Counted from the first letter of the stretch, positions 1 to 60,826 are shown. The stretch is DNA of 60,826 nt from an uncultured Spirochaetales bacterium (GCA_964649065.1 CAZYOL010000004.1:1-60826); one strand, 5' to 3'. Made by a program: numbers and translations. The notes: generated by a model not told the origin, from the letters alone.

Positions 1-2
1 TC

Positions 3-827
3 GGCCACCTCGGCGCGCCGGCGCTCGGCCTGGTGGGCGCGGGCTTCGCCACCGCGCTCACGCGGGCCTTCACCTGCCTGGGCCTGGTCGCCCTGGTGCT
101 CGGCCTGCGCCTGCACCGGGGCGCCTGGCGGCCCTGGGATCGCGGCGCCCTCGACGCCGGGCGGCTCTGGGCCCTGGCGCGCCTGGGCGTGCCGATCGCC
201 TTCCAGATGGGACTCGAGATGTGGGCCTTCGGGGCGGCCTCGCTGCTCGCCGGGCGCATCGGCGGCGTGGAGGTGGCCGCCCACAGCGTCTCCATCAACC
301 TGGCGGCCATGGCCTTCATGCTGCCGCTCGGCCTCTCCCAGGGCGCGGCCACCCGGGTCGGCAACCAGATCGGGGCCGGAGATCACGCTGGGGCTCAGCG
401 CGCGGCCTGGGTCTCGCTGGCGATGGGCTCCGGCATCATGGGGATCTCGGCGCTGGCCTTCGTGGCGCTCCGCGAGATCCTGCCGCGCATCTACACCCCG
501 GAGCTGCCCGTGATCGAGGCGGCCGCCGCGGTGCTGCCCATCGCCGCGGCCTTCCAGATCTTCGACGGCACCCAGGTGGTCGCCTGCGGGATCCTGCGGG
601 GGATGGGGCGCGTGCGTCCGGCGCTGCTGGCCAACGCGATCGGGTACTGGTGCCTGGGCCTGCCGCTCGGCGCCTACCTGGGCCTCTTCGGAGGCTGGGG
701 GCTGGCCGGAATCTGGTGGGGCCTGTGCCTCGGCCTCGGCGTGGTCGCCTCGCTGCTGGTGGGCTTCGTCTACTACCGCGGGCCCGCCTCCGTGGGCGCC
801 GACTGGCCCGCGCACCGCACCGCCTGA
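3..827 (+). CDS. MATE family efflux transporter (NorM-like), 5' truncated by window edge
   Basis: Frame is open from position 3 (GHLGAPALGLVGAG...). Multiple TM helices; MATE motifs LGVPIAFQMGLE, RVGNQIGAG, FQIFDGTQVVACGILRGMG. Confidence 0.92.
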   Translation, partial: GHLGAPALGLVGAGFATALTRAFTCLGLVALVLGLRLHRGAWRPWDRGALDAGRLWALARLGVPIAFQMGLEMWAFGAASLLAGRIGGVEVAAHSVSINLAAMAFMLPLGLSQGAATRVGNQIGAGDHAGAQRAAWVSLAMGSGIMGISALAFVALREILPRIYTPELPVIEAAAAVLPIAAAFQIFDGTQVVACGILRGMGRVRPALLANAIGYWCLGLPLGAYLGLFGGWGLAGIWWGLCLGLGVVASLLVGFVYYRGPASVGADWPAHRTA

Positions 828-864
828 TCGCGCCCGGTGGCGGCGCCCGAAGGGGCTGGGCCCG

Positions 865-1392
865 CTAGCGGTGGGCGAAGAGCGCGCGCAGGGCCACCCG
901 CCGGCCCCGCCCGCCGTCGGCCCGGTGCTGGAGCGCGGCCAGCTGCTCCTCGACGGGGCCCAGGGTCCACAGCGCCTCCACCGGGAGCCCTTCCAGGGGT
1001 CGGCCGGGCCGGTTCAGCTCGCAGATGCCCCGCTGCTCCTGGATCTCGCCGTCCTCCTCGCGCTCCCAGAGCCAGCGCAGCGGCAGGCCCTGGGTGCGAC
1101 AGACGTAGGGCCGCTCGGCGTAGACGCGGCAGGTGCCCCTCTCGGACAGGAAGGCGCAGCGGCCCGGTGGATGCGGCCGGCCCGAGGCGAGCAGCTCCGG
1201 GTGGCGCCGCCGGATCCGCTCCGCCTCGACCTCGAACACCGTCAGGTCGTCGCCGCAGCAGCCGCTGCAGCCCGCGCGACAGCTCAGGCGCTCCCGGTGG
1301 CGCTCGGCCAGGGCCCCGGCGTTCCGGTCGACCCGATCGTGGATGTCGACCAGCGGCAGCAGCGAGGCCGGGGAGGGCGCTTCGTCCTTCAC
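865..1392 (-). CDS. YkgJ-family cysteine-cluster (CxxxCxxCC) protein
   Basis: CRAGCSGCC ... CAFL ... CRVYAERPYVCR. GTG start at 1392 chosen because TAGCCT (-10-like) lies 7 nt upstream. Confidence 0.85.
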   Translation of the reverse strand: MKDEAPSPASLLPLVDIHDRVDRNAGALAERHRERLSCRAGCSGCCGDDLTVFEVEAERIRRRHPELLASGRPHPPGRCAFLSERGTCRVYAERPYVCRTQGLPLRWLWEREEDGEIQEQRGICELNRPGRPLEGLPVEALWTLGPVEEQLAALQHRADGGRGRRVALRALFAHR

Positions 1393-1435
1393 GTCGCCCA
1401 GGCTAGCGCCCGGACTTCTCGGGTAGCCTGAGGGC

Positions 1436-2680
1436 GTGCGCCGTCGCTGCCTCCTCGCCGCGCTGACCCTGGCGCTCGCCTGCGCGACGGCCGAGAGCCC
1501 GCTGCGGCCGGAGACCGTCGCGGAGAGCCCCGGGGCGTCGGGCTCCGACTCGGCCGGCTCCGCTCTCCAGTGGGTGACCCCGCATCCCGGAGCGGTCCTG
1601 AAGAGCCGCTCCGGCCTGCTGGAGGTCGGCGGGCGCGTGGGCTGGGACTGGCTCTTCGAGGCCGACGTCGTGATCGCCATCGACGCCTCGCGCGCCGCGC
1701 TGCTCGCCTCCGGTCTCGACGTGGACGGCGACGAACGCCTCGGAAGCACGCACCGCTTCGCGCGCTTCGGACGCACGGGGGTGCACGCTCCTCCGCGCTG
1801 GACCTCGGACCCGGGCGACACCATCTACCGGGCGCAGGTCGCCGCGGCGCGCCGGCTGATCGCCGCCCTCGACTCGCCGCAGACGCGCATCGGGGTGCTT
1901 CGCTACGGCAGCGAGGCGCGGCCCGAGGTGCTGCTGGGCTCCGCCGCCTCGGCCCTGGAGGCCATCGACTCCCTGCCCCGGCCCAACGACCTCTCCGGCG
2001 TCGACGTGCGGCGGGCGCTGCGGCTCGCCTACCGGATGCTGCTCGAGGTGCCCAGCGCACCGGGGCCCGAGCCCCCGCGCGTGGTGCTGCTGCTCTCGAG
2101 CGGCGAGGCGACGCTGCCCGGCGGCTCCCACTGGGCCCGCGAGACCGCCCTCGAGGAGGCGCGGCGCCTCTCCGAGAGGCGGGTCGCCCTGTGTCCCTTC
2201 GCCTTCGGGGAGGAGCTGCTGAGCGGCGAGCGAGAGGGCCCCGAGCGCCTCGACTTCCTCGGGCGGCTGGCGGCGACGACCGGCTGCGCGGCCTTCCTCG
2301 TCGACGAGCTCGCCGCGCTCGACTTCGACCGCTCGCCGCGCCTGCTGAGCACCCGCAGCGTCGCGATCCGCAACGGCAGCACCGGTCGCACGGCGCGCGC
2401 CGTGCGCCTGCTGCCGAGCGGCGCCTTCGACGGCTTCGTGGAGCTGGTCCCCGGGGCGAATCGCATCGAGGTCGAGGCGCAGCTCTCCGACGGGCGCGTG
2501 CTGCGAGAAGTCCGGGAGGTGCACTACGAGCCGGCGGAGCGGGAGACCCGCGCCGAGCGCCGCGCGACCGCGCGCATGCTGCTGCGCCTGCGGCGCCGGG
2601 GCGAGGAGCTCGACGCGACCGCGCCGAGTCCCTCCGAGCCCGAGGCGCCCCTCCCAACCGGTCCGTCGGCGACGGACTGA
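1436..2680 (+). CDS. VWA-domain lipoprotein
   Basis: Lipobox LALAC; DVVIAIDASRA (degenerate MIDAS), RIGVLRY, VVLLLSSGE; C-terminal beta-rich region (FDGFVELVPGANRIEVEA). Confidence 0.7.
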   Translation: MRRRCLLAALTLALACATAESPLRPETVAESPGASGSDSAGSALQWVTPHPGAVLKSRSGLLEVGGRVGWDWLFEADVVIAIDASRAALLASGLDVDGDERLGSTHRFARFGRTGVHAPPRWTSDPGDTIYRAQVAAARRLIAALDSPQTRIGVLRYGSEARPEVLLGSAASALEAIDSLPRPNDLSGVDVRRALRLAYRMLLEVPSAPGPEPPRVVLLLSSGEATLPGGSHWARETALEEARRLSERRVALCPFAFGEELLSGEREGPERLDFLGRLAATTGCAAFLVDELAALDFDRSPRLLSTRSVAIRNGSTGRTARAVRLLPSGAFDGFVELVPGANRIEVEAQLSDGRVLREVREVHYEPAERETRAERRATARMLLRLRRRGEELDATAPSPSEPEAPLPTGPSATD

Positions 2681-2689
2681 TCCGGCTCG

Positions 2690-4876
2690 CTACGGGCCCG
2701 CCAGCGCCGCCCGGGTCGCCTGCAGCGAAGGGTCCGCGGGACGGCGCGCCAGGGCCGCGTCCAGCAGCTCGCGGGCGCGCTCGCTCTCCCCCAGCTCGTG
2801 CAGGGCCAGCACGTGGGCCAGCACGAAGCGCGGCTCGTCGGGGGCCTGCTCGGCGGCCACGCCCAGCTCGACCACCGCCCCCGCCAGGTCTCCCCGGCGC
2901 ACGAGCAGCAGGCCCAGGGCGTGGTGGAGGGCGGAGGTCGGCGTCGCCCGCGCGAGGCCCCGGCGCAGGATCTCCTCACCCTCGTCGTCGCGCCCCGCCT
3001 GCCGCAGCAGGTCGGCCAGGTTGGCGTAGGCCGGCGCGTAGCCCGGGTCGAGCTCGAGGGCGGTCTCGTAGGCCAGCGCCGCGGCCTGAATCGCCCCGGA
3101 CCGGGCGGCCAGCATCCCCAGGCCGAGCTGGGCCTCGGGCCGATCCGCGTGAGAGCGCAGGGAGCTCCGGAGCTCGGCCAGGCCGCGCTCCAGGGCCTCG
3201 CGCGCGGGCGGGGGCAGGGCCTCGCCCGGGAGGTCCGAGAGGGCCAGGGCCGCCTCCAGGCGCACGACCCTGCGCGCGTCTCCCAGCAGCGGGACGGCCT
3301 GCGCGAGCCGCGCGCGCGGCTCCAGCGCCCGGGAGGCCTCGGCGGCGGCCATGCGGACCAGGGGCGATGCGTCGCGCGCGCCGCGGCCGACGGCCCCGGC
3401 GAGCGACGGGCCTGCGAGCTCGCCGAGCAGCCGCAGCGCGGTGGCCCGGGCGATCGCCGGGGCAGACCGGTCGCGCAGCAGCCGACCGAGCTCGGTGTCG
3501 GAGCCTTCGCGGCGCTCGCGTCCGGCCGCGAGGGCCAGCCCGTAGTGGGGCGTCCCGAGGCGCTGGACTCCCCAGGCTTCCAGTGCGGCCGCCGCCCAGG
3601 GGGGGTCGCGGTCGGCGTGGCAGGCGGTGCAGGCATCGGTGGCCCCGGTCCGCTCGGCCAGGTCCGGACGCGGTACGCGAAAGCTGTGATCGTGGCGCTC
3701 GTCGATCCTCATGTAGGTGCGGCTCGGCATGTGGCAGGCGACGCAGCTCGCCCCGGCGGAGTCGACGGGGTGGCGGTGGTGATCGGGTGTCGCGAAGGCC
3801 TCGGCCCGATGGCAGCGCCCGCAGGTGGCGTCGGGCCCGTCCACCAGGGCCAGGGAGTGGGGATCGTGGCAGTCGCTGCAGCTCACGCCCTCGGCGTACA
3901 TGCGGCTCTGCAGGAAGGAGCCCCAGACGTAGACCTCGCCCCGGATCTGGCCATCGGCGAAGTAGAGGCCCGGGTCGAGCAGGGCAGGGCGGTAGTCGTC
4001 GAGGAACGCGACGCCGGGCGTGTGGGCGTCGCTCAGGGCGCTGCGTCTCGAGTGGCAGGGGGCGCAACGCTCCACCTCGCGCTGCTGCTCGCGGCGGGGC
4101 ACGCGTCGGGCAATGGCCTCGCCGGGGAGGAAGCGGAACTCGCCGGGCTCGCCGAGCGGGGCGCCCCAGCCCGTCGATCCGGGGCTCGGTGCTCGCGCCC
4201 ACTCGACGTGCCGGGAGCCCGGTCCGTGGCAGGCCTCACAGCCCACGTCGAGCTCCGCGAAGCGCGTCGAGTAGGTCCGCGTCGCGGCGTCGTACCGCTT
4301 CTCGAGCCGGGTCGAGTGGCAGTCGGCGCACATGTGGTTCCAGGTCTGGTCGACCCCGGCCCAGTGCAGGGCGTCGCCCGGCCGGGGCGGGTCGTCCGGG
4401 TAGAGGTGCAGCCAGCGCTGGCCTCCTCGCTCCGCCGGGCGCGCGTCCCAGGCCACGCCCAGGGCCTGCAGGCGACCGGATCCCGCGCGCAGCAGCAGCT
4501 GCTGCAGGGGGTCCACGCCGAAGACGTAGGCCACCTCGTAAGGCCGCGGCGCGCCGTCGGGCCCCGAGGCCTCGACGAGGTAGCGCCCAGCGCGGCGCAG
4601 GAAGCGCGTCCGCTCGTCTCCCTGGCTGTGCAGTCTGCCGTCGAAGGCGCCGAGCACGGTGTCCTCGCCGACCTCCTGCATGGCCAGGTCGTGGTGCGAG
4701 CCCCGCCACAGTGAGGCCTGCTGCGGGTGACAGTCGATGCACACGGGGCTTCCCACCAGGAGCGGGGCAGCGGCGATCGGCTCGTCCTCGACCGCCGGAG
4801 GAGCCGGCGGCTCGCCACAGGCCCCGAGCACGCCGAGGGCGAGCGGAACGAGAGCTGCGGCCCTACGCGGCGGCAC
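2690..4876 (-). CDS. Octaheme c-type cytochrome with HEAT and TPR repeats (lipoprotein)
   Basis: Eight CxxCH motifs (CIDCH, CADCH, CEACH, CAPCH, CSDCH, CGRCH, CVACH, CTACH); lipobox VLGAC; HEAT-like DASPLVRMAAA; TPRs (ALELDPGYAPAYANLA). Confidence 0.9.
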   Translation of the reverse strand: MPPRRAAALVPLALGVLGACGEPPAPPAVEDEPIAAAPLLVGSPVCIDCHPQQASLWRGSHHDLAMQEVGEDTVLGAFDGRLHSQGDERTRFLRRAGRYLVEASGPDGAPRPYEVAYVFGVDPLQQLLLRAGSGRLQALGVAWDARPAERGGQRWLHLYPDDPPRPGDALHWAGVDQTWNHMCADCHSTRLEKRYDAATRTYSTRFAELDVGCEACHGPGSRHVEWARAPSPGSTGWGAPLGEPGEFRFLPGEAIARRVPRREQQREVERCAPCHSRRSALSDAHTPGVAFLDDYRPALLDPGLYFADGQIRGEVYVWGSFLQSRMYAEGVSCSDCHDPHSLALVDGPDATCGRCHRAEAFATPDHHRHPVDSAGASCVACHMPSRTYMRIDERHDHSFRVPRPDLAERTGATDACTACHADRDPPWAAAALEAWGVQRLGTPHYGLALAAGRERREGSDTELGRLLRDRSAPAIARATALRLLGELAGPSLAGAVGRGARDASPLVRMAAAEASRALEPRARLAQAVPLLGDARRVVRLEAALALSDLPGEALPPPAREALERGLAELRSSLRSHADRPEAQLGLGMLAARSGAIQAAALAYETALELDPGYAPAYANLADLLRQAGRDDEGEEILRRGLARATPTSALHHALGLLLVRRGDLAGAVVELGVAAEQAPDEPRFVLAHVLALHELGESERARELLDAALARRPADPSLQATRAALAGP

Positions 4877-4922
4877 CTCCGCACTCTAGCCCCCCGATTC
4901 CCGGCGAGTGCCGCGCGCCCCT

Positions 4923-4949
4923 CTCAATGCCGCCGCTGGGCCGACCGAT
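4923..4949 (+). promoter_or_regulatory. sigma28/FliA-like promoter
   Basis: CTCAAT-N15-ACCGAT upstream of the RBS and ATG at 4980; same spacing as three other sites in the window. Confidence 0.5.
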
Positions 4950-4979
4950 CCAGCCACGACAGCAAGGAGGTCCCCCCGA

Positions 4980-5747
4980 ATGGAGCTCTTCCTCTACGCC
5001 CTCATCGGCCTGGTCGCCACCTCGGCTGCCTGCGAGTGGTGGATGCGGGCCGCGGTGAGGCGCGGCGCCCGCCAGACCGTCGAGATGAACCGCGCCCTGT
5101 ACAGCGGATCCCACGAGTTCGCCGCGGTGAGCGCCGCGGACTTCGGGCGTCTGGACCTGGCCTTCTACGATCGCATGCGCAGCCTGCTCGAGGCCGAGGG
5201 CTTCCGCTACCTGGGCGACGTGGAGGATCTGACGATCACGCGCCAGTCCCCGAGTCTGCGCACCTTCATCCGGGCCATGAGCGGCGACCGCGGCGAGGTG
5301 ATGGCGAGCTTCTACCACGTGAAGGCGCGGGGCTGGATGGCGCTCTTGCAGGGGGTGGGACTGATCCCCCGCCGGCTGAAGATGCTCGACCTGGAGAGCG
5401 AGCTCTCGGACGGCTCATGGGTCATCACGGCCAACGCCCTCCACCTGGACACCACGCCCGCCCCGGAATCGATGGACCTGGAGCGGCTGCCCGTGCGGAC
5501 TCCGGCCCCCGAGCTGCTGGCGCGTCATCGCCAGCGGCTGCGGGCGGCCCTCGCCGAGCGGCCCGAGCTGCGAGCACGGCGGGTCGACTCCCTGAACGAG
5601 GCCCTCGCCGCCCAGGATCGGATGCAGCAGATCCGCAATCGCCAGATGGCGGATCCCGAGGCGCTGGTGGAGACCCTCGAGGCGCAGAACGCAGCGCCGG
5701 AGGCCAAGCGGATGCTGGCCGAGGCCATCCGGCGCACGGCGAGCTGA
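4980..5747 (+). CDS. Hypothetical protein with N-terminal membrane anchor
   Basis: AAGGAGG RBS; ATG at 4980; GC3-biased codons; hydrophobic N-terminus. Confidence 0.75.
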   Translation: MELFLYALIGLVATSAACEWWMRAAVRRGARQTVEMNRALYSGSHEFAAVSAADFGRLDLAFYDRMRSLLEAEGFRYLGDVEDLTITRQSPSLRTFIRAMSGDRGEVMASFYHVKARGWMALLQGVGLIPRRLKMLDLESELSDGSWVITANALHLDTTPAPESMDLERLPVRTPAPELLARHRQRLRAALAERPELRARRVDSLNEALAAQDRMQQIRNRQMADPEALVETLEAQNAAPEAKRMLAEAIRRTAS

Positions 5748-5752
5748 GCCGG

Positions 5753-6295
5753 CTACCAGAAGGCCACGTCGCAGCTTCGGGGCCGCCGCTCGCTGCCTCC
5801 CTCGGGCAGCTCGCAGGTCGCGATGACGAGCGGCTCCAGGCTCCCGTCGCCCAGCGGAAGCTCGACGCGTCCAGACGGCGGCCGGGGCTGGGAGACGCTG
5901 CGGACCAGCACGGCCTGGGTGGTCCAGGTGCAGATGCGATGGCCCGGGGAGCTCGCCCGGCAGCCGCGCGGAGGGCCGCCGAAGGTCTGGCTCAGCCGCT
6001 CCTCGGTGCGCGCGCGCAGGATGCGGTGCAGCCAGAGGCGCCGCGCTCGGGCGGCGTGCAGGAGCCGCTCGCGCTCGGCCCGCTCCAGGCGATCCCGCTC
6101 CTCGACCCGGAGCTGCAGCCGGGAGGTGATGCCGAGGGTCGCGACGCCCAGCGCCGTGCGCACGACCTGCTTGCCGTGCCGCTCGAGCCGCCCGTCGTCG
6201 CCCCGCGTGATGAGCCCCGAGCAGCCGATGGGGACCAGCACGAGTGTGAGCAGCAGAGCGATCTGTCGCTGCAGCGGAGCGCGCGGCGAGGCCAC
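5753..6295 (-). CDS. Hypothetical lipoprotein
   Basis: Signal peptide ending VPIGC; TAGACT 7 nt upstream of the GTG. Confidence 0.65.
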   Translation of the reverse strand: MASPRAPLQRQIALLLTLVLVPIGCSGLITRGDDGRLERHGKQVVRTALGVATLGITSRLQLRVEERDRLERAERERLLHAARARRLWLHRILRARTEERLSQTFGGPPRGCRASSPGHRICTWTTQAVLVRSVSQPRPPSGRVELPLGDGSLEPLVIATCELPEGGSERRPRSCDVAFW

Positions 6296-6343
6296 GCCCC
6301 GGAGTCTACCTGCGCCCGCTCCGAGGACGCGAGGAGCGCCGCC

Positions 6344-6949
6344 TCAGAGCCTGCGGAGCAGGCGGTCCATCCCGGCCTCCAGGACCCGGCCCTGCCGTGG
6401 GCGGGGCCGGCCGCCGCCCTGGGCCCGGGCCGCCAGGTGGTGGAAGGCGCAGTCCTCCTCGGTCTCCAGGATCATCTCCACCGGCGCCAGGCCCGCGCGG
6501 TCGACCTCGCCCAGCACGCCAGCCAGCAGCCCCAGGGCGTCCCAGGCATCGACCTGAAGGGTGAGGCAGCCGCCGAAGGAGTCGGCCTCGCGCAGATCGA
6601 AGTCGAGGACGCGCGGGACGGGCGGCGCGAGGGGCGGAGGTCCGCCGAGCGCCAGCGCGAGGAAGTCCGGCGAGGCCGCCTCGGCCGCCAGGTCGGGCAC
6701 GACCTCCAGCTCGGCCAGCCAGCCCGCAGCGGCGTCGCCGCGGGCGTAGCCGTTGCGCAGGCTCCAGCCCCGATCCGCCAGGGCCCGGGTGAGGCTGAGG
6801 GCCCAGCCCTCGGGCAGCGGGCCGGCGAGCAGCACCTCCAGCTCGCCGCCGGGTCGCCGCCGCTGCTCGCCCCAGGGAGCTCGCGCTCGCGGGGGCGCTC
6901 CACGCCCGGGTGCCTCGATCCAGGTCTGCAGCTCGAGATCGCGTGCCAT
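6344..6949 (-). CDS. Stand-alone tandem ACT-like domain protein (resembles the GlnD C-terminal ACT region)
   Basis: LTLQVDAWDALGLLAGVLGEVDRAGL resembles the ACT motif DRxGLL; ATG 6949 with GGGGG RBS; sigma54 promoter upstream. Confidence 0.6.
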   Translation of the reverse strand: MARDLELQTWIEAPGRGAPPRARAPWGEQRRRPGGELEVLLAGPLPEGWALSLTRALADRGWSLRNGYARGDAAAGWLAELEVVPDLAAEAASPDFLALALGGPPPLAPPVPRVLDFDLREADSFGGCLTLQVDAWDALGLLAGVLGEVDRAGLAPVEMILETEEDCAFHHLAARAQGGGRPRPRQGRVLEAGMDRLLRRL

Positions 6950-6980
6950 GCTCACCCCCTGCTCGCCGGCACCGAAGGTC

Positions 6981-6997
6981 AGCAAGACCCGTGCCCA
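6981..6997 (-). promoter_or_regulatory. sigma54 (-24/-12) promoter
   Basis: Minus strand TGGGCACGGGTCTTGCT = GG-N10-GC, matching TGGCACG-N4-TTGCW, about 32 nt before ATG 6949. Confidence 0.75.
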
Positions 6998-7162
6998 GCC
7001 GATGCTCCGCGCGGGCTGCGTCTGCGGGGGCCGCTGCGGGTCGGAGTCCGCGCAGGGCCGGCGGCTTGCCGGGGAGTGCTGCCCGCTCGCTGGGCAGGGC
7101 CTGCTCTCCCGGGATGCGAGTCGAGCTGCGCCTCGCCTGCCGCTCCGCTGCCTTCTGCCTTC

Positions 7163-7178
7163 CGTGATCCGTATCACG
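7163..7178. promoter_or_regulatory. CRP/FNR-family-like palindrome
   Basis: CGTGAT-CCGT-ATCACG perfect inverted repeat with GTGA-N6-TCAC core, in the divergent intergenic region. Confidence 0.45.
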
Positions 7179-7215
7179 TGCTGGGCGTCACAGGGCTCCG
7201 ACGCGGAGCTTCGTG

Positions 7216-7836
7216 ATGAGGCGTAGCGGCCTTTCCACTCTGCTCGCCCTGGCGCTGACTGCCGCCGCCTGCAGCTCCACGCCGCAGACGCCGGAGCCCG
7301 CGCCCGCGGCGGACCCGAAGGCGCCCGAGCTTCCGTCGGCCGGGCCCGGCGAGGACCTCAAGGCCGCGGCGGAGGTGGCCGGTCGCGCGGCCGGAGCGAC
7401 CTGGCGGGCGACCAGGGTGGCCGGCAGCGAGATCGGCGAGGCCGCCGGCACCGCGGTCCACGGGCTGACCCACGGCTTCGAGGAGCCGGAAGCGGAGGAC
7501 GACTACGGCCGGCCGCCCGTCGACTATCCGGCGCCGGTGCGGCACCACTTCCTGCGCTTCCTCGGGGTCTCCGAGCAGGCGAGCTTCCGCTTCGGCCGGC
7601 CGGTTCGCGGCACCATGAACAAGGGTATCCTGCGGGGCGGCGGCATCGCCTGGCGCGGCTACCTCCTGGACGTCGAGGTCGAGTCCCGCGAGGGGGTCTT
7701 CGGCGACGCCCGTCGCAGCCAGAAGTACGTGGTGCGCCTGCGCGACGGTCAGATCGTCGACGTGCACCGGGGCAGCGCCGCCGAGAACGCCTTCCTGATG
7801 CCCGTCGAGTCCCCTCCCGCCTCTCCCCGCCGCTAG
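7216..7836 (+). CDS. Hypothetical lipoprotein
   Basis: Signal peptide ending TAAAC; Pro-rich linker; coding-like codon bias. Confidence 0.7.
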   Translation: MRRSGLSTLLALALTAAACSSTPQTPEPAPAADPKAPELPSAGPGEDLKAAAEVAGRAAGATWRATRVAGSEIGEAAGTAVHGLTHGFEEPEAEDDYGRPPVDYPAPVRHHFLRFLGVSEQASFRFGRPVRGTMNKGILRGGGIAWRGYLLDVEVESREGVFGDARRSQKYVVRLRDGQIVDVHRGSAAENAFLMPVESPPASPRR

Positions 7837-7898
7837 CCCCGAAAGAGCTACTGTCACCCCCGCGAAGGGCGCCCGCGGCGCCGGATGCGGAGGAGCCC

Positions 7899-8888
7899 AT
7901 GCCCCAGGCCGAGACCCCGGAGATCCTGCGTTGGGAGACTCTCACGAAGAAGCGCTTCGACCGGATCGACCGCGATCGGGCCGTCGTCCTCGTGACCTGC
8001 TCGCCGCTCGAGGTCCACGGCCCCCACCTGCCGCTCGGAGCCGACGCCCTGGAGGGCGAGGGGCTGGCCGAGCGCGCGCTGCGCTTCCTCCCGGAGCGGC
8101 ATCGGGGTCGCCCCTTCCTGAAGCTGCCCTTCCTCTACACCGCGCCCGACCCCGTGCCCCAGGCGGGCTCGATCGCCTTCCGGCCCTCGACCACCCTGGC
8201 GGTGATCGAGGATCTGGGGCGCTCGCTGGCCGCCCAGGGCTTTCGCAACGTCTGGGTGTCGAACTTCCACGGCAGCCCACGCCACTTCCTGGCCATCGAG
8301 ACGGCCTGCGACCGCGTCTCGCGGGCTCACGACATCGCCATGGTCTGCGTCTTCTCGATGATGCTCTCGCGCCTGAACGGCGGCGGCTCGGAGCTGGGCG
8401 ACGTGCTGGGCCACCTGCCCGGGGTCGACAAGGAGGACTTCGCGGGCGACACCCACGGCGGCCTGGTCGAGACCGCACAGCTCCTGGCCCTGCACCCGGA
8501 GTGGATCGACCCCGACTACAAGGAGCTCCCGCGTCGCACCGTCGATCTCTGGCTCGAAGAGCAGGGCCGCAGCCGTCCCCAGGCCGAGCGCGGCAAGCTC
8601 GCGGCGCTCCCTCGGATGCTCGCCGCCTTCAAGGCCGGCATCCACTACTTCACCGAGGAGAGCTACGCGGGCTGGCCGGCCAAGGCCTCCGCGGAGCTGG
8701 GGGAGCAGATCCTCGACACCCTCGCGGCTCGCACCGCCGAGGTTGCGGCCCAGCTCCTCGACGGTCAGCTGCCCCCGGCCGAGTGGCACTCGCCGCTCTG
8801 GAAGCTGCGCCAGATCTTCGTGAATCCGGCGGCGGTGAAGATCGCGAACCGGCTGCTGGAGGTTCCCAAGACGGTGGGCGGCGTCTAG
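7899..8888 (+). CDS. Creatininase / creatinine amidohydrolase family protein
   Basis: LEVHGPHLPLGAD, SNFHG, DTHGGLVET metal-binding motifs; GGAGG RBS. Confidence 0.88.
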   Translation: MPQAETPEILRWETLTKKRFDRIDRDRAVVLVTCSPLEVHGPHLPLGADALEGEGLAERALRFLPERHRGRPFLKLPFLYTAPDPVPQAGSIAFRPSTTLAVIEDLGRSLAAQGFRNVWVSNFHGSPRHFLAIETACDRVSRAHDIAMVCVFSMMLSRLNGGGSELGDVLGHLPGVDKEDFAGDTHGGLVETAQLLALHPEWIDPDYKELPRRTVDLWLEEQGRSRPQAERGKLAALPRMLAAFKAGIHYFTEESYAGWPAKASAELGEQILDTLAARTAEVAAQLLDGQLPPAEWHSPLWKLRQIFVNPAAVKIANRLLEVPKTVGGV

Positions 8889-9274
8889 GCCCCGGGCGGC
8901 TCCACCCGGGCGGGCAGCGCCGTCGTCACCTCCGGGTCGACGTTCACGACGAAGCGGATGTCGTCCTCGGCGGCGAAGTTGCGGACCGCCTCCAGGAAGC
9001 GCGCGGCCTCTCCCTCCGGCGCCTCGACGCAGTCGAGCTCGATGATCACCCGATGGCCCGCGTAGTCCGGGTAGTCGCGCGCCAGCGCGCCGCTGGTGGC
9101 GTAGGCCAGGTAGGCGTTGAACTTCGCCTGCACCTCGGAGATCTGCTGGCGGCCGCCGCTCCAGGGCCGCTCCTCCAGCATCACCAGCACCACCTCGCCC
9201 CGCTCCGCGCTCGAGGTGATCAGGTCGACGACGTTCGGGTTGTCCACCCCGCGGCGGGGGAGCTCCTCGCTCAC
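8885..9274 (-). CDS. DUF6572-like protein
   Basis: VDNPNVVDLI...LVMLEERPW...QAKFNAYLAYATSG; GTG start overlaps the upstream TGA (GTGA coupling). Confidence 0.7.
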   Translation of the reverse strand: MSEELPRRGVDNPNVVDLITSSAERGEVVLVMLEERPWSGGRQQISEVQAKFNAYLAYATSGALARDYPDYAGHRVIIELDCVEAPEGEAARFLEAVRNFAAEDDIRFVVNVDPEVTTALPARVEPPGA

Positions 9275-10302
9275 GGGCGCAGGGCGGGGTGGTTCTGGCG
9301 CAGCCAGGCGATCGTGTCGGCCAGGGTCTCGCGGGCCGGCCGCGGGCGGTAGCCGAGCTCGCTCTCGGCGTAGAGCGAGCGCAGCCCCCACCAGTGCGTC
9401 GCCATCTCGACGACCACGGGGTCCGGCAGCAGGTGCAGGGGCTCCCCGCGCAGCCGGATGCCGAGCTGGGCCAGGCCCTGGGCCAGCCACCAGGCCACCG
9501 GGTACGGGAGGCGCAGCGGGGGGGGCGGGACCCCCGAGATCTCCGAGGCCAGGGCGAAGAAGTCACCGACGCTGCACTCGTGGCCGGGCAGGTGGTAGAC
9601 GGGTCGGGGTCGCGGGCTCTCCATGGCGCGCAGGATCGCGCGGCTCGCGTCGCGCACGTCGGCGAAGGCGATCCCGCCGTCGACCACGAAGGGAAGCCGG
9701 CGCCGCAGCAGCCGGATCAGGTGCCCAGAAGAGCGGAAGCGGTGATCGCCCGGGCCCAGCAGGACCGGCGGCCGCACGATCTGGAGCTGCACCCCGTGCT
9801 GCTCGGCCAGCTCGCGGGCCCGCCGCTCGGCCAGCAGCTTCGAGTGGTAGTAGGGCCAGCTCCGGATGGCCTCCTCGCAGGGAGGCGTCTCCTCGTCGGC
9901 GTGCTCCTCGCGGCGCCGGAAGCAGCCCACGGTCCCCGAGGTCGAGACGAAGACCACGCGCCAGCCCCGCTCCGCTGCGAGCCGGAGGATGCCGGCCGTT
10001 CCCTCGACGTTGCTGCGGTAGACCGACTCCACGTCGTGGCGCGAGTGCTTCACCTCGGCCGCCAGGTGGAAGACGCCCCGCACCTCGGCCAGCCGCGGAT
10101 CCCCGGCGAAGGCCCGTGGATCCAGCAGCTCGCCGTGCAGCAGCTCCACCCGCTCGAGCTTGTGCGTCCAGTCGTGACGGGACCAGGCGTTGGGCTCGCG
10201 CACCAGGGCCAGGGCCCGCCGGGGCACCTCGTCGGCCTGCAGCGCGTGGAGCAGGTGCCGGCCCAGGAAGCCGCTCGCGCCGGTGACGAGGTAGGTCGTC
10301 AC
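9271..10302 (-). CDS. Extended SDR / NAD-dependent epimerase-dehydratase
   Basis: TGASGFLG Rossmann motif, VFHLAA, YYHSK (YxxxK), RPPVLLGPGD. Confidence 0.9.
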   Translation of the reverse strand: MTTYLVTGASGFLGRHLLHALQADEVPRRALALVREPNAWSRHDWTHKLERVELLHGELLDPRAFAGDPRLAEVRGVFHLAAEVKHSRHDVESVYRSNVEGTAGILRLAAERGWRVVFVSTSGTVGCFRRREEHADEETPPCEEAIRSWPYYHSKLLAERRARELAEQHGVQLQIVRPPVLLGPGDHRFRSSGHLIRLLRRRLPFVVDGGIAFADVRDASRAILRAMESPRPRPVYHLPGHECSVGDFFALASEISGVPPPPLRLPYPVAWWLAQGLAQLGIRLRGEPLHLLPDPVVVEMATHWWGLRSLYAESELGYRPRPARETLADTIAWLRQNHPALRP

Positions 10303-12135
10303 TCAGGCGACTCCCTGGTTCGATCCCCCGAAGACGTTGCCCGGGTCGACGCTGCGCTTCAGCTCCGCCGTCCACTCGCGTGCGGTCGGCGAGAAGATCC
10401 GGGGCAGGAAGCCCTGGCGCAGCTTTCCGATGCCGTGGTGGTGGGAGAGGGAGCCGTCGCAGCGCAGGATCTCGTCGCGGGCGCAGCGCTCCAGCTCCGC
10501 GTAGACCCGGTTCGGCTCCTCGACGCCCTTGTGGTAGAAGGCGAAGTAGAAGTAGACGCAGACTCCGGTGTCGTATACCTGTGTCACTCGACAGGTGACG
10601 AAGGGCCCGCCCGGGAGGCCGCGCTCCGCGTACTCCCGATGGATCCGCTGCTTCACCTTCTGGCAGAGCTCGAGGGCCCGATCCCAGGGCACCGAGGTCT
10701 CGAAGGACTCGGCGAGCACATGGTGCTTCATCACGAAGTCGCGGATGTAGGCGATTCCGTAGGTGAGCTGGTAGCCGCGCTTGCCGTTCTCGGCACCCGC
10801 GCGCATGCCCCCGTGGCGCTTGGCGATGCGCTGGGCCGCCGACTCCTGGGCGCGCACCTCCTCGGCCGAGCCCTCGAAGACCAGCGTGCAGGCGACCATG
10901 CGATCCGCCTCGAAGCCGCGCAGCCGCGTCACGTAGAGCTTCTCGAGCCGGTGGAGCAGGGCCTTCCAGCCCTGGCGGCGCGGCTTCAGCGTCTGGGAGA
11001 GCTGGAACTGCAGGTTGTCGACGAGGCGCACGCTGGCGGGTACCGCGCCCTCCCGCGTCAGCTCGTACATGAAGGCGACGCCCTGCTCGAAGCTCGGGAA
11101 GAGGATCGCGTCGTAGCGCTGGACCTCGGGCAGGGGGAAGATCTTGACGATGGCCTGGGTCACGATGCCGAGGTTGCCCTCGGAGCCGAAGATCCAGCGC
11201 CGCACGTCCGATCCCACCGATTCGCGGGGAGCAACGGCGGGTCGCGACAGCTCGCCCTTCGGCGTCGCCACCGTCACGTCGAGCACGAGGTCCTCGATGT
11301 TGCCGTAGCGGTTCTTCTTCATCCCGCTGGCGTGGGTTGCGATCCAGCCGCCGAGCGTCGAGAACTCGATCGAATCGGGCTCGTGGCCCATGGTGAAGCC
11401 GTGCTCGGCCAGCTGCTCGGCGATGTGGCGCCCCACGGCGCCCGCCTCGATGCAGGCCATCCGGTTGGTCGGGTCGATCCACAGGATGCGGTTCAGCCGC
11501 GAGAGATCGACCGAGGCGATCATGCGCTCCTCGCCGGCCGGACAGCGAAGGGCCTCGGTGACGTTGGTTCCGCCGCCGTAGGGAATGAGGCAGACGTCGT
11601 GGCGCGCGGCGGCCTCGACCAGGGCCTGGACGTGCTGCGCCCGGCTGGGGTAGAGGACCAGGTCCGGCACCCGTTCCAGCGCGCCGTACTTGATCTCGTA
11701 CATCTCGTCCTGGGTGTGGCCGTGCCCGTGGCGCAGCCGCACGGCCGGCTCGCTGCAGATCGCATCCTCCTGCAGCACCTTGCGAACCTCGTCGAGGAAG
11801 CCGGCGTTGCTGCGGGGCTCGGGGATCTGCGGCGGATAGCTGGACTCGTGGGTGTCGGTGGGGTCGAGGTGGACGCCCAGGATGCCCTCGGTCCAGGGCA
11901 GCAGGTCGGGCAGCTCGGCTCCGCACAGCGGGTAGCGATCGCCGGTGAGGATCACGCTTCCGTTCGGCAGAACCCGGAAGCCGGTGTCGCGGAAGCCCCA
12001 GACGTCGAGGCTCTCGACGTCCTGCTCCCGCCGCGGCGGATCCCCGGGAACGATCCGTTCCGGGGCTCGCCCCTCGGTGAGATCCCGGCCGCTCGGCGTC
12101 GGCTCGCGGCTCGACCTCGCTGCTCCCATCGCCAT
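10303..12135 (-). CDS. agpS: Alkyl-dihydroxyacetonephosphate synthase-like FAD oxidoreductase (eukaryote-like AGPS)
   Basis: WGFRDTGF...LTGDRYPL, HGHT, IPYGGGTNV, GHEPDSIEFSTLGGWIATHASGMKKNRYGNIEDLV, ESFETSVPWD, CRVTQVYDTGVCVYFYFAF, SLSHHHGIGKLR; GGAGG RBS before ATG 12135. Confidence 0.88.
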   Translation of the reverse strand: MAMGAARSSREPTPSGRDLTEGRAPERIVPGDPPRREQDVESLDVWGFRDTGFRVLPNGSVILTGDRYPLCGAELPDLLPWTEGILGVHLDPTDTHESSYPPQIPEPRSNAGFLDEVRKVLQEDAICSEPAVRLRHGHGHTQDEMYEIKYGALERVPDLVLYPSRAQHVQALVEAAARHDVCLIPYGGGTNVTEALRCPAGEERMIASVDLSRLNRILWIDPTNRMACIEAGAVGRHIAEQLAEHGFTMGHEPDSIEFSTLGGWIATHASGMKKNRYGNIEDLVLDVTVATPKGELSRPAVAPRESVGSDVRRWIFGSEGNLGIVTQAIVKIFPLPEVQRYDAILFPSFEQGVAFMYELTREGAVPASVRLVDNLQFQLSQTLKPRRQGWKALLHRLEKLYVTRLRGFEADRMVACTLVFEGSAEEVRAQESAAQRIAKRHGGMRAGAENGKRGYQLTYGIAYIRDFVMKHHVLAESFETSVPWDRALELCQKVKQRIHREYAERGLPGGPFVTCRVTQVYDTGVCVYFYFAFYHKGVEEPNRVYAELERCARDEILRCDGSLSHHHGIGKLRQGFLPRIFSPTAREWTAELKRSVDPGNVFGGSNQGVA

Positions 12136-12286
12136 CGTGCTCCCCTCCGTCCCGCACGTCGAGACCCGGGGCCCGATCGGCTCGTCGATCGCGCTCGGGG
12201 ACCGCTCGTGCTCGCGGCGGACCCCCGCGGGTACGCCGTTCGCCCAACAGTACCGCAAACCCCGGCGTCGCCGACGTCTCCGGGAG

Positions 12287-13255
12287 TCATCCCGCGGCCG
12301 GGCTCGGCCGGGCCGGCTCCGCCCAGGTCGGCGCAGGCGCCGGGCTCCGGCTCGGGATCCAGCGCTCCTCGAGGAAGCGCTCCACCGCGCAGACGATCGC
12401 CTCGGGGTACTCGAGCAGCCCGAAGTGGGTGGCGCCGGGCAACACCTCCAGGCGGGCATCCGGGAGCGTGCGGGCCAGCTCGCGGGTCACGGCCAGCGGG
12501 GTGAAGGGATCGGCGTCGCCGGCGATCACGAGCGCCGGGACCGACAGGCGAGAGGCCACGTCCCAGGCGTCGTGGGCCCCGAGCTGCGAGAAGATCTCGG
12601 CGTAGATCCCCAGGTGCAGGGCCATCCACTCCTCGGCCATCCGCTGGAAGCGCCGTTCGTCGAGGCTGGGAGCCATCATGCCGAGCCGCCTGCACAGGCC
12701 CACGAAGGCGCTCATGACGGCGGGTCGCCGGGTCAGCCAGGGCCCCAGCGTCTGGATTCGATCCCCCACGCGGCGCAGGCCGGCCAGCACGTAGGGCGAG
12801 ATGCGCGCGCTGAGGGCCGAGTCGAAGGCCGTCTCGAGGGGCCGGCCCGCGGTGCCGTGCAGGGCCACCAGTCCCGAGGAGGCGTCCGGCCAGGTGCGGT
12901 GCAGCTCGAGCGCCACCTGAACCCCCATGCTCCAGCCGATCAGCACCGGCCTGCGCAGGCCCGCGCGCTCGATCAGCGTTCGCAGGTCGGCCGCGTGGTC
13001 GATCAGCTCGTAGCGCCCCTCGCACGGGGCCGGACCGGAGCGGTAGAGGCCTCGGTAGTCCCAGCTCAAGATCCGATGGCGCGAAGCCAGGGCGCGGAAG
13101 AGCGGTCTCCACACCCCGACGCCGCCGCCGAGGCCGCCGCACAGCACGATCGGCGGCGCGTCGCGTGGGCCCGCCGCGTAGCAGGCCAGACGCGTGCCGT
13201 CGTAGGCCCGTAGCCGCCTTCGCACCACGCGCGTCGACGCGCTTCGCGTGGACAA
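12287..13255 (-). CDS. Alpha/beta fold hydrolase
   Basis: WDYRGLYRS, GWSMG nucleophile elbow, GDADPFTP, ATHF; start uncertain. Confidence 0.88.
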   Translation of the reverse strand: MSTRSASTRVVRRRLRAYDGTRLACYAAGPRDAPPIVLCGGLGGGVGVWRPLFRALASRHRILSWDYRGLYRSGPAPCEGRYELIDHAADLRTLIERAGLRRPVLIGWSMGVQVALELHRTWPDASSGLVALHGTAGRPLETAFDSALSARISPYVLAGLRRVGDRIQTLGPWLTRRPAVMSAFVGLCRRLGMMAPSLDERRFQRMAEEWMALHLGIYAEIFSQLGAHDAWDVASRLSVPALVIAGDADPFTPLAVTRELARTLPDARLEVLPGATHFGLLEYPEAIVCAVERFLEERWIPSRSPAPAPTWAEPARPSPAAG

Positions 13256-13306
13256 GAGCCGATCCCCCCCAGGATCCGGCCAGCTTACCGAAGCCCGCGA
13301 TTCCGC

Positions 13307-13333
13307 CTCAATCGCGGTGCGCGGCGGGCCGAT
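13307..13333 (+). promoter_or_regulatory. sigma28/FliA-like promoter
   Basis: CTCAAT-N15-GCCGAT, 10 nt before ATG 13344. Confidence 0.6.
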
Positions 13334-13343
13334 GGCGCAGCCG

Positions 13344-14741
13344 ATGGACCCCGTTCGGAGCGCGTGGGATGTGCGGCAGCTCCGGAAGCGCTTCGAGCCG
13401 CAGCGCGGGGACGGGCGGGAGCTGGCGCTGCGCCTGCTCGTCCTGAGCCTGCTGCTGCCGCTGCTGGGGCCGGCGCTGCTGCTGGGGCTGCTGGGGCTGG
13501 CGGTCCATCGCTGGGCGCAGGCGATCTCCGGGCGCGCCCCCGGCCACGCCCGGCCTCACGAGAGCGCACTGCGCGTCGTGCGGGATCGACTCGAGGAGGG
13601 CCAGGCGGATCTCGACGCCGAGCACTTCCTCGAGCGGGTGCGACGGGCCGTCGAGCGATTCGCCGAGGCCTGGTCTCGCCAGCAGCCCGGGCCGGTGGCT
13701 CCCTTCGTCTCCGACGGGCTGCACGAGCAGCTCCGCCTGCGCTTCGACGAGCAGCGCGCCCTGGGGCTGCGGGAGGAGCCTCTCGACCTGGTGGTGGAGC
13801 GGATCGGCATCGCACGGGTGCGCAGCGAGGGACGCTTCGACGTGCTGGCCGTCGGCCTCGACGTCGCGGGCCACTGGGTCCAGTACTCGCTCGCGAGCGG
13901 CGCCGAGCTGGGACGCCGGCCGGCCGGGGAGGCCGGGCTCTCGGGCTTCTGGACCTTCATCCGTCGGCGCGGCGCCAAGTCGCGCAGCGGACCGGGGCTG
14001 ATCGAGGGCTGCTGCCCCAACTGCTCGGCCCCGATCGAGCTGGTCCGTCACGCCCGTTGCCCGGCCTGTTCCGCGTGGCTGCGGAGCGGTCAGCACGACT
14101 GGGTGCTCGCCGAGATCACCGACCCGCGGTCCTGGAAGCCCAGGCCGTCGTGCCGGGCACCGGGCGTCGCGGCCTATCGCGAGCGGGATCCCGAGCTCAG
14201 CGTGCAGCACCTGGAGGACCGGGCTGCCGTGCTCTTCTGGCGCCAACGCGCGGCGGAGCGGGTCGGGGGCCTCGGGCCCCTGCGGCGCGCTCTGGGGGCC
14301 GAGCTGGGCGAGCGGCTGGGCGCGTGCGTGGCCCGCGACGGCCGCGAGCTGCGCCTGCGGGCACGGGTGCGCGACGTCGAGACCCTGGCGGTGGCGCAGG
14401 GGGAGGTCTGGGACCGCGCGGCCGTGGCCGTCGACTGGAGCGCCGAGCTCCACCGCGTCGGAGCGGACGGGGCCATCGGCCCTTCCCTCGGACCCTGCCG
14501 CGGCCGCGAGCTCTTCCTGCTCGCCCGTCGCGCGGGCCTGCTGACCCCGGACGGGCTGGACGTCTCCTCCGCTCACTGCAGCTCCTGCGGGGCGCCGGAC
14601 GACGCCGGCAGCGAGCTCGGCTGCCGCTACTGCGGCGCCGCCCGGGACGGCGGCTCGGGGGACTGGCTGCTCGCGGGCCTCTACGATCTCGCCACGCCGG
14701 AGGCCCGCGCCGCTCTCGCCGAGGTCGGGGCCCCGCGCTGA
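13344..14741 (+). CDS. Membrane protein with tandem Tim44-like domains and zinc ribbons
   Basis: TM segment; FLERVRRAVERFAEAW...FWTFIR; CPNC/CPAC and CSSC/CRYC pairs, each followed by DWVL/DWLL. ATG 13332 falls inside the -10 element, so 13344 is preferred. Confidence 0.75.
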   Translation: MDPVRSAWDVRQLRKRFEPQRGDGRELALRLLVLSLLLPLLGPALLLGLLGLAVHRWAQAISGRAPGHARPHESALRVVRDRLEEGQADLDAEHFLERVRRAVERFAEAWSRQQPGPVAPFVSDGLHEQLRLRFDEQRALGLREEPLDLVVERIGIARVRSEGRFDVLAVGLDVAGHWVQYSLASGAELGRRPAGEAGLSGFWTFIRRRGAKSRSGPGLIEGCCPNCSAPIELVRHARCPACSAWLRSGQHDWVLAEITDPRSWKPRPSCRAPGVAAYRERDPELSVQHLEDRAAVLFWRQRAAERVGGLGPLRRALGAELGERLGACVARDGRELRLRARVRDVETLAVAQGEVWDRAAVAVDWSAELHRVGADGAIGPSLGPCRGRELFLLARRAGLLTPDGLDVSSAHCSSCGAPDDAGSELGCRYCGAARDGGSGDWLLAGLYDLATPEARAALAEVGAPR

Positions 14742-14762
14742 GCCGACGGTACCCTCCGCCGC

Positions 14763-17700
14763 ATGGGGGCGAAGCTGCTCCGCTCGGCGGGCGCCGCCGC
14801 GCGGATCGGTCGCGCGCGGCAGTGGCTCGTGAGCCGAGCCGCGGGAGAGGAGGTGCTGGTGCTGGCCGCCAGCGCCCGGGCCGCCTCCGAGCTGCTGCGG
14901 AGCGCCGCGCTGGAGCGAGGCGCCGGCTTCGGCTGGCACCGGGCGACGCTGTCCTCGCTGGCCCGGGAGCTGGCCACGCCGGCCCTGGTGGAGCGGCAGC
15001 TGGCGCCGGTCGGCGGGCTGGCCGCCGAGGCCGTGGTGGCGCGGGTGGTCGATCGGCTCCGGGAGCGGGATCGGCTGGGGCGCTACGCCGCCGTGGCCAA
15101 CGGTCCCGGCCTGGCCCGGGCGCTGCTGCGCTCGCTGCAGGAGCTGCGCTTCGCGCGCGTCGACCGGGTCGAGCTGGCGGCGGTCGACCCGGAGCTGGCC
15201 GCACTGGCCGATGCCTACGGCGCAGGGCTGGCCGAGGCGGGCCTCGCGGATCGAGCGGCGGTCTACGAGCTGGCCGTCGAGGTCGGAGCCGACGCATCCG
15301 TGCGTCACCCCTGGCTCGGTCTGCCCAGCCTGCTGCTCGACGTGCCGGTCGAGACGGAGCTGGAGGCGGCGCTGCTCGGGGCGCTGGTCCGGCGCGCGCC
15401 GGAGCTGCTGGCGACGCTGCCGCGCGGCGACGAGGCCAGCGAGCAGCGGCTCGTCGAGCTGCTCGGCGCCGAGCCGGAGTGCCTGGACGGCGCGGCCGCG
15501 GGCTCGCTGGAGCGGCTGCAGCGCCACGTCTTCGAGTCGGCCCCGGCCCCCGCGGAGGCCGACGACCGGGTGGTCGTGCTCTCCGCCCCGGGCGAGAGCC
15601 GCGAGTGCGTGGAGATCGCGCGCCGCGCCCTGCACCTGGCCGAGTCGGGAGTGCCCTTCGACCGCATGGCGGTGCTGCTGCGCTCGGTCGAGGAGTACCG
15701 GGCGCACCTGGAGGAGGCCTTCGGCCGGGCCGGCGTTCCGCTGCTCTTCGAGCGCGGCGCGTTGCGGCCCGAGCCGGCCGGCCGCGCCTTCGCCTCGCTG
15801 CTGGCCTGCGCGGCGGAGAACCTCTCGGCGCGGCGCTTCGCCGAGTACCTGTCGCTGGGCGAGCTGCCGGACGCGACGCCCGACGGGGCGCCGCCGCCGT
15901 CGCTGACGGCTGCCGAGCGCTGGGTCGCGCCCGACGAGGAGCTGGTGACCGCTGCGGTGGCCGAGGCTCTGGGCGAGCGCCTCGTTCCGGAGTCGACGGC
16001 CTCCACCGACCCGGAAGAGCGCTCCGTGCGGGAGGGCAGCCTGCGGGCGCCCCGGCGCTGGGAGGCGCTGCTGGTGGACGCGGCGGTGATCGGGGGCAGC
16101 GAGCGCTGGCAGCAGCGGCTGGACGGCCTGGCCCGTCAGCTCGAGCTCGACCTGGCCGAGCTCGAGGATCCGGAGTCGGCAAAGGCCGAGGCGCTGCGGC
16201 GGGCCTGCCGCGACCTGGCATCGTTGCGCGACTACGCGCTGCCGCTGATTGCGGATCTGGTGGCACTGCCGCGGCGGGCGACCTGGGGCCGCTGGCTCGA
16301 CGCGCTGGCCGCGCTGGCGACCCGAGGCCTCAGGCGGCCCGAGCGCGTGCTCGCCGTGCTCGCCGAGCTCGCCCCGATGGCCGGCGTCGGCGAGGTCGAC
16401 CTGGCGGAGGTGAGGGCGGTGCTGACGCCGCGGCTGGTGGCGGCGGCCGCGCCGCCGCCGCGCCGCCGCGCCGGCCAGGGCTACGCGGGGCCGGCAGAGA
16501 CGGCGCGCGGCTTGGCCTTCGACGTGGTCTTCGTGCCCGGTCTCGCCGAGCGGCTCTTCCCGCGCAGGATCGAGGAGGACCCGATCCTGCTCGACGAGAC
16601 CCGGCGCCGCCTCCACCCGGCCCTCCCGACGCGTCCCCAGCGGGTGGCCCACGAGCGCCGGATCCTGCGCCTGGCCGTCGGCGCGGCGGGCAGCCAGCTG
16701 GTGCTCTCCTATCCGCGCCTCGACCTCGACCAGGGCCGGCCGCGGGTGCCCTCCTTCTACGGCCTGGAGGTGCTGCGCGCCGTCGAGGGGCGGCTGCCGG
16801 GCTTCGACGAGCTCCAGCGACGAGCCGAGCGGGTCGGCGACGCCCGGGTCGGCTGGCCCGCCCCGCGGCGTCCGACCGACGCCATCGACCAGGCCGAGCA
16901 CGACCTGGCGCTGCTCGACGGGCTGCTCGACCGCGACGAGGAGAAGAGCGTGGGCACGGCGCGCTATCTCCTCGGCGCGAATCCACACCTCGGCCGGGCG
17001 CTGCGCTTCCGCGGCCGGCGCTGGCGCGGGGGCTGGACCGTCGCCGACGGCATCGTGCGGCCCTCGGCGGCCGCCCGCCGGGCGCTGCGCAGGCACGCCC
17101 TGGCCGAGCGCAGCTACTCGCCCACGGCCCTGCAGCACTACGCCGCCTGTCCCTACCGTTTCTTTCTGCAGGCCGTGCTGCGGCTGGCTCCGCGAGAGGT
17201 GCCCGTGGCCCTCGAGGACGTCGACCCGCTGACCCGCGGCAGCCTGGTGCACGACGTGCAGTTCCGGCTGCTCACTCGGCTGCGCGAGGAGGGCCTGCTG
17301 CCGGTGCGGGCGGAGAATCTCGCCCGCGCCCGCGAGCTCCTCGACGAGATCCTCACCCGGGAGGCCGAGCGCTACCGCGACGATCTCGCCCCCGCCATCG
17401 AGCGGGTGTGGCTGGACGCCGTCGACTCGATCCAGGCGGACCTGCGCGAGTGGCTGCGGCGCGCGAGCCTGGACGAGTCGGGCTTCGTGCCCTGGCGCTT
17501 CGAGCTGGCCTTCGGCCTCTCCGGGCGTCGCGAACGCGACGCGCGCTCGACGCGCGAGGCGGTGCGCCTCGCCTGCGGGCTGCGGCTTCGCGGCTCGGTG
17601 GATCTGGTCGAGCGGCGCGACGGCGGGACCCTGCGCGTCACGGACCACAAGACCGGCAAGAGCCGGGTCTCGCCCGGTGCCGTGATCGCCGGCGGCGAAG

Positions 17701-18029
17701 CCCTGCAGCCGGTGCTCTACGCCCTGGCCGCCGAGCAGCTCGAGCCCGGGGCCCGGGTGGAGTCCGGGCGGCTCTACTACTGCACGTCGGCCGGCGGCTT
17801 CGACGAGGTCTCGGTGCCCCTCGACGATGCTGCGCGGCGCAGCGCCGAGGTGCTCGCAGCCACCGTGGGCCGCGCGCTGGAAGAGCCCTTCCTGCCGGCT
17901 GCGCCGGCGCGCGGCGCCTGCCGCTTCTGCGACTACGTCTCCGTGTGTGGGCCCTCGGAGGAGACGCGCACGGCGCGCAAGTCGCCCCGCGAGCTGGCGC
18001 CCCTGCGGGCCCTGCGAGAGCTGCCGTGA
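14763..18029 (+). CDS. addB: AddB-like helicase-nuclease subunit (PD-(D/E)XK nuclease with Fe-S staple)
   Basis: Degenerate helicase fold; YSPTALQHYAACPYRFF, LRGSVDLVE...VTDHKTG, LQPVLYAL, CRFCDYVSVC. Confidence 0.85.
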   Translation: MGAKLLRSAGAAARIGRARQWLVSRAAGEEVLVLAASARAASELLRSAALERGAGFGWHRATLSSLARELATPALVERQLAPVGGLAAEAVVARVVDRLRERDRLGRYAAVANGPGLARALLRSLQELRFARVDRVELAAVDPELAALADAYGAGLAEAGLADRAAVYELAVEVGADASVRHPWLGLPSLLLDVPVETELEAALLGALVRRAPELLATLPRGDEASEQRLVELLGAEPECLDGAAAGSLERLQRHVFESAPAPAEADDRVVVLSAPGESRECVEIARRALHLAESGVPFDRMAVLLRSVEEYRAHLEEAFGRAGVPLLFERGALRPEPAGRAFASLLACAAENLSARRFAEYLSLGELPDATPDGAPPPSLTAAERWVAPDEELVTAAVAEALGERLVPESTASTDPEERSVREGSLRAPRRWEALLVDAAVIGGSERWQQRLDGLARQLELDLAELEDPESAKAEALRRACRDLASLRDYALPLIADLVALPRRATWGRWLDALAALATRGLRRPERVLAVLAELAPMAGVGEVDLAEVRAVLTPRLVAAAAPPPRRRAGQGYAGPAETARGLAFDVVFVPGLAERLFPRRIEEDPILLDETRRRLHPALPTRPQRVAHERRILRLAVGAAGSQLVLSYPRLDLDQGRPRVPSFYGLEVLRAVEGRLPGFDELQRRAERVGDARVGWPAPRRPTDAIDQAEHDLALLDGLLDRDEEKSVGTARYLLGANPHLGRALRFRGRRWRGGWTVADGIVRPSAAARRALRRHALAERSYSPTALQHYAACPYRFFLQAVLRLAPREVPVALEDVDPLTRGSLVHDVQFRLLTRLREEGLLPVRAENLARARELLDEILTREAERYRDDLAPAIERVWLDAVDSIQADLREWLRRASLDESGFVPWRFELAFGLSGRRERDARSTREAVRLACGLRLRGSVDLVERRDGGTLRVTDHKTGKSRVSPGAVIAGGEALQPVLYALAAEQLEPGARVESGRLYYCTSAGGFDEVSVPLDDAARRSAEVLAATVGRALEEPFLPAAPARGACRFCDYVSVCGPSEETRTARKSPRELAPLRALRELP

Positions 18030-21000
18030 CGGCTCCTCTTCCCGACGCGGTGGCCCGCCGCCGGATCGAGAGCGAGCACGAGGCGAGCTTCTTCGTCGAG
18101 GCGGCGGCGGGCACCGGCAAGACCACGGCCCTGGTCGGCCGCATCGTCTCGCTGCTGCGGGCCGGCGGCGCCGAGCTGGAGGGCATCGCCGCCCTCACCT
18201 TCACCGAGAAGGCCGCCGGCGAGATGAAGCTGCGGCTGCGGGCCCGCATCGAGCAGGCCCGCTCCGAGAGCAGCGCGTCGCAGCAGGAGCGGCGGCGTCT
18301 GGACCGCGCCCTGCAGCAGCTCGAGCTGGCGCGCATCGGCACCATCCACGCCTTCTGCGCCGATCTCCTGCGCGAGCGCCCGGTCGAGGCGGGCGTGGAC
18401 CCCCTCTTCGAGGTCGCGGCCGAGGAGGAGGCCGAGGAGCTGCTGGAGGCCGCCTTCGAGGACTGGTTCCAGCGGGTACTGGCCGACCCTCCGGAGGGGG
18501 TGCGCCGGGTGCTGCGGCGGCGCGGCCAGGGGCCGGCCGGGGCGGGGCCCCGCGAGCAGCTGCGGCGCGCCGTCGCGAGCCTGGTCGAGCATCGCGACTT
18601 CGCGGCGCCCTGGCGACGGAGCCCCTTCGATCGCGAAGCGGCCATCGATGCGCTGTGGCGGGAGCTGCGCGAGCTGGGCCCGCTGGCCCGGCGGGCCGCG
18701 AGCCCGAGAGACTGGCTGGCGCGCAGCTTCGAGGCAATCGGACGCTTCGTCGAGGAGGTGGAGCTGCTGGAGGCGGTTCGCGAGGGACGCCGCGACTACG
18801 ACGGCCTCGAGGCCCGCCTGCGCGACTTCGCGAGCGGTCGCCAGCGGCACTGGCGTTGGACCGGGGGGCAACGCCCCTACGCGAAGGGGCTGCCGCGCCA
18901 GGCGCTCTTGGCCCGTCGCGATGCCGCGCGGGCCGCGCTGCAGGAGCTGCTCGAGCGCTCCGCCGCGGATCTGGCCCCGCTGCTGCAGCGCGAGCTGCAG
19001 CCGGTGCTCGAGGCCTACCGCGAGCGCAAGCGGCGTGCCGGGCGACTCGACTTCGTGGACCTGCTGCTCGCGGTGCGCGACCTGATCGTGCAGCGGCCGG
19101 AGGTGCGCCGCGACTTCCAGCGCCGCACCAGCCACTTCTTCGTCGACGAGTTCCAGGACACGGACCCGCTGCAGGCCGAGATCCTGCTGCTGCTGGCGGC
19201 AGACGACCCGGAGGAGACCGACTGGCTGCGCGCCCAGCCGGTGCCGGGCAAGCTCTTCGTGGTCGGGGACCCCAAGCAGTCGATCTATCGCTTTCGACGG
19301 GCCGACGTGGCGATCTACGAGGAGACCAAGCGCCGCCTGGTCGAGCGCGGCGCCGAGACCCTGCAGCTCTCCGCCAGCTTCCGCGCGCTTCCCTCCCTGC
19401 AGCAGGCCATCAATGCCGCCTTCGAGCCCGCCATGGACGAGGCCTCACCCGGGATCCAGGCCCGCTACGTCCCCCTGGAGCCGGTGCGCGCCGAGGCGAC
19501 GGGTCGCCCCTCGCTGGTGGCCCTCCCGGTCCCGCGGCCCTACGGCGACTACGGGAGCGTGGTCCAGTGGCGGATCGAGGACTCGGCGCCCGACGCCATC
19601 GCGGCCTACGTGGACTGGCTGGTGCGCGAGAGCGGCTGGAGCGTCGAAGACCCGGAGCGGCCGGGCCGGTCGGTGGCGCTGGCGCCGCGCCATGTGTGCC
19701 TGCTCTTCCGGCGCTTCCGCAGCTTCGAGACCGACGTGACGCGCCTCTATGTCCGGGGCCTGGAGGCGCGCGGGATTCCGCACGTGCTGGTGGGCGGCCG
19801 CTCCTTCCACGACCGCGAGGAGGTGCTGGCCCTGCGCAACGCCCTGGTCGCCATCGAGTGGCCCGACGATGCGCTGCGCGTCTACGCGACGCTGCGCGGA
19901 CCGCTCTTCGCGCTCGGAGACGACGCGCTGCTCGCCTACCGGGAGCGCTTCGGGAGCCTGCATCCGCTGCGCCCGCGCGGGGAGGCGACCCTGGAGGACT
20001 CGGAGGTCGAGGTGGCCGAGGCCCTGGACGTCCTGGCCGAGCTGCACCGCCAGCGCAATCGCCGGCCGGCGGCCGCCACCCTGGGCGCCCTGCTCGAGGC
20101 GGTGCGGGCCCATGCGGGCATCGCCATCTGGCCCACCGGGGAGCAGGCCCTGGCCAACTGCCTGCGCAGCCTCGACCTCGCGCGGCGCTTCGAGCGGCGG
20201 GGCGCCACCTCCTTTCGCGCCTTCGTCGAGCGGGTCGAGGCCGATGCCGAGCGGGGCGAGGCGCGGGATGCACCGGTCGTGGAGGAGGGCACCGAGGGCG
20301 TGCGCATCATGACCGCGCACCGGGCCAAGGGCCTCGAGTTCCCGGTCGTCGTGCTGGCGGACCCGACGGCCATGCTCACGGGTCGCGAGCCCACCCGACA
20401 CGTCGATGTGGGAGCCCGGCTGTGGGCCGAGCCCCTGTGCGGCTGCGTTCCCGTCGAGCTGCGCGAGGCGCAGGAAGAGGAGCGCGCCCGCGACGCGGCC
20501 GAGTCGGTGCGCCTGGCCTACGTCGCGGCCACGCGCGCGCGGGAGCTGCTGGTGGTCCCGGTGCTCGGCGACGGCTGCCAGCCCCTCGAGGATCGCTGGC
20601 AGCGTCCGCTCCTCGCCGCCGTCTACCCGGAGCCGCGGGCCCGGCGCGAGGCCGGGCCCGCACCGGGCTGTCCGGACTTCGGTCAGGACAGCGTGCTCGA
20701 GCGACCCGACGCCGCTGGCAAGGGGGCCTCGGCCTCGGTGGCGCCCGGCCTGCATCGCTCGCGCGCCGGCACTCCCGTGGTCTGGTGGGACCCGGCGCAG
20801 CTCTCCCTCGGCATCGAGGCCCGCGTTGGGCTGCGCCAGGAGCGCATCCTACACGCCGACGAGTCGGGTACGAATGCGGAGAGCGGCGAGCGCGCCCACG
20901 AAGCCTGGCAGGCGCGACGCCTGGGGGCGCTGGAATCGGGCCTGCGCGCTTCGCTGGAGGTGCATCCGGTGACGACCCTGGCGGAGCAGCGCCCGCCGGA

Positions 21001-21496
21001 CCCGGAGCCGCCGGTCCTCGTCGAGTCGACCGACCGCGACCGCTCCCGGCGTCCCGGAGGGCGCCGCTTCGGCAGCCTGGTGCACGCCGTGCTGGCGGTC
21101 GTCGACTTGCGCGACGCGCCCGCTCGCATCCGGGCGGCGGCCGAGGCGCAGGGTCGGCTGCTGGGCTGCCCGGAGGAGGAGGTGGCCGCGGCGGCCGAGG
21201 CGGTGGAGGCGGCCCTGGAGCACCCGCTGCTGGTCCGGGCCGCGCGCAGCGACGCCCTGCGTCGCGAGACGCCGGTGCTGCTGCGGCTGCCCGACGGTGC
21301 GCTCGGCGAGGGGGTGGTCGACCTGGCCTTCCGCGAGCCCGACGTCGATCCGCCCCACTGGACCGTCGTCGACTTCAAGACCGATCGCGAGCTGGCCGCG
21401 CGGCGCCCGGTCTACGAGTCCCAGGTGCAGCTCTACGCCCGAGCCGTGCAGGCGGCGACGGGCGAGCCCTGTCGCGGAGCCCTCTTGGTGCTCTGA
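18026..21496 (+). CDS. addA: AddA-like UvrD helicase-nuclease
   Basis: GTG start overlapping the addB stop; EAAAGTGKT, LTFTEKAAGEM, TIHAF, VDEFQDT, VGDPKQSIYRFRRAD, MTAHRAKGLEFP, YVAATRAR; C-terminal VDL...VVDFKT...QVQLY. Confidence 0.92.
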   Translation: MTAPLPDAVARRRIESEHEASFFVEAAAGTGKTTALVGRIVSLLRAGGAELEGIAALTFTEKAAGEMKLRLRARIEQARSESSASQQERRRLDRALQQLELARIGTIHAFCADLLRERPVEAGVDPLFEVAAEEEAEELLEAAFEDWFQRVLADPPEGVRRVLRRRGQGPAGAGPREQLRRAVASLVEHRDFAAPWRRSPFDREAAIDALWRELRELGPLARRAASPRDWLARSFEAIGRFVEEVELLEAVREGRRDYDGLEARLRDFASGRQRHWRWTGGQRPYAKGLPRQALLARRDAARAALQELLERSAADLAPLLQRELQPVLEAYRERKRRAGRLDFVDLLLAVRDLIVQRPEVRRDFQRRTSHFFVDEFQDTDPLQAEILLLLAADDPEETDWLRAQPVPGKLFVVGDPKQSIYRFRRADVAIYEETKRRLVERGAETLQLSASFRALPSLQQAINAAFEPAMDEASPGIQARYVPLEPVRAEATGRPSLVALPVPRPYGDYGSVVQWRIEDSAPDAIAAYVDWLVRESGWSVEDPERPGRSVALAPRHVCLLFRRFRSFETDVTRLYVRGLEARGIPHVLVGGRSFHDREEVLALRNALVAIEWPDDALRVYATLRGPLFALGDDALLAYRERFGSLHPLRPRGEATLEDSEVEVAEALDVLAELHRQRNRRPAAATLGALLEAVRAHAGIAIWPTGEQALANCLRSLDLARRFERRGATSFRAFVERVEADAERGEARDAPVVEEGTEGVRIMTAHRAKGLEFPVVVLADPTAMLTGREPTRHVDVGARLWAEPLCGCVPVELREAQEEERARDAAESVRLAYVAATRARELLVVPVLGDGCQPLEDRWQRPLLAAVYPEPRARREAGPAPGCPDFGQDSVLERPDAAGKGASASVAPGLHRSRAGTPVVWWDPAQLSLGIEARVGLRQERILHADESGTNAESGERAHEAWQARRLGALESGLRASLEVHPVTTLAEQRPPDPEPPVLVESTDRDRSRRPGGRRFGSLVHAVLAVVDLRDAPARIRAAAEAQGRLLGCPEEEVAAAAEAVEAALEHPLLVRAARSDALRRETPVLLRLPDGALGEGVVDLAFREPDVDPPHWTVVDFKTDRELAARRPVYESQVQLYARAVQAATGEPCRGALLVL

Positions 21497-21554
21497 TGGG
21501 CGCCCGAGGGAGCGGCGCACGGCGCACGCTCTCCCGGCACCTATACTCATTCTC

Positions 21555-22559
21555 GTGAAGGTCCTCGTCACCGGAGCCACCGGCTTCGTCGGCTCCCACG
21601 CCGCTCTCGCCCTCGATCGAGCGGGTCATCAGCTGCGGGTCCTGGTTCGCTCGGAGAGCAAGGCCGAGCGCGTGCTCGGCGCCCGCGGGGTGCGCTACGA
21701 GGCGGTGGTCGGCGACATGACCGACCGGGCCAGCGTGGAGCGGGCCCTCGACGGCTGTGAGGCCGTGCTGCACGCGGCGGCGACCGTCTTCGGGGGGCCC
21801 GAGGCCATCGCCAGCAACGTCGCCGGCGTGCGCCACGTGCTCGGCGCCGCCGCCGAGCGCCAGCTCGATCCGATCCTCTACGTCTCGACCATCGTCGCCA
21901 TGTACCCGCCGCCGGGCGAGCGCGTGACGGTGGAGGACCCGATCGCCAGCCTGAAGACCTCGTACGGGCGCTCGAAGTCCGAGGGCGAGCGCCTGGCCCG
22001 CGAGCTACAGGCGGGCGGCGCCCCGGTGGTGATCCTGTACCCCGCCGGTGTCTACGGCCCCGACGATCCGGGAGTCGGCGAGACCTCGAAGGGGCTGCGC
22101 GACGCGATCCGCTACGGCTGGCCGGTGCCCGCCACCGGCGGCGTCTCGATGGTGGACGTTCGCGACCTGGCCCAGCTGATCGTCGCGGCCCTCAAGAGTG
22201 GACAGGGGCCGCGGCGCTTCATGTGCGGCGGGCACTTCCTCCGCTGGGAGGACAAGGCGAGCCTGTGCGAGCAGCTCACCGGCACGCGCATGCGCCGCTT
22301 TCGCACGCCCGGCTGGCTGCTGCTGCTGGCCGGCAGCCTGATCGACCTGGCCAAGCGCGTCCGCAGCTTCGACTACCCGCTGACCCGCGAGGCCGCGGAC
22401 CTGATGATTCACATGAAGCCCTGTGACAGCGACGCCACGCGGCGCGAGCTCGGCGTGGAGTTCCGGCCCCCCGAGGAGACCCTGGCGGACCACATCCGCT
22501 GGCTGCATCGAATCGGCGAGCTCGACGACGCCCAGGTCGGCCGGCTGGCGCAGGCCTGA
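21555..22559 (+). CDS. Extended SDR / NAD-dependent epimerase-dehydratase
   Basis: VTGATGFVG, VLHAAA, YGRSK; TATACT 7 nt upstream of the GTG. Confidence 0.9.
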   Translation: MKVLVTGATGFVGSHAALALDRAGHQLRVLVRSESKAERVLGARGVRYEAVVGDMTDRASVERALDGCEAVLHAAATVFGGPEAIASNVAGVRHVLGAAAERQLDPILYVSTIVAMYPPPGERVTVEDPIASLKTSYGRSKSEGERLARELQAGGAPVVILYPAGVYGPDDPGVGETSKGLRDAIRYGWPVPATGGVSMVDVRDLAQLIVAALKSGQGPRRFMCGGHFLRWEDKASLCEQLTGTRMRRFRTPGWLLLLAGSLIDLAKRVRSFDYPLTREAADLMIHMKPCDSDATRRELGVEFRPPEETLADHIRWLHRIGELDDAQVGRLAQA

Positions 22560-22591
22560 AACCCCGCCGCCGCCCGGGCATCGCAAGCGCC

Positions 22592-23995
22592 ATGCGGAGC
22601 TTCGGCCGGACCGTACTGCGCAGCCTGCGAGTGGGGGCCGGGCTCGTCCGGACTCCGATTCCGCAAGAGGCACGGCGCGTCCTCGCAGAGGCCTGGGCGC
22701 GGATTCCGCCGGCGCTGCGGGGGCCGCGTCAAGTGCTGGGCCGCCAGTATGCCGGCTGCGGCGCGCTGATCGGCACACTGCCGCGCTGCGACTTCGCCTG
22801 TCGCGGCTGCTACCTGGGGACGGAGGCAAACCGGACGCCGGCCGCCCCGCTCGAGGAGATCGGGCGCCAGCTGCGGCGCGTGCGCGAGTGGACGGGCCCC
22901 GGCGGAAACGTCCAGATCACCGACGGCGAGGTCACGCTGCGCGATCCGGACGAGCTGACCTGGATCGTCCGCGAGGCGCGACGCCTCGGCCTGGTGCCCA
23001 TGCTGATGACCCACGGCGAGGCGCTGCGGCAGGACCCGGAGCGCCTGCGCCGGCTGATGCTGGAGGCCGGGCTGGCCGACATCAGCATCCACATCGACAC
23101 CACCCAGCGCGGCCGCCGGGGAGGCGGGTACCGCCGACCGGGCTCGGAGCGGGAGCTGCATCCGCTGCGCGACGAGTTCGCCGCGCTGATCCGGCGCCTG
23201 CGCGCCGAGACGCGGCGCCCCCTGCGAGCCGCCACGACGGTGACCGTCACGCCGCACAACGCCGGCGAGGTGGCCGACGTGGTTCGCTGGGTCGCCGCCC
23301 ACGCGGACGCCTTTCGCATGCTGAGCTTCCAGCCCGTGGCCCAGGTCGGTCGCACCGAGCCGGGGCTCGGCGGGGGCGTCGATGCCGAGAGCGTCTGGCG
23401 GGGCATCGAGGCGGGGCTGGCCGACCGCGACTCCGCGGGCGCCGCCCCGAGCGACAGCCAGGGCTGGCTCGGGCACCCGGACTGCTCGCGCTTCGTCCAG
23501 GCCCTGGTGCGGCGCAGCGCCTCCGGTCGCGTCCGGCACGTCGCCCTCTTCCGGCTCGGACTCCCCGGGGATGCGCGAGTCTTCAGCGGGCTGCTCGAGC
23601 GCCTGGGCGGCCTCAGCCTGCGCCTGGATCGGCCGGCCCGCGCCCGGCTGCGCCTGGCCGCCGCGCTGGCGCGTCACCCGGGCTTTCTGCTCGGCCGGGT
23701 GCTGCCGTGGCTGTGGCGGCTGCTGGGTCGCGTGGCGCCGGAGGGCCGGCTGCGCTTCGCCCTCGCCTGGGCGCGGGGCCAGGAGCGACTGGACTACCTG
23801 AACGTCGTCAGCCACCACTTCATGAGCGCCGAGCAGCTGGCGAGCCCGCGCGGGCGCGAGCGGCTGGCGCTCTGCAAGTTCCGGGTCCCCGTGCAGGGAG
23901 AGCTGGTATCGATGTGCGAGGTCAACGCCTCGGGAATCCGCGACGCCTACTACGAGGGGCTGCGCCGCGCGGCGGCCGGCACGCGCGCCGCGTGA
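22592..23995 (+). CDS. Radical SAM protein, distantly MJ0619/Tes(GDGT-MAS)-like
   Basis: CDFACRGC (CxxxCxxC); QITDGEVTL at the GGE position; SFQPVAQVGR, GHPDC, HHFM...RLALC...VSMCEVN C-terminal motifs. Confidence 0.8.
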   Translation: MRSFGRTVLRSLRVGAGLVRTPIPQEARRVLAEAWARIPPALRGPRQVLGRQYAGCGALIGTLPRCDFACRGCYLGTEANRTPAAPLEEIGRQLRRVREWTGPGGNVQITDGEVTLRDPDELTWIVREARRLGLVPMLMTHGEALRQDPERLRRLMLEAGLADISIHIDTTQRGRRGGGYRRPGSERELHPLRDEFAALIRRLRAETRRPLRAATTVTVTPHNAGEVADVVRWVAAHADAFRMLSFQPVAQVGRTEPGLGGGVDAESVWRGIEAGLADRDSAGAAPSDSQGWLGHPDCSRFVQALVRRSASGRVRHVALFRLGLPGDARVFSGLLERLGGLSLRLDRPARARLRLAAALARHPGFLLGRVLPWLWRLLGRVAPEGRLRFALAWARGQERLDYLNVVSHHFMSAEQLASPRGRERLALCKFRVPVQGELVSMCEVNASGIRDAYYEGLRRAAAGTRAA

Positions 23996-24849
23996 GGGCC
24001 GCCGGCCTGCTGCTCCCCCTCGGCCTGCTGCTCGCCTGCTCCACCGTGACGCCTCGCGCTCCCGCCCCGGCGCAGGCCGAGGGGGCCTTCCTGCACGACG
24101 ACCTCGACCGCTTCCTGAGCCGCCACGTGGACGACCGGGGCCGGGTCGACTACGCCGCCGCCGTCGACGATCGCGCGGACCTCGACCGCTACCTCGCGGC
24201 CCTGGCCGCCGCCAGCCCCGACAGCCATCCCGAGCGCTTCGCGGACGAGGATGCGCGCCTGGCCTACTGGCTGAATGCCTACAACGCCTCCGTGATCGCC
24301 ATCGTGCTGGAGCACTACCCGATCTCCGGCGTGAAGCAGGTCCGGGCACCGATTCCCCTGCGCTACCTGCTGCCCCGGGTGGCGGGCTTCTTCCTCTTCC
24401 AGCGCGCCCGCCTGGGGGGCCGCGCCGTCTCCCTCTACGGCCTGGAGAACCGCGTCGTGCGGCGGCGCTTCTCCGATCCGCGCATCCACTTCGCGCTGAA
24501 CTGCGCGTCGATCGGCTGTCCGCGGCTGCCGGCCGGGGCCTTCACCGGGCCCCGGCTCCCGGAACAGCTCGAGCGGGAGACGCGCCGCTTCGTCGCCGAG
24601 GAGCGCAACCTCCGGCTGGACGCCGAGAGCCGAACGCTCTGGCTCTCCTCGATCTTCCGCTGGTACGAGTCGGACTTCACGAGCTGGCTGGAGCGCCGGC
24701 AGGCCGGGCAGGGCTCGGGCCTGCGCGACTACGTGCTGCTCTACCTGGACCCCGAGCGGGCGGCTCCCATCCGCGCCTGTGCCGACTGCCGGGTGGCCTT
24801 TCTCGACTACGATTGGGGGCTCAATGTCCGGCGCGACGCAGCGGGCTGA
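23992..24849 (+). CDS. DUF547 domain lipoprotein
   Basis: Lipobox LLAC; GRVDY, LAYWLNAYNA, DPRIHFALNCASIGCPRL, LSSIFRWYESDF, YDWGLN; GTGA coupling to the radical SAM gene. Confidence 0.9.
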   Translation: MRAAGLLLPLGLLLACSTVTPRAPAPAQAEGAFLHDDLDRFLSRHVDDRGRVDYAAAVDDRADLDRYLAALAAASPDSHPERFADEDARLAYWLNAYNASVIAIVLEHYPISGVKQVRAPIPLRYLLPRVAGFFLFQRARLGGRAVSLYGLENRVVRRRFSDPRIHFALNCASIGCPRLPAGAFTGPRLPEQLERETRRFVAEERNLRLDAESRTLWLSSIFRWYESDFTSWLERRQAGQGSGLRDYVLLYLDPERAAPIRACADCRVAFLDYDWGLNVRRDAAG

Positions 24850-25300
24850 GGCGACGCTTCCGGGGCGCAGTGCCGCCTTCCGGACCGGACTCCGGCGCCT
24901 TCCGGCGCTGTTCGTGGGCGTCGTGCTGGTGGCGACCGGCGTGGGCAAGGCGCTGGATCTCGAGGGCTTCGTCGGGGTCCTGGCCGGCTATCGCCTGATG
25001 CCGGCCTGGGGCGATCGGCTGGTGGCCTACACGCTGCCCTTCGTCGAGCTGGCCACCGGCCTGGGGCTCCTCTCCGGCCTCGCCCGGCGCCCCGCGGCGG
25101 CGGCCGCGGTGGGCCTGCACGCGCTGCTGGTGGGCGTGGTCGTGGTCACCCTGTGGCGGGGAGTTCCGGTGGAGAACTGCGGCTGTTTCGGCGTCTTCCT
25201 CGCGCGCCCCTTGAGCGTTCAAACGCTGCTCGAAGACCTGGCGATGCTGGCGCTCTCCCTCTGGGCGCTGGCCGGGGTCCGGCCTCGCCGCGCCGCGTGA
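24824..25300 (+). CDS. MauE/DoxX family redox-associated membrane protein
   Basis: Four TM segments; GVGKALD, LPFVELATG, NCGCFG motif. Confidence 0.85.
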   Translation: MSGATQRAEATLPGRSAAFRTGLRRLPALFVGVVLVATGVGKALDLEGFVGVLAGYRLMPAWGDRLVAYTLPFVELATGLGLLSGLARRPAAAAAVGLHALLVGVVVVTLWRGVPVENCGCFGVFLARPLSVQTLLEDLAMLALSLWALAGVRPRRAA

Positions 25301-26100
25301 ATCCCGGCGCGCTGCTGGCCCTGCTGCTGCTGCCCGGGGGGGCGCTGGCGGAGGGCTGGCGGGAGATCGAGCGCCGGGACGGGGTGGTCGTGGAGGTCCG
25401 GCGCGCCGAGGGGGCGGCCCTGGTGCGGGGGACGGCGGAGCTGCCCGTCGCGGTGGAGCGCGTTCGGCGCGTGCTGCTGGACGTCTCGAGCTTCGACGCC
25501 TGGATGCCGGGCCTGCTGCGCTGGGAGGTGCTGGAGAGGGCGCCCGGGGCCCTGCGCGTCTACGGCCGTCACGATCTGCCGTGGCCGCTGGCGGACCGGG
25601 ACTACGTGGTCCGCTACGCGTGGAGCGAGGAGCCGGGCGGCTTCGCGCTGGAGGCGCGCTCGGTGGCGGGCGGACCCGACCCCGAGCCCCGGGTGGTGCG
25701 GCTCGAGCGCGTCTACTCCCGCTGGGAGCTGCGCCCCGGCGATCGCGGCGGGAGCTGGGTGCGGTACACCTACGACGGCGAGCTCGGGGGGAGGCTGCCG
25801 AGCTTCTGGGTGGAGCGGGCCTGGCGCCGCCAGGCCCCGGAGCTGCTCGCGCGGCTCGCGGCCCGGGCGGCCTCCGCAGTCCTCCTCGAGGACGATCGCG
25901 TTCTCCGGACAGTTCTGCTCCCCCAGCCGCGCCTGGGACTCCAGGCCGGCCGGCACGGTCTCGTGCAGCAGCACGCAGTGACCGCGCTCGTCGTCGCCGA
26001 AGAGGTCCGGCGCCAGCGCGTAGCAGCGCCCGTGTCCGACGCAGAGCTGCTGCTCGAGCCGGAGCTTCACGCGACGCCCGGCCAGACCAGCGGCAGGTAG
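25297..26100 (+). CDS. START/SRPBCC lipid-binding domain protein (domain ends ~25875; ORF reads on into ferredoxin antisense)
   Basis: Signal peptide; W..I..RDGVVV, LPWPLADRDYV, DGELGGRLPSFWV START motifs; GTGA coupling. Confidence 0.8.
   Translation: MNPGALLALLLLPGGALAEGWREIERRDGVVVEVRRAEGAALVRGTAELPVAVERVRRVLLDVSSFDAWMPGLLRWEVLERAPGALRVYGRHDLPWPLADRDYVVRYAWSEEPGGFALEARSVAGGPDPEPRVVRLERVYSRWELRPGDRGGSWVRYTYDGELGGRLPSFWVERAWRRQAPELLARLAARAASAVLLEDDRVLRTVLLPQPRLGLQAGRHGLVQQHAVTALVVAEEVRRQRVAAPVSDAELLLEPELHATPGQTSGR
25879..26070 (-). CDS. fdx: 3Fe-4S ferredoxin (P450 partner); no stop codon after the 64-aa core
   Basis: CVGHGRC...NCPENAI; GTG overlaps the P450 TGA; next codon is TGC and the frame stays open to 25219. 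Confidence 0.85.
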
Positions 26101-27290
26101 CGCACCTCCCGGATGCCCGGCGAGTAGACGGGTCGCTCGCCCTCCTGGATCGAGTAGTCGGGGATCCGCCGGTGCCACTCCTGCATGGCGACCTCGAGCT
26201 CCATGCGGGCCAGGTGCGATCCGAGGCAGCGGTGCGGGCCCGCGCCGAAGGCGACGTGCCGGTTCCGCTCGCGCAGGAAGTCCACGTCGTCGGCGTGGGG
26301 GAACTCCTCCCCGTCGGTGTCGGCGGCCCCGAGCAGCAGGGTCACGACCTCGCCCTCCCGGATCGCGAAGCCGTGCAGCTCGATGTCGCGCTTGACCAGC
26401 CGCGGCACCGCCATCACCGGCGTCTCGTAGCGCAGCAGCTCCTCCACGGCGGCGGGGATCAGCTGCGGCTGCCGGACGAGCTGGCGGCGCTTCTCCGGGT
26501 TCGCGGCCAGATAGGCGATGTTGCAGCCGAGGGTCGCCGTGACCGTGTCGAGCCCCGCCAGGATCAGCAGGAAGCAGATGTCCAGGATCTCCTCGCGCGT
26601 CAGCTTCTCCCCCTCGAGCTCGGCCGACACCAGGACGCTCATCAGGTCCTCCTGCGGCCTCGCCAGGCGCTCGTCGATCAAGGCGTCGAAGTAGGCGTAG
26701 ATCTGCCGGCCCGTCTCCGCGCGGACCTCGCGGGCGTGGTCCATGTCGCGGATCTCGACCCGCTCCTGGGGCCGGATGATCTTGTCCTTCAGCTCGAGGA
26801 AGAGATCGAGCTCTCCCTCCGGCAGGCCCATCAGGTGCAGGAAGGCGTTGCAGGGCAGGGGGACCGCGAAGTCCTTGTCGAACTCGCAGCGGCCCCGGTC
26901 GAGGAAGCTGTCGATCAGCTGGTTGGCATTGCGGCGCACGTCGGGCTCGATGGCGGCCATGCGGCGGCGCGAGAAGAGCGGATCGAGCAGCTTGCGGTAC
27001 TTGGTCTGGGCCGGGGGATCGATCTGCTGCGGGATCATCGGGCGCTCGGTGCCCAGCGCCATCTGGATGTCCATCTGGGACGAGAAGATCTCCGGGTTGC
27101 GCAGCGCCCAGATCACATCCTCGTAGCGCGAGATGACCGGGCTCTGGGTGAAGGCGGCCCGGGTCACCGGGCACTGGGAACGCAGCGTCGCGAAGACGGG
27201 CTGCGGGCAGGCCACGAACTCCGGGTCGAACAGGCTGAGCTCGCCGGTCTCGGGATCCGGGTTCTGCTGCCTCGGCGGTTCCGCTGCCAT
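26067..27290 (-). CDS. Cytochrome P450
   Basis: AGLDT I-helix, EELLR (ExxR), FGAGPHRCLG heme ligand; GAGGAG RBS before ATG 27290. Confidence 0.95.
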   Translation of the reverse strand: MAAEPPRQQNPDPETGELSLFDPEFVACPQPVFATLRSQCPVTRAAFTQSPVISRYEDVIWALRNPEIFSSQMDIQMALGTERPMIPQQIDPPAQTKYRKLLDPLFSRRRMAAIEPDVRRNANQLIDSFLDRGRCEFDKDFAVPLPCNAFLHLMGLPEGELDLFLELKDKIIRPQERVEIRDMDHAREVRAETGRQIYAYFDALIDERLARPQEDLMSVLVSAELEGEKLTREEILDICFLLILAGLDTVTATLGCNIAYLAANPEKRRQLVRQPQLIPAAVEELLRYETPVMAVPRLVKRDIELHGFAIREGEVVTLLLGAADTDGEEFPHADDVDFLRERNRHVAFGAGPHRCLGSHLARMELEVAMQEWHRRIPDYSIQEGERPVYSPGIREVRYLPLVWPGVA

Positions 27291-27373
27291 CGCTCTCCTC
27301 CCCGGGGCGGCCCGCCCCTGATCGGGCGCTGCCTGCACCCGCGCAGGTCCGGAGTGTACCCGGCGGTCGGCCG

Positions 27374-27392
27374 ATTTGACACTCCGTCAGAT
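27374..27392. promoter_or_regulatory. Palindromic operator over the P450 -35 region
   Basis: ATTTGAC-ACTCC-GTCAGAT (6/7 inverted repeat); minus-strand TACACT -10 at 27353-27358. Confidence 0.45.
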
Positions 27393-27413
27393 CCGGCCGG
27401 TCGGGGCGGCCCC

Positions 27414-30400
27414 TCACGGCGTCGTGAGGACGTGCACCAGGCCGTAGTAGAGGGTTCGCAGCAGCAGCCAGGGGCTGGCGTCGGCGGCCGCGCCCGCGAT
27501 GTCCACGGGGGGCACCGGATCGATGCTTCGCGTCTGCTCGTCGGTCCAGGGGCTCGGCCCCCCGGGCCCCAGCGCGCGCACCTGGAAGGCGTAGGCCTCG
27601 CCGTTGGGCAGGGGGGCGACGCGGTGCCGCAGCTCCGGGCCCAGTGTCCGGCGGCGCCAGTCGCCCTGCGGCGCCCGCCTCCAGCGCAGCTCGTAGCCGC
27701 TCGCCCGGGCGTCGTCGGGCGGGTCCCAGACGACGTCGGCCCCGCCCTCGGTGGGGCTCACCAGGAAGGCGCGCGGCCGGGGCAGCGGAGACTCGTCCCG
27801 GCGCGCGAGCTCCAGGCGCAGCGCTGCGATCGCCGCCCGCACCTGCTCGGGAAGCCGCGGGCCCCCCGGCCCCAGGGTCACCACGGCCGGCGGGTGGTGG
27901 AAGCTCGCGGCCTGCTCGACCAGGGCATCGGGCGGAGCCCCGCCCGCGAAGGGCGCGAGCATCAGGGAGAAGCGCTCGCTTGCGCCGTTGAAGCTGGGGG
28001 CGTTGGGCCGGACCGAGGAGGAGCCCAGGGTCGTGAATTCGGTGCCCACGCCGTTGCCGCCGAGGTGGGAGTAGTCGAGCTGGCGCCCGTGGTAGGAGCC
28101 AAAGGGATTGAGGCGCAGCGCCTGCCGGCCGGCGCGCTCGCGCAGGCGCATGGGTGCGAAGGCGAAGGAGCTGCGCACGTCCGCCCGGTCCGCGAGGAGC
28201 AGGCCCTGGCGGCCGTCGGCCACGGCGACCCAGCCCGCGGTCACCTGGTGGTTGAAGGCGTCGAGCTCGGCGTTGCGCGGGTTGATGCGGCCGTAGTCGA
28301 GGGGATAGGAGGAGCGCACGCCGAGGAAGTTGTGCTTCCAGACCACCAGCGGGTCCTCCGGGGCGGCATCGAGGCGCGGCACCAGCTCGAAGGGTCCGAC
28401 CTCGATCCAGCGCAGGTCCAGGTAGCGCCGGAGCTTCTGCTGGTTGGTGTGCAGGATGTCACTCTTCTTGGTGTAGGGATACTCCACGCGCACGTCCGCC
28501 ACCAACCAGGGCGCATCCTCGAGCAGGCTCCAGTCGACCCGGATGCGCGCGTCGCGCCGCCCCTGGGGCGTCTCGATCGGGATCGTGGTGCTCCGCCTCG
28601 CGCGCTGCAGCCCGCTCCAGCGCTCGCCCGCCAGGGGCTCCGCCCGCCAGGCAGTGGCGCGGAAGGTCCGCAGGCCCCGCTCCGTCTGGTAGGTCACGAA
28701 GGGCGAGAGGAAGTCGGGGCCGCCGATCTCGCGCCCGGCGGCGCGCAGCGAGGCGACGCCGCCCTCGTCGAGCCGCAGCTCCAGGTGGGCGTTCGCGAGC
28801 TCCGTGAGCGGCAAGGCGGCGCGGCCGCCCTCCCGCCCGGCGCGCAGGAGGTGCAGGCGGCGCGTCTCGCCCGGACGCAGGGCGACCTGCGTCCAGAGCT
28901 CCGCTGCGATCTCGTCTCCGAGGGTCTCCGGATTCACCCAGGAGTGGGCCAGCCGTCGTCCGTCTCCGTCCACCAGCAGGGTCGCCTCGAGCGGCGCCGC
29001 CAGCCGGACCGGGATGCGCAGCAGGCTGGGCGTCGCAGCTTCGCGAGAGCCCGGCTCGCGCAGGTCGCGGACGGCGAAGGAGCGCAGCGCACCGGGGGGG
29101 CGGGCCCCGGCCCCCGCGCGCTCGGCCCCGACCCGCGCGGCCAGGGCCTCGGCCTGCTCGGCGCGCTCCAGCGAGGTGCCGATCACCCGCTCGGCCACCG
29201 CCTGGCGCTCCTCGTTGACCACCGGCGTGGACATGCCGAAGTGGGTGGTCGAGAGGCCGCGCAGGCGGTGGAAGAAGCTCGAGTCGCGACCTTCCCAGAG
29301 CAGCGGGCGGGCGGCGCTGCGCAGGGCCTCGGGGGCGTCGCGCAGCCAGGCCTCCGCTCGCCGAGCGGCGAGGCGGCCCCGCTCGAGCTGCGTCCACAGC
29401 GCGTGGCTGGGGAGCTTCTCGGCCCAGGAGTAGAGCCCGTCGAAGGAGCCGTCGGCGAGGTCCTGGCGCACCACGACCTCGCCCACCGGCGGGTGGGTCG
29501 CGAGGTACTCCCCGGGCGTCGTGAACTCGGCCCACTCGTAGGCGTTCACCGCCTCGATGTACTCGGGCAGCCCGCCCGCATTCGGGAACCAGGACAGGCC
29601 CAGCGGCAGCTCCTGGGGCAGCCAGCTCTCCACGTCGGCGTCCCAGTTGATGTGGATCGCCAGATCGCGATCCACCTCGCCGCTCACCTGGAGTGCGCGC
29701 AGGTCGAGCATCCAGCGTTCGAGGGAGATGTGGTTCAGGATGTCCCCGATCGAGACGGCGGGGAAGACCGTCAGCCGGGGGCCGTCCTCGCGGAGGCGCA
29801 GCCAGGTCGGATTGTGGCGCTGCTCGATCGGAAGCGTGGGGACGAAGTTGGAGAAGGTGGTGAAGGGCCACTCGGAGTAGGCCAGGATCAGGGCCTCGAT
29901 GCCCTCCTCGCGCAGGATCGGCAGCGTGCCCGTCGTGATCATGCCCTCGTTCGGCCGCAGGATCGCCGTGTGGGTGCCGAAGAGGTCGCGCGCGCCGGAG
30001 CCCCAGGGGTTGTGGATCGACCAGCGCAGCGCCGCGCGGATCTCGTCCTCGGTCATGGCGCTGAACAGGCCGTTGTTGTAAGGGGCGAGGGCGATCTCGT
30101 CGAGGCCCGCCTCGACCCGGCGGCGCATGCCCTCGAGGATGTCCGGGGCGTGCTCCGGCAGGATCGACTCGAGGGTGAAGAGGTTGTCGGTGTCCCAGTA
30201 GGCGCGGGCCTCGAGTCCCCGGGAGCGGGCGTCGTCGAGCATGCGCAGGATCTCCCGCACGATCCGGATGTCGGTGCCGAAGCCGGCCTCGTCCGGGGTG
30301 TCGCCGCGCCAGGAGTGGTAGAAGTTCGAGTGGAAGCCGAGCAGCACGTAGACCTTGTGCGGAGAGTCTCCCCGCGGCTCGGCGCTGCAGGCGACGAGCA

Positions 30401-30440
30401 GGGCTGCCAGGAGGCCCAGCTGCGCAGCGGTCCACCGCAT
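27414..30440 (-). CDS. Large lipoprotein with GH57/GH38-like N-terminal barrel and C-terminal FN3 domain
   Basis: Lipobox LVAC; GFHSNFYHSW, DEIALAPYNN, LRPNEG, HINWDADVESW resemble the GH57/deacetylase fold; VVWDPP...GYELRW...YAFQVRA is FN3-like. Confidence 0.6.
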   Translation of the reverse strand: MRWTAAQLGLLAALLVACSAEPRGDSPHKVYVLLGFHSNFYHSWRGDTPDEAGFGTDIRIVREILRMLDDARSRGLEARAYWDTDNLFTLESILPEHAPDILEGMRRRVEAGLDEIALAPYNNGLFSAMTEDEIRAALRWSIHNPWGSGARDLFGTHTAILRPNEGMITTGTLPILREEGIEALILAYSEWPFTTFSNFVPTLPIEQRHNPTWLRLREDGPRLTVFPAVSIGDILNHISLERWMLDLRALQVSGEVDRDLAIHINWDADVESWLPQELPLGLSWFPNAGGLPEYIEAVNAYEWAEFTTPGEYLATHPPVGEVVVRQDLADGSFDGLYSWAEKLPSHALWTQLERGRLAARRAEAWLRDAPEALRSAARPLLWEGRDSSFFHRLRGLSTTHFGMSTPVVNEERQAVAERVIGTSLERAEQAEALAARVGAERAGAGARPPGALRSFAVRDLREPGSREAATPSLLRIPVRLAAPLEATLLVDGDGRRLAHSWVNPETLGDEIAAELWTQVALRPGETRRLHLLRAGREGGRAALPLTELANAHLELRLDEGGVASLRAAGREIGGPDFLSPFVTYQTERGLRTFRATAWRAEPLAGERWSGLQRARRSTTIPIETPQGRRDARIRVDWSLLEDAPWLVADVRVEYPYTKKSDILHTNQQKLRRYLDLRWIEVGPFELVPRLDAAPEDPLVVWKHNFLGVRSSYPLDYGRINPRNAELDAFNHQVTAGWVAVADGRQGLLLADRADVRSSFAFAPMRLRERAGRQALRLNPFGSYHGRQLDYSHLGGNGVGTEFTTLGSSSVRPNAPSFNGASERFSLMLAPFAGGAPPDALVEQAASFHHPPAVVTLGPGGPRLPEQVRAAIAALRLELARRDESPLPRPRAFLVSPTEGGADVVWDPPDDARASGYELRWRRAPQGDWRRRTLGPELRHRVAPLPNGEAYAFQVRALGPGGPSPWTDEQTRSIDPVPPVDIAGAAADASPWLLLRTLYYGLVHVLTTP

Positions 30441-30505
30441 CGGGCGCCGATGCTACCCGCTCGGGGGGTCGGTCGCTGCGCTCGCCGCCGGAGGCGCTGG
30501 CCGGC

Positions 30506-31570
30506 TCAGCCCTCGAGGCCGCGCCACAGCAGCCACAGGCCGACGGCGCCGGCCGTCAGCACCACGAGCTTGACGACGCTCAGCGGCCGCTGTCCCTTCA
30601 CCTCGCCGGTGGCACCGTTCACCACCACCACGTGGGGCTTGCCGCGAAAGCGAATCGCCAGCAGCCAGACCGGCAGCAGCAGATGCTTGTAGGTCAGCGC
30701 GTCCCAGCGGATCCGGCACTCCTCCAGCTGGGCGACGTCGCCCCCGATGCGGCCCCTGGCCAGCGCGTGGATCTCGCGCTCCATTCCCTCGCGGCCGCGC
30801 TTCCAGCTCTCCTCGAGGCCCGCGTCGTAGGTCTTGGCCAGGCAGCCGGCGAGATAGTCGGGGCGGTAGGGCTGGCAGCGCTCGAGCGGCCAGGGCTCGA
30901 GGCGCTCGAGCAGCGCGCGCGGCATCGAGGAGTCGGCAGGCACCGGGAAGTCGTCGAAGAAGTGCTGGAAGCGGCCCGCGCTCCGCGTCCAGCGGATCTT
31001 CTTGTCCCTGCGGATCCCGCGACGGCCGCGGTAGCGGGCGAAGACCGCCGCGTCGAAGGTCCAGAACGGCACGTAGACGGCCTGCAGTCGCTCCGGCACG
31101 CGCTTCTTCAGGAACTCGCCCGGCGCCAGCCAGCGCGAGCGCAGCCAGCGTCCGACGCGCTCGCGGGCCCGCTCGCGGTCGATCTCGAAGGGCAGCACGG
31201 CATCGACCGGCGCCCGGTGCGCCGCGCGGTGGACGTCGGTCCGCTGAATCGGTCCGCCGCAGTAGGCGCAGGCCTGGGAGGTCAGGGTTCCCCGGAAGAG
31301 CACGGTGGCGCCGCAGTCCCGGCAGCGCACCTCGAGAACCTCGGGCTCGGGGCCCCGTCCCTCGGCGCGCTGGCGGGCCAGCCGCGCCAGGTTGGCCTCG
31401 AGGTCGCGCTCCTCGACGACCGCATCCGGCTCGAGCGGGATGGCGCGCACGAAGCCGCAGTAGGGGCAGGCCAGCTCCGGTGCGCCCGGCCGGAGCTCCA
31501 GCTCGGCGCCACAGCTCTCGCAGGGGAAGCGGCGGGCGCGCTCCCCTTCGCCGGCCGCCTGCCGCTCCAT
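30506..31570 (-). CDS. Zinc-ribbon membrane protein
   Basis: CESC, CPYC, CRDC, CAYC; VYVPFWTFD, LLLPVW, VNGATGEVKGQRP; C-terminal TM helix. Confidence 0.82.
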   Translation of the reverse strand: MERQAAGEGERARRFPCESCGAELELRPGAPELACPYCGFVRAIPLEPDAVVEERDLEANLARLARQRAEGRGPEPEVLEVRCRDCGATVLFRGTLTSQACAYCGGPIQRTDVHRAAHRAPVDAVLPFEIDRERARERVGRWLRSRWLAPGEFLKKRVPERLQAVYVPFWTFDAAVFARYRGRRGIRRDKKIRWTRSAGRFQHFFDDFPVPADSSMPRALLERLEPWPLERCQPYRPDYLAGCLAKTYDAGLEESWKRGREGMEREIHALARGRIGGDVAQLEECRIRWDALTYKHLLLPVWLLAIRFRGKPHVVVVNGATGEVKGQRPLSVVKLVVLTAGAVGLWLLWRGLEG

Positions 31571-31580
31571 GCAGGCGCCG

Positions 31581-31607
31581 ATCGGCAGCCCCCGCGGCAC
31601 CCTTGAG
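31581..31607 (-). promoter_or_regulatory. sigma28/FliA-like promoter
   Basis: Minus strand CTCAAG-N15-GCCGAT, 10 nt before ATG 31570. Confidence 0.65.
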
Positions 31608-31615
31608 CTGCCGGA

Positions 31616-32497
31616 CTAGGCGGACTTCGCGACGAGACGGGCGGCGATCAGCAGCGACAGCACCAGGGCCACGCGCAGTGGATCCGGCGCGGCCGGGACG
31701 GCGGCCACCTCCTGCGCCGGCTCCAGGAAGGGCTCGAGCGAGACGCGGACGTCGTCGAGGAAGGCCGCGTTGTTGCGATTCTGGCCTTGGCTGAAGCCCT
31801 CGGGCACGGTCAGGCCACGGGCTCCGTCGAAGCGGAGGTAGAGGTCGCCGCCGTCGGGGACGGGCGCCAGCCCGAGGGCCCGGAGGTCCACCCGCCCGCC
31901 CAGGTCGCGCCGGGCGTTCTGCGCGGCGTTGCCGTCCACCCAGCCCGGGTAGCTGTCGTGCTCGGTGTTCACGAGGGTCGCCTCGAAGGCGTCTCCCAGG
32001 TCGACGTAGCGCTCGCCGTCCACCGACACGAAGGCCTGTAGGCCCGCCCAGCGGCCCCGGGAGCGCTGCAGCCAGAACTCGACGTCGAAGAGCAGGTAGA
32101 AGTGGCTGAGCTCCGAGCCCGAGGCGTTGCGCAGGCGCATGGTGAGCTGCCGGGTCGGGTTGCCGCTCGAGTTCGTGTAGAGCCCCAGGGCGCGATCCGA
32201 GCCGTCCGGCGCGCCGCCGTTGTAGGCGTCGATCGACGAGGCTCCGGGGAGCCCCAGGCTGTCGTACTGCTCGTCGGGGCCGGCGAATCGTAGGCGCAGG
32301 CTCCAGTAGGAGTCCCAGCCTCCCGCGCCGTCGTCTCGTCCCGGGGCCCGCGTTCCGGCGGCTCCCAGCGCGTCGAAGTCGACGACCACGGGCTGCTCCT
32401 CGCCCAGCGGATAGGCCAGGGCGAGGGGCTCGGCGGCGGACGGGGAGGCGGCGACCAGCGCGAGCAGGAGAGCGGACAGGGGGGCTCGACGCGGCAA
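31616..32497 (-). CDS. Exported protein with C-terminal sorting-signal-like tail
   Basis: Signal peptide; DRALG...LRNASG...DVEFW beta-sandwich; ends VPAAPDP + hydrophobic helix + basic residues; GGAGG RBS before the TTG. Confidence 0.7.
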   Translation of the reverse strand: MPRRAPLSALLLALVAASPSAAEPLALAYPLGEEQPVVVDFDALGAAGTRAPGRDDGAGGWDSYWSLRLRFAGPDEQYDSLGLPGASSIDAYNGGAPDGSDRALGLYTNSSGNPTRQLTMRLRNASGSELSHFYLLFDVEFWLQRSRGRWAGLQAFVSVDGERYVDLGDAFEATLVNTEHDSYPGWVDGNAAQNARRDLGGRVDLRALGLAPVPDGGDLYLRFDGARGLTVPEGFSQGQNRNNAAFLDDVRVSLEPFLEPAQEVAAVPAAPDPLRVALVLSLLIAARLVAKSA

Positions 32498-32657
32498 CGG
32501 GGCCTCCTGGGCAGAGTGGATACGAAGTGTTTCGGTCCCGGCAGGCGCACAATTGAGGGGTTTTTACTACGGCGCTCCACTCCGCGAGCTCGCCGGCAGC
32601 TCTGCGGCAGCGCTCGCGCAAGCCGAGCGGCGGCGGTCGCTGCTATCCCTCCCGGCC

Positions 32658-34142
32658 ATGCGTCCCTCGCTCCGGCTCCTGATCGGCCTGACCCTGATCG
32701 CCTGCGCCGCGCCCTCCGAGCCCGTGCCCTCGCCGGACCCTCCCCGGGTGAGCCACGGGCCGCTGATCGGCGACGTCACGGCGAGCAGCGCGATCGTGTG
32801 GGCCCGCGGGAATCGGGTGGGACGGCTTCGGGCCCAGCTGCTCGACGCTCGCGGCGCGACCGTGACGACGGCGAGCGCGCGCGTCTTCCGGGTCGAGGAC
32901 TACACCGGCAAGATTCGCCTGGCGGGCCTGTGGCCCTCTACGGAGTACCGGCTGCGCGTGAGCCTGCTGGCGCCGTCCGAGGGCGGCGAGGTCGAGGGGC
33001 CGGCCGTCGAGGGCCGTTTTCGCACCGCGCCCCCGCCGGACGAGGCGGCGGCGCTCCGGCTCGCCTTCGGCGGAGACCTGGCGGGACAGAACGTCTGCCG
33101 AGACGTCGAGGAGGGCTTCCCGGTCTTCGAGAGCCTGTCGCGCTGGAAGCCCGACCTCTTCATCGGACTCGGCGACATGATCTACGCCGACGGGGTCTGC
33201 GTGACGAACGGTCGCTACGGCAACCGCCAGGTGCACGGCGACTTCGGGCCTTCGACCGGCCTCGAGGGCTTCTGGTCGCACTGGCGCTACAGCCGGGAGG
33301 ATCCGGGCCTGCAGCGCTTCCTGGCCGAGACGCCCTACGTCGCGATCTGGGACGACCACGAGGTGGTGAACGACTTCGGTCCCGGCGCCGACACGCGGGA
33401 CGAGGCCCCCTACGAGGCCGGCGTGTCGCTGCTGCCCCTCGGCCTCACGGCCTTCCTCGACTACAACCCGGTGGCCGAGGAGGGGGTCGAGGCGGGGCGT
33501 CTGCATCGCCGGCTGCGCTGGGGACGCCACCTGGAGATCTTCGTCCTCGACACGCGCCAGTACCGCGACGCAGCAGCCCGCCCCGACGACCCGGCGGCCC
33601 CCAAGTCGCTGCTGGGCCCCGAGCAGCGCGCCTGGCTCGAGGCCGGACTGGTGGAGTCCGACGCGACCTGGAAGCTGGTGGTCTCCAGCGTGCCCCTGTC
33701 GATTCCCACCGGAGCCCCCGAGCGCCGCGACGGCTGGGCCAACTTCCGCGAGCCCGGAGGCTACGAGGGAGAGCTGCTCGGCATCCTGGGCCGCCTGCGC
33801 GAGGCGGGCGTCGCCAACACGCTCTGGATCACCACCGACGTCCATTTCGCCGCCGCCTTTCGCTACACGCCCTTCGCCGGGTCTCCCGACTTCCAGCTCC
33901 ACGAGATCGTGACGGGGCCGCTCAACGCCGGCCTCTTCGGCCACGAGCGCTTCGACGACACGCTGGGGACCGAGCGGCTCTTCTATTTCGGTCCGCAGGA
34001 CTTCCGGACCGTGCAGTCCTGGGAAGAGGCGCGCCGCTGGTTCAACTTCGGCGTGCTCGACGTGGATGCGGAGGGCTCGCTGACCGCCCGCATCGTCGAC
34101 GTCGACGGTCGCGCCGTCTTCGAGCTTCCCCTCGGCCGCTGA
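32658..34142 (+). CDS. phoD: Alkaline phosphatase D family protein
   Basis: GDVTASSAIVWAR, LGDMIYAD, IWDDHEVVND, LDTRQYRD, LLGPEQRAWL, TTDVH. Confidence 0.93.
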   Translation: MRPSLRLLIGLTLIACAAPSEPVPSPDPPRVSHGPLIGDVTASSAIVWARGNRVGRLRAQLLDARGATVTTASARVFRVEDYTGKIRLAGLWPSTEYRLRVSLLAPSEGGEVEGPAVEGRFRTAPPPDEAAALRLAFGGDLAGQNVCRDVEEGFPVFESLSRWKPDLFIGLGDMIYADGVCVTNGRYGNRQVHGDFGPSTGLEGFWSHWRYSREDPGLQRFLAETPYVAIWDDHEVVNDFGPGADTRDEAPYEAGVSLLPLGLTAFLDYNPVAEEGVEAGRLHRRLRWGRHLEIFVLDTRQYRDAAARPDDPAAPKSLLGPEQRAWLEAGLVESDATWKLVVSSVPLSIPTGAPERRDGWANFREPGGYEGELLGILGRLREAGVANTLWITTDVHFAAAFRYTPFAGSPDFQLHEIVTGPLNAGLFGHERFDDTLGTERLFYFGPQDFRTVQSWEEARRWFNFGVLDVDAEGSLTARIVDVDGRAVFELPLGR

Positions 34143-34149
34143 GCGAGCC

Positions 34150-36141
34150 ATGCGCTGGATCGTCCGGGCACTGGGGCTGCTGCTGCTGCTGGCGCTCGCC
34201 GGCGGCGCCCTCTACGCCTGGCGCGGCGCGTGGCCGCGCTCGCTGCGCGAGTGGCAGGCCTACCGCAGCTCCCTCGAGGAGCGCGCGGGCGCCCGCCCGG
34301 AGCCCCTGATCGGGAACGTCGGGGAGCGCGAGGGCCGGAGCCTGGCCGGAACCTGGCAGGCGCTGGTGGATCCGAACCGCTGGGGCCGGGGTCCTCTCCT
34401 CGGCGATCAGCTGCCGCGGCACCGGCGCGCGGCGGGGCCCGCCGAGCTGGTCGAGTACAGCTTCGAGGACGGCCTGACCCTCGAGGTGCCCGGAGACTGG
34501 AACACGCAGCGCGAGGCGCTCTTCTTCTACCGCGAGGCCGTCTGGTACCAGCGCGACTTCGACTGGGAGCCCCGGCCGGGGACCCGCAGCTTCCTGCACT
34601 TCGGTGCCGCCAACTACCGGGCCGAGGTCTTCCTGAACGGCCGTCGGCTGGGGAGCCACGAGGGGGGGCACACGCCCTTCGTCTTCGAGGTGAGCGAGCG
34701 GGTGCGCCCGGGCTCGAACGATCTGGTGGTGCTCGTCGACGCCGAGAAGGGCGAGCGCGACGTTCCGGCCCGCGCCAAGGACTGGCTCGACTACGGCGGC
34801 CTCACGCGCGACGTGCGCATCCTGCGCGTTCCGGAGACCTTCGTGCGCAGCTGGCGCATCCAGCTGGCTCCGGAGGATCCGGGGCGCATCACCGGCTGGG
34901 TGCAGCTGGATGGGCCCCGGTCCCAGGGACCCGTGACGGTTTCGATCCCGGAGCTCGGCCTGCGGGCGACGCTCGAGGCCGATGCGCAGGGCCGGGCCTC
35001 GCTCGATCTGGCGGCGCGGCCCGAGCTCTGGTCTCCGCGCTCCCCGAAGCTGTACCGGGTGCTGCTCGAGGCGGCCGGCGACCGCGTCGGCGACTCGATC
35101 GGCTTTCGCACCGTGGCCGTGCGCGATCGCGAGATCCTGCTGAACGGCGAGCCGATCTACCTGCGCGGCATCTCGCTGCACGGCGAGGCCCCCTTCGGCG
35201 GCGGACGCGCCCAGGGTGACGAGGACGCCGAGACCCTGCTCGGCTGGGTGGCCGAGCTGGGCGCGAACTTCGCCCGCCTGGCCCACTACCCCCACGACGA
35301 GGCGATGCTGCGGGCCGCCGATCGCCTGGGCATCCTGGTCTGGGCCGAGATTCCGGTCTACTGGGACATCGCCTTCGGCGATCCCCACACGCTGCGTCGG
35401 GCCCGGCAGCAGCTCTCGGAGCTGATCGCGCGGGACGCCAATCGGGCCAGCGTGATCCTCTGGAGCATCGGCAACGAGACGCCGATCCACGACGAACGCA
35501 ACGCCTTCATGGCGGCCCTGGCCGAGCACGTCCGCAGCCTGGACGACAGCCGGCTGGTCACCGCCGCCCTGCTCTCCGGACTCGACAGCATCCAGCCCCT
35601 GGCGCTGCGCGCCCTCCGCTCGGCGGCCGGCCTCGACTTCGGCGACTGGCGCTTCCCGGTGGTCGACCCGCTCGGGGAGCAGCTCGACGTGGTCGGCGTC
35701 AACGAGTACATCGGCTGGTACTACGCGACGCCCATCGCCGAGCGCACGCCCTTCTCGAGCGAGACGCTGCGGCGGATCCTGGTGGAAGGCCTGCCCGAGG
35801 TGCGCATCGAGACCGGCCACGACAAGCCGGTCGTGATCAGCGAGTTCGGAGCCGGGGCCCGGGCCGGCTTCCACGCGCCCGAGCAGCAGCTGGCCGTCTT
35901 CAGCGAGGAGTACCAGGCCCTGCTCTACCGGCAGCAGCTCGCCATGATCTCGGGCCAGCCCGGAGTCGTGGGGCTGTCGCCCAGGGTCCAGAAGGTCTTA
36001 CGCTCACCGCACCGGGGATATAAGGGCGGGCAGGACAAGAGGGACCTGGAGGGGGTGGTGAGCGATCGCGGAGAGAGGAAGCTGGCCTTCGGCGTGCTCC
36101 GGGAGCACTACCGCGGGCTCGCCGAGCGGGAGGGACGCTGA
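34150..36141 (+). CDS. Glycoside hydrolase family 2 (beta-glucuronidase/galactosidase-like)
   Basis: VPGDWN, HEGGHTPF, RLAHYPH, WSIGNET acid/base, ISEFGAG nucleophile; anomalous C-terminal motif block (see findings). Confidence 0.92.
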   Translation: MRWIVRALGLLLLLALAGGALYAWRGAWPRSLREWQAYRSSLEERAGARPEPLIGNVGEREGRSLAGTWQALVDPNRWGRGPLLGDQLPRHRRAAGPAELVEYSFEDGLTLEVPGDWNTQREALFFYREAVWYQRDFDWEPRPGTRSFLHFGAANYRAEVFLNGRRLGSHEGGHTPFVFEVSERVRPGSNDLVVLVDAEKGERDVPARAKDWLDYGGLTRDVRILRVPETFVRSWRIQLAPEDPGRITGWVQLDGPRSQGPVTVSIPELGLRATLEADAQGRASLDLAARPELWSPRSPKLYRVLLEAAGDRVGDSIGFRTVAVRDREILLNGEPIYLRGISLHGEAPFGGGRAQGDEDAETLLGWVAELGANFARLAHYPHDEAMLRAADRLGILVWAEIPVYWDIAFGDPHTLRRARQQLSELIARDANRASVILWSIGNETPIHDERNAFMAALAEHVRSLDDSRLVTAALLSGLDSIQPLALRALRSAAGLDFGDWRFPVVDPLGEQLDVVGVNEYIGWYYATPIAERTPFSSETLRRILVEGLPEVRIETGHDKPVVISEFGAGARAGFHAPEQQLAVFSEEYQALLYRQQLAMISGQPGVVGLSPRVQKVLRSPHRGYKGGQDKRDLEGVVSDRGERKLAFGVLREHYRGLAEREGR

Positions 36142-36142
36142 A

Positions 36143-36940
36143 GTGGGGCGACTCGAGGGGCGCGTCGCCCTGGTCACGGGGGCGGCCTCGGGCATCGGGG
36201 CGGCCTGCGCCCTGCGCTTCGCGCGCGAGGGAGCCCGCCTGGCGGGCTTCGACGTCGCGGAGGCCGCGGCGGAGGGCGACTGGGCCGCCGCGCTGCAGGC
36301 GTCGGGCGACGCCCTCTACCGCTGCGGCGACGTGCGCGACGACGCGGCGCTGGCGGCCTGGGTGGCCGCCTGTCTCGAGCGCTTCGGGCGCATCGACGTG
36401 CTGGTGAACTCGGCCGGGGTCGCCGGGGGCGGTCCGGTCCACCTGATCGAGCCCGAGGAGTGGCGGCGCGTGCTCGACATCAATCTCACCGGCAGCTTCC
36501 TGGCCTGTCGCCAGGTGCTGCCCGCCATGCTGGAGCAGGGCCGCGGCAGCATCATCAACGTCGCCAGCGTCGAGGGCATCGAGGGCTTCGAGGGCGGCAG
36601 TGCCTACAACGCCTCCAAGGGCGCGGTGGTGCTGCTGACGAAGAACCTGGCGATCGACTACGCGCGCAAGGGCATTCGCGCCAACGCCATCTGCCCGGGA
36701 TTCATCGAGACTCCCCTGCTGGCCGGCCTGGTCGAGGGCGAAGGGCTCGCGGCCCAGCGCGACGCGATTCGCGAGGCCCACCAGCTCGGTCGCTTCGGAA
36801 CGCCCAGCGAGATCGCCGACGCCGCGCTCTTCCTGGCCTCGGACGAGTCCTCTTTCGTGACCGGTCACGCCCTGGTCGTGGACGGCGGCTATACCGCCGG
36901 CCACCGCTTCGGCATCGGCCGCCTGTTCGGCCTCGACTGA
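36143..36940 (+). CDS. Classical SDR oxidoreductase
   Basis: TGAASGIG, NSAG, YNASK, PGFIETP, VDGG. Confidence 0.93.
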   Translation: MGRLEGRVALVTGAASGIGAACALRFAREGARLAGFDVAEAAAEGDWAAALQASGDALYRCGDVRDDAALAAWVAACLERFGRIDVLVNSAGVAGGGPVHLIEPEEWRRVLDINLTGSFLACRQVLPAMLEQGRGSIINVASVEGIEGFEGGSAYNASKGAVVLLTKNLAIDYARKGIRANAICPGFIETPLLAGLVEGEGLAAQRDAIREAHQLGRFGTPSEIADAALFLASDESSFVTGHALVVDGGYTAGHRFGIGRLFGLD

Positions 36941-36993
36941 GGAGGCGGCCCCGGACGGGTGCCGGCCCGGGAAGGCTCGGGTACAAAGGCCGC

Positions 36994-38091
36994 ATGCGCG
37001 CCGCGGTCCTCGAGCAGCCCCGGGCCCCGCTCCGGCTCTGCGAAGATCTCGAAATCGACGAGCCGCGCGCCGGCGAGGTGCTGGTGCGCGTCTCCCACTG
37101 CGGGATCTGCCACTCCGATCTCTCGATCGTCGACGGCAGCTTTCCGGCCCCGCTGCCCATCGTCCTCGGTCACGAGGCCGCCGGGCACGTCGAGGCGCTG
37201 GGGCCCGGCGTCGATGGGCTCGCCCCCGGCGACGCGGTGATCCTCACGCCCTGTCCGCCCTGCGGGAGCTGCTACTTCTGCGTGCGCGGCGAGCCCAGCG
37301 TCTGCGTCCAGAGCCTCGGCATCGTGACGAACGCGCTGCCCGACGGTCGCACCGGGCTGAGTCGCGGGGGGCAGCCCGTCTACCGCGGGGTCAACGTCGG
37401 TGGCTTCGCGGAGCTGGTGCTGACGCCGGCCTCGGGAGCGGTGCGCGTGCCCCCCGAGGTGCCCCTCGAGACGGCCTGCGTGATCGGCTGCGCCGTCCAG
37501 ACCGGCGTCGGCGCCGTCCTCAACACCGCTCGGGTGGAGGAGGGCGCGACCGCGCTGATCCTGGGCCTCGGGGGCATCGGGCTCGCCGCGGTGCAGGGGG
37601 CCCGGCTGGCCGGCGCCGCCCGCATCCTGGTCTCGGATCCGCTGTCCGAGCGGCGGGAGCGGGCTCTGGCCCTGGGCGCCCACGAGGCCTTCGACCCCGC
37701 CCGCGACGACGTGGCCGCCCTCGCCCGCGAGCGGACCGGGGTCGGGGTCGACTACGCCTTCGAGTGTGCGGGGCGCGCCGCCCTGATCGGCACTGGACTG
37801 GCCGCGACCCGCAACGGCGGCACGCTGGTGGCCGTGGGGGCCCCTCCACTCGCCGAGAGCATCACCCTCGAGATGGCGGCGGCCTTCGTGATCAGCGGCA
37901 AGCGACTGCTGGCCAGCGTGCTCGGGGGCTGCCACTCGCTGCGGGAGATCCCGCGCCTGATCGCCCTCTGGCAGGCCGGTCGCCTCGACCTGGAGGCCTT
38001 CGTCACGGCCCGCAGGCCACTCGCCGAGATCGACGCCGCCATGGCCGATCTCGCGGCCGGGCGGGGGCTGCGCAGCGTGCTGTCGATCTAG
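36994..38091 (+). CDS. Zinc-dependent alcohol dehydrogenase
   Basis: GICHSD, GHEAAG, CGSCYFC...C, GCAVQTG, GLGGIG. Confidence 0.93.
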   Translation: MRAAVLEQPRAPLRLCEDLEIDEPRAGEVLVRVSHCGICHSDLSIVDGSFPAPLPIVLGHEAAGHVEALGPGVDGLAPGDAVILTPCPPCGSCYFCVRGEPSVCVQSLGIVTNALPDGRTGLSRGGQPVYRGVNVGGFAELVLTPASGAVRVPPEVPLETACVIGCAVQTGVGAVLNTARVEEGATALILGLGGIGLAAVQGARLAGAARILVSDPLSERRERALALGAHEAFDPARDDVAALARERTGVGVDYAFECAGRAALIGTGLAATRNGGTLVAVGAPPLAESITLEMAAAFVISGKRLLASVLGGCHSLREIPRLIALWQAGRLDLEAFVTARRPLAEIDAAMADLAAGRGLRSVLSI

Positions 38092-38119
38092 CCGCGGCCC
38101 GCGCATACACTCGGGGCCG

Positions 38120-38965
38120 ATGAGCCGGAGCGTCGTCCTGCACCCCTCCTGGCGCGAAGATCTCCGGCGCATCATCTACGAGGCCGACACGCCTGCCGGC
38201 AAGGCCTTCGACGTGGCCCTGCTGCTGACCATCGTGCTGAGCGTCGTGGCCGTGATGCTCGAGACCGTGGAGTCGATCCGCGTGGCCTGGGGAGGGGCCC
38301 TGCGACTCTTCGAGTGGGTGGTGACCCTGCTCTTCACCGCCGAGTACCTGCTGCGGATCGCCTGTGTCGCCCAGCCCCTGCGCTACGTGCGCAGCTTCTT
38401 CGGCGTGGTGGACCTGCTGTCCATCCTGCCCACCTACCTGAGCCTGCTGATCCCGGGCTCCCAGTCCCTGCTGGTGATCCGCGCCCTGCGCCTGCTGCGG
38501 GTCTTCCGCGTCTTCAAGGCCGCGCGTTTTCTCGGAGAGGCCTACGTGCTCGTCGCGGCCCTGCGCTCCAGCCTGCGCAAGGTCATCGTCTTCGTCTCCA
38601 CCGTGCTGATCATCACGATCATCACCGGGGCGGCCATGTACCTCATCGAGGGGAAGGAGAACGGCTTCGACAGCATCCCCCGCTCGATGTACTGGGCGAT
38701 CGTGACCATGACGACGGTCGGCTACGGCGACATCGCCCCCCAGACCGTGCTCGGCCAGCTGCTGGCCGCGACGCTGATGATCCTCGGCTACGGCATCATC
38801 GCGGTCCCGACCGGCATCGTGTCGGCGGAGATGGTGCAGGCCTCGCGCCGGCCGGTCTCGACGCGGGCCTGCCCCGCCTGCGCCTGCGAGGGCCACGAGG
38901 TCGACGCTCTCCACTGTCGGCGCTGCGGCGCATCGCTGGCGCCAGGGGAGTCCGAGGCCTCGTGA
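38120..38965 (+). CDS. Voltage-gated potassium channel (ion transporter)
   Basis: S4 segment RALRLLRVFRVFK; TMTTVGYGD selectivity filter; C-terminal CxxC...CxxC. Confidence 0.93.
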   Translation: MSRSVVLHPSWREDLRRIIYEADTPAGKAFDVALLLTIVLSVVAVMLETVESIRVAWGGALRLFEWVVTLLFTAEYLLRIACVAQPLRYVRSFFGVVDLLSILPTYLSLLIPGSQSLLVIRALRLLRVFRVFKAARFLGEAYVLVAALRSSLRKVIVFVSTVLIITIITGAAMYLIEGKENGFDSIPRSMYWAIVTMTTVGYGDIAPQTVLGQLLAATLMILGYGIIAVPTGIVSAEMVQASRRPVSTRACPACACEGHEVDALHCRRCGASLAPGESEAS

Positions 38966-39164
38966 CGCAGTGCAGTATCCCGGCGGCCCGCGCGCGGTGG
39001 AGAGCGCCGGGCGGCCGACGGCTGTTCGGGGAGCCCGGCACGGGAGGCCTCGCGTCGGCCCGGGGCGGGCCAGCATCGGCCCGAAAGCCCGCTATCTTCT
39101 CCCGCTCGGGGCCCTTCGTCCGATGGAAGCTCCGCTTCCGAGAACCGCTGCAAGGAGACACCGC

Positions 39165-40484
39165 GTGCGCCCGCACATCCCCGTCCTGCTCATATTCTGC
39201 CTGCTCCTCGCCTCCCCGGCACTCGCCCAGAACGCCGAGGACGCCGGAGCGCTCACGCCGACCTTCCAGGAAGGCGACGTCATCAGCTTCGACGAGCTCG
39301 AGAAGCTGCGGCCCTTCCTGCCCGAAGAGTTCTGGCAGAACCGCGACTTCTTCTTCTACGAGGGCATGCAGCTCGAGGTCGGTCCCACCCAGGCCGACTA
39401 CTCGCCGAACGACGTCTTCATGGCCGCCACCAACGAGTTCCGCGGCCAGCCCCGCGTCGGGCCCTCGAGCAGCCTCGAGAACTACGTGGCGGGCTGGCCC
39501 TTCCACCCGGACGACATCTCCTGCTCCGAGGATCCGCAGGCCGGCGCCAAGATCATGTGGGACTTCGTGTCGGGCGGCTACGACGGCCGCGCCAGCTTCT
39601 TCTACTCCTACTGGGATCGCGGCGAGCGCCTGCCCCTCTACTACGAGGGAAGCGGCCAGAGCGTGAAGCTGGCGCATCGGGTCGAGCCCTCCTACCTCGC
39701 CGAGAACAACGGCGACATCTTCCGCGGTGAGAAGCGCAAGGGTGCCTTCGGCGCCGAGGTGGACGCCCCCTTCGACGCCCGGGGCATCCAGCTGCTCTCC
39801 TACCGCTACAAGTCCTCGGACAAGCCGCCGGACCAGGCCAAGAACGACGACACCTGGGTCTACGTGCCGACGCTGCGCCGCGTGCGCCGCATCTCCTCGG
39901 CCCAGCGCACCGATGCCGTCTCGGGCACCGACTTCACCTTCGACGACCTGCGCAGCTTCAACGGCATCGTCCCGCAGTACGAGTGGGAGTGCCTGGCGGA
40001 GCGCAAGATCATCGCGCCGATGAACACCAAGGTGAAGGCCTACCCCTACGACAAGGACCACAACTTCGGTCCCTACGGCCTCTCCTTCGCTGACGATCGC
40101 TGGGAGCTGCGCGATGCCTACGTGGTCCGGATGACGCCCCGCAACGCGGACCATCCCTACCACCACAAGGACATCTACATCGACAAGCAGACCTTCTCCC
40201 CGCTCTACTCCTTCGCCTACGACCGCAAGGAGGAGCTCTGGAAGATCATCTGGCACAACAAGCGCTGGAGCCAGGATCGGAGCCTGACCGAGGACAACTG
40301 GTTCCCGGGCTGGGAGGAGATCCCCGAGCCGAGGGCCATCGTGGTGGTCTCGGACATCATTGCGAACGTGCAGACCGGAACCGGCAACCGGATCGAGTTC
40401 TGGGACGCACAGGGCACGCCGCTGCCCTCGAAGGGCAAGATCCGCCGCTTCATCGACGTCGGAAAGCTCACCAAGGGCCGCTAG
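39165..40484 (+). CDS. DUF1329 domain exported protein
   Basis: AAGGAG RBS; signal peptide; AGWPF...DPQAGAKIMW, DDTWVYVPTLRRVRR, WELRDAYVV, HPY...YIDKQ. Confidence 0.85.
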   Translation: MRPHIPVLLIFCLLLASPALAQNAEDAGALTPTFQEGDVISFDELEKLRPFLPEEFWQNRDFFFYEGMQLEVGPTQADYSPNDVFMAATNEFRGQPRVGPSSSLENYVAGWPFHPDDISCSEDPQAGAKIMWDFVSGGYDGRASFFYSYWDRGERLPLYYEGSGQSVKLAHRVEPSYLAENNGDIFRGEKRKGAFGAEVDAPFDARGIQLLSYRYKSSDKPPDQAKNDDTWVYVPTLRRVRRISSAQRTDAVSGTDFTFDDLRSFNGIVPQYEWECLAERKIIAPMNTKVKAYPYDKDHNFGPYGLSFADDRWELRDAYVVRMTPRNADHPYHHKDIYIDKQTFSPLYSFAYDRKEELWKIIWHNKRWSQDRSLTEDNWFPGWEEIPEPRAIVVVSDIIANVQTGTGNRIEFWDAQGTPLPSKGKIRRFIDVGKLTKGR

Positions 40485-40496
40485 ACCGATCTCGCG

Positions 40497-40518
40497 CGGG
40501 GAGCACCCGGGCTCCCCG
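40497..40518 (+). terminator. GC hairpin downstream of DUF1329
   Basis: CGGGGAGC-accCgg-GCTCCCCG, 8-bp stem just after the stop; no U-tract. Confidence 0.3.
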
Positions 40519-40539
40519 GCTCCGCCCGGAGCGGAACCT

Positions 40540-40565
40540 TCAAGGGGTCGCCGCCACTGGCCGAT
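40540..40565 (+). promoter_or_regulatory. sigma28/FliA-like promoter
   Basis: TCAAG-N15-GCCGAT upstream of the diguanylate cyclase. Confidence 0.6.
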
Positions 40566-40590
40566 GGGCTCCTGGAGAAGGGACCGCGCC

Positions 40591-42348
40591 ATGGCGCGGC
40601 GGGGAGCCCTGGGAGCCTTGGAGTCGTCACACCGCCCCCTCCGGGGCTTCGCGCTGGGCAGGCTGTGGACTGCCTTCGAGAGCCTGCACGCCCGGCTGCT
40701 CCTGGCTGCCGTGGCGGCCACGCTGGCCTCTTCGCTCGCCGTCACCTGGATCTCGACGCGCTCGACCGAGTCCTTCCTGCGCGAGGAGATCGACCGGAAG
40801 TTCCCGGAGATCCTCGAGACCGCCAGCGAGCGCCTCGACCTCTGGTACGCCCAGCGCCAGCTCGACCTCGACACCTTCGCGAAGAGCCGAACCCTGGTCC
40901 GGCTCTTCGCTGGGGCTACGGAGAGCGGGATCCCCGGCTCCCAGCTGGCCGAGGCCTCCAGCTACCTGGCCTACGTCCTCGAGCGCTTTCCCCAGTTCCA
41001 GGCCCTCTTCGCCCTCGACCTGAGCGGGCAGCCGCTGGTCTGGGTGGGCGTCGAGGTGCCGCTGCCGGAGGGCCTGCGCAGCCGGCTCGCCAACGTCCGC
41101 GGCCTGGAGACCTCCGGCACCCATCGGCTCGGCGACGCCGCCGTCCAGTTCTCCTCGGCGGCGATGCTCGACCCGGGCGGGAGCCGGATCGCCACCCTGC
41201 ACGCCCTGCTGGATCCAGCGCCCCTGGAGGCGATCCTCGCGAGCGCCGACCTCGGCGCCGGCGGCGGCATCTACGTGGTTGCGCCCGACGGGGGAGTCGT
41301 CCTGGCCGGCCTGGGGGCCTCTCCCCGACAGCGCTACCGCCGCGCGCTGCCCGGCGCCGAGGCGCCTCCGAGCGTGGAGCAGTACCACGGGCCCGGCGGC
41401 GCGGCCCTGGTGGGCGCGGCCCGGGCCTTCGAGCGCTTCGGCTGGGTGCTGGTGGTCGAGGAGCCCTACGTCGAGGCCTTCGCGCCCGTGGTCGCCCTGT
41501 CCCGTCGCACCCTGGCCATCGACCTGGTCATCGTCCTCGGGGCGAGCCTGGCCGCGCTGCTCATGGCTCGATCGATCGTGCGGCCCCTGGTGGCCCTGTC
41601 GCTGCAGGCTCGACGCATCGCCGCCGGAGAGACCGAGGTGGTGATTCCGGTCTCGAGCCGGCGCGACGAGATCGGGGTGCTGACCCGCGCCCTCCACGAG
41701 ATGACGACGCGCCTGTACCGCAACCAGGTGGAGCTCCAGGAGAAGCGGGCGGAGATCGAGCAGGCCAACATCCGCCTGGCCGCGCACAACAGCCAGCTCC
41801 AGCAGGTGAACGAGGTGCTCGAGCAGCTCTCGATCACGGACGGCCTGACCCGGCTCCACAACCACCGCTTCTTTCAGGACCACCTGCCCCGGGAGGTGAA
41901 GCGCGCCGAGCGCACCGGCGAGTCCCTGGCCTTGCTGCTGATCGACATCGACGATTTCAAGCAGCTGAACGACCGCCACGGCCACGCGGCGGGCGACACG
42001 GTGCTGCGCAACGTGGCCGAGGTGATGAGCCTCCTGGTCCGGGACATGGATCTGCTCTCCCGCTACGGCGGCGAGGAGTTCGCCCTGCTCGCCAGCCAGA
42101 CCGACCTCCGGGGCGGCGTGGCCCTGGCCGAGAAGATCCGCCAGGAGATCGAGCGGAGCCGCTTCCGGATCGAGGACCGCGAGGGCCCGCACGAGGTGGG
42201 GATCACCGTCTCGGTGGGCGTGGCGGTCTACAAGAGCGACCCCAAGGCCTTCTTCGAGGAGGCCGACCAGGCGCTGTATCGCGCCAAGAGGGCCGGCAAG
42301 AACTGCGTGGTGGTGGCGGGCGAGGACTCAGCGCGTCGCCAGCAGTGA
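40591..42348 (+). CDS. Membrane diguanylate cyclase (Cache-like sensor, HAMP, GGDEF)
   Basis: Two TMs; HAMP (DEIGVLTRAL); TDGLTRLHN, DIDDFKQLND, RDMD I-site + RYGGEEF, ADQALYRAK. Confidence 0.93.
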   Translation: MARRGALGALESSHRPLRGFALGRLWTAFESLHARLLLAAVAATLASSLAVTWISTRSTESFLREEIDRKFPEILETASERLDLWYAQRQLDLDTFAKSRTLVRLFAGATESGIPGSQLAEASSYLAYVLERFPQFQALFALDLSGQPLVWVGVEVPLPEGLRSRLANVRGLETSGTHRLGDAAVQFSSAAMLDPGGSRIATLHALLDPAPLEAILASADLGAGGGIYVVAPDGGVVLAGLGASPRQRYRRALPGAEAPPSVEQYHGPGGAALVGAARAFERFGWVLVVEEPYVEAFAPVVALSRRTLAIDLVIVLGASLAALLMARSIVRPLVALSLQARRIAAGETEVVIPVSSRRDEIGVLTRALHEMTTRLYRNQVELQEKRAEIEQANIRLAAHNSQLQQVNEVLEQLSITDGLTRLHNHRFFQDHLPREVKRAERTGESLALLLIDIDDFKQLNDRHGHAAGDTVLRNVAEVMSLLVRDMDLLSRYGGEEFALLASQTDLRGGVALAEKIRQEIERSRFRIEDREGPHEVGITVSVGVAVYKSDPKAFFEEADQALYRAKRAGKNCVVVAGEDSARRQQ

Positions 42349-43056
42349 GGCGTGCACCCAGCCCACGGGACCGACGAGGGTCCGCACCATCACCCAGCTG
42401 CCCTGCTCGCGCTTCGCGAAGACGGGGGTGTCGCGATCGAGGATCAGGATGATCTCGTGCTCGGTGGAGGGACCCGAGCGCAGATTCACCCGCAGCGCGC
42501 CGACGATGCGCACGTCCTCCTCCGCCGCCTCGACCCGGTCGGCCTCCTCGTGGAGCGTGTCCGCGATGCGCTGGGCCCGCGAGGCGAAGAAGACCGCCGA
42601 GCCGGGCCGGTCCGCCTGGAGCTGACGCTCGGCCTCCTCGAGCTTCTCCGCGGCCTCCGAGAGCTGGTCGCGTCGCCAGGGAGAGCGCTGCCGGGCGCGT
42701 CCGACCGACAGGCGGGCCTCGGCGACCGCCGAGACGGCGTCGGCGCGCCCGTGGGCGCTGCGCAGGCCCGACTCGATGGCGACCATCGACTCCTCCGCCT
42801 GGCGCAGGTCGGCCTTGAGGCGCTCCACCTCGCGCTCCAGGTAGCGAGCCCGCTCGCGGTGGGCGCTGCGGTAGATCTCGCGCTCCTGGTGCTCCTGGGC
42901 CCGGACCGCGGCGGCCGGCTCCGGGACGGAGCGTCCGGGCAGGGCGAGGCTCGCGCAGCCGACGCCGGCGCCCCCCCACGCCAGCAGGCAGAGCGCCAGC
43001 CTGCGGCGTCTGGCTCGCAGGGAGCGACGGGAGGCTGTTCCAGCGGCGTGCGGCAT
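42328..43056 (-). CDS. Lipoprotein with coiled coil and bacterial SH3 domain
   Basis: GVGC lipobox; coiled-coil region; VNLRSGPST...GWVHASLL SH3b motif. Confidence 0.8.
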   Translation of the reverse strand: MPHAAGTASRRSLRARRRRLALCLLAWGGAGVGCASLALPGRSVPEPAAAVRAQEHQEREIYRSAHRERARYLEREVERLKADLRQAEESMVAIESGLRSAHGRADAVSAVAEARLSVGRARQRSPWRRDQLSEAAEKLEEAERQLQADRPGSAVFFASRAQRIADTLHEEADRVEAAEEDVRIVGALRVNLRSGPSTEHEIILILDRDTPVFAKREQGSWVMVRTLVGPVGWVHASLLATR

Positions 43057-43176
43057 CCGGGAGTCTCGTGGGCCTCCGCCTCGCGCCGGAGGCGGCTGGA
43101 GCCGGTATCGGGAGGTCCGGGCCGGTTCTTGATGCCGCTTCCGCTCCGGGGAGGGACGGCCCCGGGCGAGGGAGGC

Positions 43177-44370
43177 TCAGGCTCGGCCGCGCCGCTCCCA
43201 CCAGCCCTGCAGCAGCTCCGCGAGGCGCTCCGGCGTATTGCAGCCGGGATCCTCCACGACGCGATCGGCCAGGTAGGCCAGGGCCTCCCCGACGACGGGG
43301 CCGGGCCGACAGCCGAGCCGCCTCACGACCTCCCGCCCGTCGAGGGCGAGGTCCCGTCGTCGCAGCGCCACCTTCCCGGCCCGGCGCACCCGCTCGATCG
43401 CGCCGAGCAGAGTCTCCCAGGCCTCCCGCGCCGCCGGGTCTGCGCCCTGCGCGAGCTCGGCGCCGCGCAGCGCGAGGAGCGCGTCCAGGTCGTCTCCGGC
43501 GCGCCGCAGCATGCGCCGCACCGAGGCGTCGCTCTCGGGCCGGACGCCGGCCTCCAGGGGGTGGAGGCGGAGCAGGCGCTCGACGTGTTGGCCGCGCACT
43601 CGCGAGAAGCGCAGGCGCTTGAGAATGGCGTGGGTGCTCGTGCCCCGCAGCCAGGCTGCCAGCCTCAGGTCGAGGTCCCGAGGCAGCCGGGTCAGCAGCG
43701 CGGGCGCGTCGGCCGCGGCGCCCGGCGCCAGCTCCGCCTCGAGCCCTCCCTCGCGCAGCAGGGCCAGCCCCCGATCCACGGCGGGCCCGAGCAGCATCCG
43801 CTGCAGCTCCGAGCGGACCCGCTCGGCGGCCACGGCGCGCAGCGGGACCGCGGTGGCCGGCATGGCTCCTGCGATCTCCGGGTCTGCGGCGAAGCCCTGG
43901 GTGGCCACCAGACGCGCCGCGCGCAGCGCACGCAGGGGATCCTCGGCGAAGCGGTCGGCCGCCCGACCCACGGCGCGCAGCCGGCCCGCGGCCAGGTCGG
44001 AGCGGCCGGAGAAGGGGTCGAGCCAGACCTCGCGCAGCGGGTCGCAGGCGATGGCGTTCACCGTGAAGTCGCGATGGGCGAGGTCGTCCTCGAGTCGAGG
44101 GCCGGCGCGCAGCGTGGTCACGTCCACCGGGCCGGCGGCGCTGGGAACCATCACCGTGCCGTGTCGGACTCCGATCGGGACCGCGCGGGGGAAGAGCGCG
44201 AGGGTCGCCTCCGGCGGCGCCGCCGTGACGACGTCGAAGTCGTGGATCTCGCGTCCCTGGATCCAGTCGCGGACGCAGCCGCCCACCAGGGCCGCCGAGA
44301 AGCCCGCCTCGTGGAGGCGCCGGAGCACCTGGAGCACGGCGCCGGGCCAGGTCGCGACGGGATCCTCCAC
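43177..44370 (-). CDS. cca: Class II tRNA nucleotidyltransferase, probably CC-adding
   Basis: VGGCVRD, DFDVVT, EDDLAHRDFTVNA, FAEDPLRALRAAR, AERVRSE; loop after TTLR is deleted; no HD domain. Confidence 0.88.
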   Translation of the reverse strand: MEDPVATWPGAVLQVLRRLHEAGFSAALVGGCVRDWIQGREIHDFDVVTAAPPEATLALFPRAVPIGVRHGTVMVPSAAGPVDVTTLRAGPRLEDDLAHRDFTVNAIACDPLREVWLDPFSGRSDLAAGRLRAVGRAADRFAEDPLRALRAARLVATQGFAADPEIAGAMPATAVPLRAVAAERVRSELQRMLLGPAVDRGLALLREGGLEAELAPGAAADAPALLTRLPRDLDLRLAAWLRGTSTHAILKRLRFSRVRGQHVERLLRLHPLEAGVRPESDASVRRMLRRAGDDLDALLALRGAELAQGADPAAREAWETLLGAIERVRRAGKVALRRRDLALDGREVVRRLGCRPGPVVGEALAYLADRVVEDPGCNTPERLAELLQGWWERRGRA

Positions 44371-44461
44371 GCGAGGAAGTCTACCCGGGCGGTCGCCGGC
44401 GGCCGATCCACCGCGGGCGTGGGGTATGCTCCCGCGCCGGCGCAGGCAGAGGGGAGGGGAC

Positions 44462-45151
44462 ATGGCGGCCGGCCGCCCGGGCAGCGACATCGAGATCCAG
44501 GCGGACGAGCCGATTCCCGCCTACCGCTCGGTCTCGCCGAGGGGCAGCGGTCGCGGGGTCGTGGTCTTCCACGAGGCCTGGGGGCTGGTGGACCAGGTTC
44601 GCGACGTCTGCGATCGCCTGGCCCGGGAGGGCTTCGTCGCGTTGGCCCCCGATCTCTTCCGCGGTCGCAGCGGCCAGACGCCGGAAGAGGCCGCTGAGCT
44701 GATGGGGGGACTCGAGATCGCCCGGGTCGGGGCCGATGCCGATGGCGCCGTGGCGGCGCTGCTGAACGACGACCGCGTGGACGGCAGTCGCGTCGGGGCC
44801 CTCGGCTTCTGCATGGGAGGGGCCGTCGCACTCTTCGCGGGGACGCGCAACGCTCGCATCGGCGCAGTGGTAGATTGCTACGGCATCCTCCCCGACTTCC
44901 CTCTGGCCCTGGAGGACCTGAAGGCGCCGGTGCTGGGGCTCTTCGGAAGCGAGGACGAGTTCATCTCCCAGCAGGAGATCCGGGGCCTGGAGCTCTCCCT
45001 GCGCGCCCACAGTCCGAGGTCGACGCTTCGCTGCTACGCCGGCGTGGGACATGCCTTCATGAACGAGAGCCGACCGGACCGCTACGACGCGCGCGCGGCG
45101 GCCGATGCCTGGCAGGCACTGCTGGCCTTCCTGCGCACGGAGCTGGCATGA
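44462..45151 (+). CDS. Dienelactone hydrolase family protein
   Basis: HEAWGL, APDLF, GFCMGG, GHAFMN; GGAGG RBS. Confidence 0.93.
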   Translation: MAAGRPGSDIEIQADEPIPAYRSVSPRGSGRGVVVFHEAWGLVDQVRDVCDRLAREGFVALAPDLFRGRSGQTPEEAAELMGGLEIARVGADADGAVAALLNDDRVDGSRVGALGFCMGGAVALFAGTRNARIGAVVDCYGILPDFPLALEDLKAPVLGLFGSEDEFISQQEIRGLELSLRAHSPRSTLRCYAGVGHAFMNESRPDRYDARAAADAWQALLAFLRTELA

Positions 45152-46050
45152 GCCGCTCCGAGCTCGTGCCTCTGCCTCGGCGGCTGCCGCGCAAGAAGGG
45201 CTGGCGCTGGCCGCTGCCGGCCTCGATCCGGGCTCTCTCCGACGAGCTGGACGAGCGCATGGCGCGCCTGCCGACGCGGCTCAACGAGTACGGCTACGAC
45301 CCCTTCGGCCTCGACCCGACGTCGGTGAAGCCTCTGCTCCTGCCGATGCTGGTCGCCTACCGCCACTACTTCCGGGTGGAGACGCAGGGCATCGAGCGGG
45401 TTCCCGAGGGCCGGGTGCTGCTGATCGGGAACCACGCGGGCAACACCTTCGCCTGGGACGGCGCCATGCTCGGCATGTCACTGCTGCTCGAGGCGGAGCC
45501 TCCGCGCATGGTGCGGGGCATGGCGGAGTACTATCTGCCCACGATCCCCTTCTTCAACATCCTGATGATCCGCGCCGGCTCGATCGTGGGGACGCCCCAC
45601 AACTGCGCGCAGCTCCTCGAGCAGGGCGAGGCGATCATGGTCTTTCCGGAGGGCCAGCGCGGCTTCGTGAAGACCTGGCGGCACCGCTACGAGCTGCAGG
45701 AGTTCGGGCTGGGCTTCATGCGCCTGGCCCTGGAGACCGCGACGCCCATCGTCCCGGTCGGCATCGTGGGTGCCGAGGAGGTCTCGCCGGCCTTCGCGAA
45801 CCTGCGCTCGCTGGGCCGCCTCTTCGGATCCCCGGCCTTTCCGGTGACGGCCACCTTCCCGTGGCTCGGGCCGCTGGGCTTCGTGCCTTTGCCCTCGAAG
45901 TTCCGGATCCACTTCGGCGATCCCCTCTGCTTCGAGGGAGATCCCTCCGAGGAGGATGCGCGCGTCGAGGAGAAGGTCGAGGTCGTGAAGCAGGCCATCC
46001 GCCGGCTGGTCTCCGAGGGCCTCGAGGCCCGCGGCAGCGCCTTCGGATGA
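45148..46050 (+). CDS. Lysophospholipid (PlsC-like) acyltransferase
   Basis: GYDPFG, NHAG...WDG, VFPEG, PIVPVGIVG; ATGA coupling. Confidence 0.9.
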   Translation: MSRSELVPLPRRLPRKKGWRWPLPASIRALSDELDERMARLPTRLNEYGYDPFGLDPTSVKPLLLPMLVAYRHYFRVETQGIERVPEGRVLLIGNHAGNTFAWDGAMLGMSLLLEAEPPRMVRGMAEYYLPTIPFFNILMIRAGSIVGTPHNCAQLLEQGEAIMVFPEGQRGFVKTWRHRYELQEFGLGFMRLALETATPIVPVGIVGAEEVSPAFANLRSLGRLFGSPAFPVTATFPWLGPLGFVPLPSKFRIHFGDPLCFEGDPSEEDARVEEKVEVVKQAIRRLVSEGLEARGSAFG

Positions 46051-46487
46051 GTCTCGAGTCCCCTGCCGGGCCCGGCGAGCGCGCGGCGCGCGTCGACCGC
46101 TGGGTCTTCCTCCGGGACGTCGGGGTCTTTCAGCTGAAGCTCCTCCTGGACGGGCTGCGCGACGCCGTCCTGGTGCCCGTCTCGATCGCGGCCGCAGTCT
46201 ACGATCTGTTGGCCGGCGCCCCTTCGCGACAGCGTTTCTACCAGGTGGTGGTCGCGGCGCGCCGTAGCGAGGCCTGGATCGACCTCTTCGAGGCGGCGAA
46301 TCGCGTCTCCCCGAGGGCTCCCTCCCAGGATCCCGAGCCCCTCGGCCTCGACGAGCTCGCGCGGCGCCTCGAGAGCCTGCTCGTGCGCGAGGAGGCCCGC
46401 GGCGGCCTCACCCACGCGGCTCGCCGCAGCGTGGACCGGCTGCTCGACGCCGCCGAGTCGCTGCGCTCCCGGGGGCGAGAGTCCTAG
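46047..46487 (+). CDS. Hypothetical protein
   Basis: ATGA coupling; RDVGVFQLKLLLDGLRDAVLVPVS looks like a conserved block. Confidence 0.7.
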   Translation: MSLESPAGPGERAARVDRWVFLRDVGVFQLKLLLDGLRDAVLVPVSIAAAVYDLLAGAPSRQRFYQVVVAARRSEAWIDLFEAANRVSPRAPSQDPEPLGLDELARRLESLLVREEARGGLTHAARRSVDRLLDAAESLRSRGRES

Positions 46488-46536
46488 GGCCCGGCCTCAG
46501 CGCGACCCCGGCCGCGGCTCCGAGCGCCGCTGCGGC

Positions 46537-47970
46537 TCAGAAGTGCGCGACCGGCGCGCCGGAGCCCGGGTGCAGGCTCAGCACCTCGGAGAAGCCGGCC
46601 AGCAGGCACTCCCCGAAGAGGGGCACGTCGGTGACCGCGGCCGGGTCGAGGTTTGCCCCGATGCAGCAGGTCTCGCCGTGGCTCACCAGGGTGATCATGG
46701 CGGCGCAGCCGGGCAGGGGGCCGAAGCCGTAGGAGCGCTCGATCTTCGCACCGGCCAGGTAGACGTCCTCGCGCAGGCCCGCGACGTTGCTCGCCTGGAG
46801 ATCGTTGTGCGCGGTCATGCCGCCGGCCACTGCGGCCAGCAGCGGCGGCGGCAGGCGCGCCAGGGCCGGCGCGAAGATCGACATGCCGTCGAGCGCGGGC
46901 TCGCTGCGCGCGGCCTTCACCAGCTCGTCGAGGGCGCGCATGCGCTCGACCGGATCGGCAATGCCGACGGGCCCGGCCAGGCGCGCGCCGGCGAAGTGGT
47001 TGCCGCCCTCGGCATCACCCTCGCGGCGAACGGAGATCGGGATGGCCATGGGCAGCTTCTCGATCGGACGGCCCCGCTTCTCGTGGTAGAGGCGGAAGCC
47101 GCCGAGCAGCGCCGCCAGGTAGGCGTCGTTCAACGTGGCTCCCGCCGCCTTCGAGGCGGCGCGCAGGTCGGCGAAGGCCACGTCGAGGGCGAGGAAGCGC
47201 CAGGACAGGCTGCGCCGGCGCAGCAGCGGTGAGCCCTGGGCGCCGGGGTCGGCGACCATGCGGGCCAGCGACGATCCGAAACGCAGCGCCCGGCCCGCGT
47301 TGTCGAAGGGCCGGGCGAGGGCCCCGGTCGAGCGCAGCGCCTTCCAGGCCAGGCCGGGAATCGCCCGCGCCTCGCGTCCCAGCTCCTCCAGCAGCAGGCC
47401 GACGGGCGTGGCGCGCTCGGGCGGGGGCGGGGGCGGCTGGGGCTTGTCGGGGTTCGTCTCGCGGCGGCGTGAGTGCAGCTGGGAGAGCAGCTGCACGGTT
47501 CCCAGTCCGTCGGTGGTCGAGTGGTGCATCTTCAGCAGGTGGGCGGCCCGTCCGTCGGGAAGGCCCTCGAAGAGCACCGCCTCCCAGGGCGAGCGCGCGC
47601 GGTCGAGCGGCGTCATGGCGATCTGCTCGCTGGCCTCCAGCAGCGCTGGCCAGCCGCCGCCCCGGGGCAGCCCGACCCGCCGCACGTGGTACAGCAGGTC
47701 GAAGTCCGGGTCGTTGACCCAGCGCGGGCTGCCGATGCCGAGGGCGGGCTCCACCACCTTCTGGCGGAAGCGCGGGACCATCCGCGTAGCCCAGTCGCAG
47801 GCCGCCAGGAAGCGCTCCCAGTCGGGCATGCAGTCGAGGATCTCGAGCCCGCAGATCGTCGAGCGCAGGCGGGGATCGACCTCGATGCGCCACATCAGGG
47901 CCTCGATCCCGTTCATCTCCCGCGACTCGCCCCAGTGGAGCCTCGCATCCCGGTCGCCGGCGCTCGTCAT
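46537..47970 (-). CDS. Wax ester synthase / diacylglycerol acyltransferase (WS/DGAT)
   Basis: HHSTTDG (HHxxxDG), PLDRARSPWE, TLNDAYLA, SNVAG. Confidence 0.93.
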   Translation of the reverse strand: MTSAGDRDARLHWGESREMNGIEALMWRIEVDPRLRSTICGLEILDCMPDWERFLAACDWATRMVPRFRQKVVEPALGIGSPRWVNDPDFDLLYHVRRVGLPRGGGWPALLEASEQIAMTPLDRARSPWEAVLFEGLPDGRAAHLLKMHHSTTDGLGTVQLLSQLHSRRRETNPDKPQPPPPPPERATPVGLLLEELGREARAIPGLAWKALRSTGALARPFDNAGRALRFGSSLARMVADPGAQGSPLLRRRSLSWRFLALDVAFADLRAASKAAGATLNDAYLAALLGGFRLYHEKRGRPIEKLPMAIPISVRREGDAEGGNHFAGARLAGPVGIADPVERMRALDELVKAARSEPALDGMSIFAPALARLPPPLLAAVAGGMTAHNDLQASNVAGLREDVYLAGAKIERSYGFGPLPGCAAMITLVSHGETCCIGANLDPAAVTDVPLFGECLLAGFSEVLSLHPGSGAPVAHF

Positions 47971-48185
47971 CGGCCGCTAGAGTACAACGTCGACTCGCGA
48001 GGTCCGGGCCCGCTTCGGGCCGGCCTCGATCGCGTCGATCCCCGGGTCGGCGGGCTGGTCTCCCCGGAAGCTCCAGGCGTAGAGATCCATGGCCTCGGCT
48101 GCCGGGATGGTCCATCGTCCGAGGGCAGCGGCGATCCGCGCGGTGCTCGCGGGCCCGGCAGCGGCTCGGGCGAGGGGACGGGGCT

Positions 48186-50672
48186 TTGAGAAGCGAAGAC
48201 TACGAGAGGCTCGGGGCCTTCTTCCTGGGCCGCGGCCTCGATCCGCAGACCGGTGAGGAGGCGGAAGGGCCGCTGCTCTACGACTCGCGGGACCTGACCA
48301 CCCACGCGGTGATCGTGGGCATGACCGGAAGCGGGAAGACCGGTCTCGCCATCGGGCTGCTCGAGGAGGCGCTGATCGACGGCATCCCGGTGATCGCCAT
48401 CGATCCGAAGGGCGATCTGGGAAACCTGCTCCTCAGCTTCCCGGAGCTCCGTCCGGAGGACTTCCGGCCGTGGATCGACGAGGGGGCGGCCGCCCGCGCG
48501 GGCCAGAGCCCCGACGCCTACGCGTCCGCGCAGGCGCGGCTGTGGAGGGAAGGCCTGGCCTCCTGGGGCCAGGGCGGGGATCGGATCGCCCGGCTCCACG
48601 CCGCGGGGGAGCGGCTGCTCTACACGCCGGGCAGCCAGGCGGGGCGGCCGCTGGGCATCCTGCGTTCCCTCGACGTGCCCGCGGCCGCCGAGCTCGGAGA
48701 CGTCGAAGCGCTGCGCGACCGCATCCGATCCTCGGTGTCGGGCCTTCTCGGTCTGCTGGGCATCGAGGCCGATCCGCTCCAGAGTCGCGAGCACGTCCTG
48801 CTCTCGAAGATCGTGGAACGCACGTGGCGCGAGGGGCGCGGCCTCGACCTCGCGACGCTGATCCGCCAGATCCAGAAGCCGCCCCTCGAGCGCATCGGGG
48901 TCCTGGATCTCGAGACCTTCTATCCGGCAGCAGATCGCATGCAGCTCGCCATGCGCCTCAACAACCTGCTCGCCTCGCCCGGCTTCGGCGCCTGGCTGGA
49001 AGGCGAGCCCCTCGACATCGGCCGCCTGCTGCGCGCGCCGGATGGGCGTCCGCGCCTCTCCGTCCTGTCGATCGCCCACCTCTCCGACGAAGAGCGCATG
49101 TTCGTCGTGACGCTGGTGCTCGGGCAGCTGCTCTCGTGGATGCGCGCCCAGTCCGGCTCCCAGACCCTGCGGGCCATCCTCTACATGGACGAGGTCTTCG
49201 GCTACTTTCCGCCGAGCGCCAATCCGCCCAGCAAGACGCCGATGCTGACGCTGCTGAAGCAGGCGCGTGCCTACGGGGTCGGCTGCGTTCTCGCGACCCA
49301 GAACCCGGTGGACCTCGACTACAAGGGCCTCTCCAACTGCGGGACCTGGATGCTCGGCCGCCTGCAGACCGAGCGCGACAAGGCGCGCGTCCTCGACGGC
49401 CTCGAGGGCGCGGCGAGCAGCTCACCGGGCGCCCTCGAGCGAGGGCAGATCGGAGAGATCCTGTCGCGGCTGGAGGGCCGGACCTTCCTGATGAACAACG
49501 TGCACGAGGACCACCCGGTGCTGTTCCGGACGCGCTGGGCGATGTCCTACCTCGCCGGGCCCCTGTCGCGCGCGCAGATCGAGCGGCTGGGCGAGGCGGC
49601 TCCACCGGCGCGGGACGAGCGGGAGGCCGCGCGGGAGCGCTCCGAAGCAGCGCTCCGACCGGCCGCGCAGGCCGTCGGGGCCACGCCCCGGGCGGACGAG
49701 CCGGTGCGCCCGATGGTGCCGGCGGTTGCGCGGGAGCGCTTCGTCCCCGTCACCCGAGCCGTGGGCGCGAGCGATCGGCTCCTCTATCGGCCGATTCTCC
49801 TCGGCGAGGTCACGGCTCACTACAGCCAGGCCCGGGCCCAGCTCGACGAATGGCTGAAGCACTTCGTCTGGGCCCCCCTGGAGCCCGAGCTCGAGGGCCC
49901 GCCCTGGGAGGGCGCTCGCCGTCTCGCCGCCGCTCCCGCGCTCGACTCGGAGCCGGAGGAGGGGGCTGGCTTCGCGCGGCTGCCGGGCGCCGCAGAACGG
50001 GAGAAGAGCTACGGGGCCTGGAGCCGGCAGCTGGCGAGCCACGTCTACCGGGAGTACCCGATCTGCCTGTTCCGTTCGAAGCAGCCGAGGCTCCTCTCCA
50101 GGCCGGGCGAGGAAGAGGGAAGCTTCCGGGGGCGGCTGGCCGACGCCCGGCGCGAGCTGCGGGATGCGCAGCTCGAGAAGCTGCGCAGGCGCTACGCCCC
50201 GAAGCTGGCCCGGCTGCAGGAGCGCATCGATCGCGCGAACGAGCGCGTCCTGCGCGAGCGGGCGCAGTACCAGGATCGCAGGACGCAGACCGTCCTCTCG
50301 GTCGGGGCCACGCTGGTGGGCGCGCTCTTCGGCCGCAAGCTCGCGAGCGCTCGAAACGTCGGGCGCGCCTCGAGCGCCCTCAAGGGTGCGAGCCGCACGG
50401 CACGCGAGCGGGCGGACGTCTCCCGGGCCGAGGCGCGGGTGGAGGAATGTCAGGAGAAGCTCGCGGCGCTCGAACGAGAATTCGAGGAGTCGCTCGAGGA
50501 GGTCGAGGACGTCGCCGCTGCCGAGGCAGCCGAGCTCGAGACGCTTCGGGTGAGGGCTCGCAGGAGCGCTCTCGAGGTCGACCGCCTGTCGCTCGTCTGG
50601 GTGCCCTTCCGCGTCGGTGCGTCGGGAGGGAGCGAGCGGATCGGGAGCCTGGAGCCCGACTCGAGGGCCTGA
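48186..50672 (+). CDS. HerA/FtsK-superfamily ATPase (DUF87/DUF853-like)
   Basis: LTTHAVIVGMTGSGKT Walker A, IDPKGD, LYMDE Walker B, ATQNPVDLDYK; C-terminal coiled coil. Confidence 0.88.
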   Translation: MRSEDYERLGAFFLGRGLDPQTGEEAEGPLLYDSRDLTTHAVIVGMTGSGKTGLAIGLLEEALIDGIPVIAIDPKGDLGNLLLSFPELRPEDFRPWIDEGAAARAGQSPDAYASAQARLWREGLASWGQGGDRIARLHAAGERLLYTPGSQAGRPLGILRSLDVPAAAELGDVEALRDRIRSSVSGLLGLLGIEADPLQSREHVLLSKIVERTWREGRGLDLATLIRQIQKPPLERIGVLDLETFYPAADRMQLAMRLNNLLASPGFGAWLEGEPLDIGRLLRAPDGRPRLSVLSIAHLSDEERMFVVTLVLGQLLSWMRAQSGSQTLRAILYMDEVFGYFPPSANPPSKTPMLTLLKQARAYGVGCVLATQNPVDLDYKGLSNCGTWMLGRLQTERDKARVLDGLEGAASSSPGALERGQIGEILSRLEGRTFLMNNVHEDHPVLFRTRWAMSYLAGPLSRAQIERLGEAAPPARDEREAARERSEAALRPAAQAVGATPRADEPVRPMVPAVARERFVPVTRAVGASDRLLYRPILLGEVTAHYSQARAQLDEWLKHFVWAPLEPELEGPPWEGARRLAAAPALDSEPEEGAGFARLPGAAEREKSYGAWSRQLASHVYREYPICLFRSKQPRLLSRPGEEEGSFRGRLADARRELRDAQLEKLRRRYAPKLARLQERIDRANERVLRERAQYQDRRTQTVLSVGATLVGALFGRKLASARNVGRASSALKGASRTARERADVSRAEARVEECQEKLAALEREFEESLEEVEDVAAAEAAELETLRVRARRSALEVDRLSLVWVPFRVGASGGSERIGSLEPDSRA

Positions 50673-50830
50673 GCCATTGCCCTCTGGACGAGGGCCCGGG
50701 CGAGCAGGGCTTCCTTGACGCGGGGCGCGAGCGTGCGACCCTCGCGCGGCCAGCCGCCCGACGCGAGCCCCCTCACCGATCCCTCGGACGGATCCCCTCA
50801 GCCATCCACTTCACGGACGGAGACCCCATC

Positions 50831-51235
50831 ATGATCGAAGCACTGCTCCGGGAGCACCGCGGCGAGCTCCTCGCCTCCCTGACCGGATCGGCCGGCCTCG
50901 AGGCGGGCCAGGCCGAGAGCCTGCTTCCCCCGGCCCTCGGCAGGATCGCCGAGGCCCTCGCCGGTGGGGGAGTGGACCTCGGCGAGCTGCTGGGCAGCGG
51001 GGGCGCTGGCGCGCTGCTCTCGAAGCTCGACATCGGCTCGATCGCGAGCCTCGCCGGGCTCGACGAGGCGACCACCCGAAATGGACTCGCGAGCCTGGTT
51101 CCCGTGGTGCTCCGGCTCCTCGAGGACGAGGCGGGTGGCGCGAAAGGCCTGCTCTCCATGCTCGGTGGCGGTGGCCAGGGCGGAGGTCTCGCCGGCGCGC
51201 TCGGCGGCATCGCCGGCAAGCTGCTCGACCGCTAG
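50831..51235 (+). CDS. Small Gly-rich helical protein (YidB/DUF937-like)
   Basis: GGAG RBS; GLASLVPVVL...GGLAGALGGIAGKLL. Confidence 0.6.
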   Translation: MIEALLREHRGELLASLTGSAGLEAGQAESLLPPALGRIAEALAGGGVDLGELLGSGGAGALLSKLDIGSIASLAGLDEATTRNGLASLVPVVLRLLEDEAGGAKGLLSMLGGGGQGGGLAGALGGIAGKLLDR

Positions 51236-51367
51236 CCGCCTTCGGCGCCTCCCGCAGCGCGGCATGCCCCGGCGCCCCTGCGAGGCGCGGATCGCTGCGG
51301 GTCGGACGGGTGACGCGGACGAGGGGATCGGCGACAATCGCGGGACCACCGGCGCCCAGGGAGGCCC

Positions 51368-51901
51368 ATGAGCCCGTCGTTCTACGATGTCAGCGTACGC
51401 ACCTACCTGCAGATCGTCGGCGCCACCGCCGGCTTCCTGGCCAAGGGCGCCGAGCACTTTGCTGCCCGGGGCATCGATCTTGCCGAGGTTGCCCGATCGC
51501 GCCTGCGCGACGACATGGCGACGCTGCAGTTCCAGGTCTTCTGTGTGGCGCACCACTCGATCGGCGCCCTCGAGGGGATGCAAGCGGGCGAGTTCCTGCC
51601 GCCCGCCGGCGACCGAGGCCTCGAGGGCTCGGAGCTCGAGTACGCCGACCTCCAGGCGCTGGTCGCCGAGACGGCGGACAAGCTGGCTGCGCTGGAGGAA
51701 GACGCGGTGAACGCGCTGGCGGACGGCAAGCTGGTCTTCAAGATCGGCGGCAACGAGCTGCCCTTCACGAATCCGAACTTCCTGCTCACGTTCTCGCTGC
51801 CGAACTTCTACTTCCACGCCACGACCGCCTACGACATCCTCCGCTCGAAGGGCGTCGACATCGGCAAGCGCGACTTCCTCGGCCGCATGCGGATTGGCTG
51901 A
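51368..51901 (+). CDS. DUF1993 domain protein
   Basis: RLRDDMATL, FSLPNFYFHATTAYDILR...GKRDFLG. Confidence 0.9.
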   Translation: MSPSFYDVSVRTYLQIVGATAGFLAKGAEHFAARGIDLAEVARSRLRDDMATLQFQVFCVAHHSIGALEGMQAGEFLPPAGDRGLEGSELEYADLQALVAETADKLAALEEDAVNALADGKLVFKIGGNELPFTNPNFLLTFSLPNFYFHATTAYDILRSKGVDIGKRDFLGRMRIG

Positions 51902-53075
51902 CGGGCGACGAAACGGCGAGGCCGCGGGAAGCCCGGAGCCCTGCATCCTCTACGGCTCCTACGCCTCCTATCACACGGCCAAGAGCCGGAGCTACCTGCG
52001 CAAGAAGGGCATCCCCTTCATCGAGCGGCCCCCCTGCGACCCCCGCTTCCGCGCACACGTGCGCCCGACGAGCGGGAGCCATCGTATTCCGCAGCTCGAG
52101 CTGCCCGGCGGTGAGGTGGTGCAGGATTCGGTCGCGATCTTCGACGCGCTCGAAGAGCGCCATCCGGATCCTGCAGCGCGACCATCGGGGGCGCTGCAGG
52201 GCTGGGCCTGTCGCGTCATCGAGGCGCTGGTCGACCCCGCGCTGCTCAGCATGGCGTGGCACTTCCGCTGGAACTTCCCCGAGGCGAACGCGGTCTTCGT
52301 GGGGCGCGAGTTCGGGCGCTCCTTCCGGAATCGGGGTGACGACGCCACGCTGGATCACTACGGCGCGGTGATCGCGGAGCGGATGGAGGGGCACCGCGGA
52401 TCGATCGGCCTGGCGGAGCAGCACCACGCCGCGCTGGACGCGCTCTACGACGACCTGCTCGGCCTCATGGAAGAGCACGTCACCACGCGCCCCTATCTCT
52501 TCGGCGGCCTGCCGAGCATCGCCGATCACGTGCTGATGGGCCCGCTCTTCGGCCATCTCGCCCGGGATCCCGAGCCGGCCAGGCGCATGAAGCAGAAGGC
52601 GCCGCGGGTTTTCCGCTGGACCGAGCACATGAACAGCCCCGAGCTCGTCTGGCCGGAGCTCTTCGACGAGCCGCCCGCCTTCCTGGAAGACGACGAGATT
52701 CCGGAGACCACGCGCTCACTCCTGCGCCTGCTCCTGGAGACCGCGTCCGAGCGCGTGGCGATCGCGGCGCAGCGCTTCGAAGCCTGGGTGGCCGAGCATC
52801 CCGAGCATCCGGCCCGCACAGCCATCTCGAAGAAGGCCGACGAGCCCGGCTTCGGCCGCGCCGTGACGGAGTTCCGAGGCGTGCCCCTGGACTCGATGGT
52901 GCCGGCTCAGCCGCTCTGGGTCTGGCAGCACGCCGTCGACTACCGCAGCAGGCTCGGCGAGGCCGATCGCGCGCGCTGCGACGCGCTGCTGACGGACCTC
53001 GGCGGGGCGGCCCTGGTGGATCTGCCCCTGCCGCGTCGGCTCTGTCGCGTGGCCCACAAGCTGGCGGTGGAGTAG
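51894..53075 (+). CDS. Glutathione S-transferase family protein
   Basis: SYHTAKSRSYLRKKGIPF, RIPQLE...QDS, WHFRW, YLFGGLPSIAD; overlaps the DUF1993 stop. Confidence 0.85.
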   Translation: MADGRRNGEAAGSPEPCILYGSYASYHTAKSRSYLRKKGIPFIERPPCDPRFRAHVRPTSGSHRIPQLELPGGEVVQDSVAIFDALEERHPDPAARPSGALQGWACRVIEALVDPALLSMAWHFRWNFPEANAVFVGREFGRSFRNRGDDATLDHYGAVIAERMEGHRGSIGLAEQHHAALDALYDDLLGLMEEHVTTRPYLFGGLPSIADHVLMGPLFGHLARDPEPARRMKQKAPRVFRWTEHMNSPELVWPELFDEPPAFLEDDEIPETTRSLLRLLLETASERVAIAAQRFEAWVAEHPEHPARTAISKKADEPGFGRAVTEFRGVPLDSMVPAQPLWVWQHAVDYRSRLGEADRARCDALLTDLGGAALVDLPLPRRLCRVAHKLAVE

Positions 53076-53184
53076 CGCCCTTCTGACGCGAGTCGCAGAG
53101 TCGTGGCCTCCAGGAAGCCGTAGCGTCCAAGGGGCCGATCGCACGGCGAGAGTCCGTCGGGGGGCGCGGTCAGGCGCCTCGGGC

Positions 53185-54057
53185 TCAGCGATCGAAGATG
53201 AACTTCTTCTCGATCCGCACGTTGCGGTGCGTCAGGTAGGGCTTGCTGAAGGGAACCTCGCCCCGGCCCTCGGGATCGCGATTGAACTTGTCGGCCTCGG
53301 GCGGCCACCTCGTATACAGCGCCTCGGCGGAGTTGTCCTCGATTCCGAAGCGCGGGAAGTACTCGCGATCGACGAAGAAGAGGTTGAAGCCTCCCGTGCT
53401 GTGTACCGGCTCGTAGCCCTTCTTCTTGCCGAGCTTGATCATCGAGGCGATGCTGGCTCCGGCGTAGTCGGTCCCATCCCAGTAGTTGAGGGGGTGGAAG
53501 TCGATCACCATGAGCTGCGGGGGTGGGAAGTAGGGGTTGATCTCGATCTGGACGACCTTCGGCCGAAAGTTGTGGATGACCTTCCAGACGTAGTAGTCGT
53601 TGCTGTCGATGTCGATGACGAGAAGGTCCAGATCCTCGGGCACGCCCGCCTCCTCGAAGAGGATCTCGACATTGCCGGGGTAGATCCAGGCCTGCAGCGT
53701 CTTCACCCGCGGAAGATCCGCGTAGTTCCGCTCGAGCTTCGCGATCAGCTTGGGGTCGCCCTCGATCAGCAGGCCGCTCCAGCCGTGGTTGACGAAGAGG
53801 TTGCGGGTATTGCTGAGCTCGAGGCCGTCGAAGGCGCCGAACTCGACCGCGTACTTCGAGGTGGGCTCGATCACCTCGAAGAGCTTCTCGATGACGCCGT
53901 CCTCGCCGTACTGGGAGAACACCGATCGCTCGTGATCCCTGAGGTCGACCGGCTCGGGCTGGGAGCACGCTGCGACGAGACAGGCAAGCGAGACCCAGGG
54001 GACGAGGGAGACGAAGACGACGGACAGGGCGAGCCGGGCGCGCGATCGGAGCTTCAT
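53185..54057 (-). CDS. FkbM-like (Methyltransf_21) protein with lipoprotein signal
   Basis: SQYGEDGVI, VEFGAFDG..SNT, GWSGLLIEG, DLLVIDIDSNDY, PKVVQIEIN; N-terminal TM followed by VAAC. Confidence 0.75.
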   Translation of the reverse strand: MKLRSRARLALSVVFVSLVPWVSLACLVAACSQPEPVDLRDHERSVFSQYGEDGVIEKLFEVIEPTSKYAVEFGAFDGLELSNTRNLFVNHGWSGLLIEGDPKLIAKLERNYADLPRVKTLQAWIYPGNVEILFEEAGVPEDLDLLVIDIDSNDYYVWKVIHNFRPKVVQIEINPYFPPPQLMVIDFHPLNYWDGTDYAGASIASMIKLGKKKGYEPVHSTGGFNLFFVDREYFPRFGIEDNSAEALYTRWPPEADKFNRDPEGRGEVPFSKPYLTHRNVRIEKKFIFDR

Positions 54058-54188
54058 CGCCGGGAGCCTAGGGAATCCCTGCAGAAGTCTCCTGCGGCTG
54101 GTAGAACACCATGCAGGGGGGAAGATGCAGAGGCAGCAGAGGTGGGTGTCGGTGGCCGGGAACCGGAAGGGCAGGGGGCCTGCAACTT

Positions 54189-54623
54189 CTATCCGCTCGG
54201 GTCCGGGCTGCGCCAGCGCAGCCCCGGGAAGCGCGCGTAGTCGCGGTCGGTGGTGATCCACTCGCAGCCCGACTCGATGGCGAGGGCTGCGAGGTAGGCA
54301 TCCGGCACGAGGTTTCCGCGTGCGTTCGCATCGCGGCACAGGCGCTCGAAGATCTCCCAGTGGCGGGAACCGGGCTCGATCCAGACGGCGCGCTCGCTCG
54401 TCCGTAGCGTCTCGGTGAAGGCGAGGGCGTCTTCGAGCGGATCCGGTGTCGCGAAGATGCGCGGATGGGTGACGACGCGCACGAAGCCGGCGAGGACGAT
54501 CCCGCTGAGTCCGAAGGCCTCGTCGCCGTCGAGGAGACCCAGTAGGAAGCCGCGGTGCAGCTCGTGCTGCGCGAGGTCGCTTCGGAAGGCGTAGACCAGC
54601 AGGTTCACGTCAGGCAGGACCAT
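54189..54623 (-). CDS. vapC: VapC PIN-domain toxin
   Basis: PDVNLLVYA, RVVTHPRIF, GNLVPDAYLAALAIE, TTDRDYARFPGL. Confidence 0.93.
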   Translation of the reverse strand: MVLPDVNLLVYAFRSDLAQHELHRGFLLGLLDGDEAFGLSGIVLAGFVRVVTHPRIFATPDPLEDALAFTETLRTSERAVWIEPGSRHWEIFERLCRDANARGNLVPDAYLAALAIESGCEWITTDRDYARFPGLRWRSPDPSG

Positions 54624-54861
54624 CGCGGTCCATCCGGTCGAGGAGGTCGGCGCTGTCGTCGAGGTCGACGCCGGGGCGCACGCCGCCGCCCGCGGCGCTC
54701 ACGGGGAGGTCGATCCGCTCGCGTTTCCGGCTCCTGCGCTGGCGGTCGAGCCACTCCCGGAGCGCTTCCTCGAGGATGGCCGTCAGCGTGGTGTCGCGCT
54801 GGGCGGCCAGCCGTTTCGCGCGGCGGAGCAGACCGTCCTCCATGCGCACGGTGGTCCTCAC
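54610..54861 (-). CDS. vapB: VapB ribbon-helix-helix antitoxin
   Basis: RTTVRMEDGLLRRAK...TLTAILEEALR...PGVDLDD; overlaps the vapC start. Confidence 0.88.
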   Translation of the reverse strand: MRTTVRMEDGLLRRAKRLAAQRDTTLTAILEEALREWLDRQRRSRKRERIDLPVSAAGGGVRPGVDLDDSADLLDRMDRDGPA

Positions 54862-54868
54862 CCCAGGT

Positions 54869-54907
54869 ACGATAACTGCAGACATAAATATGTCAAGCAT
54901 TCGATGC
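54869..54907 (-). promoter_or_regulatory. vapBC sigma70 promoter with palindromic operators
   Basis: TTGACA-N16-TATCGT-N7-GTG; palindromes GACATA-AA-TATGTC (54881-54894) and GCAT-TCG-ATGC (54897-54907). Confidence 0.75.
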
Positions 54908-55193
54908 CGAAACTTCGCGAAGCGACCCTGCGCGGAGCGCACCCGGGATTCGGAGCCGCGCGCAGATCGCGTAAGCCCTCGACAGTTCTAGAGAAATGAG
55001 TCGTGAGGGCCCGTCCCGGCTCTGCCCCGTTGCAGCCCTGAAACGTGGCGAAGCCCCTCATTGGGCCGAGCCTTCGAGGTGAAGCGGTCGAATCCGCGCG
55101 AGCCCCGGTCGTCTGTGACCGCGGTGAGTCCGTAGGCCAGGGCGCGCAGGCGGGACCAGGCACCCTCAAGGCCGTCCCGGCGCTGCGACCAGC

Positions 55194-56981
55194 TCATTCC
55201 ATCCAGGGGTCGATATCGATCTTGTAGAAGCGGTAGGTCATGCCGCCCATGTCGGTGGAGAGGACGAGCCGGTTGTCCGAGTCGTACTCGGTAAAGGCCC
55301 CGCCGGATCCCCAGCTGATCAAGAGATTCTCGCCTCCGTCCCCATCCGGCACGAACATCAGATATCCAGCGGTGCGCACCAGCCGTTCTGGGTAGGTCCA
55401 TTCCCGCTGGTAGGTCGCGGTCATGGCCTTCGGGTCGAGCTCGTAGGCGACGACGCGGGTATAGGTGTGCCGGGTCTGGATCGGTGCGCCATAGATGATC
55501 GAGCCCTCGCGATACTCCGGCGTTTCGTAATGGCCGTTGTCGAATACGAGCAGCTGGTCACCGCGCATGATCGCGGCGTGAAGCGTGCTGATTCCACCCA
55601 AAGGGTCACCGATATAGGTGAATTGATTCAAGTCGGAAGCCGGGTCGGCCAGGACCCAGTTCACCTCGCCGGAGGGGTACTCGACATTGGCGACGGCGCG
55701 CAGATAGCGAGCGCTGACGAGCAGCTGATCGTTGCCGGGTGCGAATCGGATGCCGTTCGTGTGGAAGTAGTCCCATTCGGCATAGCGATCCTTGGGCAGG
55801 TAGGAGGTCGACTGGTCCGGCGGGAAGTGGTCGATCGAGTCCCATTCGAACACGACCTCTCCCTGGCGGTCGAGCTCCACGAGGTAGGCGCTGGTCACGT
55901 TCGTATCCAGCGTGTCGCCGCTCTTCAGCTCGGTGCCGGCTGGATGAATCCGGTAGAACAGATTCTGGACGGTTTCCCAGGGGGTGACAGCGATATGATG
56001 GCCGTCGTCGAACTGATCGAGATGCCGCGGGATCTCCGTCGGCTCCGATTCTCCCTTGCCTACGATGAAGCTCCGGGTGATGGCCTCGGCAAAGTTGTCG
56101 TCCTTGTCCATCACCATTTCCTTGTAGATGAAGCCGTGCTGCGGCAGCAGCCCCTCGTCCTTGGAGGTGGTGAAGGGCAGGTAGATCGTGCTCGGTGCGT
56201 AGTTGCTGTATTTCAGCGGTGTGCCGAACTTGTCGAGAACGAAGTTCACATAGGGGAGGTACTCCCGGTGCTCGAAGTCGAGGCTCGCGGCCAGGTCTGC
56301 CGCCAGGAAATCGTCGAAGGTCTGCTGCCGGGCCTTCCTCGCGAGTTCCCGGGTGCCCCGGAGGCCATTGATGTACAAGAGCAGGCGCAGCTGCCTGAGC
56401 CTGGAGAAGGTCGGGTTGTTCGGCGCGGCCTGCATGCCGGTGATGATGCCCGGCGCCACGTCGTCCACGGAAGTGATCTGCGTCTTCAGGGGCGGGAAGG
56501 TATGGGGCATGATCAGGATGACGTAATCGGCCCGTCGAGCGCCGTCGGCCGTCCGAGCGGAGACGAGGACTTCACGTCCGTGGTTCCGTGCGTCCAGCTC
56601 GAGCGGATCGGCCGAGGAGTGGGGCTCGCCGTCCACGGTGATGGACGCCACCTCGGGGGCCCAGGACGGCGTCACCATCAATCGATCCGAAGCTCGATAC
56701 GGATACGAGGCATAGCGCCGGATCTTCGGCGAAAAATTGGGGTAGACGTGGACGTCCAGGGACGAGGCTTCGGACAGATTGCCGCCCAGCGTCTGCTCGA
56801 AGCCGAGCTCGAGCAGTAGGTCGGTATCGCCGGGAGAGGTCTGCTCAGCGCTGGTCTTGTACAGATCTGAGGATTGGAAGTCATGCAGGTCCGCCGGGCG
56901 AATGATCTGGCTCGCCGTGATCAAGGCGACAAAGAAGACGACCAAGCCCAGGGCGCCATAGGCAACTACACGAAGGACCAT
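55194..56981 (-). CDS. Arylsulfotransferase (ASST)-like protein with N-terminal TM and cadherin-like beta sandwich
   Basis: DGHH, VVFEWDSIDH, DYFHTNGI...LLVSAR, LHAA, FDNG; FSPKIRRYA sandwich region; visibly lower GC than the core. Confidence 0.75.
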   Translation of the reverse strand: MVLRVVAYGALGLVVFFVALITASQIIRPADLHDFQSSDLYKTSAEQTSPGDTDLLLELGFEQTLGGNLSEASSLDVHVYPNFSPKIRRYASYPYRASDRLMVTPSWAPEVASITVDGEPHSSADPLELDARNHGREVLVSARTADGARRADYVILIMPHTFPPLKTQITSVDDVAPGIITGMQAAPNNPTFSRLRQLRLLLYINGLRGTRELARKARQQTFDDFLAADLAASLDFEHREYLPYVNFVLDKFGTPLKYSNYAPSTIYLPFTTSKDEGLLPQHGFIYKEMVMDKDDNFAEAITRSFIVGKGESEPTEIPRHLDQFDDGHHIAVTPWETVQNLFYRIHPAGTELKSGDTLDTNVTSAYLVELDRQGEVVFEWDSIDHFPPDQSTSYLPKDRYAEWDYFHTNGIRFAPGNDQLLVSARYLRAVANVEYPSGEVNWVLADPASDLNQFTYIGDPLGGISTLHAAIMRGDQLLVFDNGHYETPEYREGSIIYGAPIQTRHTYTRVVAYELDPKAMTATYQREWTYPERLVRTAGYLMFVPDGDGGENLLISWGSGGAFTEYDSDNRLVLSTDMGGMTYRFYKIDIDPWME

Positions 56982-57198
56982 CGTACCCCCTCTCCGGCCG
57001 CCGCAGGCGGCGCTCCGTCCGAGACCCGCTGGGAGACCGCGCCTCCATCGGGGCCCGGAGCGCAGATTCCCCTCGGCGATACCGGATGCTACAGCCAATC
57101 ACCGCTCTGCCGGTCGGCCCGGGCACCTCGCCACGGCCAAGCAGCGCCTCGACTACTCCGTGCGGTCGGCCGTGAGCCGAGACATCCGTCTCTGGAGC

Positions 57199-57369
57199 TC
57201 CCTCGATGTAGGTCTCGAAGTGGATTCCGCCTTGGTTCTCGTTGCGCCAGTTGACCTTGTAGAGCTGTAGATAGGCTCCTCGGTTGTAGATCTCCCAATC
57301 ATCCCCGAACCAACTCGACTGCGTCAGCTTCTTTTCGAGGTTGCGAAAGACGCCTTCTAGGTCCTTCAT
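57199..57369 (-). pseudogene. AT-richer 5' gene fragment
   Basis: GGGAGGGG RBS + MKDLEGVF...GIHFETYIEG (57 aa, protein-like), then abrupt change to shadow-like composition. Confidence 0.45.
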
Positions 57370-57724
57370 GCGGTAACCCCTCCCGGAGCTCGATCTGGCT
57401 GTGGTCCGACCTGTGAAGGGTCGAAAGAGTCGCAGGAGAAGAGGTATCGCGGAGCCCTTCGACTGTCGAGCCGCAGGCTGAGGAAGCGACTCCGGCCGGG
57501 CGAAGGAGCTTCGCCAACAACGAGAGATCGTCGTTGCAAACGACCCGAAGGCCGCGAGCGACTTCGGTCGCGCCACCTTCTCTCGGGCGGGGGTGGAGCA
57601 TCAGCTCGATCACTTCTCGCTGTGATCGGACCTAGAATGAGGGATCGTTCGGCCTATCCGCCGTCGGCGTGTCGAACGCCGGTGCGGCGCCCGCTTCGAC
57701 GACTACGTCGAGGCGAGGCGCAAG

Positions 57725-58021
57725 GTGTGGTCCGGCGACACGGTCGAGCACGAGAGCGAGCAGCTCGCGCCCATGCTCGAGGCGCTCTCCAGGGCGTGCG
57801 CCGCCGTGGGTCGCGACCGGGCCGACGTCGAGATCTCCGCCATGTGGATCCCGGCGATGGGGCTCGACAGCCTGCGCCAGTACGCAGACCGCGGCGTCGG
57901 GCGCCTGATCGTCCCGCTGCAGGCGCTCGGCGGCAACCCGCTGCACGCCCTGGACGGCCTCGCCGACGGCGTCCTCGCCGCTCTGAGCGCGCGCATCGGC
58001 CGATCGGATTGCAGCGCGTGA
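57725..58021 (+). pseudogene. C-terminal fragment of an LLM-class (F420-dependent) oxidoreductase
   Basis: ACAAVGRDRADVEIS...LRQYADRGVGRLIV is typical of LLM C-termini; N-terminal ~200 aa absent. Confidence 0.6.
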
Positions 58022-58108
58022 ACATTGCAGCGCTTCTGCGTCGAGATCGGCGCAGCGACGGGCCACGAGGTCGGGCTCCGGTCTGGATGCGCAGCTACGC
58101 TCGCGCTC

Positions 58109-59641
58109 GTGAATCGGGAGCGCGCATCGGCGGGAACACGGCGACCCCGCATCCTCTTCGTCGGTCTCGATGGCGTGGACAGCTCGGTTCTCGAGGCGGG
58201 CATCGCGGCAGGTCGCTTTCCCGTGCTTGCCGATCTGAAGCGCCGGGGCGCCTGGGGACGACTCGCCGCCCCCCACGGCTTCGGGAACGGCGCGATCTGG
58301 CCGTCGGTGGCCACCGGCGTCTCTCCCGCCCGGCACGGCCGGTATTTCTACCAGCAGGTCCGCCCGGGCTCCTACGGCGCCGCGTCGTTCCCTCCCGAAG
58401 GGCTCGCGGCGACGCCGATCTGGGAGCACCTGAGCGCCGCCGGCGATCGCGTGGCGGTCCTCGATCTCCCGAAGGTGGGACTGCCGCGGGAGATCCGCGG
58501 CGTGGTCGTGACCGACTGGATCTCGCACGGAGGCGTCTACCACGAGCTACGCTCGCAGCCGCTCGAGTTCGCCGAGGAGCTGGCGCGTCGCCACGGCCGG
58601 AACCCGCTCCCCAAGTGCGACCAGCCGGGCCAGCGCGACGCGGCCGAGATGGAGCGCTTCCTCGCGGCGATGGAGCAGCGCGTCGCCCAGCGCGAGCGCG
58701 CCATGCACGAGCTCTGGAAGTCCGGCGACTTCGAACTCATGATCAGCGTCTTCGCCGAGGGGCACTGCACGGGGCACCAGGCCTGGCACCTGCGCGACGA
58801 GAGCCACCCGCAGTACGACCGGGAGATGGCGGGACGCCTCGGGGACGGCGTCGAGCGGATCTACGGCCGCATCGACGCGGCGATCGGGCGCCTCCTCGAA
58901 GGGGTCGGCAGCGACACGGTGGTCGTGTGCTGCTGCATCACGGGCATGGGGCCCAACTACACCGGCAACCAGCTGCTGGACGAGGTGGTGCGCCGGCTGG
59001 AGGGGATCGAGTCGAGCCGTCGCGTCGCGTGGACGCGGGGGGCCAAGCAGGTCGCCAAGCGCTGGCTCCCGCGAGGGCTGCGCCAGCGCGGCCGCCCGCT
59101 TAAGCGGCGCCTGGAGGAGGGGCTCGCGGGCGCCGATCGATCGCGGGCACGCGCGTTCGTGATCCCGCACAACGAGAACGCCGGGGCGATCCGGCTGAAC
59201 GTCGCCGGGCGCGAGCCGCACGGCGTGCTGCGGGCCGACGAGGTGGACGCCCACGTCTCGCTCCTCTCCGAGAAGCTCCTGGCGCTCCGCAACGCCGACA
59301 CGGGAGGGCCCGTCGTGGCGGAGGTCGTCCAGGTCCGCCGGGAGATGGCCGGGGAGCTCCTCGACCACATGCCGGACCTCTTCGTCGTCTGGAGCCAGCG
59401 GGCCCCGATCGACCGCGTGACCTCCGCCGACGTGGGCGAGGTGGAGTACGTGTTCCGCAGCAACCGGACGGGCGGACACAACTCAGACTGCAGCTTCGTC
59501 GCAGTGGGACCGGGCGTCGAGCCCGGCGAGATCCGCGATGCGTCGGTCTACGACCTCGCCCCCACGCTGGCGGCGATCCGCGGCATCGGGCTGCCGCGCG
59601 CGGAAGGCGAGGTCGTGGGTCGTCTCGCCGCCCTTCCCTGA
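58109..59641 (+). CDS. Alkaline phosphatase superfamily (type I phosphodiesterase/nucleotide pyrophosphatase-like) protein
   Basis: VGLDG, WPSVATGVSPARHG, HCTGHQAWH, IRLNVAGREPHG, PDL, RTGGH, DLAPT. Confidence 0.82.
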   Translation: MNRERASAGTRRPRILFVGLDGVDSSVLEAGIAAGRFPVLADLKRRGAWGRLAAPHGFGNGAIWPSVATGVSPARHGRYFYQQVRPGSYGAASFPPEGLAATPIWEHLSAAGDRVAVLDLPKVGLPREIRGVVVTDWISHGGVYHELRSQPLEFAEELARRHGRNPLPKCDQPGQRDAAEMERFLAAMEQRVAQRERAMHELWKSGDFELMISVFAEGHCTGHQAWHLRDESHPQYDREMAGRLGDGVERIYGRIDAAIGRLLEGVGSDTVVVCCCITGMGPNYTGNQLLDEVVRRLEGIESSRRVAWTRGAKQVAKRWLPRGLRQRGRPLKRRLEEGLAGADRSRARAFVIPHNENAGAIRLNVAGREPHGVLRADEVDAHVSLLSEKLLALRNADTGGPVVAEVVQVRREMAGELLDHMPDLFVVWSQRAPIDRVTSADVGEVEYVFRSNRTGGHNSDCSFVAVGPGVEPGEIRDASVYDLAPTLAAIRGIGLPRAEGEVVGRLAALP

Positions 59642-59651
59642 TCCCGCCTTT

Positions 59652-59864
59652 CTATGGCTGCCGGGAACCGATCGCGTCGACCAAGAGCCCTGCGATGCGT
59701 TCGGCCACGCGGTCCCAGGCGGACTCGGACTCGGCCCGCGCCCTGCCCCGGGCACCCATCTGCGCCCGCAGCCCCGGATCCTCCACGAGCCAGGACAGCG
59801 CGTGGACGAGTGCAGCGGGGTCCCCCGGGTCGACCAGGTCTCCGCTCTCGCCGTCCTCGACCAT
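59652..59864 (-). pseudogene. C-terminal fragment of a GT-B (GT4-like) glycosyltransferase
   Basis: VEDGESGDLVDPGDPAAL...LRAQMGARGRARA...WDRVAER; in-frame TAG just upstream. Confidence 0.7.
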
Positions 59865-59930
59865 GTCCGCCCGCCCGTGCTATTTCCGCTGAGGTCGGTC
59901 CTCCCGATCGGCTGCCCCTCTGCAACGCGG

Positions 59931-60347
59931 TCACCGACCTCGAGATTGCAATCTACGTGGGAGTACGACGCCAGCGATCGCGAGCCGGACTTCAGCGCTC
60001 GTCCCCGGAATCGCCAAGCCCGTCGTTCGATCGATCAAGAAACCGAAAGCGTCGTCGTCGGTCCCGCCGAGGGTCTCGCGGAAGTCCAGGGTGAGGAGGT
60101 CGTCGTCGAGGATGCTCGCCGTCGCCCCCAGCGAATTCCGGAGCACCGCGGTGTAGAAGCCGGGATCGAGCTGGAGCGTGACGAAGGGGTCGGGGTCGCT
60201 GGGGCTCTCGATGCCGTCCACGCCGCCGTCGCCGAAGAACTCCGGACTGCCGAAATCCAGTGCGAGCAGATCACCATTCGCATCGAAGACGGTCAGCGCG
60301 ACGTCGATCAGCTGTTGCGTGGCGGCACTGCCGATGAACGTCGGCAT
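59931..60347 (-). pseudogene. Fragment of an exported acidic beta protein with decayed PEP-CTERM-like tail
   Basis: DVALTVFDANGDLLA...DPFVTLQLDPGFYT (PPC/DVUA0089-like); ends IPGTSAEVRLAIAGVVLPRR; no signal peptide. Confidence 0.45.
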
Positions 60348-60544
60348 CCGGGTACTCGACGCGCCACCTCTCGCGCCGCGTCGTCGGGGGCCTCCGATCT
60401 GATCCCGAGCCGCTTCATCTTCTTCTAGAGGCCCACACACCGAAGGAGTCGGGGCCAGGGACCCGGATCTCACGAGGGAGGGCCTCTACAACCCGAGGCC
60501 GTCACAGCCCGGTGATCCCGTCCAGAGCTCCGGGCCGACCCTCG

Positions 60545-60576
60545 GGCTTCGAACCTGGGGGTCGGGGGGTCGAATC
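60545..60576 (+). other. Degenerate tRNA-Arg(TCG) fragment (possible att remnant)
   Basis: GG-CTTCGAA-CCTGG-GGGTC-GGGGG-GTCGAATC = anticodon loop TCG, variable loop and T-arm-like sequence; no D arm or acceptor stem. Confidence 0.55.
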
Positions 60577-60608
60577 GTGGTGCCGCGCCGAGCTCTCGCC
60601 CATCGGCT

Positions 60609-60826
60609 TCAGAGCGCGAGTCTGAGACCCCCCAGGCGGGCAAAGTGACGGAAGTCGTCATCCCGGGTTACCAGGCGTACGCCGTGATCCACGCAGCTCT
60701 GGGCGATGAGGGAGTCCGCCAGACGCGCTCGGCGGCGCCGTGCGATGAGCTTGGCACGCAGGCGTCCTGCACGATCCCAGAAGCCCGGCTCGGGCTCGAG
60801 GAGTGGGAGCTGCAGGAAGAGCGCGG
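60609..60826 (-). CDS. vapC: VapC PIN-domain toxin, 5' part outside the window (absent from the ORF track)
   Basis: Hand translation: ...LPLLEPEPGFWDRAGRLRAKL...LADSLIAQSCVDHGVRLVTRDDDFRHFARLGGLRLAL*. Confidence 0.88.
   Translation of the reverse strand, partial: ALFLQLPLLEPEPGFWDRAGRLRAKLIARRRRARLADSLIAQSCVDHGVRLVTRDDDFRHFARLGGLRLAL

Follow-up and report, generated by a model that had tools for sequence, protein, structure and literature searches.

The question raised by this locus is whether the gene for an AGPS-like enzyme (an alkyl-DHAP synthase) and the genes packed around it form an ether-lipid operon in a bacterium, and whether this bacterial lineage could have been the source of the eukaryotic enzyme. 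Both ideas come from a first-pass annotation of the window, i.e., the whole stretch of 60,826 nucleotides that was analysed. The four genes that it placed in the operon are indeed all on the minus strand, as follows:

12287-13255, minus strand: alpha/beta hydrolase, 322 aa (PF00561, 89 bits)
10303-12135, minus strand: AGPS-like enzyme, 610 aa, with its ATG at 12135 (PF01565, 116 bits; PF02913, 141 bits)
9271-10302, minus strand: extended SDR of the NAD-dependent epimerase/dehydratase family, 343 aa (PF01370, 100 bits; PF07993, 76 bits)
8885-9274, minus strand: DUF6572 gene (PF20212, 59 bits)

The junctions between these genes are as tight as had been described. The GTG of the SDR gene begins at the base right after the TGA of the AGPS gene, with zero spacer, and direct reading of this junction shows an AGGGAG 8 nt upstream of the GTG; the SDR appears to be translationally coupled to AGPS. 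The TGA of the SDR gene in turn overlaps the GTG of the DUF6572 frame (GTGA, 9274-9271), and the co-oriented hydrolase gene lies upstream, with 151 nt between its stop and the ATG of AGPS. This ATG is preceded by the ribosome-binding site GGAGGGGA, and the 610-aa product that starts there fits the lengths of its homologues, which are around 600–620 aa (coverage 95–99%). Three runs (X1, X2, and X3), each assembled separately, have contigs that span the AGPS/SDR junction; X1 may be the run from which this DNA comes. A promoter and terminator scan of 8500-13700 returned no site of either kind, a result made uninformative by the GC content of 74%.

Judged by its sequence, the 610-aa enzyme is an AGPS orthologue (alkyl-DHAP synthase, EC 2.5.1.26) and not a GlcD-like paralogue. 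The AGPS blocks reported earlier can all be read in the translation, where they comprise LTGDRYPL, the long GHEPDS...GNIEDLV block, ESFETSVPWDR, and SHHHG, together with PASVRLVDNLQFQ, NGKRGYQLTYGIAYIRD, and CRVTQVYDTGVCVYFYFAF, and each is matched by the corresponding block of guinea-pig AGPS in the alignment. Residues 29–606 match residues 79–656 of the guinea-pig peroxisomal enzyme (4bby_A) with 589 bits (E 7e-176), a degree of sequence similarity that is far beyond chance, and the identity is around 45% (some 261 of the 578 aligned positions, from a hand count of the midline letters). By comparison, the highest score outside AGPS is the 85 bits of a glycolate oxidase chain, in an alignment that begins at residue 112, and the NCBIfam GlcD models give 144 bits against a cut-off of 568. 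PF01565 and PF02913, which cover residues 157–296 and 335–602, correspond to an FAD-binding PCMH-type domain and an FAD-linked oxidase C-terminal domain. Collinearity with the mammalian enzyme (guinea-pig 4bby, 4bc7, and 4bca) extends over 578 residues and takes in the AGPS-specific N-terminal region, which is absent from GlcD-like oxidases. The mammalian precursor differs in having around 50 N-terminal residues that the bacterial protein lacks; it is also peroxisomal, whereas the bacterial protein would work in a cytoplasmic or membrane setting with partner enzymes that are encoded differently.

Five residues of the guinea-pig enzyme, Arg419 and Tyr578, which we take to be catalytic, and His615-617, are all identical in the 610-aa enzyme when positions are counted along the 4bby alignment, in which the 4bca chain differs from 4bby at Tyr578. 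His616 and His617 are termed active-site residues of AGPS in a passage of PMC13019191. Many homologues of about 70% identity carry the JGI label 'alkyldihydroxyacetonephosphate synthase'.

The placement of the enzyme in an AGPS tree of 94 rows (a quick search with SH-aLRT support) points the same way. An 88-row ingroup, which includes seven labelled eukaryotic AGPS, is split with a support of 100 from an outgroup that is known by its 31–35% identity alone, and the window enzyme falls in this ingroup; the view that it is an AGPS and not a GlcD-like paralogue is borne out by both the scores and the tree. Within the ingroup, the window AGPS belongs to an 18-row clade (support 97), which is nested successively in a 58-row crown clade (95), a 61-row clade (98), and an 80-row clade (98). 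All labelled eukaryotes lie outside the crown clade: the MMETSP eukaryote AGPS is outside the 61-row clade, and the labelled nematode, heterolobosean, oomycete, Chromera, and Eimeria AGPS are outside the 80-row clade. On the basis of the SH-aLRT values of this quick search only, the window AGPS is in another subclade than four same-family relatives.

These nodes leave little of the idea that eukaryotic AGPS has its sister group or its donor in the window's lineage, a reading that is now very improbable. The phylogeny that the first-pass annotation had called for gives the eukaryotes no sister position to this lineage, and the window protein is several supported nodes deep in a bacterial crown clade. 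Its high similarity to metazoan AGPS (589 bits, above the 300 bits obtained with the Dictyostelium enzyme, 2uuu) could be taken as a sign of special kinship, but an equal similarity is common to hundreds of bacterial homologues under at least eight phylum labels. The published proposal of a Myxococcota origin for the eukaryotic pathway was based on the trees of PEDS1 and FARAT, a fusion protein described below, whereas AGPS was uninformative in that study, its authors having found insufficient phylogenetic signal in the AGPS sequences (PMC13012113). A bacterial, and more precisely myxobacterial, origin of the eukaryotic pathway is, in any case, already in print (PMC13012113; a 2026 PNAS study on plasmalogen synthesis).

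The nature of the operon is best seen by comparison with M. xanthus, in which MXAN_1676-1675-1674 encode AGPS, a fusion of a FAR with an acyltransferase (FARAT), and an SDR, and in which the deletion of MXAN_1676 blocks that branch of ether-lipid synthesis (PMC13012113). The window has the same first gene and the same type of last gene, an extended SDR, and these are likewise co-oriented and tightly packed; however, there is no FARAT gene between them, and the SDR start therefore touches the AGPS stop. By position and Pfam family, the SDR is the putative counterpart of MXAN_1674. Among the 80 best bacterial AGPS loci, the commonest layout is AGPS-FARAT-SDR (32 loci), and AGPS-FARAT is found in 12 more, while 22 have none of these partners downstream of AGPS. 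The direct AGPS-SDR order of the window is found in only one of these loci (L029). In the closest titled relative, L001 (72%), the gene between AGPS and the SDR combines PF07993 (207 bits) with PF01553 (76 bits).

If AGPS and the SDR belong together, their linkage should be found in relatives, and the SDR is indeed a recurrent partner: orthologues with 43–61% identity are in the AGPS cluster at 33 of the 80 best loci, in third place in 32 of them and in second place in L029. In a set of 41 related genomes, which includes the window's own, the SDR is present in four, all of which are AGPS-positive and have it inside the AGPS cluster. The SDR is not obligatory beside AGPS: nine of the 80 loci have AGPS-FARAT without an SDR within 6 kb, and only three of the 12 AGPS-positive relatives have it. 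The earlier description of the locus as an ether-lipid operon needs qualification: AGPS and the SDR are of the known operon type, but without the FAR-acyltransferase gene the cluster does not encode the whole pathway.

The locus is quite probably the M. xanthus-type aerobic ether-lipid operon in a shortened form, in which AGPS and the SDR reductase have been kept, FARAT has been lost, and the FAR and acyltransferase functions are supplied from elsewhere. The host is probably a myxobacterium, of the same phylum as M. xanthus; a 213-aa RecA fragment has its best hits, at 73–77%, in MAGs titled Anaeromyxobacter, Myxococcales, Archangiaceae, and Desulfuromonadales, a weak sign that is consistent with Myxococcota, and of rpoB only 48 residues are assembled. 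The assembly of the window's own genome has 509 contigs (completeness 94.6%, contamination 4.8%) and contains the genome-wide partners of the M. xanthus system, FAR and CarF/PEDS1. Its FAR (PF07993, 202 bits), in contrast to that of M. xanthus, is encoded by a separate gene of around 440 aa on another contig (C328), which ends in a stop and has no acyltransferase domain; it is the one strong FAR among 15 PF07993 matches in this genome. The CarF/PEDS1 homologue on contig C33 of this genome (G000:C33; Lipid_desat, PF10520, 151 bits) is a putative plasmanylethanolamine desaturase. A FARAT query on this genome recovered only the stand-alone FAR and PlsB-type acyltransferases, and no protein in the assembly joins PF07993 with PF01553; the assembly being so fragmented, FARAT may be encoded in DNA that was not assembled, and the binning of the 3.7-kb FAR contig may be wrong.

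The first-pass annotation had also advised a search for a GNPAT/PlsB-like gene, and this yielded two PlsB/GPAT-type proteins (PF01553 plus PF19277), on contigs C128 and C74. A PlsB-like protein is present in 38 of the 41 relatives whatever their AGPS status and therefore looks like a housekeeping enzyme, the second PlsB/GPAT paralogue is also common in AGPS-negative relatives, and a dedicated DHAP acyltransferase was not found in the assembly. Two long PF01553 frames (C49 and C73) were considered as an ElbD-like multidomain enzyme and rejected, as neither has another Pfam domain.

FAR and CarF co-occur with AGPS. AGPS is present in 13 of the 41 genomes and FAR in 11, all of them AGPS-positive, while CarF is present in 17, i.e., in 10 of the 13 AGPS-positive genomes versus 7 of the 28 AGPS-negative ones. 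A layout that lacks the acyltransferase also recurs: in L068, the gene after AGPS encodes a FAR of 422 aa that lacks an acyltransferase domain, three related genomes have AGPS-FAR, and four more have an unlinked FAR. A mostly Gemmatimonadota-labelled group has the FAR of the window's genome and the L068 FAR side by side at its base in the FAR tree, and the window AGPS next to L068 at its base in the AGPS tree.

In the pathway that we infer, AGPS would form 1-O-alkyl-DHAP by putting a fatty alcohol in place of the acyl chain of 1-acyl-DHAP, and the SDR would then use NAD(P)H to reduce the C2 keto group of this product to give 1-O-alkyl-glycerol-3-phosphate. The FAR-acyltransferase gene would have been lost from between the AGPS and SDR genes, with the fatty alcohol now coming from the stand-alone FAR on C328 and the acyl-DHAP from an acyltransferase encoded elsewhere, for which the PlsB/GPAT-type paralogues on C128 and C74 are candidates. 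The CarF/PEDS1 homologue on C33 could convert the plasmanyl product into a plasmalogen.

Another reading is that the AGPS-SDR pair is a remnant, either because the pathway stopped after the loss of FARAT or because the enzyme drifted to another substrate. That the fusion is missing from both the cluster and the assembly, and that the search for a dedicated DHAP acyltransferase gave none, would be in keeping with such a decay; however, both genes are intact, the catalytic residues are kept, and the third-position GC of AGPS and the SDR (0.91–0.96) resembles that of other genes in the window. The recurrence of the acyltransferase-less layout and the co-occurrence of FAR and CarF with AGPS also argue against a remnant, which we regard as improbable.

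The role of the SDR is a separate matter. In an alignment of 34 sequences, the residues T7-G8-x-x-G11-F12-x-G14, S120/T121/S122, and Y151/Y152-x-x-K155 are invariant or all-but-one, Arg35 is also invariant or nearly so, and the protein looks catalytically competent. From the gene context, alkyl-DHAP reductase is its most likely function. The other reductive step that the first-pass annotation had in view would make it an additional reductase, of fatty acyl-CoA or of fatty aldehyde, that helps supply AGPS with alcohol. The matches to PF07993 (Male sterility / NAD_binding_4, 76 bits) and to the thioester-reductase model TIGR01746 (88 bits, under its cut-off of 213) leave room for this, as does the position of the gene right after AGPS, where the FAR domain usually comes. 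However, the solved structures that match it best are those of keto- and enoyl-type reductases (a putative oxidoreductase and dihydroflavonol and cinnamoyl-CoA reductases), its genome already has a FAR of its own, and in 32 of the 80 loci the cluster also encodes a complete FAR domain (PF07993, about 207 bits), which would make a second alcohol-forming reductase redundant there. A role for the SDR in supplying alcohol is therefore unlikely, though less so than the decay of the whole locus.

In eukaryotes, the acyl/alkyl-DHAP reductase (EC 1.1.1.101) is PexRAP/DHRS7B, or Ayr1 in yeast, which uses NADPH to reduce alkyl-DHAP at its C2 keto group, the same step as that proposed here for the SDR. 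Both PexRAP/DHRS7B and Ayr1 are classical SDRs, whereas the window SDR is an extended one of the epimerase/dehydratase type; if they share this function, they would be analogous and not orthologous. A wider proposal can be made, albeit tentatively: the extended SDR that travels with AGPS (the MXAN_1674 type) may be the bacterial 1-alkyl-DHAP reductase, analogous to PexRAP/Ayr1, and the lineage of the window's genome and L068 may have split FAR from the acyltransferase independently, as holozoans did, so as now to rely on a PlsB/GNPAT-type paralogue for acyl-DHAP. If so, the bare AGPS-SDR pair would show the core hand-off of product to substrate.

AGPS-based ether-lipid synthesis in bacteria and its link to the animal pathway have already been described, and the shortened operon adds one more member. 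Its value is that of a naturally pared-down form, which retains just the AGPS-SDR coupling and thereby sharpens the candidacy of the third gene of the M. xanthus-type operon as the missing alkyl-DHAP reductase. Moreover, as the window's genome and several of its relatives show, bacteria can split or lose the FAR-acyltransferase fusion, which bears both on the interpretation of FAR and GNPAT as separate genes in animals and on the source of acyl-DHAP in such bacteria. Other routes to bacterial alkyl or alkenyl glycerolipids (PMC13159169) are the ElbD pathway (elbA-E) of M. xanthus and the anaerobic PlsA/PlsR and Ger systems; unlike the window, these work without AGPS.

The two outer genes, which had been counted as parts of the pathway operon, do not belong to it, as neither is conserved beside AGPS in the 80 best loci or in the related genomes. 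The hydrolase adjoins AGPS in one of the 80 loci (L063), on the opposite strand, and its orthologues occur in four of the 41 genomes, all AGPS-positive, but are unlinked to AGPS in the three relatives. No NCBIfam model reaches its cut-off on the hydrolase, and its neighbours in these relatives and in L063 have no lipid theme (amidase, DsbA, GGDEF regulator, peroxiredoxin, LysR regulator, NUDIX protein, CoA ligase, and others); its association with AGPS is weak at best. The DUF6572 gene was never found beside AGPS in the loci examined, and in eight relatives, none of the genes that flank it in the window is near their DUF6572 gene, so there is no backbone with which to compare an insertion of AGPS-SDR beside it. 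It is a lineage gene rather than a conserved partner of AGPS, present in 24 of the 41 relatives irrespective of AGPS and on other contigs.

The AGPS gene lies in a cluster of four co-oriented minus-strand genes, with one gene converging on the cluster from the left and another diverging on its right.

Genes of the cluster and its flanks (window positions)
7899-8888, converging on the cluster from the left: creatininase-family gene
8885-9274, minus strand: DUF6572 gene (PF20212)
9271-10302, minus strand: extended SDR, 343 aa (PF01370 and PF07993)
10303-12135, minus strand: FAD enzyme (AGPS), 610 aa (PF01565 and PF02913)
12287-13255, minus strand: alpha/beta hydrolase (PF00561)
13248-14741, diverging on the cluster's right: gene with a weak Tim44-like match

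A direct reading of the junctions reveals that the AGPS TGA is followed without a spacer by the SDR GTG, with AGGGAG upstream of the SDR start, and that the GTG of the DUF6572 frame overlaps the SDR TGA; the hydrolase stop is separated by 151 nt from the AGPS ATG, for which the ribosome-binding site is GGAGGGGA. The direct abutment of AGPS and SDR is not an artefact of one assembly, since separately assembled contigs from three runs (one of them possibly the source of the window DNA) span this junction; reads cover all bins in each of the four runs examined. The genome assembly to which the window belongs (as contig C4) comprises 5.03 Mb in 509 contigs and is 94.6% complete, and the G+C content of the window is 65-78% in 2-kb windows, exceeding 69% in most. 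The DUF6572 and creatininase-family genes converge so closely that their stop codons overlap (8885-8888, with ORF ends at 8885 and 8888), leaving no space for an intergenic terminator between them.

Among all solved structures, the best match to the FAD enzyme is AGPS from guinea-pig peroxisomes (589 bits, E 7e-176; residues 29-606 align with 79-656 of that chain), with about 261 of 578 aligned positions identical (~45%, by hand count). Dictyostelium AGPS scores 300 bits, and the AGPS structures are followed by a glycolate oxidase chain, which scores 85 bits. NCBIfam GlcD models fall far under their cut-offs. The first-pass annotation had listed AGPS-like motif blocks, which are all present and aligned with the guinea-pig enzyme, and had judged the protein much closer to animal AGPS than typical bacterial GlcD-like paralogues are, as the difference between the AGPS and glycolate oxidase scores confirms. 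Arg419 and Tyr578 of guinea-pig AGPS, catalytic residues in the structural literature, and His615-His617 are all matched by identical residues, as counted along the alignment; one deposited variant AGPS chain differs at Tyr578 in the same alignment. His616 and His617 are given as active-site residues in one publication (PMC13019191). This similarity argues strongly that the 610-aa protein is an AGPS.

AGPS is common in bacteria. Of 8000 candidates scored with the window AGPS, 5782 proteins reach E <= 1e-50 (the best non-self match is 77% identical), many homologues bear the JGI name "alkyldihydroxyacetonephosphate synthase", and 566 of 597 candidate stretches from one-genome-per-species contigs encode a relative. 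The best 80 of these 566 loci, at 59-72% identity, have titles from Gemmatimonadota, Myxococcota, "delta proteobacteria", Acidobacteriota, Gammaproteobacteria (including Woeseiaceae), Spirochaetota, Actinomycetota, Nitrospirota, Bacteroidota and Sericytochromatia. L001, the nearest of the titled loci, has a ~790-aa gene separating AGPS from the SDR orthologue; its domains (PF07993, 207 bits; PF01553, 76 bits) identify it as the fusion of a fatty-acyl reductase (FAR) with an acyltransferase, or FARAT.

Layouts downstream of AGPS in the best 80 bacterial loci
AGPS-FARAT-SDR: 32
AGPS-FARAT, SDR absent within 6 kb: 9
AGPS-FARAT, flank too short to judge the SDR: 3
AGPS-FAR, acyltransferase domain absent (L068): 1
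FAR truncated at the end of the contig: 1
AGPS and SDR immediate neighbours, the window's layout (L029): 1
AGPS with none of FARAT, FAR or SDR downstream: 22
Downstream sequence shorter than 1.5 kb: 11

The FAR of L068, with 422 aa and no domain but PF07993, is encoded by a gene that overlaps the stop of AGPS. In 12 AGPS loci from relatives, AGPS-FARAT-SDR occurs in three and AGPS-FAR lacking the acyltransferase domain in another three; five have no FARAT, FAR or SDR partner downstream, and one has too little downstream DNA. The most frequent order is that of the ether-lipid operon of Myxococcus xanthus, MXAN_1676 (AGPS), MXAN_1675 (FAR plus acyltransferase) and MXAN_1674 (NAD-dependent epimerase/dehydratase family), in which deletion of MXAN_1676 blocks its branch of ether-lipid synthesis, according to the accessible parts of two papers, which describe MXAN_1674 without a role (PMC13012113, PMC9131029). 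The M. xanthus operon has a FAR plus acyltransferase gene between AGPS and SDR, whereas the window does not; the window locus adds one more member to a bacterial ether-lipid system that is already known, and its gene order is a rare, shortened one.

The functions missing from the locus were sought elsewhere in the genome, where the L001 FARAT as query gave three matches.

Candidate pathway genes on other contigs of the genome
C328 (3.7-kb contig): stand-alone FAR, 49% identity over the FAR domain, PF07993 202 bits
C128: PlsB-type protein, 895 aa, PF01553 and PF19277
C74, cut by the contig end: second PlsB-type protein, PF19277 266 bits
C33: homologue of the plasmanylethanolamine desaturase CarF/PEDS1, PF10520 151 bits

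The FAR on C328 ends in a stop and has no acyltransferase domain, and in this 509-contig, 94.6% complete assembly no protein joins a FAR-type domain to an acyltransferase. Around the FAR (L202 on C328; 3220-3627 and 854-1324, both minus strand) lie a LuxC-type acyl-CoA reductase fragment, which is the C-terminal part, converges on the FAR and is cut by the contig end, and an Rrf2-type regulator, which is upstream of the FAR on the opposite strand. The window itself encodes, ~33 kb from AGPS, a WS/DGAT wax-ester synthase/diacylglycerol acyltransferase (46537-47976, minus strand; PF03007 163 bits, PF06974) beside a PlsC-type acyltransferase (44875-46050, plus strand; PF01553 60 bits). WS/DGAT is another consumer of fatty alcohols, so the FAR may feed two pathways.

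Across 41 related genomes (this one included), AGPS orthologues occur in 13, at 57-67% identity in the relatives, the next-best matches being paralogues at <=33%. FAR is found in at least 11, all AGPS-positive (a lower bound from a stricter first look in the search), and is on a separate contig from AGPS in four relatives and in the present genome. CarF is found in 17 (10 of 13 AGPS-positive genomes vs 7 of 28 AGPS-negative ones). The PlsB-like protein, being present in 38, looks like a housekeeping enzyme. The annotation was wrong to include the hydrolase and DUF6572 in the pathway: hydrolase orthologues occur in four genomes, all AGPS-positive, and DUF6572 in 24 irrespective of AGPS, both unlinked to AGPS. 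L063 (4568-5434 and 9073-10428, both minus strand) is the sole locus of the best 80 with a hydrolase orthologue (53%, opposite strand) adjoining AGPS; ~4.6 kb downstream of its AGPS it encodes a second FAD oxidase, which shares the fold of AGPS at 30% identity.

The SDR occurs in four of the 41 genomes, all AGPS-positive and all within the AGPS cluster. Because it is found only where AGPS occurs, usually behind a FAR-domain gene, its step is probably one after AGPS, and since alkyl-DHAP reduction is the sole reductive step after AGPS left to assign, the enzyme would, judging from gene context, reduce alkyl-DHAP to alkyl-glycerol-3-phosphate. The main rival explanation is that it reduces acyl-CoA or fatty aldehydes. 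Against solved structures its top matches are a putative oxidoreductase (117 bits) and reductases of the dihydroflavonol or cinnamoyl-CoA type, and the preceding gene usually supplies a FAR domain already. A role as the pathway's alkyl-DHAP reductase is plausible, as is the annotation's proposal of a reductive step. When 34 AGPS-linked orthologues are aligned, 69 positions show no or almost no variation, including the TGxxGFxG motif, Arg35 after the second strand, S120-T121-S122, Y151/Y152, K155 and several basic residues. Two orthologues, one matched as two pieces in different frames (L054:10201-11173) and one with a single in-frame TGA (G030:C5:107076-108092), could be genes that are frameshifted or broken, or could reflect errors of sequencing.

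The AGPS tree (quick IQ-TREE, LG+C20+F+G4, SH-aLRT only) has 94 rows: the window AGPS, 55 bacterial loci, 32 cluster representatives (seven eukaryotic and three bacterial by source names, two with JGI names only treated as bacterial, the rest unlabelled) and six outgroup rows (31-35% identity); it comes from a short search, with long branches on several rows and a single labelled animal. At the ingroup base, in no resolved order, are the rows with nematode, heterolobosean, oomycete, Chromera and Eimeria labels. An 80-row clade (98) comprises an MMETSP eukaryote with the C-terminal AGPS domains of giant proteins, then Poribacteria and Neomarinimicrobiota rows, and finally a 61-row clade (98) enclosing a 58-row crown (95). 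The window AGPS falls within an 18-row subclade (97), mostly Gemmatimonadota- and Woeseiaceae-labelled, with L068 as weak sister (81), and labelled eukaryotes are outside it. Judged by these placements, the window lineage has no special affinity to eukaryotes, and the annotation's idea that it may be the sister or donor of eukaryotic AGPS is not supported. Same-family relatives (G007, G011, G013 and G022) are in a separate 9-row subclade (96, in this quick search); AGPS appears either to have passed between bacterial lineages or to descend from several copies by sorting. In a quick FAR-domain tree (57 rows, LG+G4), the genome's FAR is beside L068 at the base of the same mostly Gemmatimonadota-labelled group. 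This agreement with the AGPS tree supports descent of the unlinked FAR and the window AGPS from one source, with loss of the acyltransferase domain in that lineage. A RecA fragment, with best matches (73-77%) in MAGs titled Anaeromyxobacter, Myxococcales, Archangiaceae and, in one case, Desulfuromonadales, is consistent, weakly, with Myxococcota.

Many representatives of 2100-2700 aa have a C-terminal AGPS-like part (P0136, P0137, P0140-P0142, P0146, P0148, P0154, P0156 and others); the two in the tree, P0136 and P0137, group with shorter fusions and the MMETSP eukaryote. These giants may be protist proteins in which the whole ether-lipid initiation pathway is fused, or else gene calls that were concatenated. 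Elsewhere in the window, a second extended SDR (21297-22559, plus strand; PF01370 102 bits, PF07993 55 bits), followed by a radical SAM gene (22592-23995, plus strand), lies just downstream of an AddB/AddA-like pair (14763-21558). A 731-aa multihaem cytochrome c with TPR repeats (2690-4885) and a cytochrome P450 (26067-27386), both on the minus strand, have no relation to the AGPS locus.

Follow-up and report, generated by a model that had tools for sequence, protein, structure and literature searches.

A radical SAM enzyme related to tetraether synthase and its exported DUF547 partner: a putative bacterial envelope module with a possible role in organoarsenical metabolism

Background

The closest described relatives of the enzyme analyzed here are the archaeal tetraether synthases of the Tes/GDGT-MAS family (MJ0619; structures 7TOL and 7TOM). 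As given in the accessible portion of PMC9433317, the residue numbering of which we adopt for GDGT-MAS, the N-terminal rubredoxin-like domain of this enzyme binds iron through C9, C12, C33 and H36, and a separate N-terminal [4Fe-4S] cluster is held by C73, C77, C80 and a histidine. The C-terminal cluster is ligated by three cysteines and a methionine (PMC13459092). Among other radical SAM enzymes relevant to this comparison, TrsS, a radical SAM (seleno)protein of unknown function, is listed in a table of PMC13188914; Mss is stated, in the portion of PMC13159169 at hand, to be unrelated to Tes and confined to anaerobes; and ArsS, according to the accessible text of bioRxiv 10.1101/2024.02.01.577332, moves the adenosyl group of SAM onto arsenic.

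Gene organization of the locus

The DNA stretch analyzed (60.8 kb in total, hereafter the window) comes from an uncultured Spirochaetales bacterium. Five genes on the plus strand between positions 21555 and 26100 were confirmed as real. They encode an extended SDR of the NAD-dependent epimerase/dehydratase type (21555-22559), a radical SAM enzyme of 467 amino acids (22592-23995; hereafter rSAM), an exported DUF547 protein that is probably a lipoprotein (23992-24849), a MauE/DoxX-family membrane protein (24824-25300) and an exported START/SRPBCC protein (25297-26100). The first-pass annotation had described five genes on the same strand, the last four of them overlapping, and the coordinates agree: the SDR gene is separated from the rSAM gene by 32 nt; the DUF547 gene starts with GTG at 23992 and shares GTGA with the rSAM gene; the MauE gene starts with ATG at 24824 and overlaps the DUF547 gene by 26 nt; and the START gene starts with GTG at 25297, again within a GTGA overlap. 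The family labels hold as well, each product scoring above the respective Pfam cut-off: Epimerase, 102.8 bits (E 2.6e-29); PF04055, 36.6 bits against 29.5, which places the rSAM in the radical SAM superfamily; DUF547 (PF04784), 75 bits against 27 (E 6.7e-21); MauE (PF07291), 78.9 bits against 27 (E 5.3e-22), with DoxX at E 3.1e-6; and START (PF01852), 30.2 bits against 22, along with Polyketide_cyc (PF03364), 26.4 bits against 23.4.

Comparison with the 80 best related loci, that is, those that contain relatives of the rSAM, shows that the five genes do not form one conserved system. No SDR homologue was detected by the rSAM in any of the 80 loci, even at E 0.05, and no START homologue at E<=0.05; both genes are local additions to the operon. 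The SDR is HpnA-like but remains below the NCBIfam cut-off (TIGR03466, 170.6 bits against 367.65), and the source genome, which is 94.6% complete, yielded no squalene-hopene cyclase; the SDR was therefore rejected as a hopanoid-associated HpnA. The START protein has 12 homologues at E<=0.001. The exported START domain proposed previously is present but ends at about 25870, and the remaining 77 codons, to 26100, are antisense to a ferredoxin gene; this unconserved tail, lying beyond the domain, is missing in 6 of the 7 aligned homologues, and that of the seventh (P0269) is unrelated. The MauE protein contains the invariant motif NCGCFGVF.ARPL, the cysteines of which lie inside a membrane segment, and its gene adjoins the rSAM and DUF547 genes in 11 of the 80 loci, all from Myxococcota or Methylococcales/Gammaproteobacteria; thus, MauE is a lineage-restricted accessory.

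The rSAM-DUF547 pair

In 66 of the 80 best related loci, representing nine phylum-level groups, a DUF547 gene is located within 1.5 kb of the rSAM gene (69 loci at whatever distance), and the two genes also adjoin in the only other genome of the same order that encodes the rSAM (G035). Accordingly, the synteny of rSAM, DUF547, MauE and START predicted from the window is retained for the first two genes and, in part, for MauE, whereas START drops out; the recurring part of the four-gene overlap is only rSAM-DUF547(-MauE), and the conserved unit is the rSAM-DUF547 pair only. In the literature searched, DUF547 is not reported as a partner of any radical SAM enzyme.

The DUF547 protein has a hydrophobic N-terminus with a lipobox-like site (LLAC) and an invariant C171-x4-C176-P motif. 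Its AF2 model (pLDDT 93.4) yielded no solved structural relative with either Foldseek (best E 0.1, TM 0.11) or VIA-align (best Z 5.0 against 48,161 chains). In two proteins (P0146 and P0262), DUF547 is fused behind the rSAM, in each case via a hydrophobic, lipobox-like linker, which places the rSAM and the DUF547 protein on opposite sides of the membrane.

The tight operonic link to an exported protein with a cysteine motif could indicate that the rSAM is a protein or peptide maturase that modifies DUF547 (for example, at C-x4-C-P before export) or another exported protein, in the manner of anaerobic sulfatase-maturating enzymes or RiPP maturases. Generic radical SAM maturases, namely SuiB, SkfB, anSME and PqqE, do appear among the lower fold matches of the rSAM, but these are restricted to the RS core (~220-245 residues, Z 12-16); the match to GDGT-MAS, by contrast, extends over the full protein. 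Moreover, Pfam detects no SPASM or RiPP-recognition domain in the rSAM at E<=0.01, no precursor-peptide gene recurs among the rSAM clusters, and the hydrophobic segment of the fusions separates the two parts across the membrane. We consider a maturase role very improbable.

A radical SAM enzyme with a reduced Tes-like architecture

The rSAM is related to archaeal tetraether synthase but reduced to two parts, an RS core and a C-terminal domain. A sequence search of the PDB returned 7tol_A as the sole match (E 1.9e-7 with the single sequence, 2.6e-15 with a profile). With the AF2 model (pLDDT 91.9) as the query, Foldseek ranked 7tol first (E 4.4e-13, TMq 0.56, 450 columns) and DesII second (E 1.5e-7, TMq 0.33), and VIA-align ranked 7tom first (Z 27.1, rmsd 3.4, 339 aligned residues, with residues 42-467 of the model matching residues 54-494 of the chain) and viperin as the second entry (Z 17.1). 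The Tes/GDGT-MAS likeness proposed in the first-pass annotation is thus borne out, 7TOL/7TOM being both the only PDB sequence match and the top full-length fold match; because the best match is the same by sequence and by fold, the structure search suggested there as a check argues for GDGT-MAS and against a MoaA/PqqE-type enzyme.

The rSAM shares the full-length fold with Tes and falls short of the family in its score, in the rubredoxin-like domain and in the N-terminal [4Fe-4S] site. The NCBIfam Tes model, NF045702, matches residues 64-256 only, with 58.1 bits where 450 are required, and a search of the whole genome found no better match to this model; the TrsS model, NF045646, gives 59.4 bits against 490, so that the rSAM is outside that family as well. 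No match to the ArsS model (TIGR04167; membership score 300 bits) was found at E<=0.1. Homology to ArsS was also rejected by BLASTP against the genome's own ArsS, where the alignment consisted of the CxxxCxxC stretch only (18 residues, E 0.054). Beyond PF04055, Pfam finds no further domain in the rSAM except for a sub-threshold match to DUF7511, and the gene contains no in-frame stop that would mark selenocysteine.

All the rSAM motifs quoted in the earlier annotation were found (residue numbers follow alignment A1): the cluster motif C66xxxC70xxC73, TDGE (110-113), SFQPVAQVGR (245-254), GHPDC (294-298), HHFM (408-411), RLALC (424-428) and VSMCEVN (439-445). Across 35 aligned homologues, no substitution occurs at C56, C70, C73, C298, C428, C442, H408 or H409, and C66 is conserved in at least 90% of the sequences. 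Upstream of the RS motif, C56 is the sole invariant cysteine, and residues 1-55 are helical in the model and contain no conserved cysteine; the N-terminal metal domains are absent, and TDGE replaces the GGE of GDGT-MAS, both as first noted. The suggested likeness of the C-terminal cysteines holds in part, in that C428, C442 and H408 align with C456, C470 and the labile Met439 of GDGT-MAS, and S407 with the cysteine next to Met439, within a very weak stretch of 2.4 bits; the C-terminal profile alone has no PDB match at E<=10. Judging from the sequence, C298, C428 and C442, with H408 in place of the Tes Met439, are candidate ligands of an auxiliary cluster. No transmembrane segment was found in the rSAM sequence, and the strongest amphipathic helix spans approximately residues 364-386; the enzyme is cytoplasmic and probably membrane-peripheral.

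Taken at face value, the fold could make the rSAM a bacterial synthase of membrane-spanning lipids that, like Tes, couples the ends of two lipid tails through a C-C bond (products of the iso-diabolic acid/brGDGT type), with DUF547, MauE and START handling the product in the envelope. Such an activity would fit the full-length match to GDGT-MAS, which includes the C-terminal domain with the radical-parking cluster, as well as the amphipathic helix; furthermore, Acidobacteria are described in the portion of PMC13159169 available to us as lacking Mss and, mostly, strict Tes homologues, so that a further synthase is being sought. However, apart from sharing the fold, the rSAM departs from Tes in its family score, the rubredoxin-like domain and the N-terminal [4Fe-4S] site, and it lies far beyond the E<1e-50 set termed bacterial Tes homologues in the accessible text of PMC8941075. 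Of the 80 best loci, just 3 are from Acidobacteriota, the presence of the rSAM in 2 of 41 genomes of the same order would be odd for a membrane-core lipid, and the recurring neighbours are arsenic and thiol genes rather than genes for fatty-acid or ether-lipid synthesis. Together, these observations render a membrane-spanning-lipid synthase distinctly unlikely.

Thiol, lipid and arsenic genes around the pair

A paralogue of Lgt adjoins the pair in all 5 genomes examined in this respect, from four phyla, and scores 105-128 bits compared to 169-257 bits for the canonical Lgt. Genes for DedA and a GR/MerA-like disulfide reductase are present in 18-19 loci and are fused in Methylococcales, and one cluster (L054) additionally contains LCAT-like, rhodanese and FA_hydroxylase genes. 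This company is compatible with a sulfur or thiol module unrelated to arsenic, in which the rSAM would halt at a carbon-sulfur intermediate and produce a thiolated hydrophobic molecule, or in which the DUF547 cysteine pair would be recycled by MauE or the DedA-linked disulfide reductase. The recurring reductase, rhodanese and Lgt paralogue, the invariant C-x4-C-P in DUF547 and the invariant CGC in MauE all point in this direction. We know of no thiol-lipid of such kind. In Tes, the substrate forms a C-S bond with the C-terminal cluster, and a one-sulfur adduct arises under limiting SAM (PMC13459092); plant DUF547 carries a fused glutaredoxin domain, according to the available part of PMC13621322. 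MauE, for its part, is present in just 11 of the 80 best loci, and the arsenic genes described below would be left unexplained.

At least one of the genes for ArsS, ArsM or the TIGR04283 glycosyltransferase was identified in 20 of the 80 best related loci (ArsS in 6, ArsM-like in 7, TIGR04283 in 15). All 28 of these arsenic-gene matches fit their own NCBIfam models at E<=1e-20, and they are spread through every major clade in the tree of the rSAM. Two proteins are fusions of the TIGR04283 glycosyltransferase with the rSAM (P0011, 269.6 bits; P0231, 230.1 bits; cut-off 182). The association of DUF547 with arsenosugar-type clusters, mentioned in the earlier annotation, is thus supported by the fusions and the shared loci. 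The source genome itself encodes, on other contigs, ArsS (424 bits), ArsM (313.6 bits) and TIGR04283 (221 bits), all above the cut-offs, with a DedA/VTT gene directly behind ArsS. The 'arsenosugar' name of TIGR04283 itself rests on annotation by association.

The association is not universal. Arsenic genes, the Lgt paralogue and the DedA-reductase are all missing from the window, as they are within ~9 kb of the pair in G035, and ArsS, ArsM and TIGR04283 are absent from the examined flanks of 60 of the 80 best related loci. Among the 41 genomes of the same order, 30 encode ArsS and 34 TIGR04283 above the cut-offs, compared to only 2 with the Tes-like rSAM; therefore, the profiles do not co-vary. 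Nevertheless, the comparative data favour a connection to organoarsenical genes over simple cross-linking of membrane lipids. Neither the TIGR04283 fusions nor the ArsS/ArsM neighbours are explained by a thiol module devoid of arsenic, and we regard such a module as unlikely.

We tentatively favour, at somewhat less than even confidence, an uncharacterized envelope module that acts on a lipid-like substrate, probably in organoarsenical (arsenolipid or arsenosugar-lipid) metabolism. The pair is recurrently embedded in, or fused to, arsenosugar-type, thiol and lipid genes and, therefore, the substrate is most likely an organoarsenical, either lipid-linked or destined for a lipid; for the operon as a whole, the lipid-modifying role suggested in the first-pass annotation is conjectural. 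The module would consist of two parts, a cytoplasmic Tes-like rSAM and an exported DUF547 protein with an invariant cysteine pair. By analogy with Tes, the rSAM might use the 5'-deoxyadenosyl radical, together with an auxiliary Fe-S site in its C-terminal part, to activate a lipid-like, membrane-held substrate at an unreactive carbon, and DUF547 would then handle the product outside the cytoplasmic membrane. In the window, MauE may act as a thiol-redox partner in the membrane, with the START protein as a candidate carrier of a hydrophobic ligand, and the SDR could tailor a polar group. The module would thereby represent a branch of arsenolipid/arsenosugar-lipid metabolism rather than a membrane-spanning-lipid synthase. 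Because the pair is often found beside arsenic-sugar genes, it may be an arsenolipid-making step; if so, rSAM-DUF547 might constitute an unstudied step towards arsenic-bearing lipids.

Comparison with known systems

MauE and MauD are periplasmic thiol-redox helpers in the maturation of methylamine dehydrogenase. The MauE protein of this locus belongs to the same family and has a cysteine motif in a membrane segment, but is encoded without a MauD/thioredoxin-like partner and without mau genes. Mss of Thermotoga and Thermoanaerobacter resembles the proposed system in being a radical SAM enzyme that acts on lipid tails. TrsS is the equal-best NCBIfam match over the RS core and belongs to the same Tes-related radical SAM branch, but the score is far under the cut-off, and the rSAM lacks a selenocysteine-type stop. 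Features common to the rSAM and Tes/GDGT-MAS are the fold of the RS core and C-terminal domain (residues 42-467) as well as two sequence elements, FQPV..GR and HFM...C...C.N; the rSAM may also have a corresponding auxiliary cluster by a hydrophobic pocket. Unlike Tes, it has neither the rubredoxin-like domain nor the [4Fe-4S]N site, carries, within the 2.4-bit stretch, His for the labile Met439 and Ser for the neighbouring Cys, and is bacterial, patchily distributed and paired with DUF547. Finally, ArsS, grouped here with ArsM and the TIGR04282/TIGR04283 glycosyltransferases, is linked to the pair by the genomic company of ArsS, ArsM and TIGR04283 and by the TIGR04283-rSAM fusions; ArsS differs in transferring an adenosyl group to arsenic, whereas the modelled Tes fold of the rSAM suggests hydrogen abstraction from a hydrophobic chain.

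Layout of the operon

The high-G+C window (0.65-0.78) carries, on the forward strand, an extended SDR gene (21555-22559), followed after 32 nt by the gene for a 467-aa radical SAM protein (rSAM, 22592-23995), a DUF547 gene that starts with GTG at 23992 in a GTGA overlap with rSAM, a gene for a MauE/DoxX membrane protein that starts with ATG at 24824 and overlaps DUF547 by 26 nt, and a START gene that starts with GTG at 25297 in a GTGA overlap with MauE. The first-pass annotation had proposed this five-gene layout along with a set of motifs; each of these motifs was located in the window proteins, and all five proteins score above the curated Pfam cut-offs (PF04055 for rSAM). MauE contains several hydrophobic segments and the motif NCGCFG. 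A scan of 21200-26400 yielded no promoter-like sites and two terminator-like sites, both within the DUF547 gene and at chance level, and a complex prediction for MauE and DUF547 (score 0.00, mark 0.32) was counted neither way. A hopanoid-related role of the operon SDR was considered and dropped, given an HpnA score below the cut-off and no squalene-hopene cyclase found in the 94.6%-complete genome. On the reverse strand, 9301-10290 encodes another extended SDR, a paralogue with 30% identity to that of the operon. Directly upstream of the operon, two long forward-strand ORFs (14763-21496) are, as judged by eye from their translations, a candidate AddB/AddA-type helicase-nuclease pair; a 1008-aa ORF on the reverse strand (27414-30440) has a lipoprotein-like N-terminus and no Pfam match at E<=0.001.

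Convergent with the operon, the opposite strand encodes a cytochrome P450 (26067-27338; Pfam E 1.7e-27) and a 64-aa ferredoxin (Fer4_15; 26070-25879) that starts with GTG at 26070, in a GTGA start-stop overlap with the P450. The pair is not recurrent beside rSAM, with one weak P450 match (23%) among the 80 loci described below. The ferredoxin frame has no stop codon in the window and stays open to 25219, antisense through the START gene. The START ORF in turn runs 77 codons beyond the end of its domain (25870-26100), antisense to the entire ferredoxin gene and the P450 3' end; this tail is missing in six of the seven aligned homologues and replaced by an unrelated one in the seventh. Near-identical DNA for 21555-26100 is present in four public runs labelled 'stromatolite metagenome', all from one study, and one of these may be the window's own source; none of the runs listed as holding this DNA is an RNA run. 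At 25876, the contigs of all four runs have T in place of the window's G, which gives TGA directly after the ferredoxin domain, and two further C>A differences are seen at 25828 and 25859; the window therefore contains a variant or an assembly error in this stretch. None of the three variant letters creates a stop in the START frame. The contig lay-out also shows many 'joints' with short sides (20-25 letters), which probably stem from matches in other organisms and were disregarded.

Family and predicted fold of the radical SAM protein

PF04055 was the sole Pfam match of rSAM, and the best NCBIfam models, TrsS (59.4 bits, cut-off 490) and Tes (58.1 bits, cut-off 450), covered the RS core only. 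Among all PDB sequences, the sole match was the archaeal tetraether lipid synthase Tes (GDGT-MAS, 7tol_A), with E 1.9e-7 for the single sequence and 2.6e-15 for a 35-sequence profile, which weakly aligned the rSAM block HHFM...C...C.N with HFMD...C...C.YN of GDGT-MAS. The AlphaFold model derived from the 35-sequence alignment (pLDDT 91.9) retrieved 7TOL and 7TOM as the top Foldseek matches (E 4.4e-13, TMq 0.56, 450 columns), followed by DesII (E 1.5e-7, TMq 0.33). VIA-align superimposed residues 42-467 of the model on residues 54-494 of the Tes chain (Z 27.1, rmsd 3.4, 339 residues); the next entry, viperin (Z 17.1), matched in the core only. The Tes/GDGT-MAS likeness suggested in the first-pass annotation is thus borne out, with 7TOL/7TOM rather than a MoaA/PqqE-type enzyme as the best fold match, and the model identifies rSAM as a Tes-fold radical SAM enzyme. 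The protein has no membrane segment, and its strongest amphipathic helix spans approximately residues 364-386. The ESM Atlas returned only unnamed radical SAM clusters; in one of these (rank 25), 17% of the members carry the Tes zinc-ribbon domain.

According to Lloyd et al. 2022 (PMC9433317) and a 2026 review (PMC13459092, section 2.1), Tes contains a rubredoxin-like iron site (C9, C12, C33, H36), an N-terminal [4Fe-4S] cluster (C73, C77, C80 and a His), the RS cluster and a C-terminal [4Fe-4S] cluster with three Cys and the labile Met439, on a sulfide of which the substrate radical is parked. Unlike Tes, rSAM lacks the rubredoxin-like and N-terminal [4Fe-4S] domains: its residues 1-55 are helical, and no Cys other than C56 (alignment numbering) is invariant ahead of the RS motif, in agreement with the earlier observation that the N-terminal metal-binding region is missing. 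In the HMMER alignment, in which the C-terminal match is weak, C428 and C442 fall on two GDGT-MAS Cys, H408 falls on Met439, and S407 on the Cys adjoining Met439 (PDB chain numbering of GDGT-MAS equals the paper numbering plus 20). C298, in the GHPxC motif, is a further invariant Cys, and the distant family member P0262 appears, by eye, to keep the His together with the same four Cys. When the C-terminal half was searched as a profile of its own, no PDB sequence matched at E<=10. Judging from these alignments, a C-terminal auxiliary cluster in rSAM is plausible. The fold match would also suit a true synthase of membrane-spanning lipids; given the missing N-terminal metal domains of Tes on the other side, we consider this alternative distinctly unlikely.

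Size and spread of the family

A word-indexed search identified 1,539 proteins at E<=0.001 among 8,000 candidates scored, and when 50%-identity representatives were searched exhaustively, 683 matched at 1e-3, 347 at 1e-10 and 118 at 1e-30. With one genome per species, 284 stretches encode an rSAM relative; the best 80 of these, all from metagenome-assembled genomes, served as the study loci. By record title, they include 38 Gemmatimonadota, 11 Verrucomicrobiota, 11 Alphaproteobacteria, 9 Methylococcales/Gammaproteobacteria, 5 Myxococcota/'Deltaproteobacteria', 3 Acidobacteriota and one each of Limnocylindria, Binatia and Elusimicrobia, so that the best 80 of 284 loci represent at least nine phylum-level groups. 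The spread is patchy: the gene is present in 2 of the 41 genomes of the window's order, its own genome included, and in none of the 24 other genomes of its family.

Conserved and lineage-restricted partners

The window proteins were compared with the best 80 of the 284 loci using tblastn. A DUF547 gene is present in 69 of the 80; in 66 it lies no more than 1.5 kb from rSAM and in 51 no more than 300 nt, and its position varies, being upstream, downstream or on the opposite strand. Of the 11 loci without DUF547, four are contigs shorter than 3 kb and another two lack part of one flank; in the other five (L002, L003, L027, L038 and L057) the gene is absent despite good flanks. MauE accompanies the pair in 11 loci, all from Myxococcota or Methylococcales/Gammaproteobacteria, and homologues of SDR and START are found in none of the 80, even at E 0.05. 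The closest relative, locus L001 (64% identity), which branches as sister in the tree (SH-aLRT 97%), has only rSAM-DUF547-MauE. In the one related genome of the same order that carries rSAM, DUF547 follows it immediately, and the operon is otherwise not shared. The first-pass annotation treated the five genes as one system; the rSAM-DUF547 core of that proposal holds, MauE belongs to it in some lineages, and the inclusion of SDR and START is not borne out by the 80 loci. The operon therefore combines the conserved rSAM-DUF547 pair with one gene restricted to certain lineages (MauE) and two that were added locally (SDR and START). Two DUF547 paralogues flank or lie near rSAM in L054 (1-14509), L001 (2249-3160), L004 and L007, and the window's genome has a second DUF547 gene (contig C54, 8604-8924) with no rSAM beside it.

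The window DUF547 protein has a hydrophobic N-terminus ending in LLAC, and, by eye, hydrophobic, signal-peptide-like or lipobox-like sequence is common in those aligned stretches that reach the N-terminus. Thirteen residues are invariant in the 37 rSAM-linked DUF547 proteins: N95, Y97, N98, E152, R164, H166, C171, C176, P177, D228, F229, Y273 and W275. The model is confident (pLDDT 93.4); the comparisons gave a chance match to PDB sequences (E 1.7), a best Foldseek E of 0.1 (TM 0.11) and a best VIA-align Z of 5.0 against 48,161 chains. The modelled protein has, accordingly, no solved relative by sequence or fold and no nameable family, a weak match being no proof of a new fold. The sole functional context met in the literature comes from plants, where class IV GRX-like proteins combine DUF547 with a glutaredoxin domain (PMC13621322). 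No paper in the searched library names both DUF547 and radical SAM, and no bacterial DUF547 function was evident in the titles and abstract openings of the DUF547 papers listed.

In two proteins, P0146 and P0262, rSAM and DUF547 form a single chain with a hydrophobic, lipobox-like stretch in between, which fits a cytoplasmic rSAM and an exported DUF547. Such close pairing could also reflect a protein maturase acting on DUF547, an explanation that we regard as very improbable.

For other recurrent neighbours, all ORFs within 6 kb of rSAM were clustered and representatives scanned; single linkage placed 724 ORFs in one component, and stricter coverage was used instead. Clusters 2-4 are alternative or antisense frames of rSAM, and cluster 21, which lies over the Lgt paralogue, was treated as an antisense frame. 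Among the best 80 loci, a DedA/VTT membrane protein is encoded in 18 and a glutathione-reductase/MerA-like flavoprotein in 19, mostly in Gemmatimonadota and divergently from the rSAM-DUF547 pair; in Methylococcales the two are fused in a 731-aa protein. An Lgt-family gene is found in 12 loci from four phyla. In all five genomes examined, this neighbouring gene scores 105-128 bits, compared with 169-257 bits for the canonical Lgt elsewhere in the same genome, and by these scores it is an Lgt paralogue. A family-2 glycosyltransferase is encoded in 11 loci, also from four phyla, and is fused to rSAM, in either order, in P0011, P0058 and P0231.

Association with arsenic-related genes

The representative of these glycosyltransferases matches TIGR04283, 'arsenosugar biosynthesis glycosyltransferase', with 215.9 bits (cut-off 182), as do the domains fused to rSAM in P0011 (269.6 bits) and P0231 (230.1 bits); the fused domain of P0058 is not TIGR04283. 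Using the ArsS, ArsM and TIGR04283 proteins of the window's own genome as queries, each over its NCBIfam cut-off, we detected ArsS in 6 of the 80 loci (two Gemmatimonadota, one Binatia, three Verrucomicrobiota), ArsM-like genes in 7 and TIGR04283-like genes in 15, at least one of the three being present in 20. All 28 matches fit the corresponding NCBIfam models at E<=1e-20. A genome has about one ArsS gene (one in most matched genomes of the order), and for 80 genomes we estimate that chance would place fewer than one ArsS at a distance of up to about 8 kb from a given gene. These loci are not independent of one another, yet the ArsS-bearing ones come from three phyla, and a quick rSAM tree spreads the arsenic-linked loci across all its major clades. 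The fullest cluster, in Chthoniobacterales (L054), comprises, in this order, GT2/GT21, ArsS and ArsM (both on the opposite strand), an LCAT-like lipase/acyltransferase, DUF547, rSAM, the Lgt paralogue, another DUF547 (opposite strand), TIGR04283, a rhodanese and FA_hydroxylase.

The window's genome encodes, in this order, an ArsR-type regulator, ArsM and a TauD-family dioxygenase (contig C28, 3591-8030), ArsS followed by a DedA/VTT gene (C104, 12446-14167), and a TIGR04283 glycosyltransferase followed by an MsbA-like ABC exporter (C81, 240-2698). In the 41 genomes of the order, ArsS is present in 30, TIGR04283 in 34 and the Tes-like rSAM in 2; with the former two common and the latter rare, the profiles do not co-vary and are uninformative. 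Given also that none of these arsenic-type genes is present in the 60.8-kb window, that 60 of the 80 loci have no ArsS, ArsM or TIGR04283 within their flanks, and that the TIGR04283 label is itself an annotation by association, the arsenic link of the rSAM-DUF547 module is one that we infer from gene fusion and neighbourhood.

Proposed function

The companions of the rSAM-DUF547 pair are envelope, thiol, lipid and arsenic-type genes. The thiophilic partners, together with the company of ArsS, ArsM and TIGR04283, point to a lipid-linked organoarsenical as the most likely substrate class, and we tentatively favor, at somewhat less than an even chance, a Tes-fold envelope module that acts on such a compound. 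An arsenic-independent sulfur or thiol module would account for the same thiophilic partners and would leave the TIGR04283 fusions and the ArsS and ArsM neighbours unexplained; we view it as unlikely. The remaining probability belongs to something beyond the organoarsenical module and the three alternatives. Under the organoarsenical reading, rSAM would bind at the inner face of the membrane and abstract a hydrogen from a lipid-like substrate at an unreactive carbon, the second half-reaction would occur at the C-terminal auxiliary site, and the product would be processed or carried outside by DUF547. In the window operon, MauE is a candidate for servicing the DUF547 Cys pair and START a candidate carrier, and SDR may tailor a polar group.

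Among the organoarsenicals of aquatic food webs, arsenolipids and arsenosugar lipids are abundant. Should the arsenic link be true, their biosynthesis would become directly testable with two or three genes, and DUF547, which plants also carry, would gain its first biochemical context. If the product is a modified membrane lipid instead, the family becomes relevant to efforts to trace lipid biomarkers to bacteria. Together, rSAM and the confidently modelled DUF547 without a solved relative make a new, tractable system for radical SAM enzymology.

Comparison with known radical SAM enzymes

To our knowledge, Tes so far stands alone among structurally defined enzymes in joining unactivated lipid carbons via an auxiliary Fe-S cluster, and the biosynthesis of arsenic-containing fatty acids, hydrocarbons and phospholipids is unsolved. 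A specific possibility, which we rate as rather improbable, is that the Tes-like enzyme is an arsenolipid synthase that couples a lipid-tail radical to a trivalent (methyl)arsenical at the auxiliary site. As in Tes, hydrogen would be abstracted from the terminal carbon of a lipid tail; unlike in Tes, the radical would not be parked on a cluster sulfide and no second tail would be joined. The arsenical would instead be held at a remodelled auxiliary site, with His replacing Met, the C-As bond of arsenic-containing fatty acids, hydrocarbons or phospholipids would be made there, and the product would be received or processed by DUF547, which would be a periplasmic dithiol protein with a new fold. 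After ArsS and ArsL, such an enzyme would add a third kind of radical SAM enzyme that forms C-As bonds.

Among the papers listed on Tes/brGDGT, TrsS, ArsS/arsenosugars and DUF547, titles and abstract openings contain no description of the rSAM family or of its pairing. Zeng et al. (PMC8941075) set the 'bacterial Tes homologues' at E<1e-50, and the rSAM family falls outside that set. A whole-genome search found no true Tes in the window's genome, and comparison with that genome's own ArsS showed that rSAM is not an ArsS paralogue. rSAM belongs to none of Tes, TrsS and ArsS. Its family, a widespread, minimal bacterial relative of Tes, represents a new branch within the Tes-like radical SAM enzymes that differs in domain set, in partner and, probably, in substrate.
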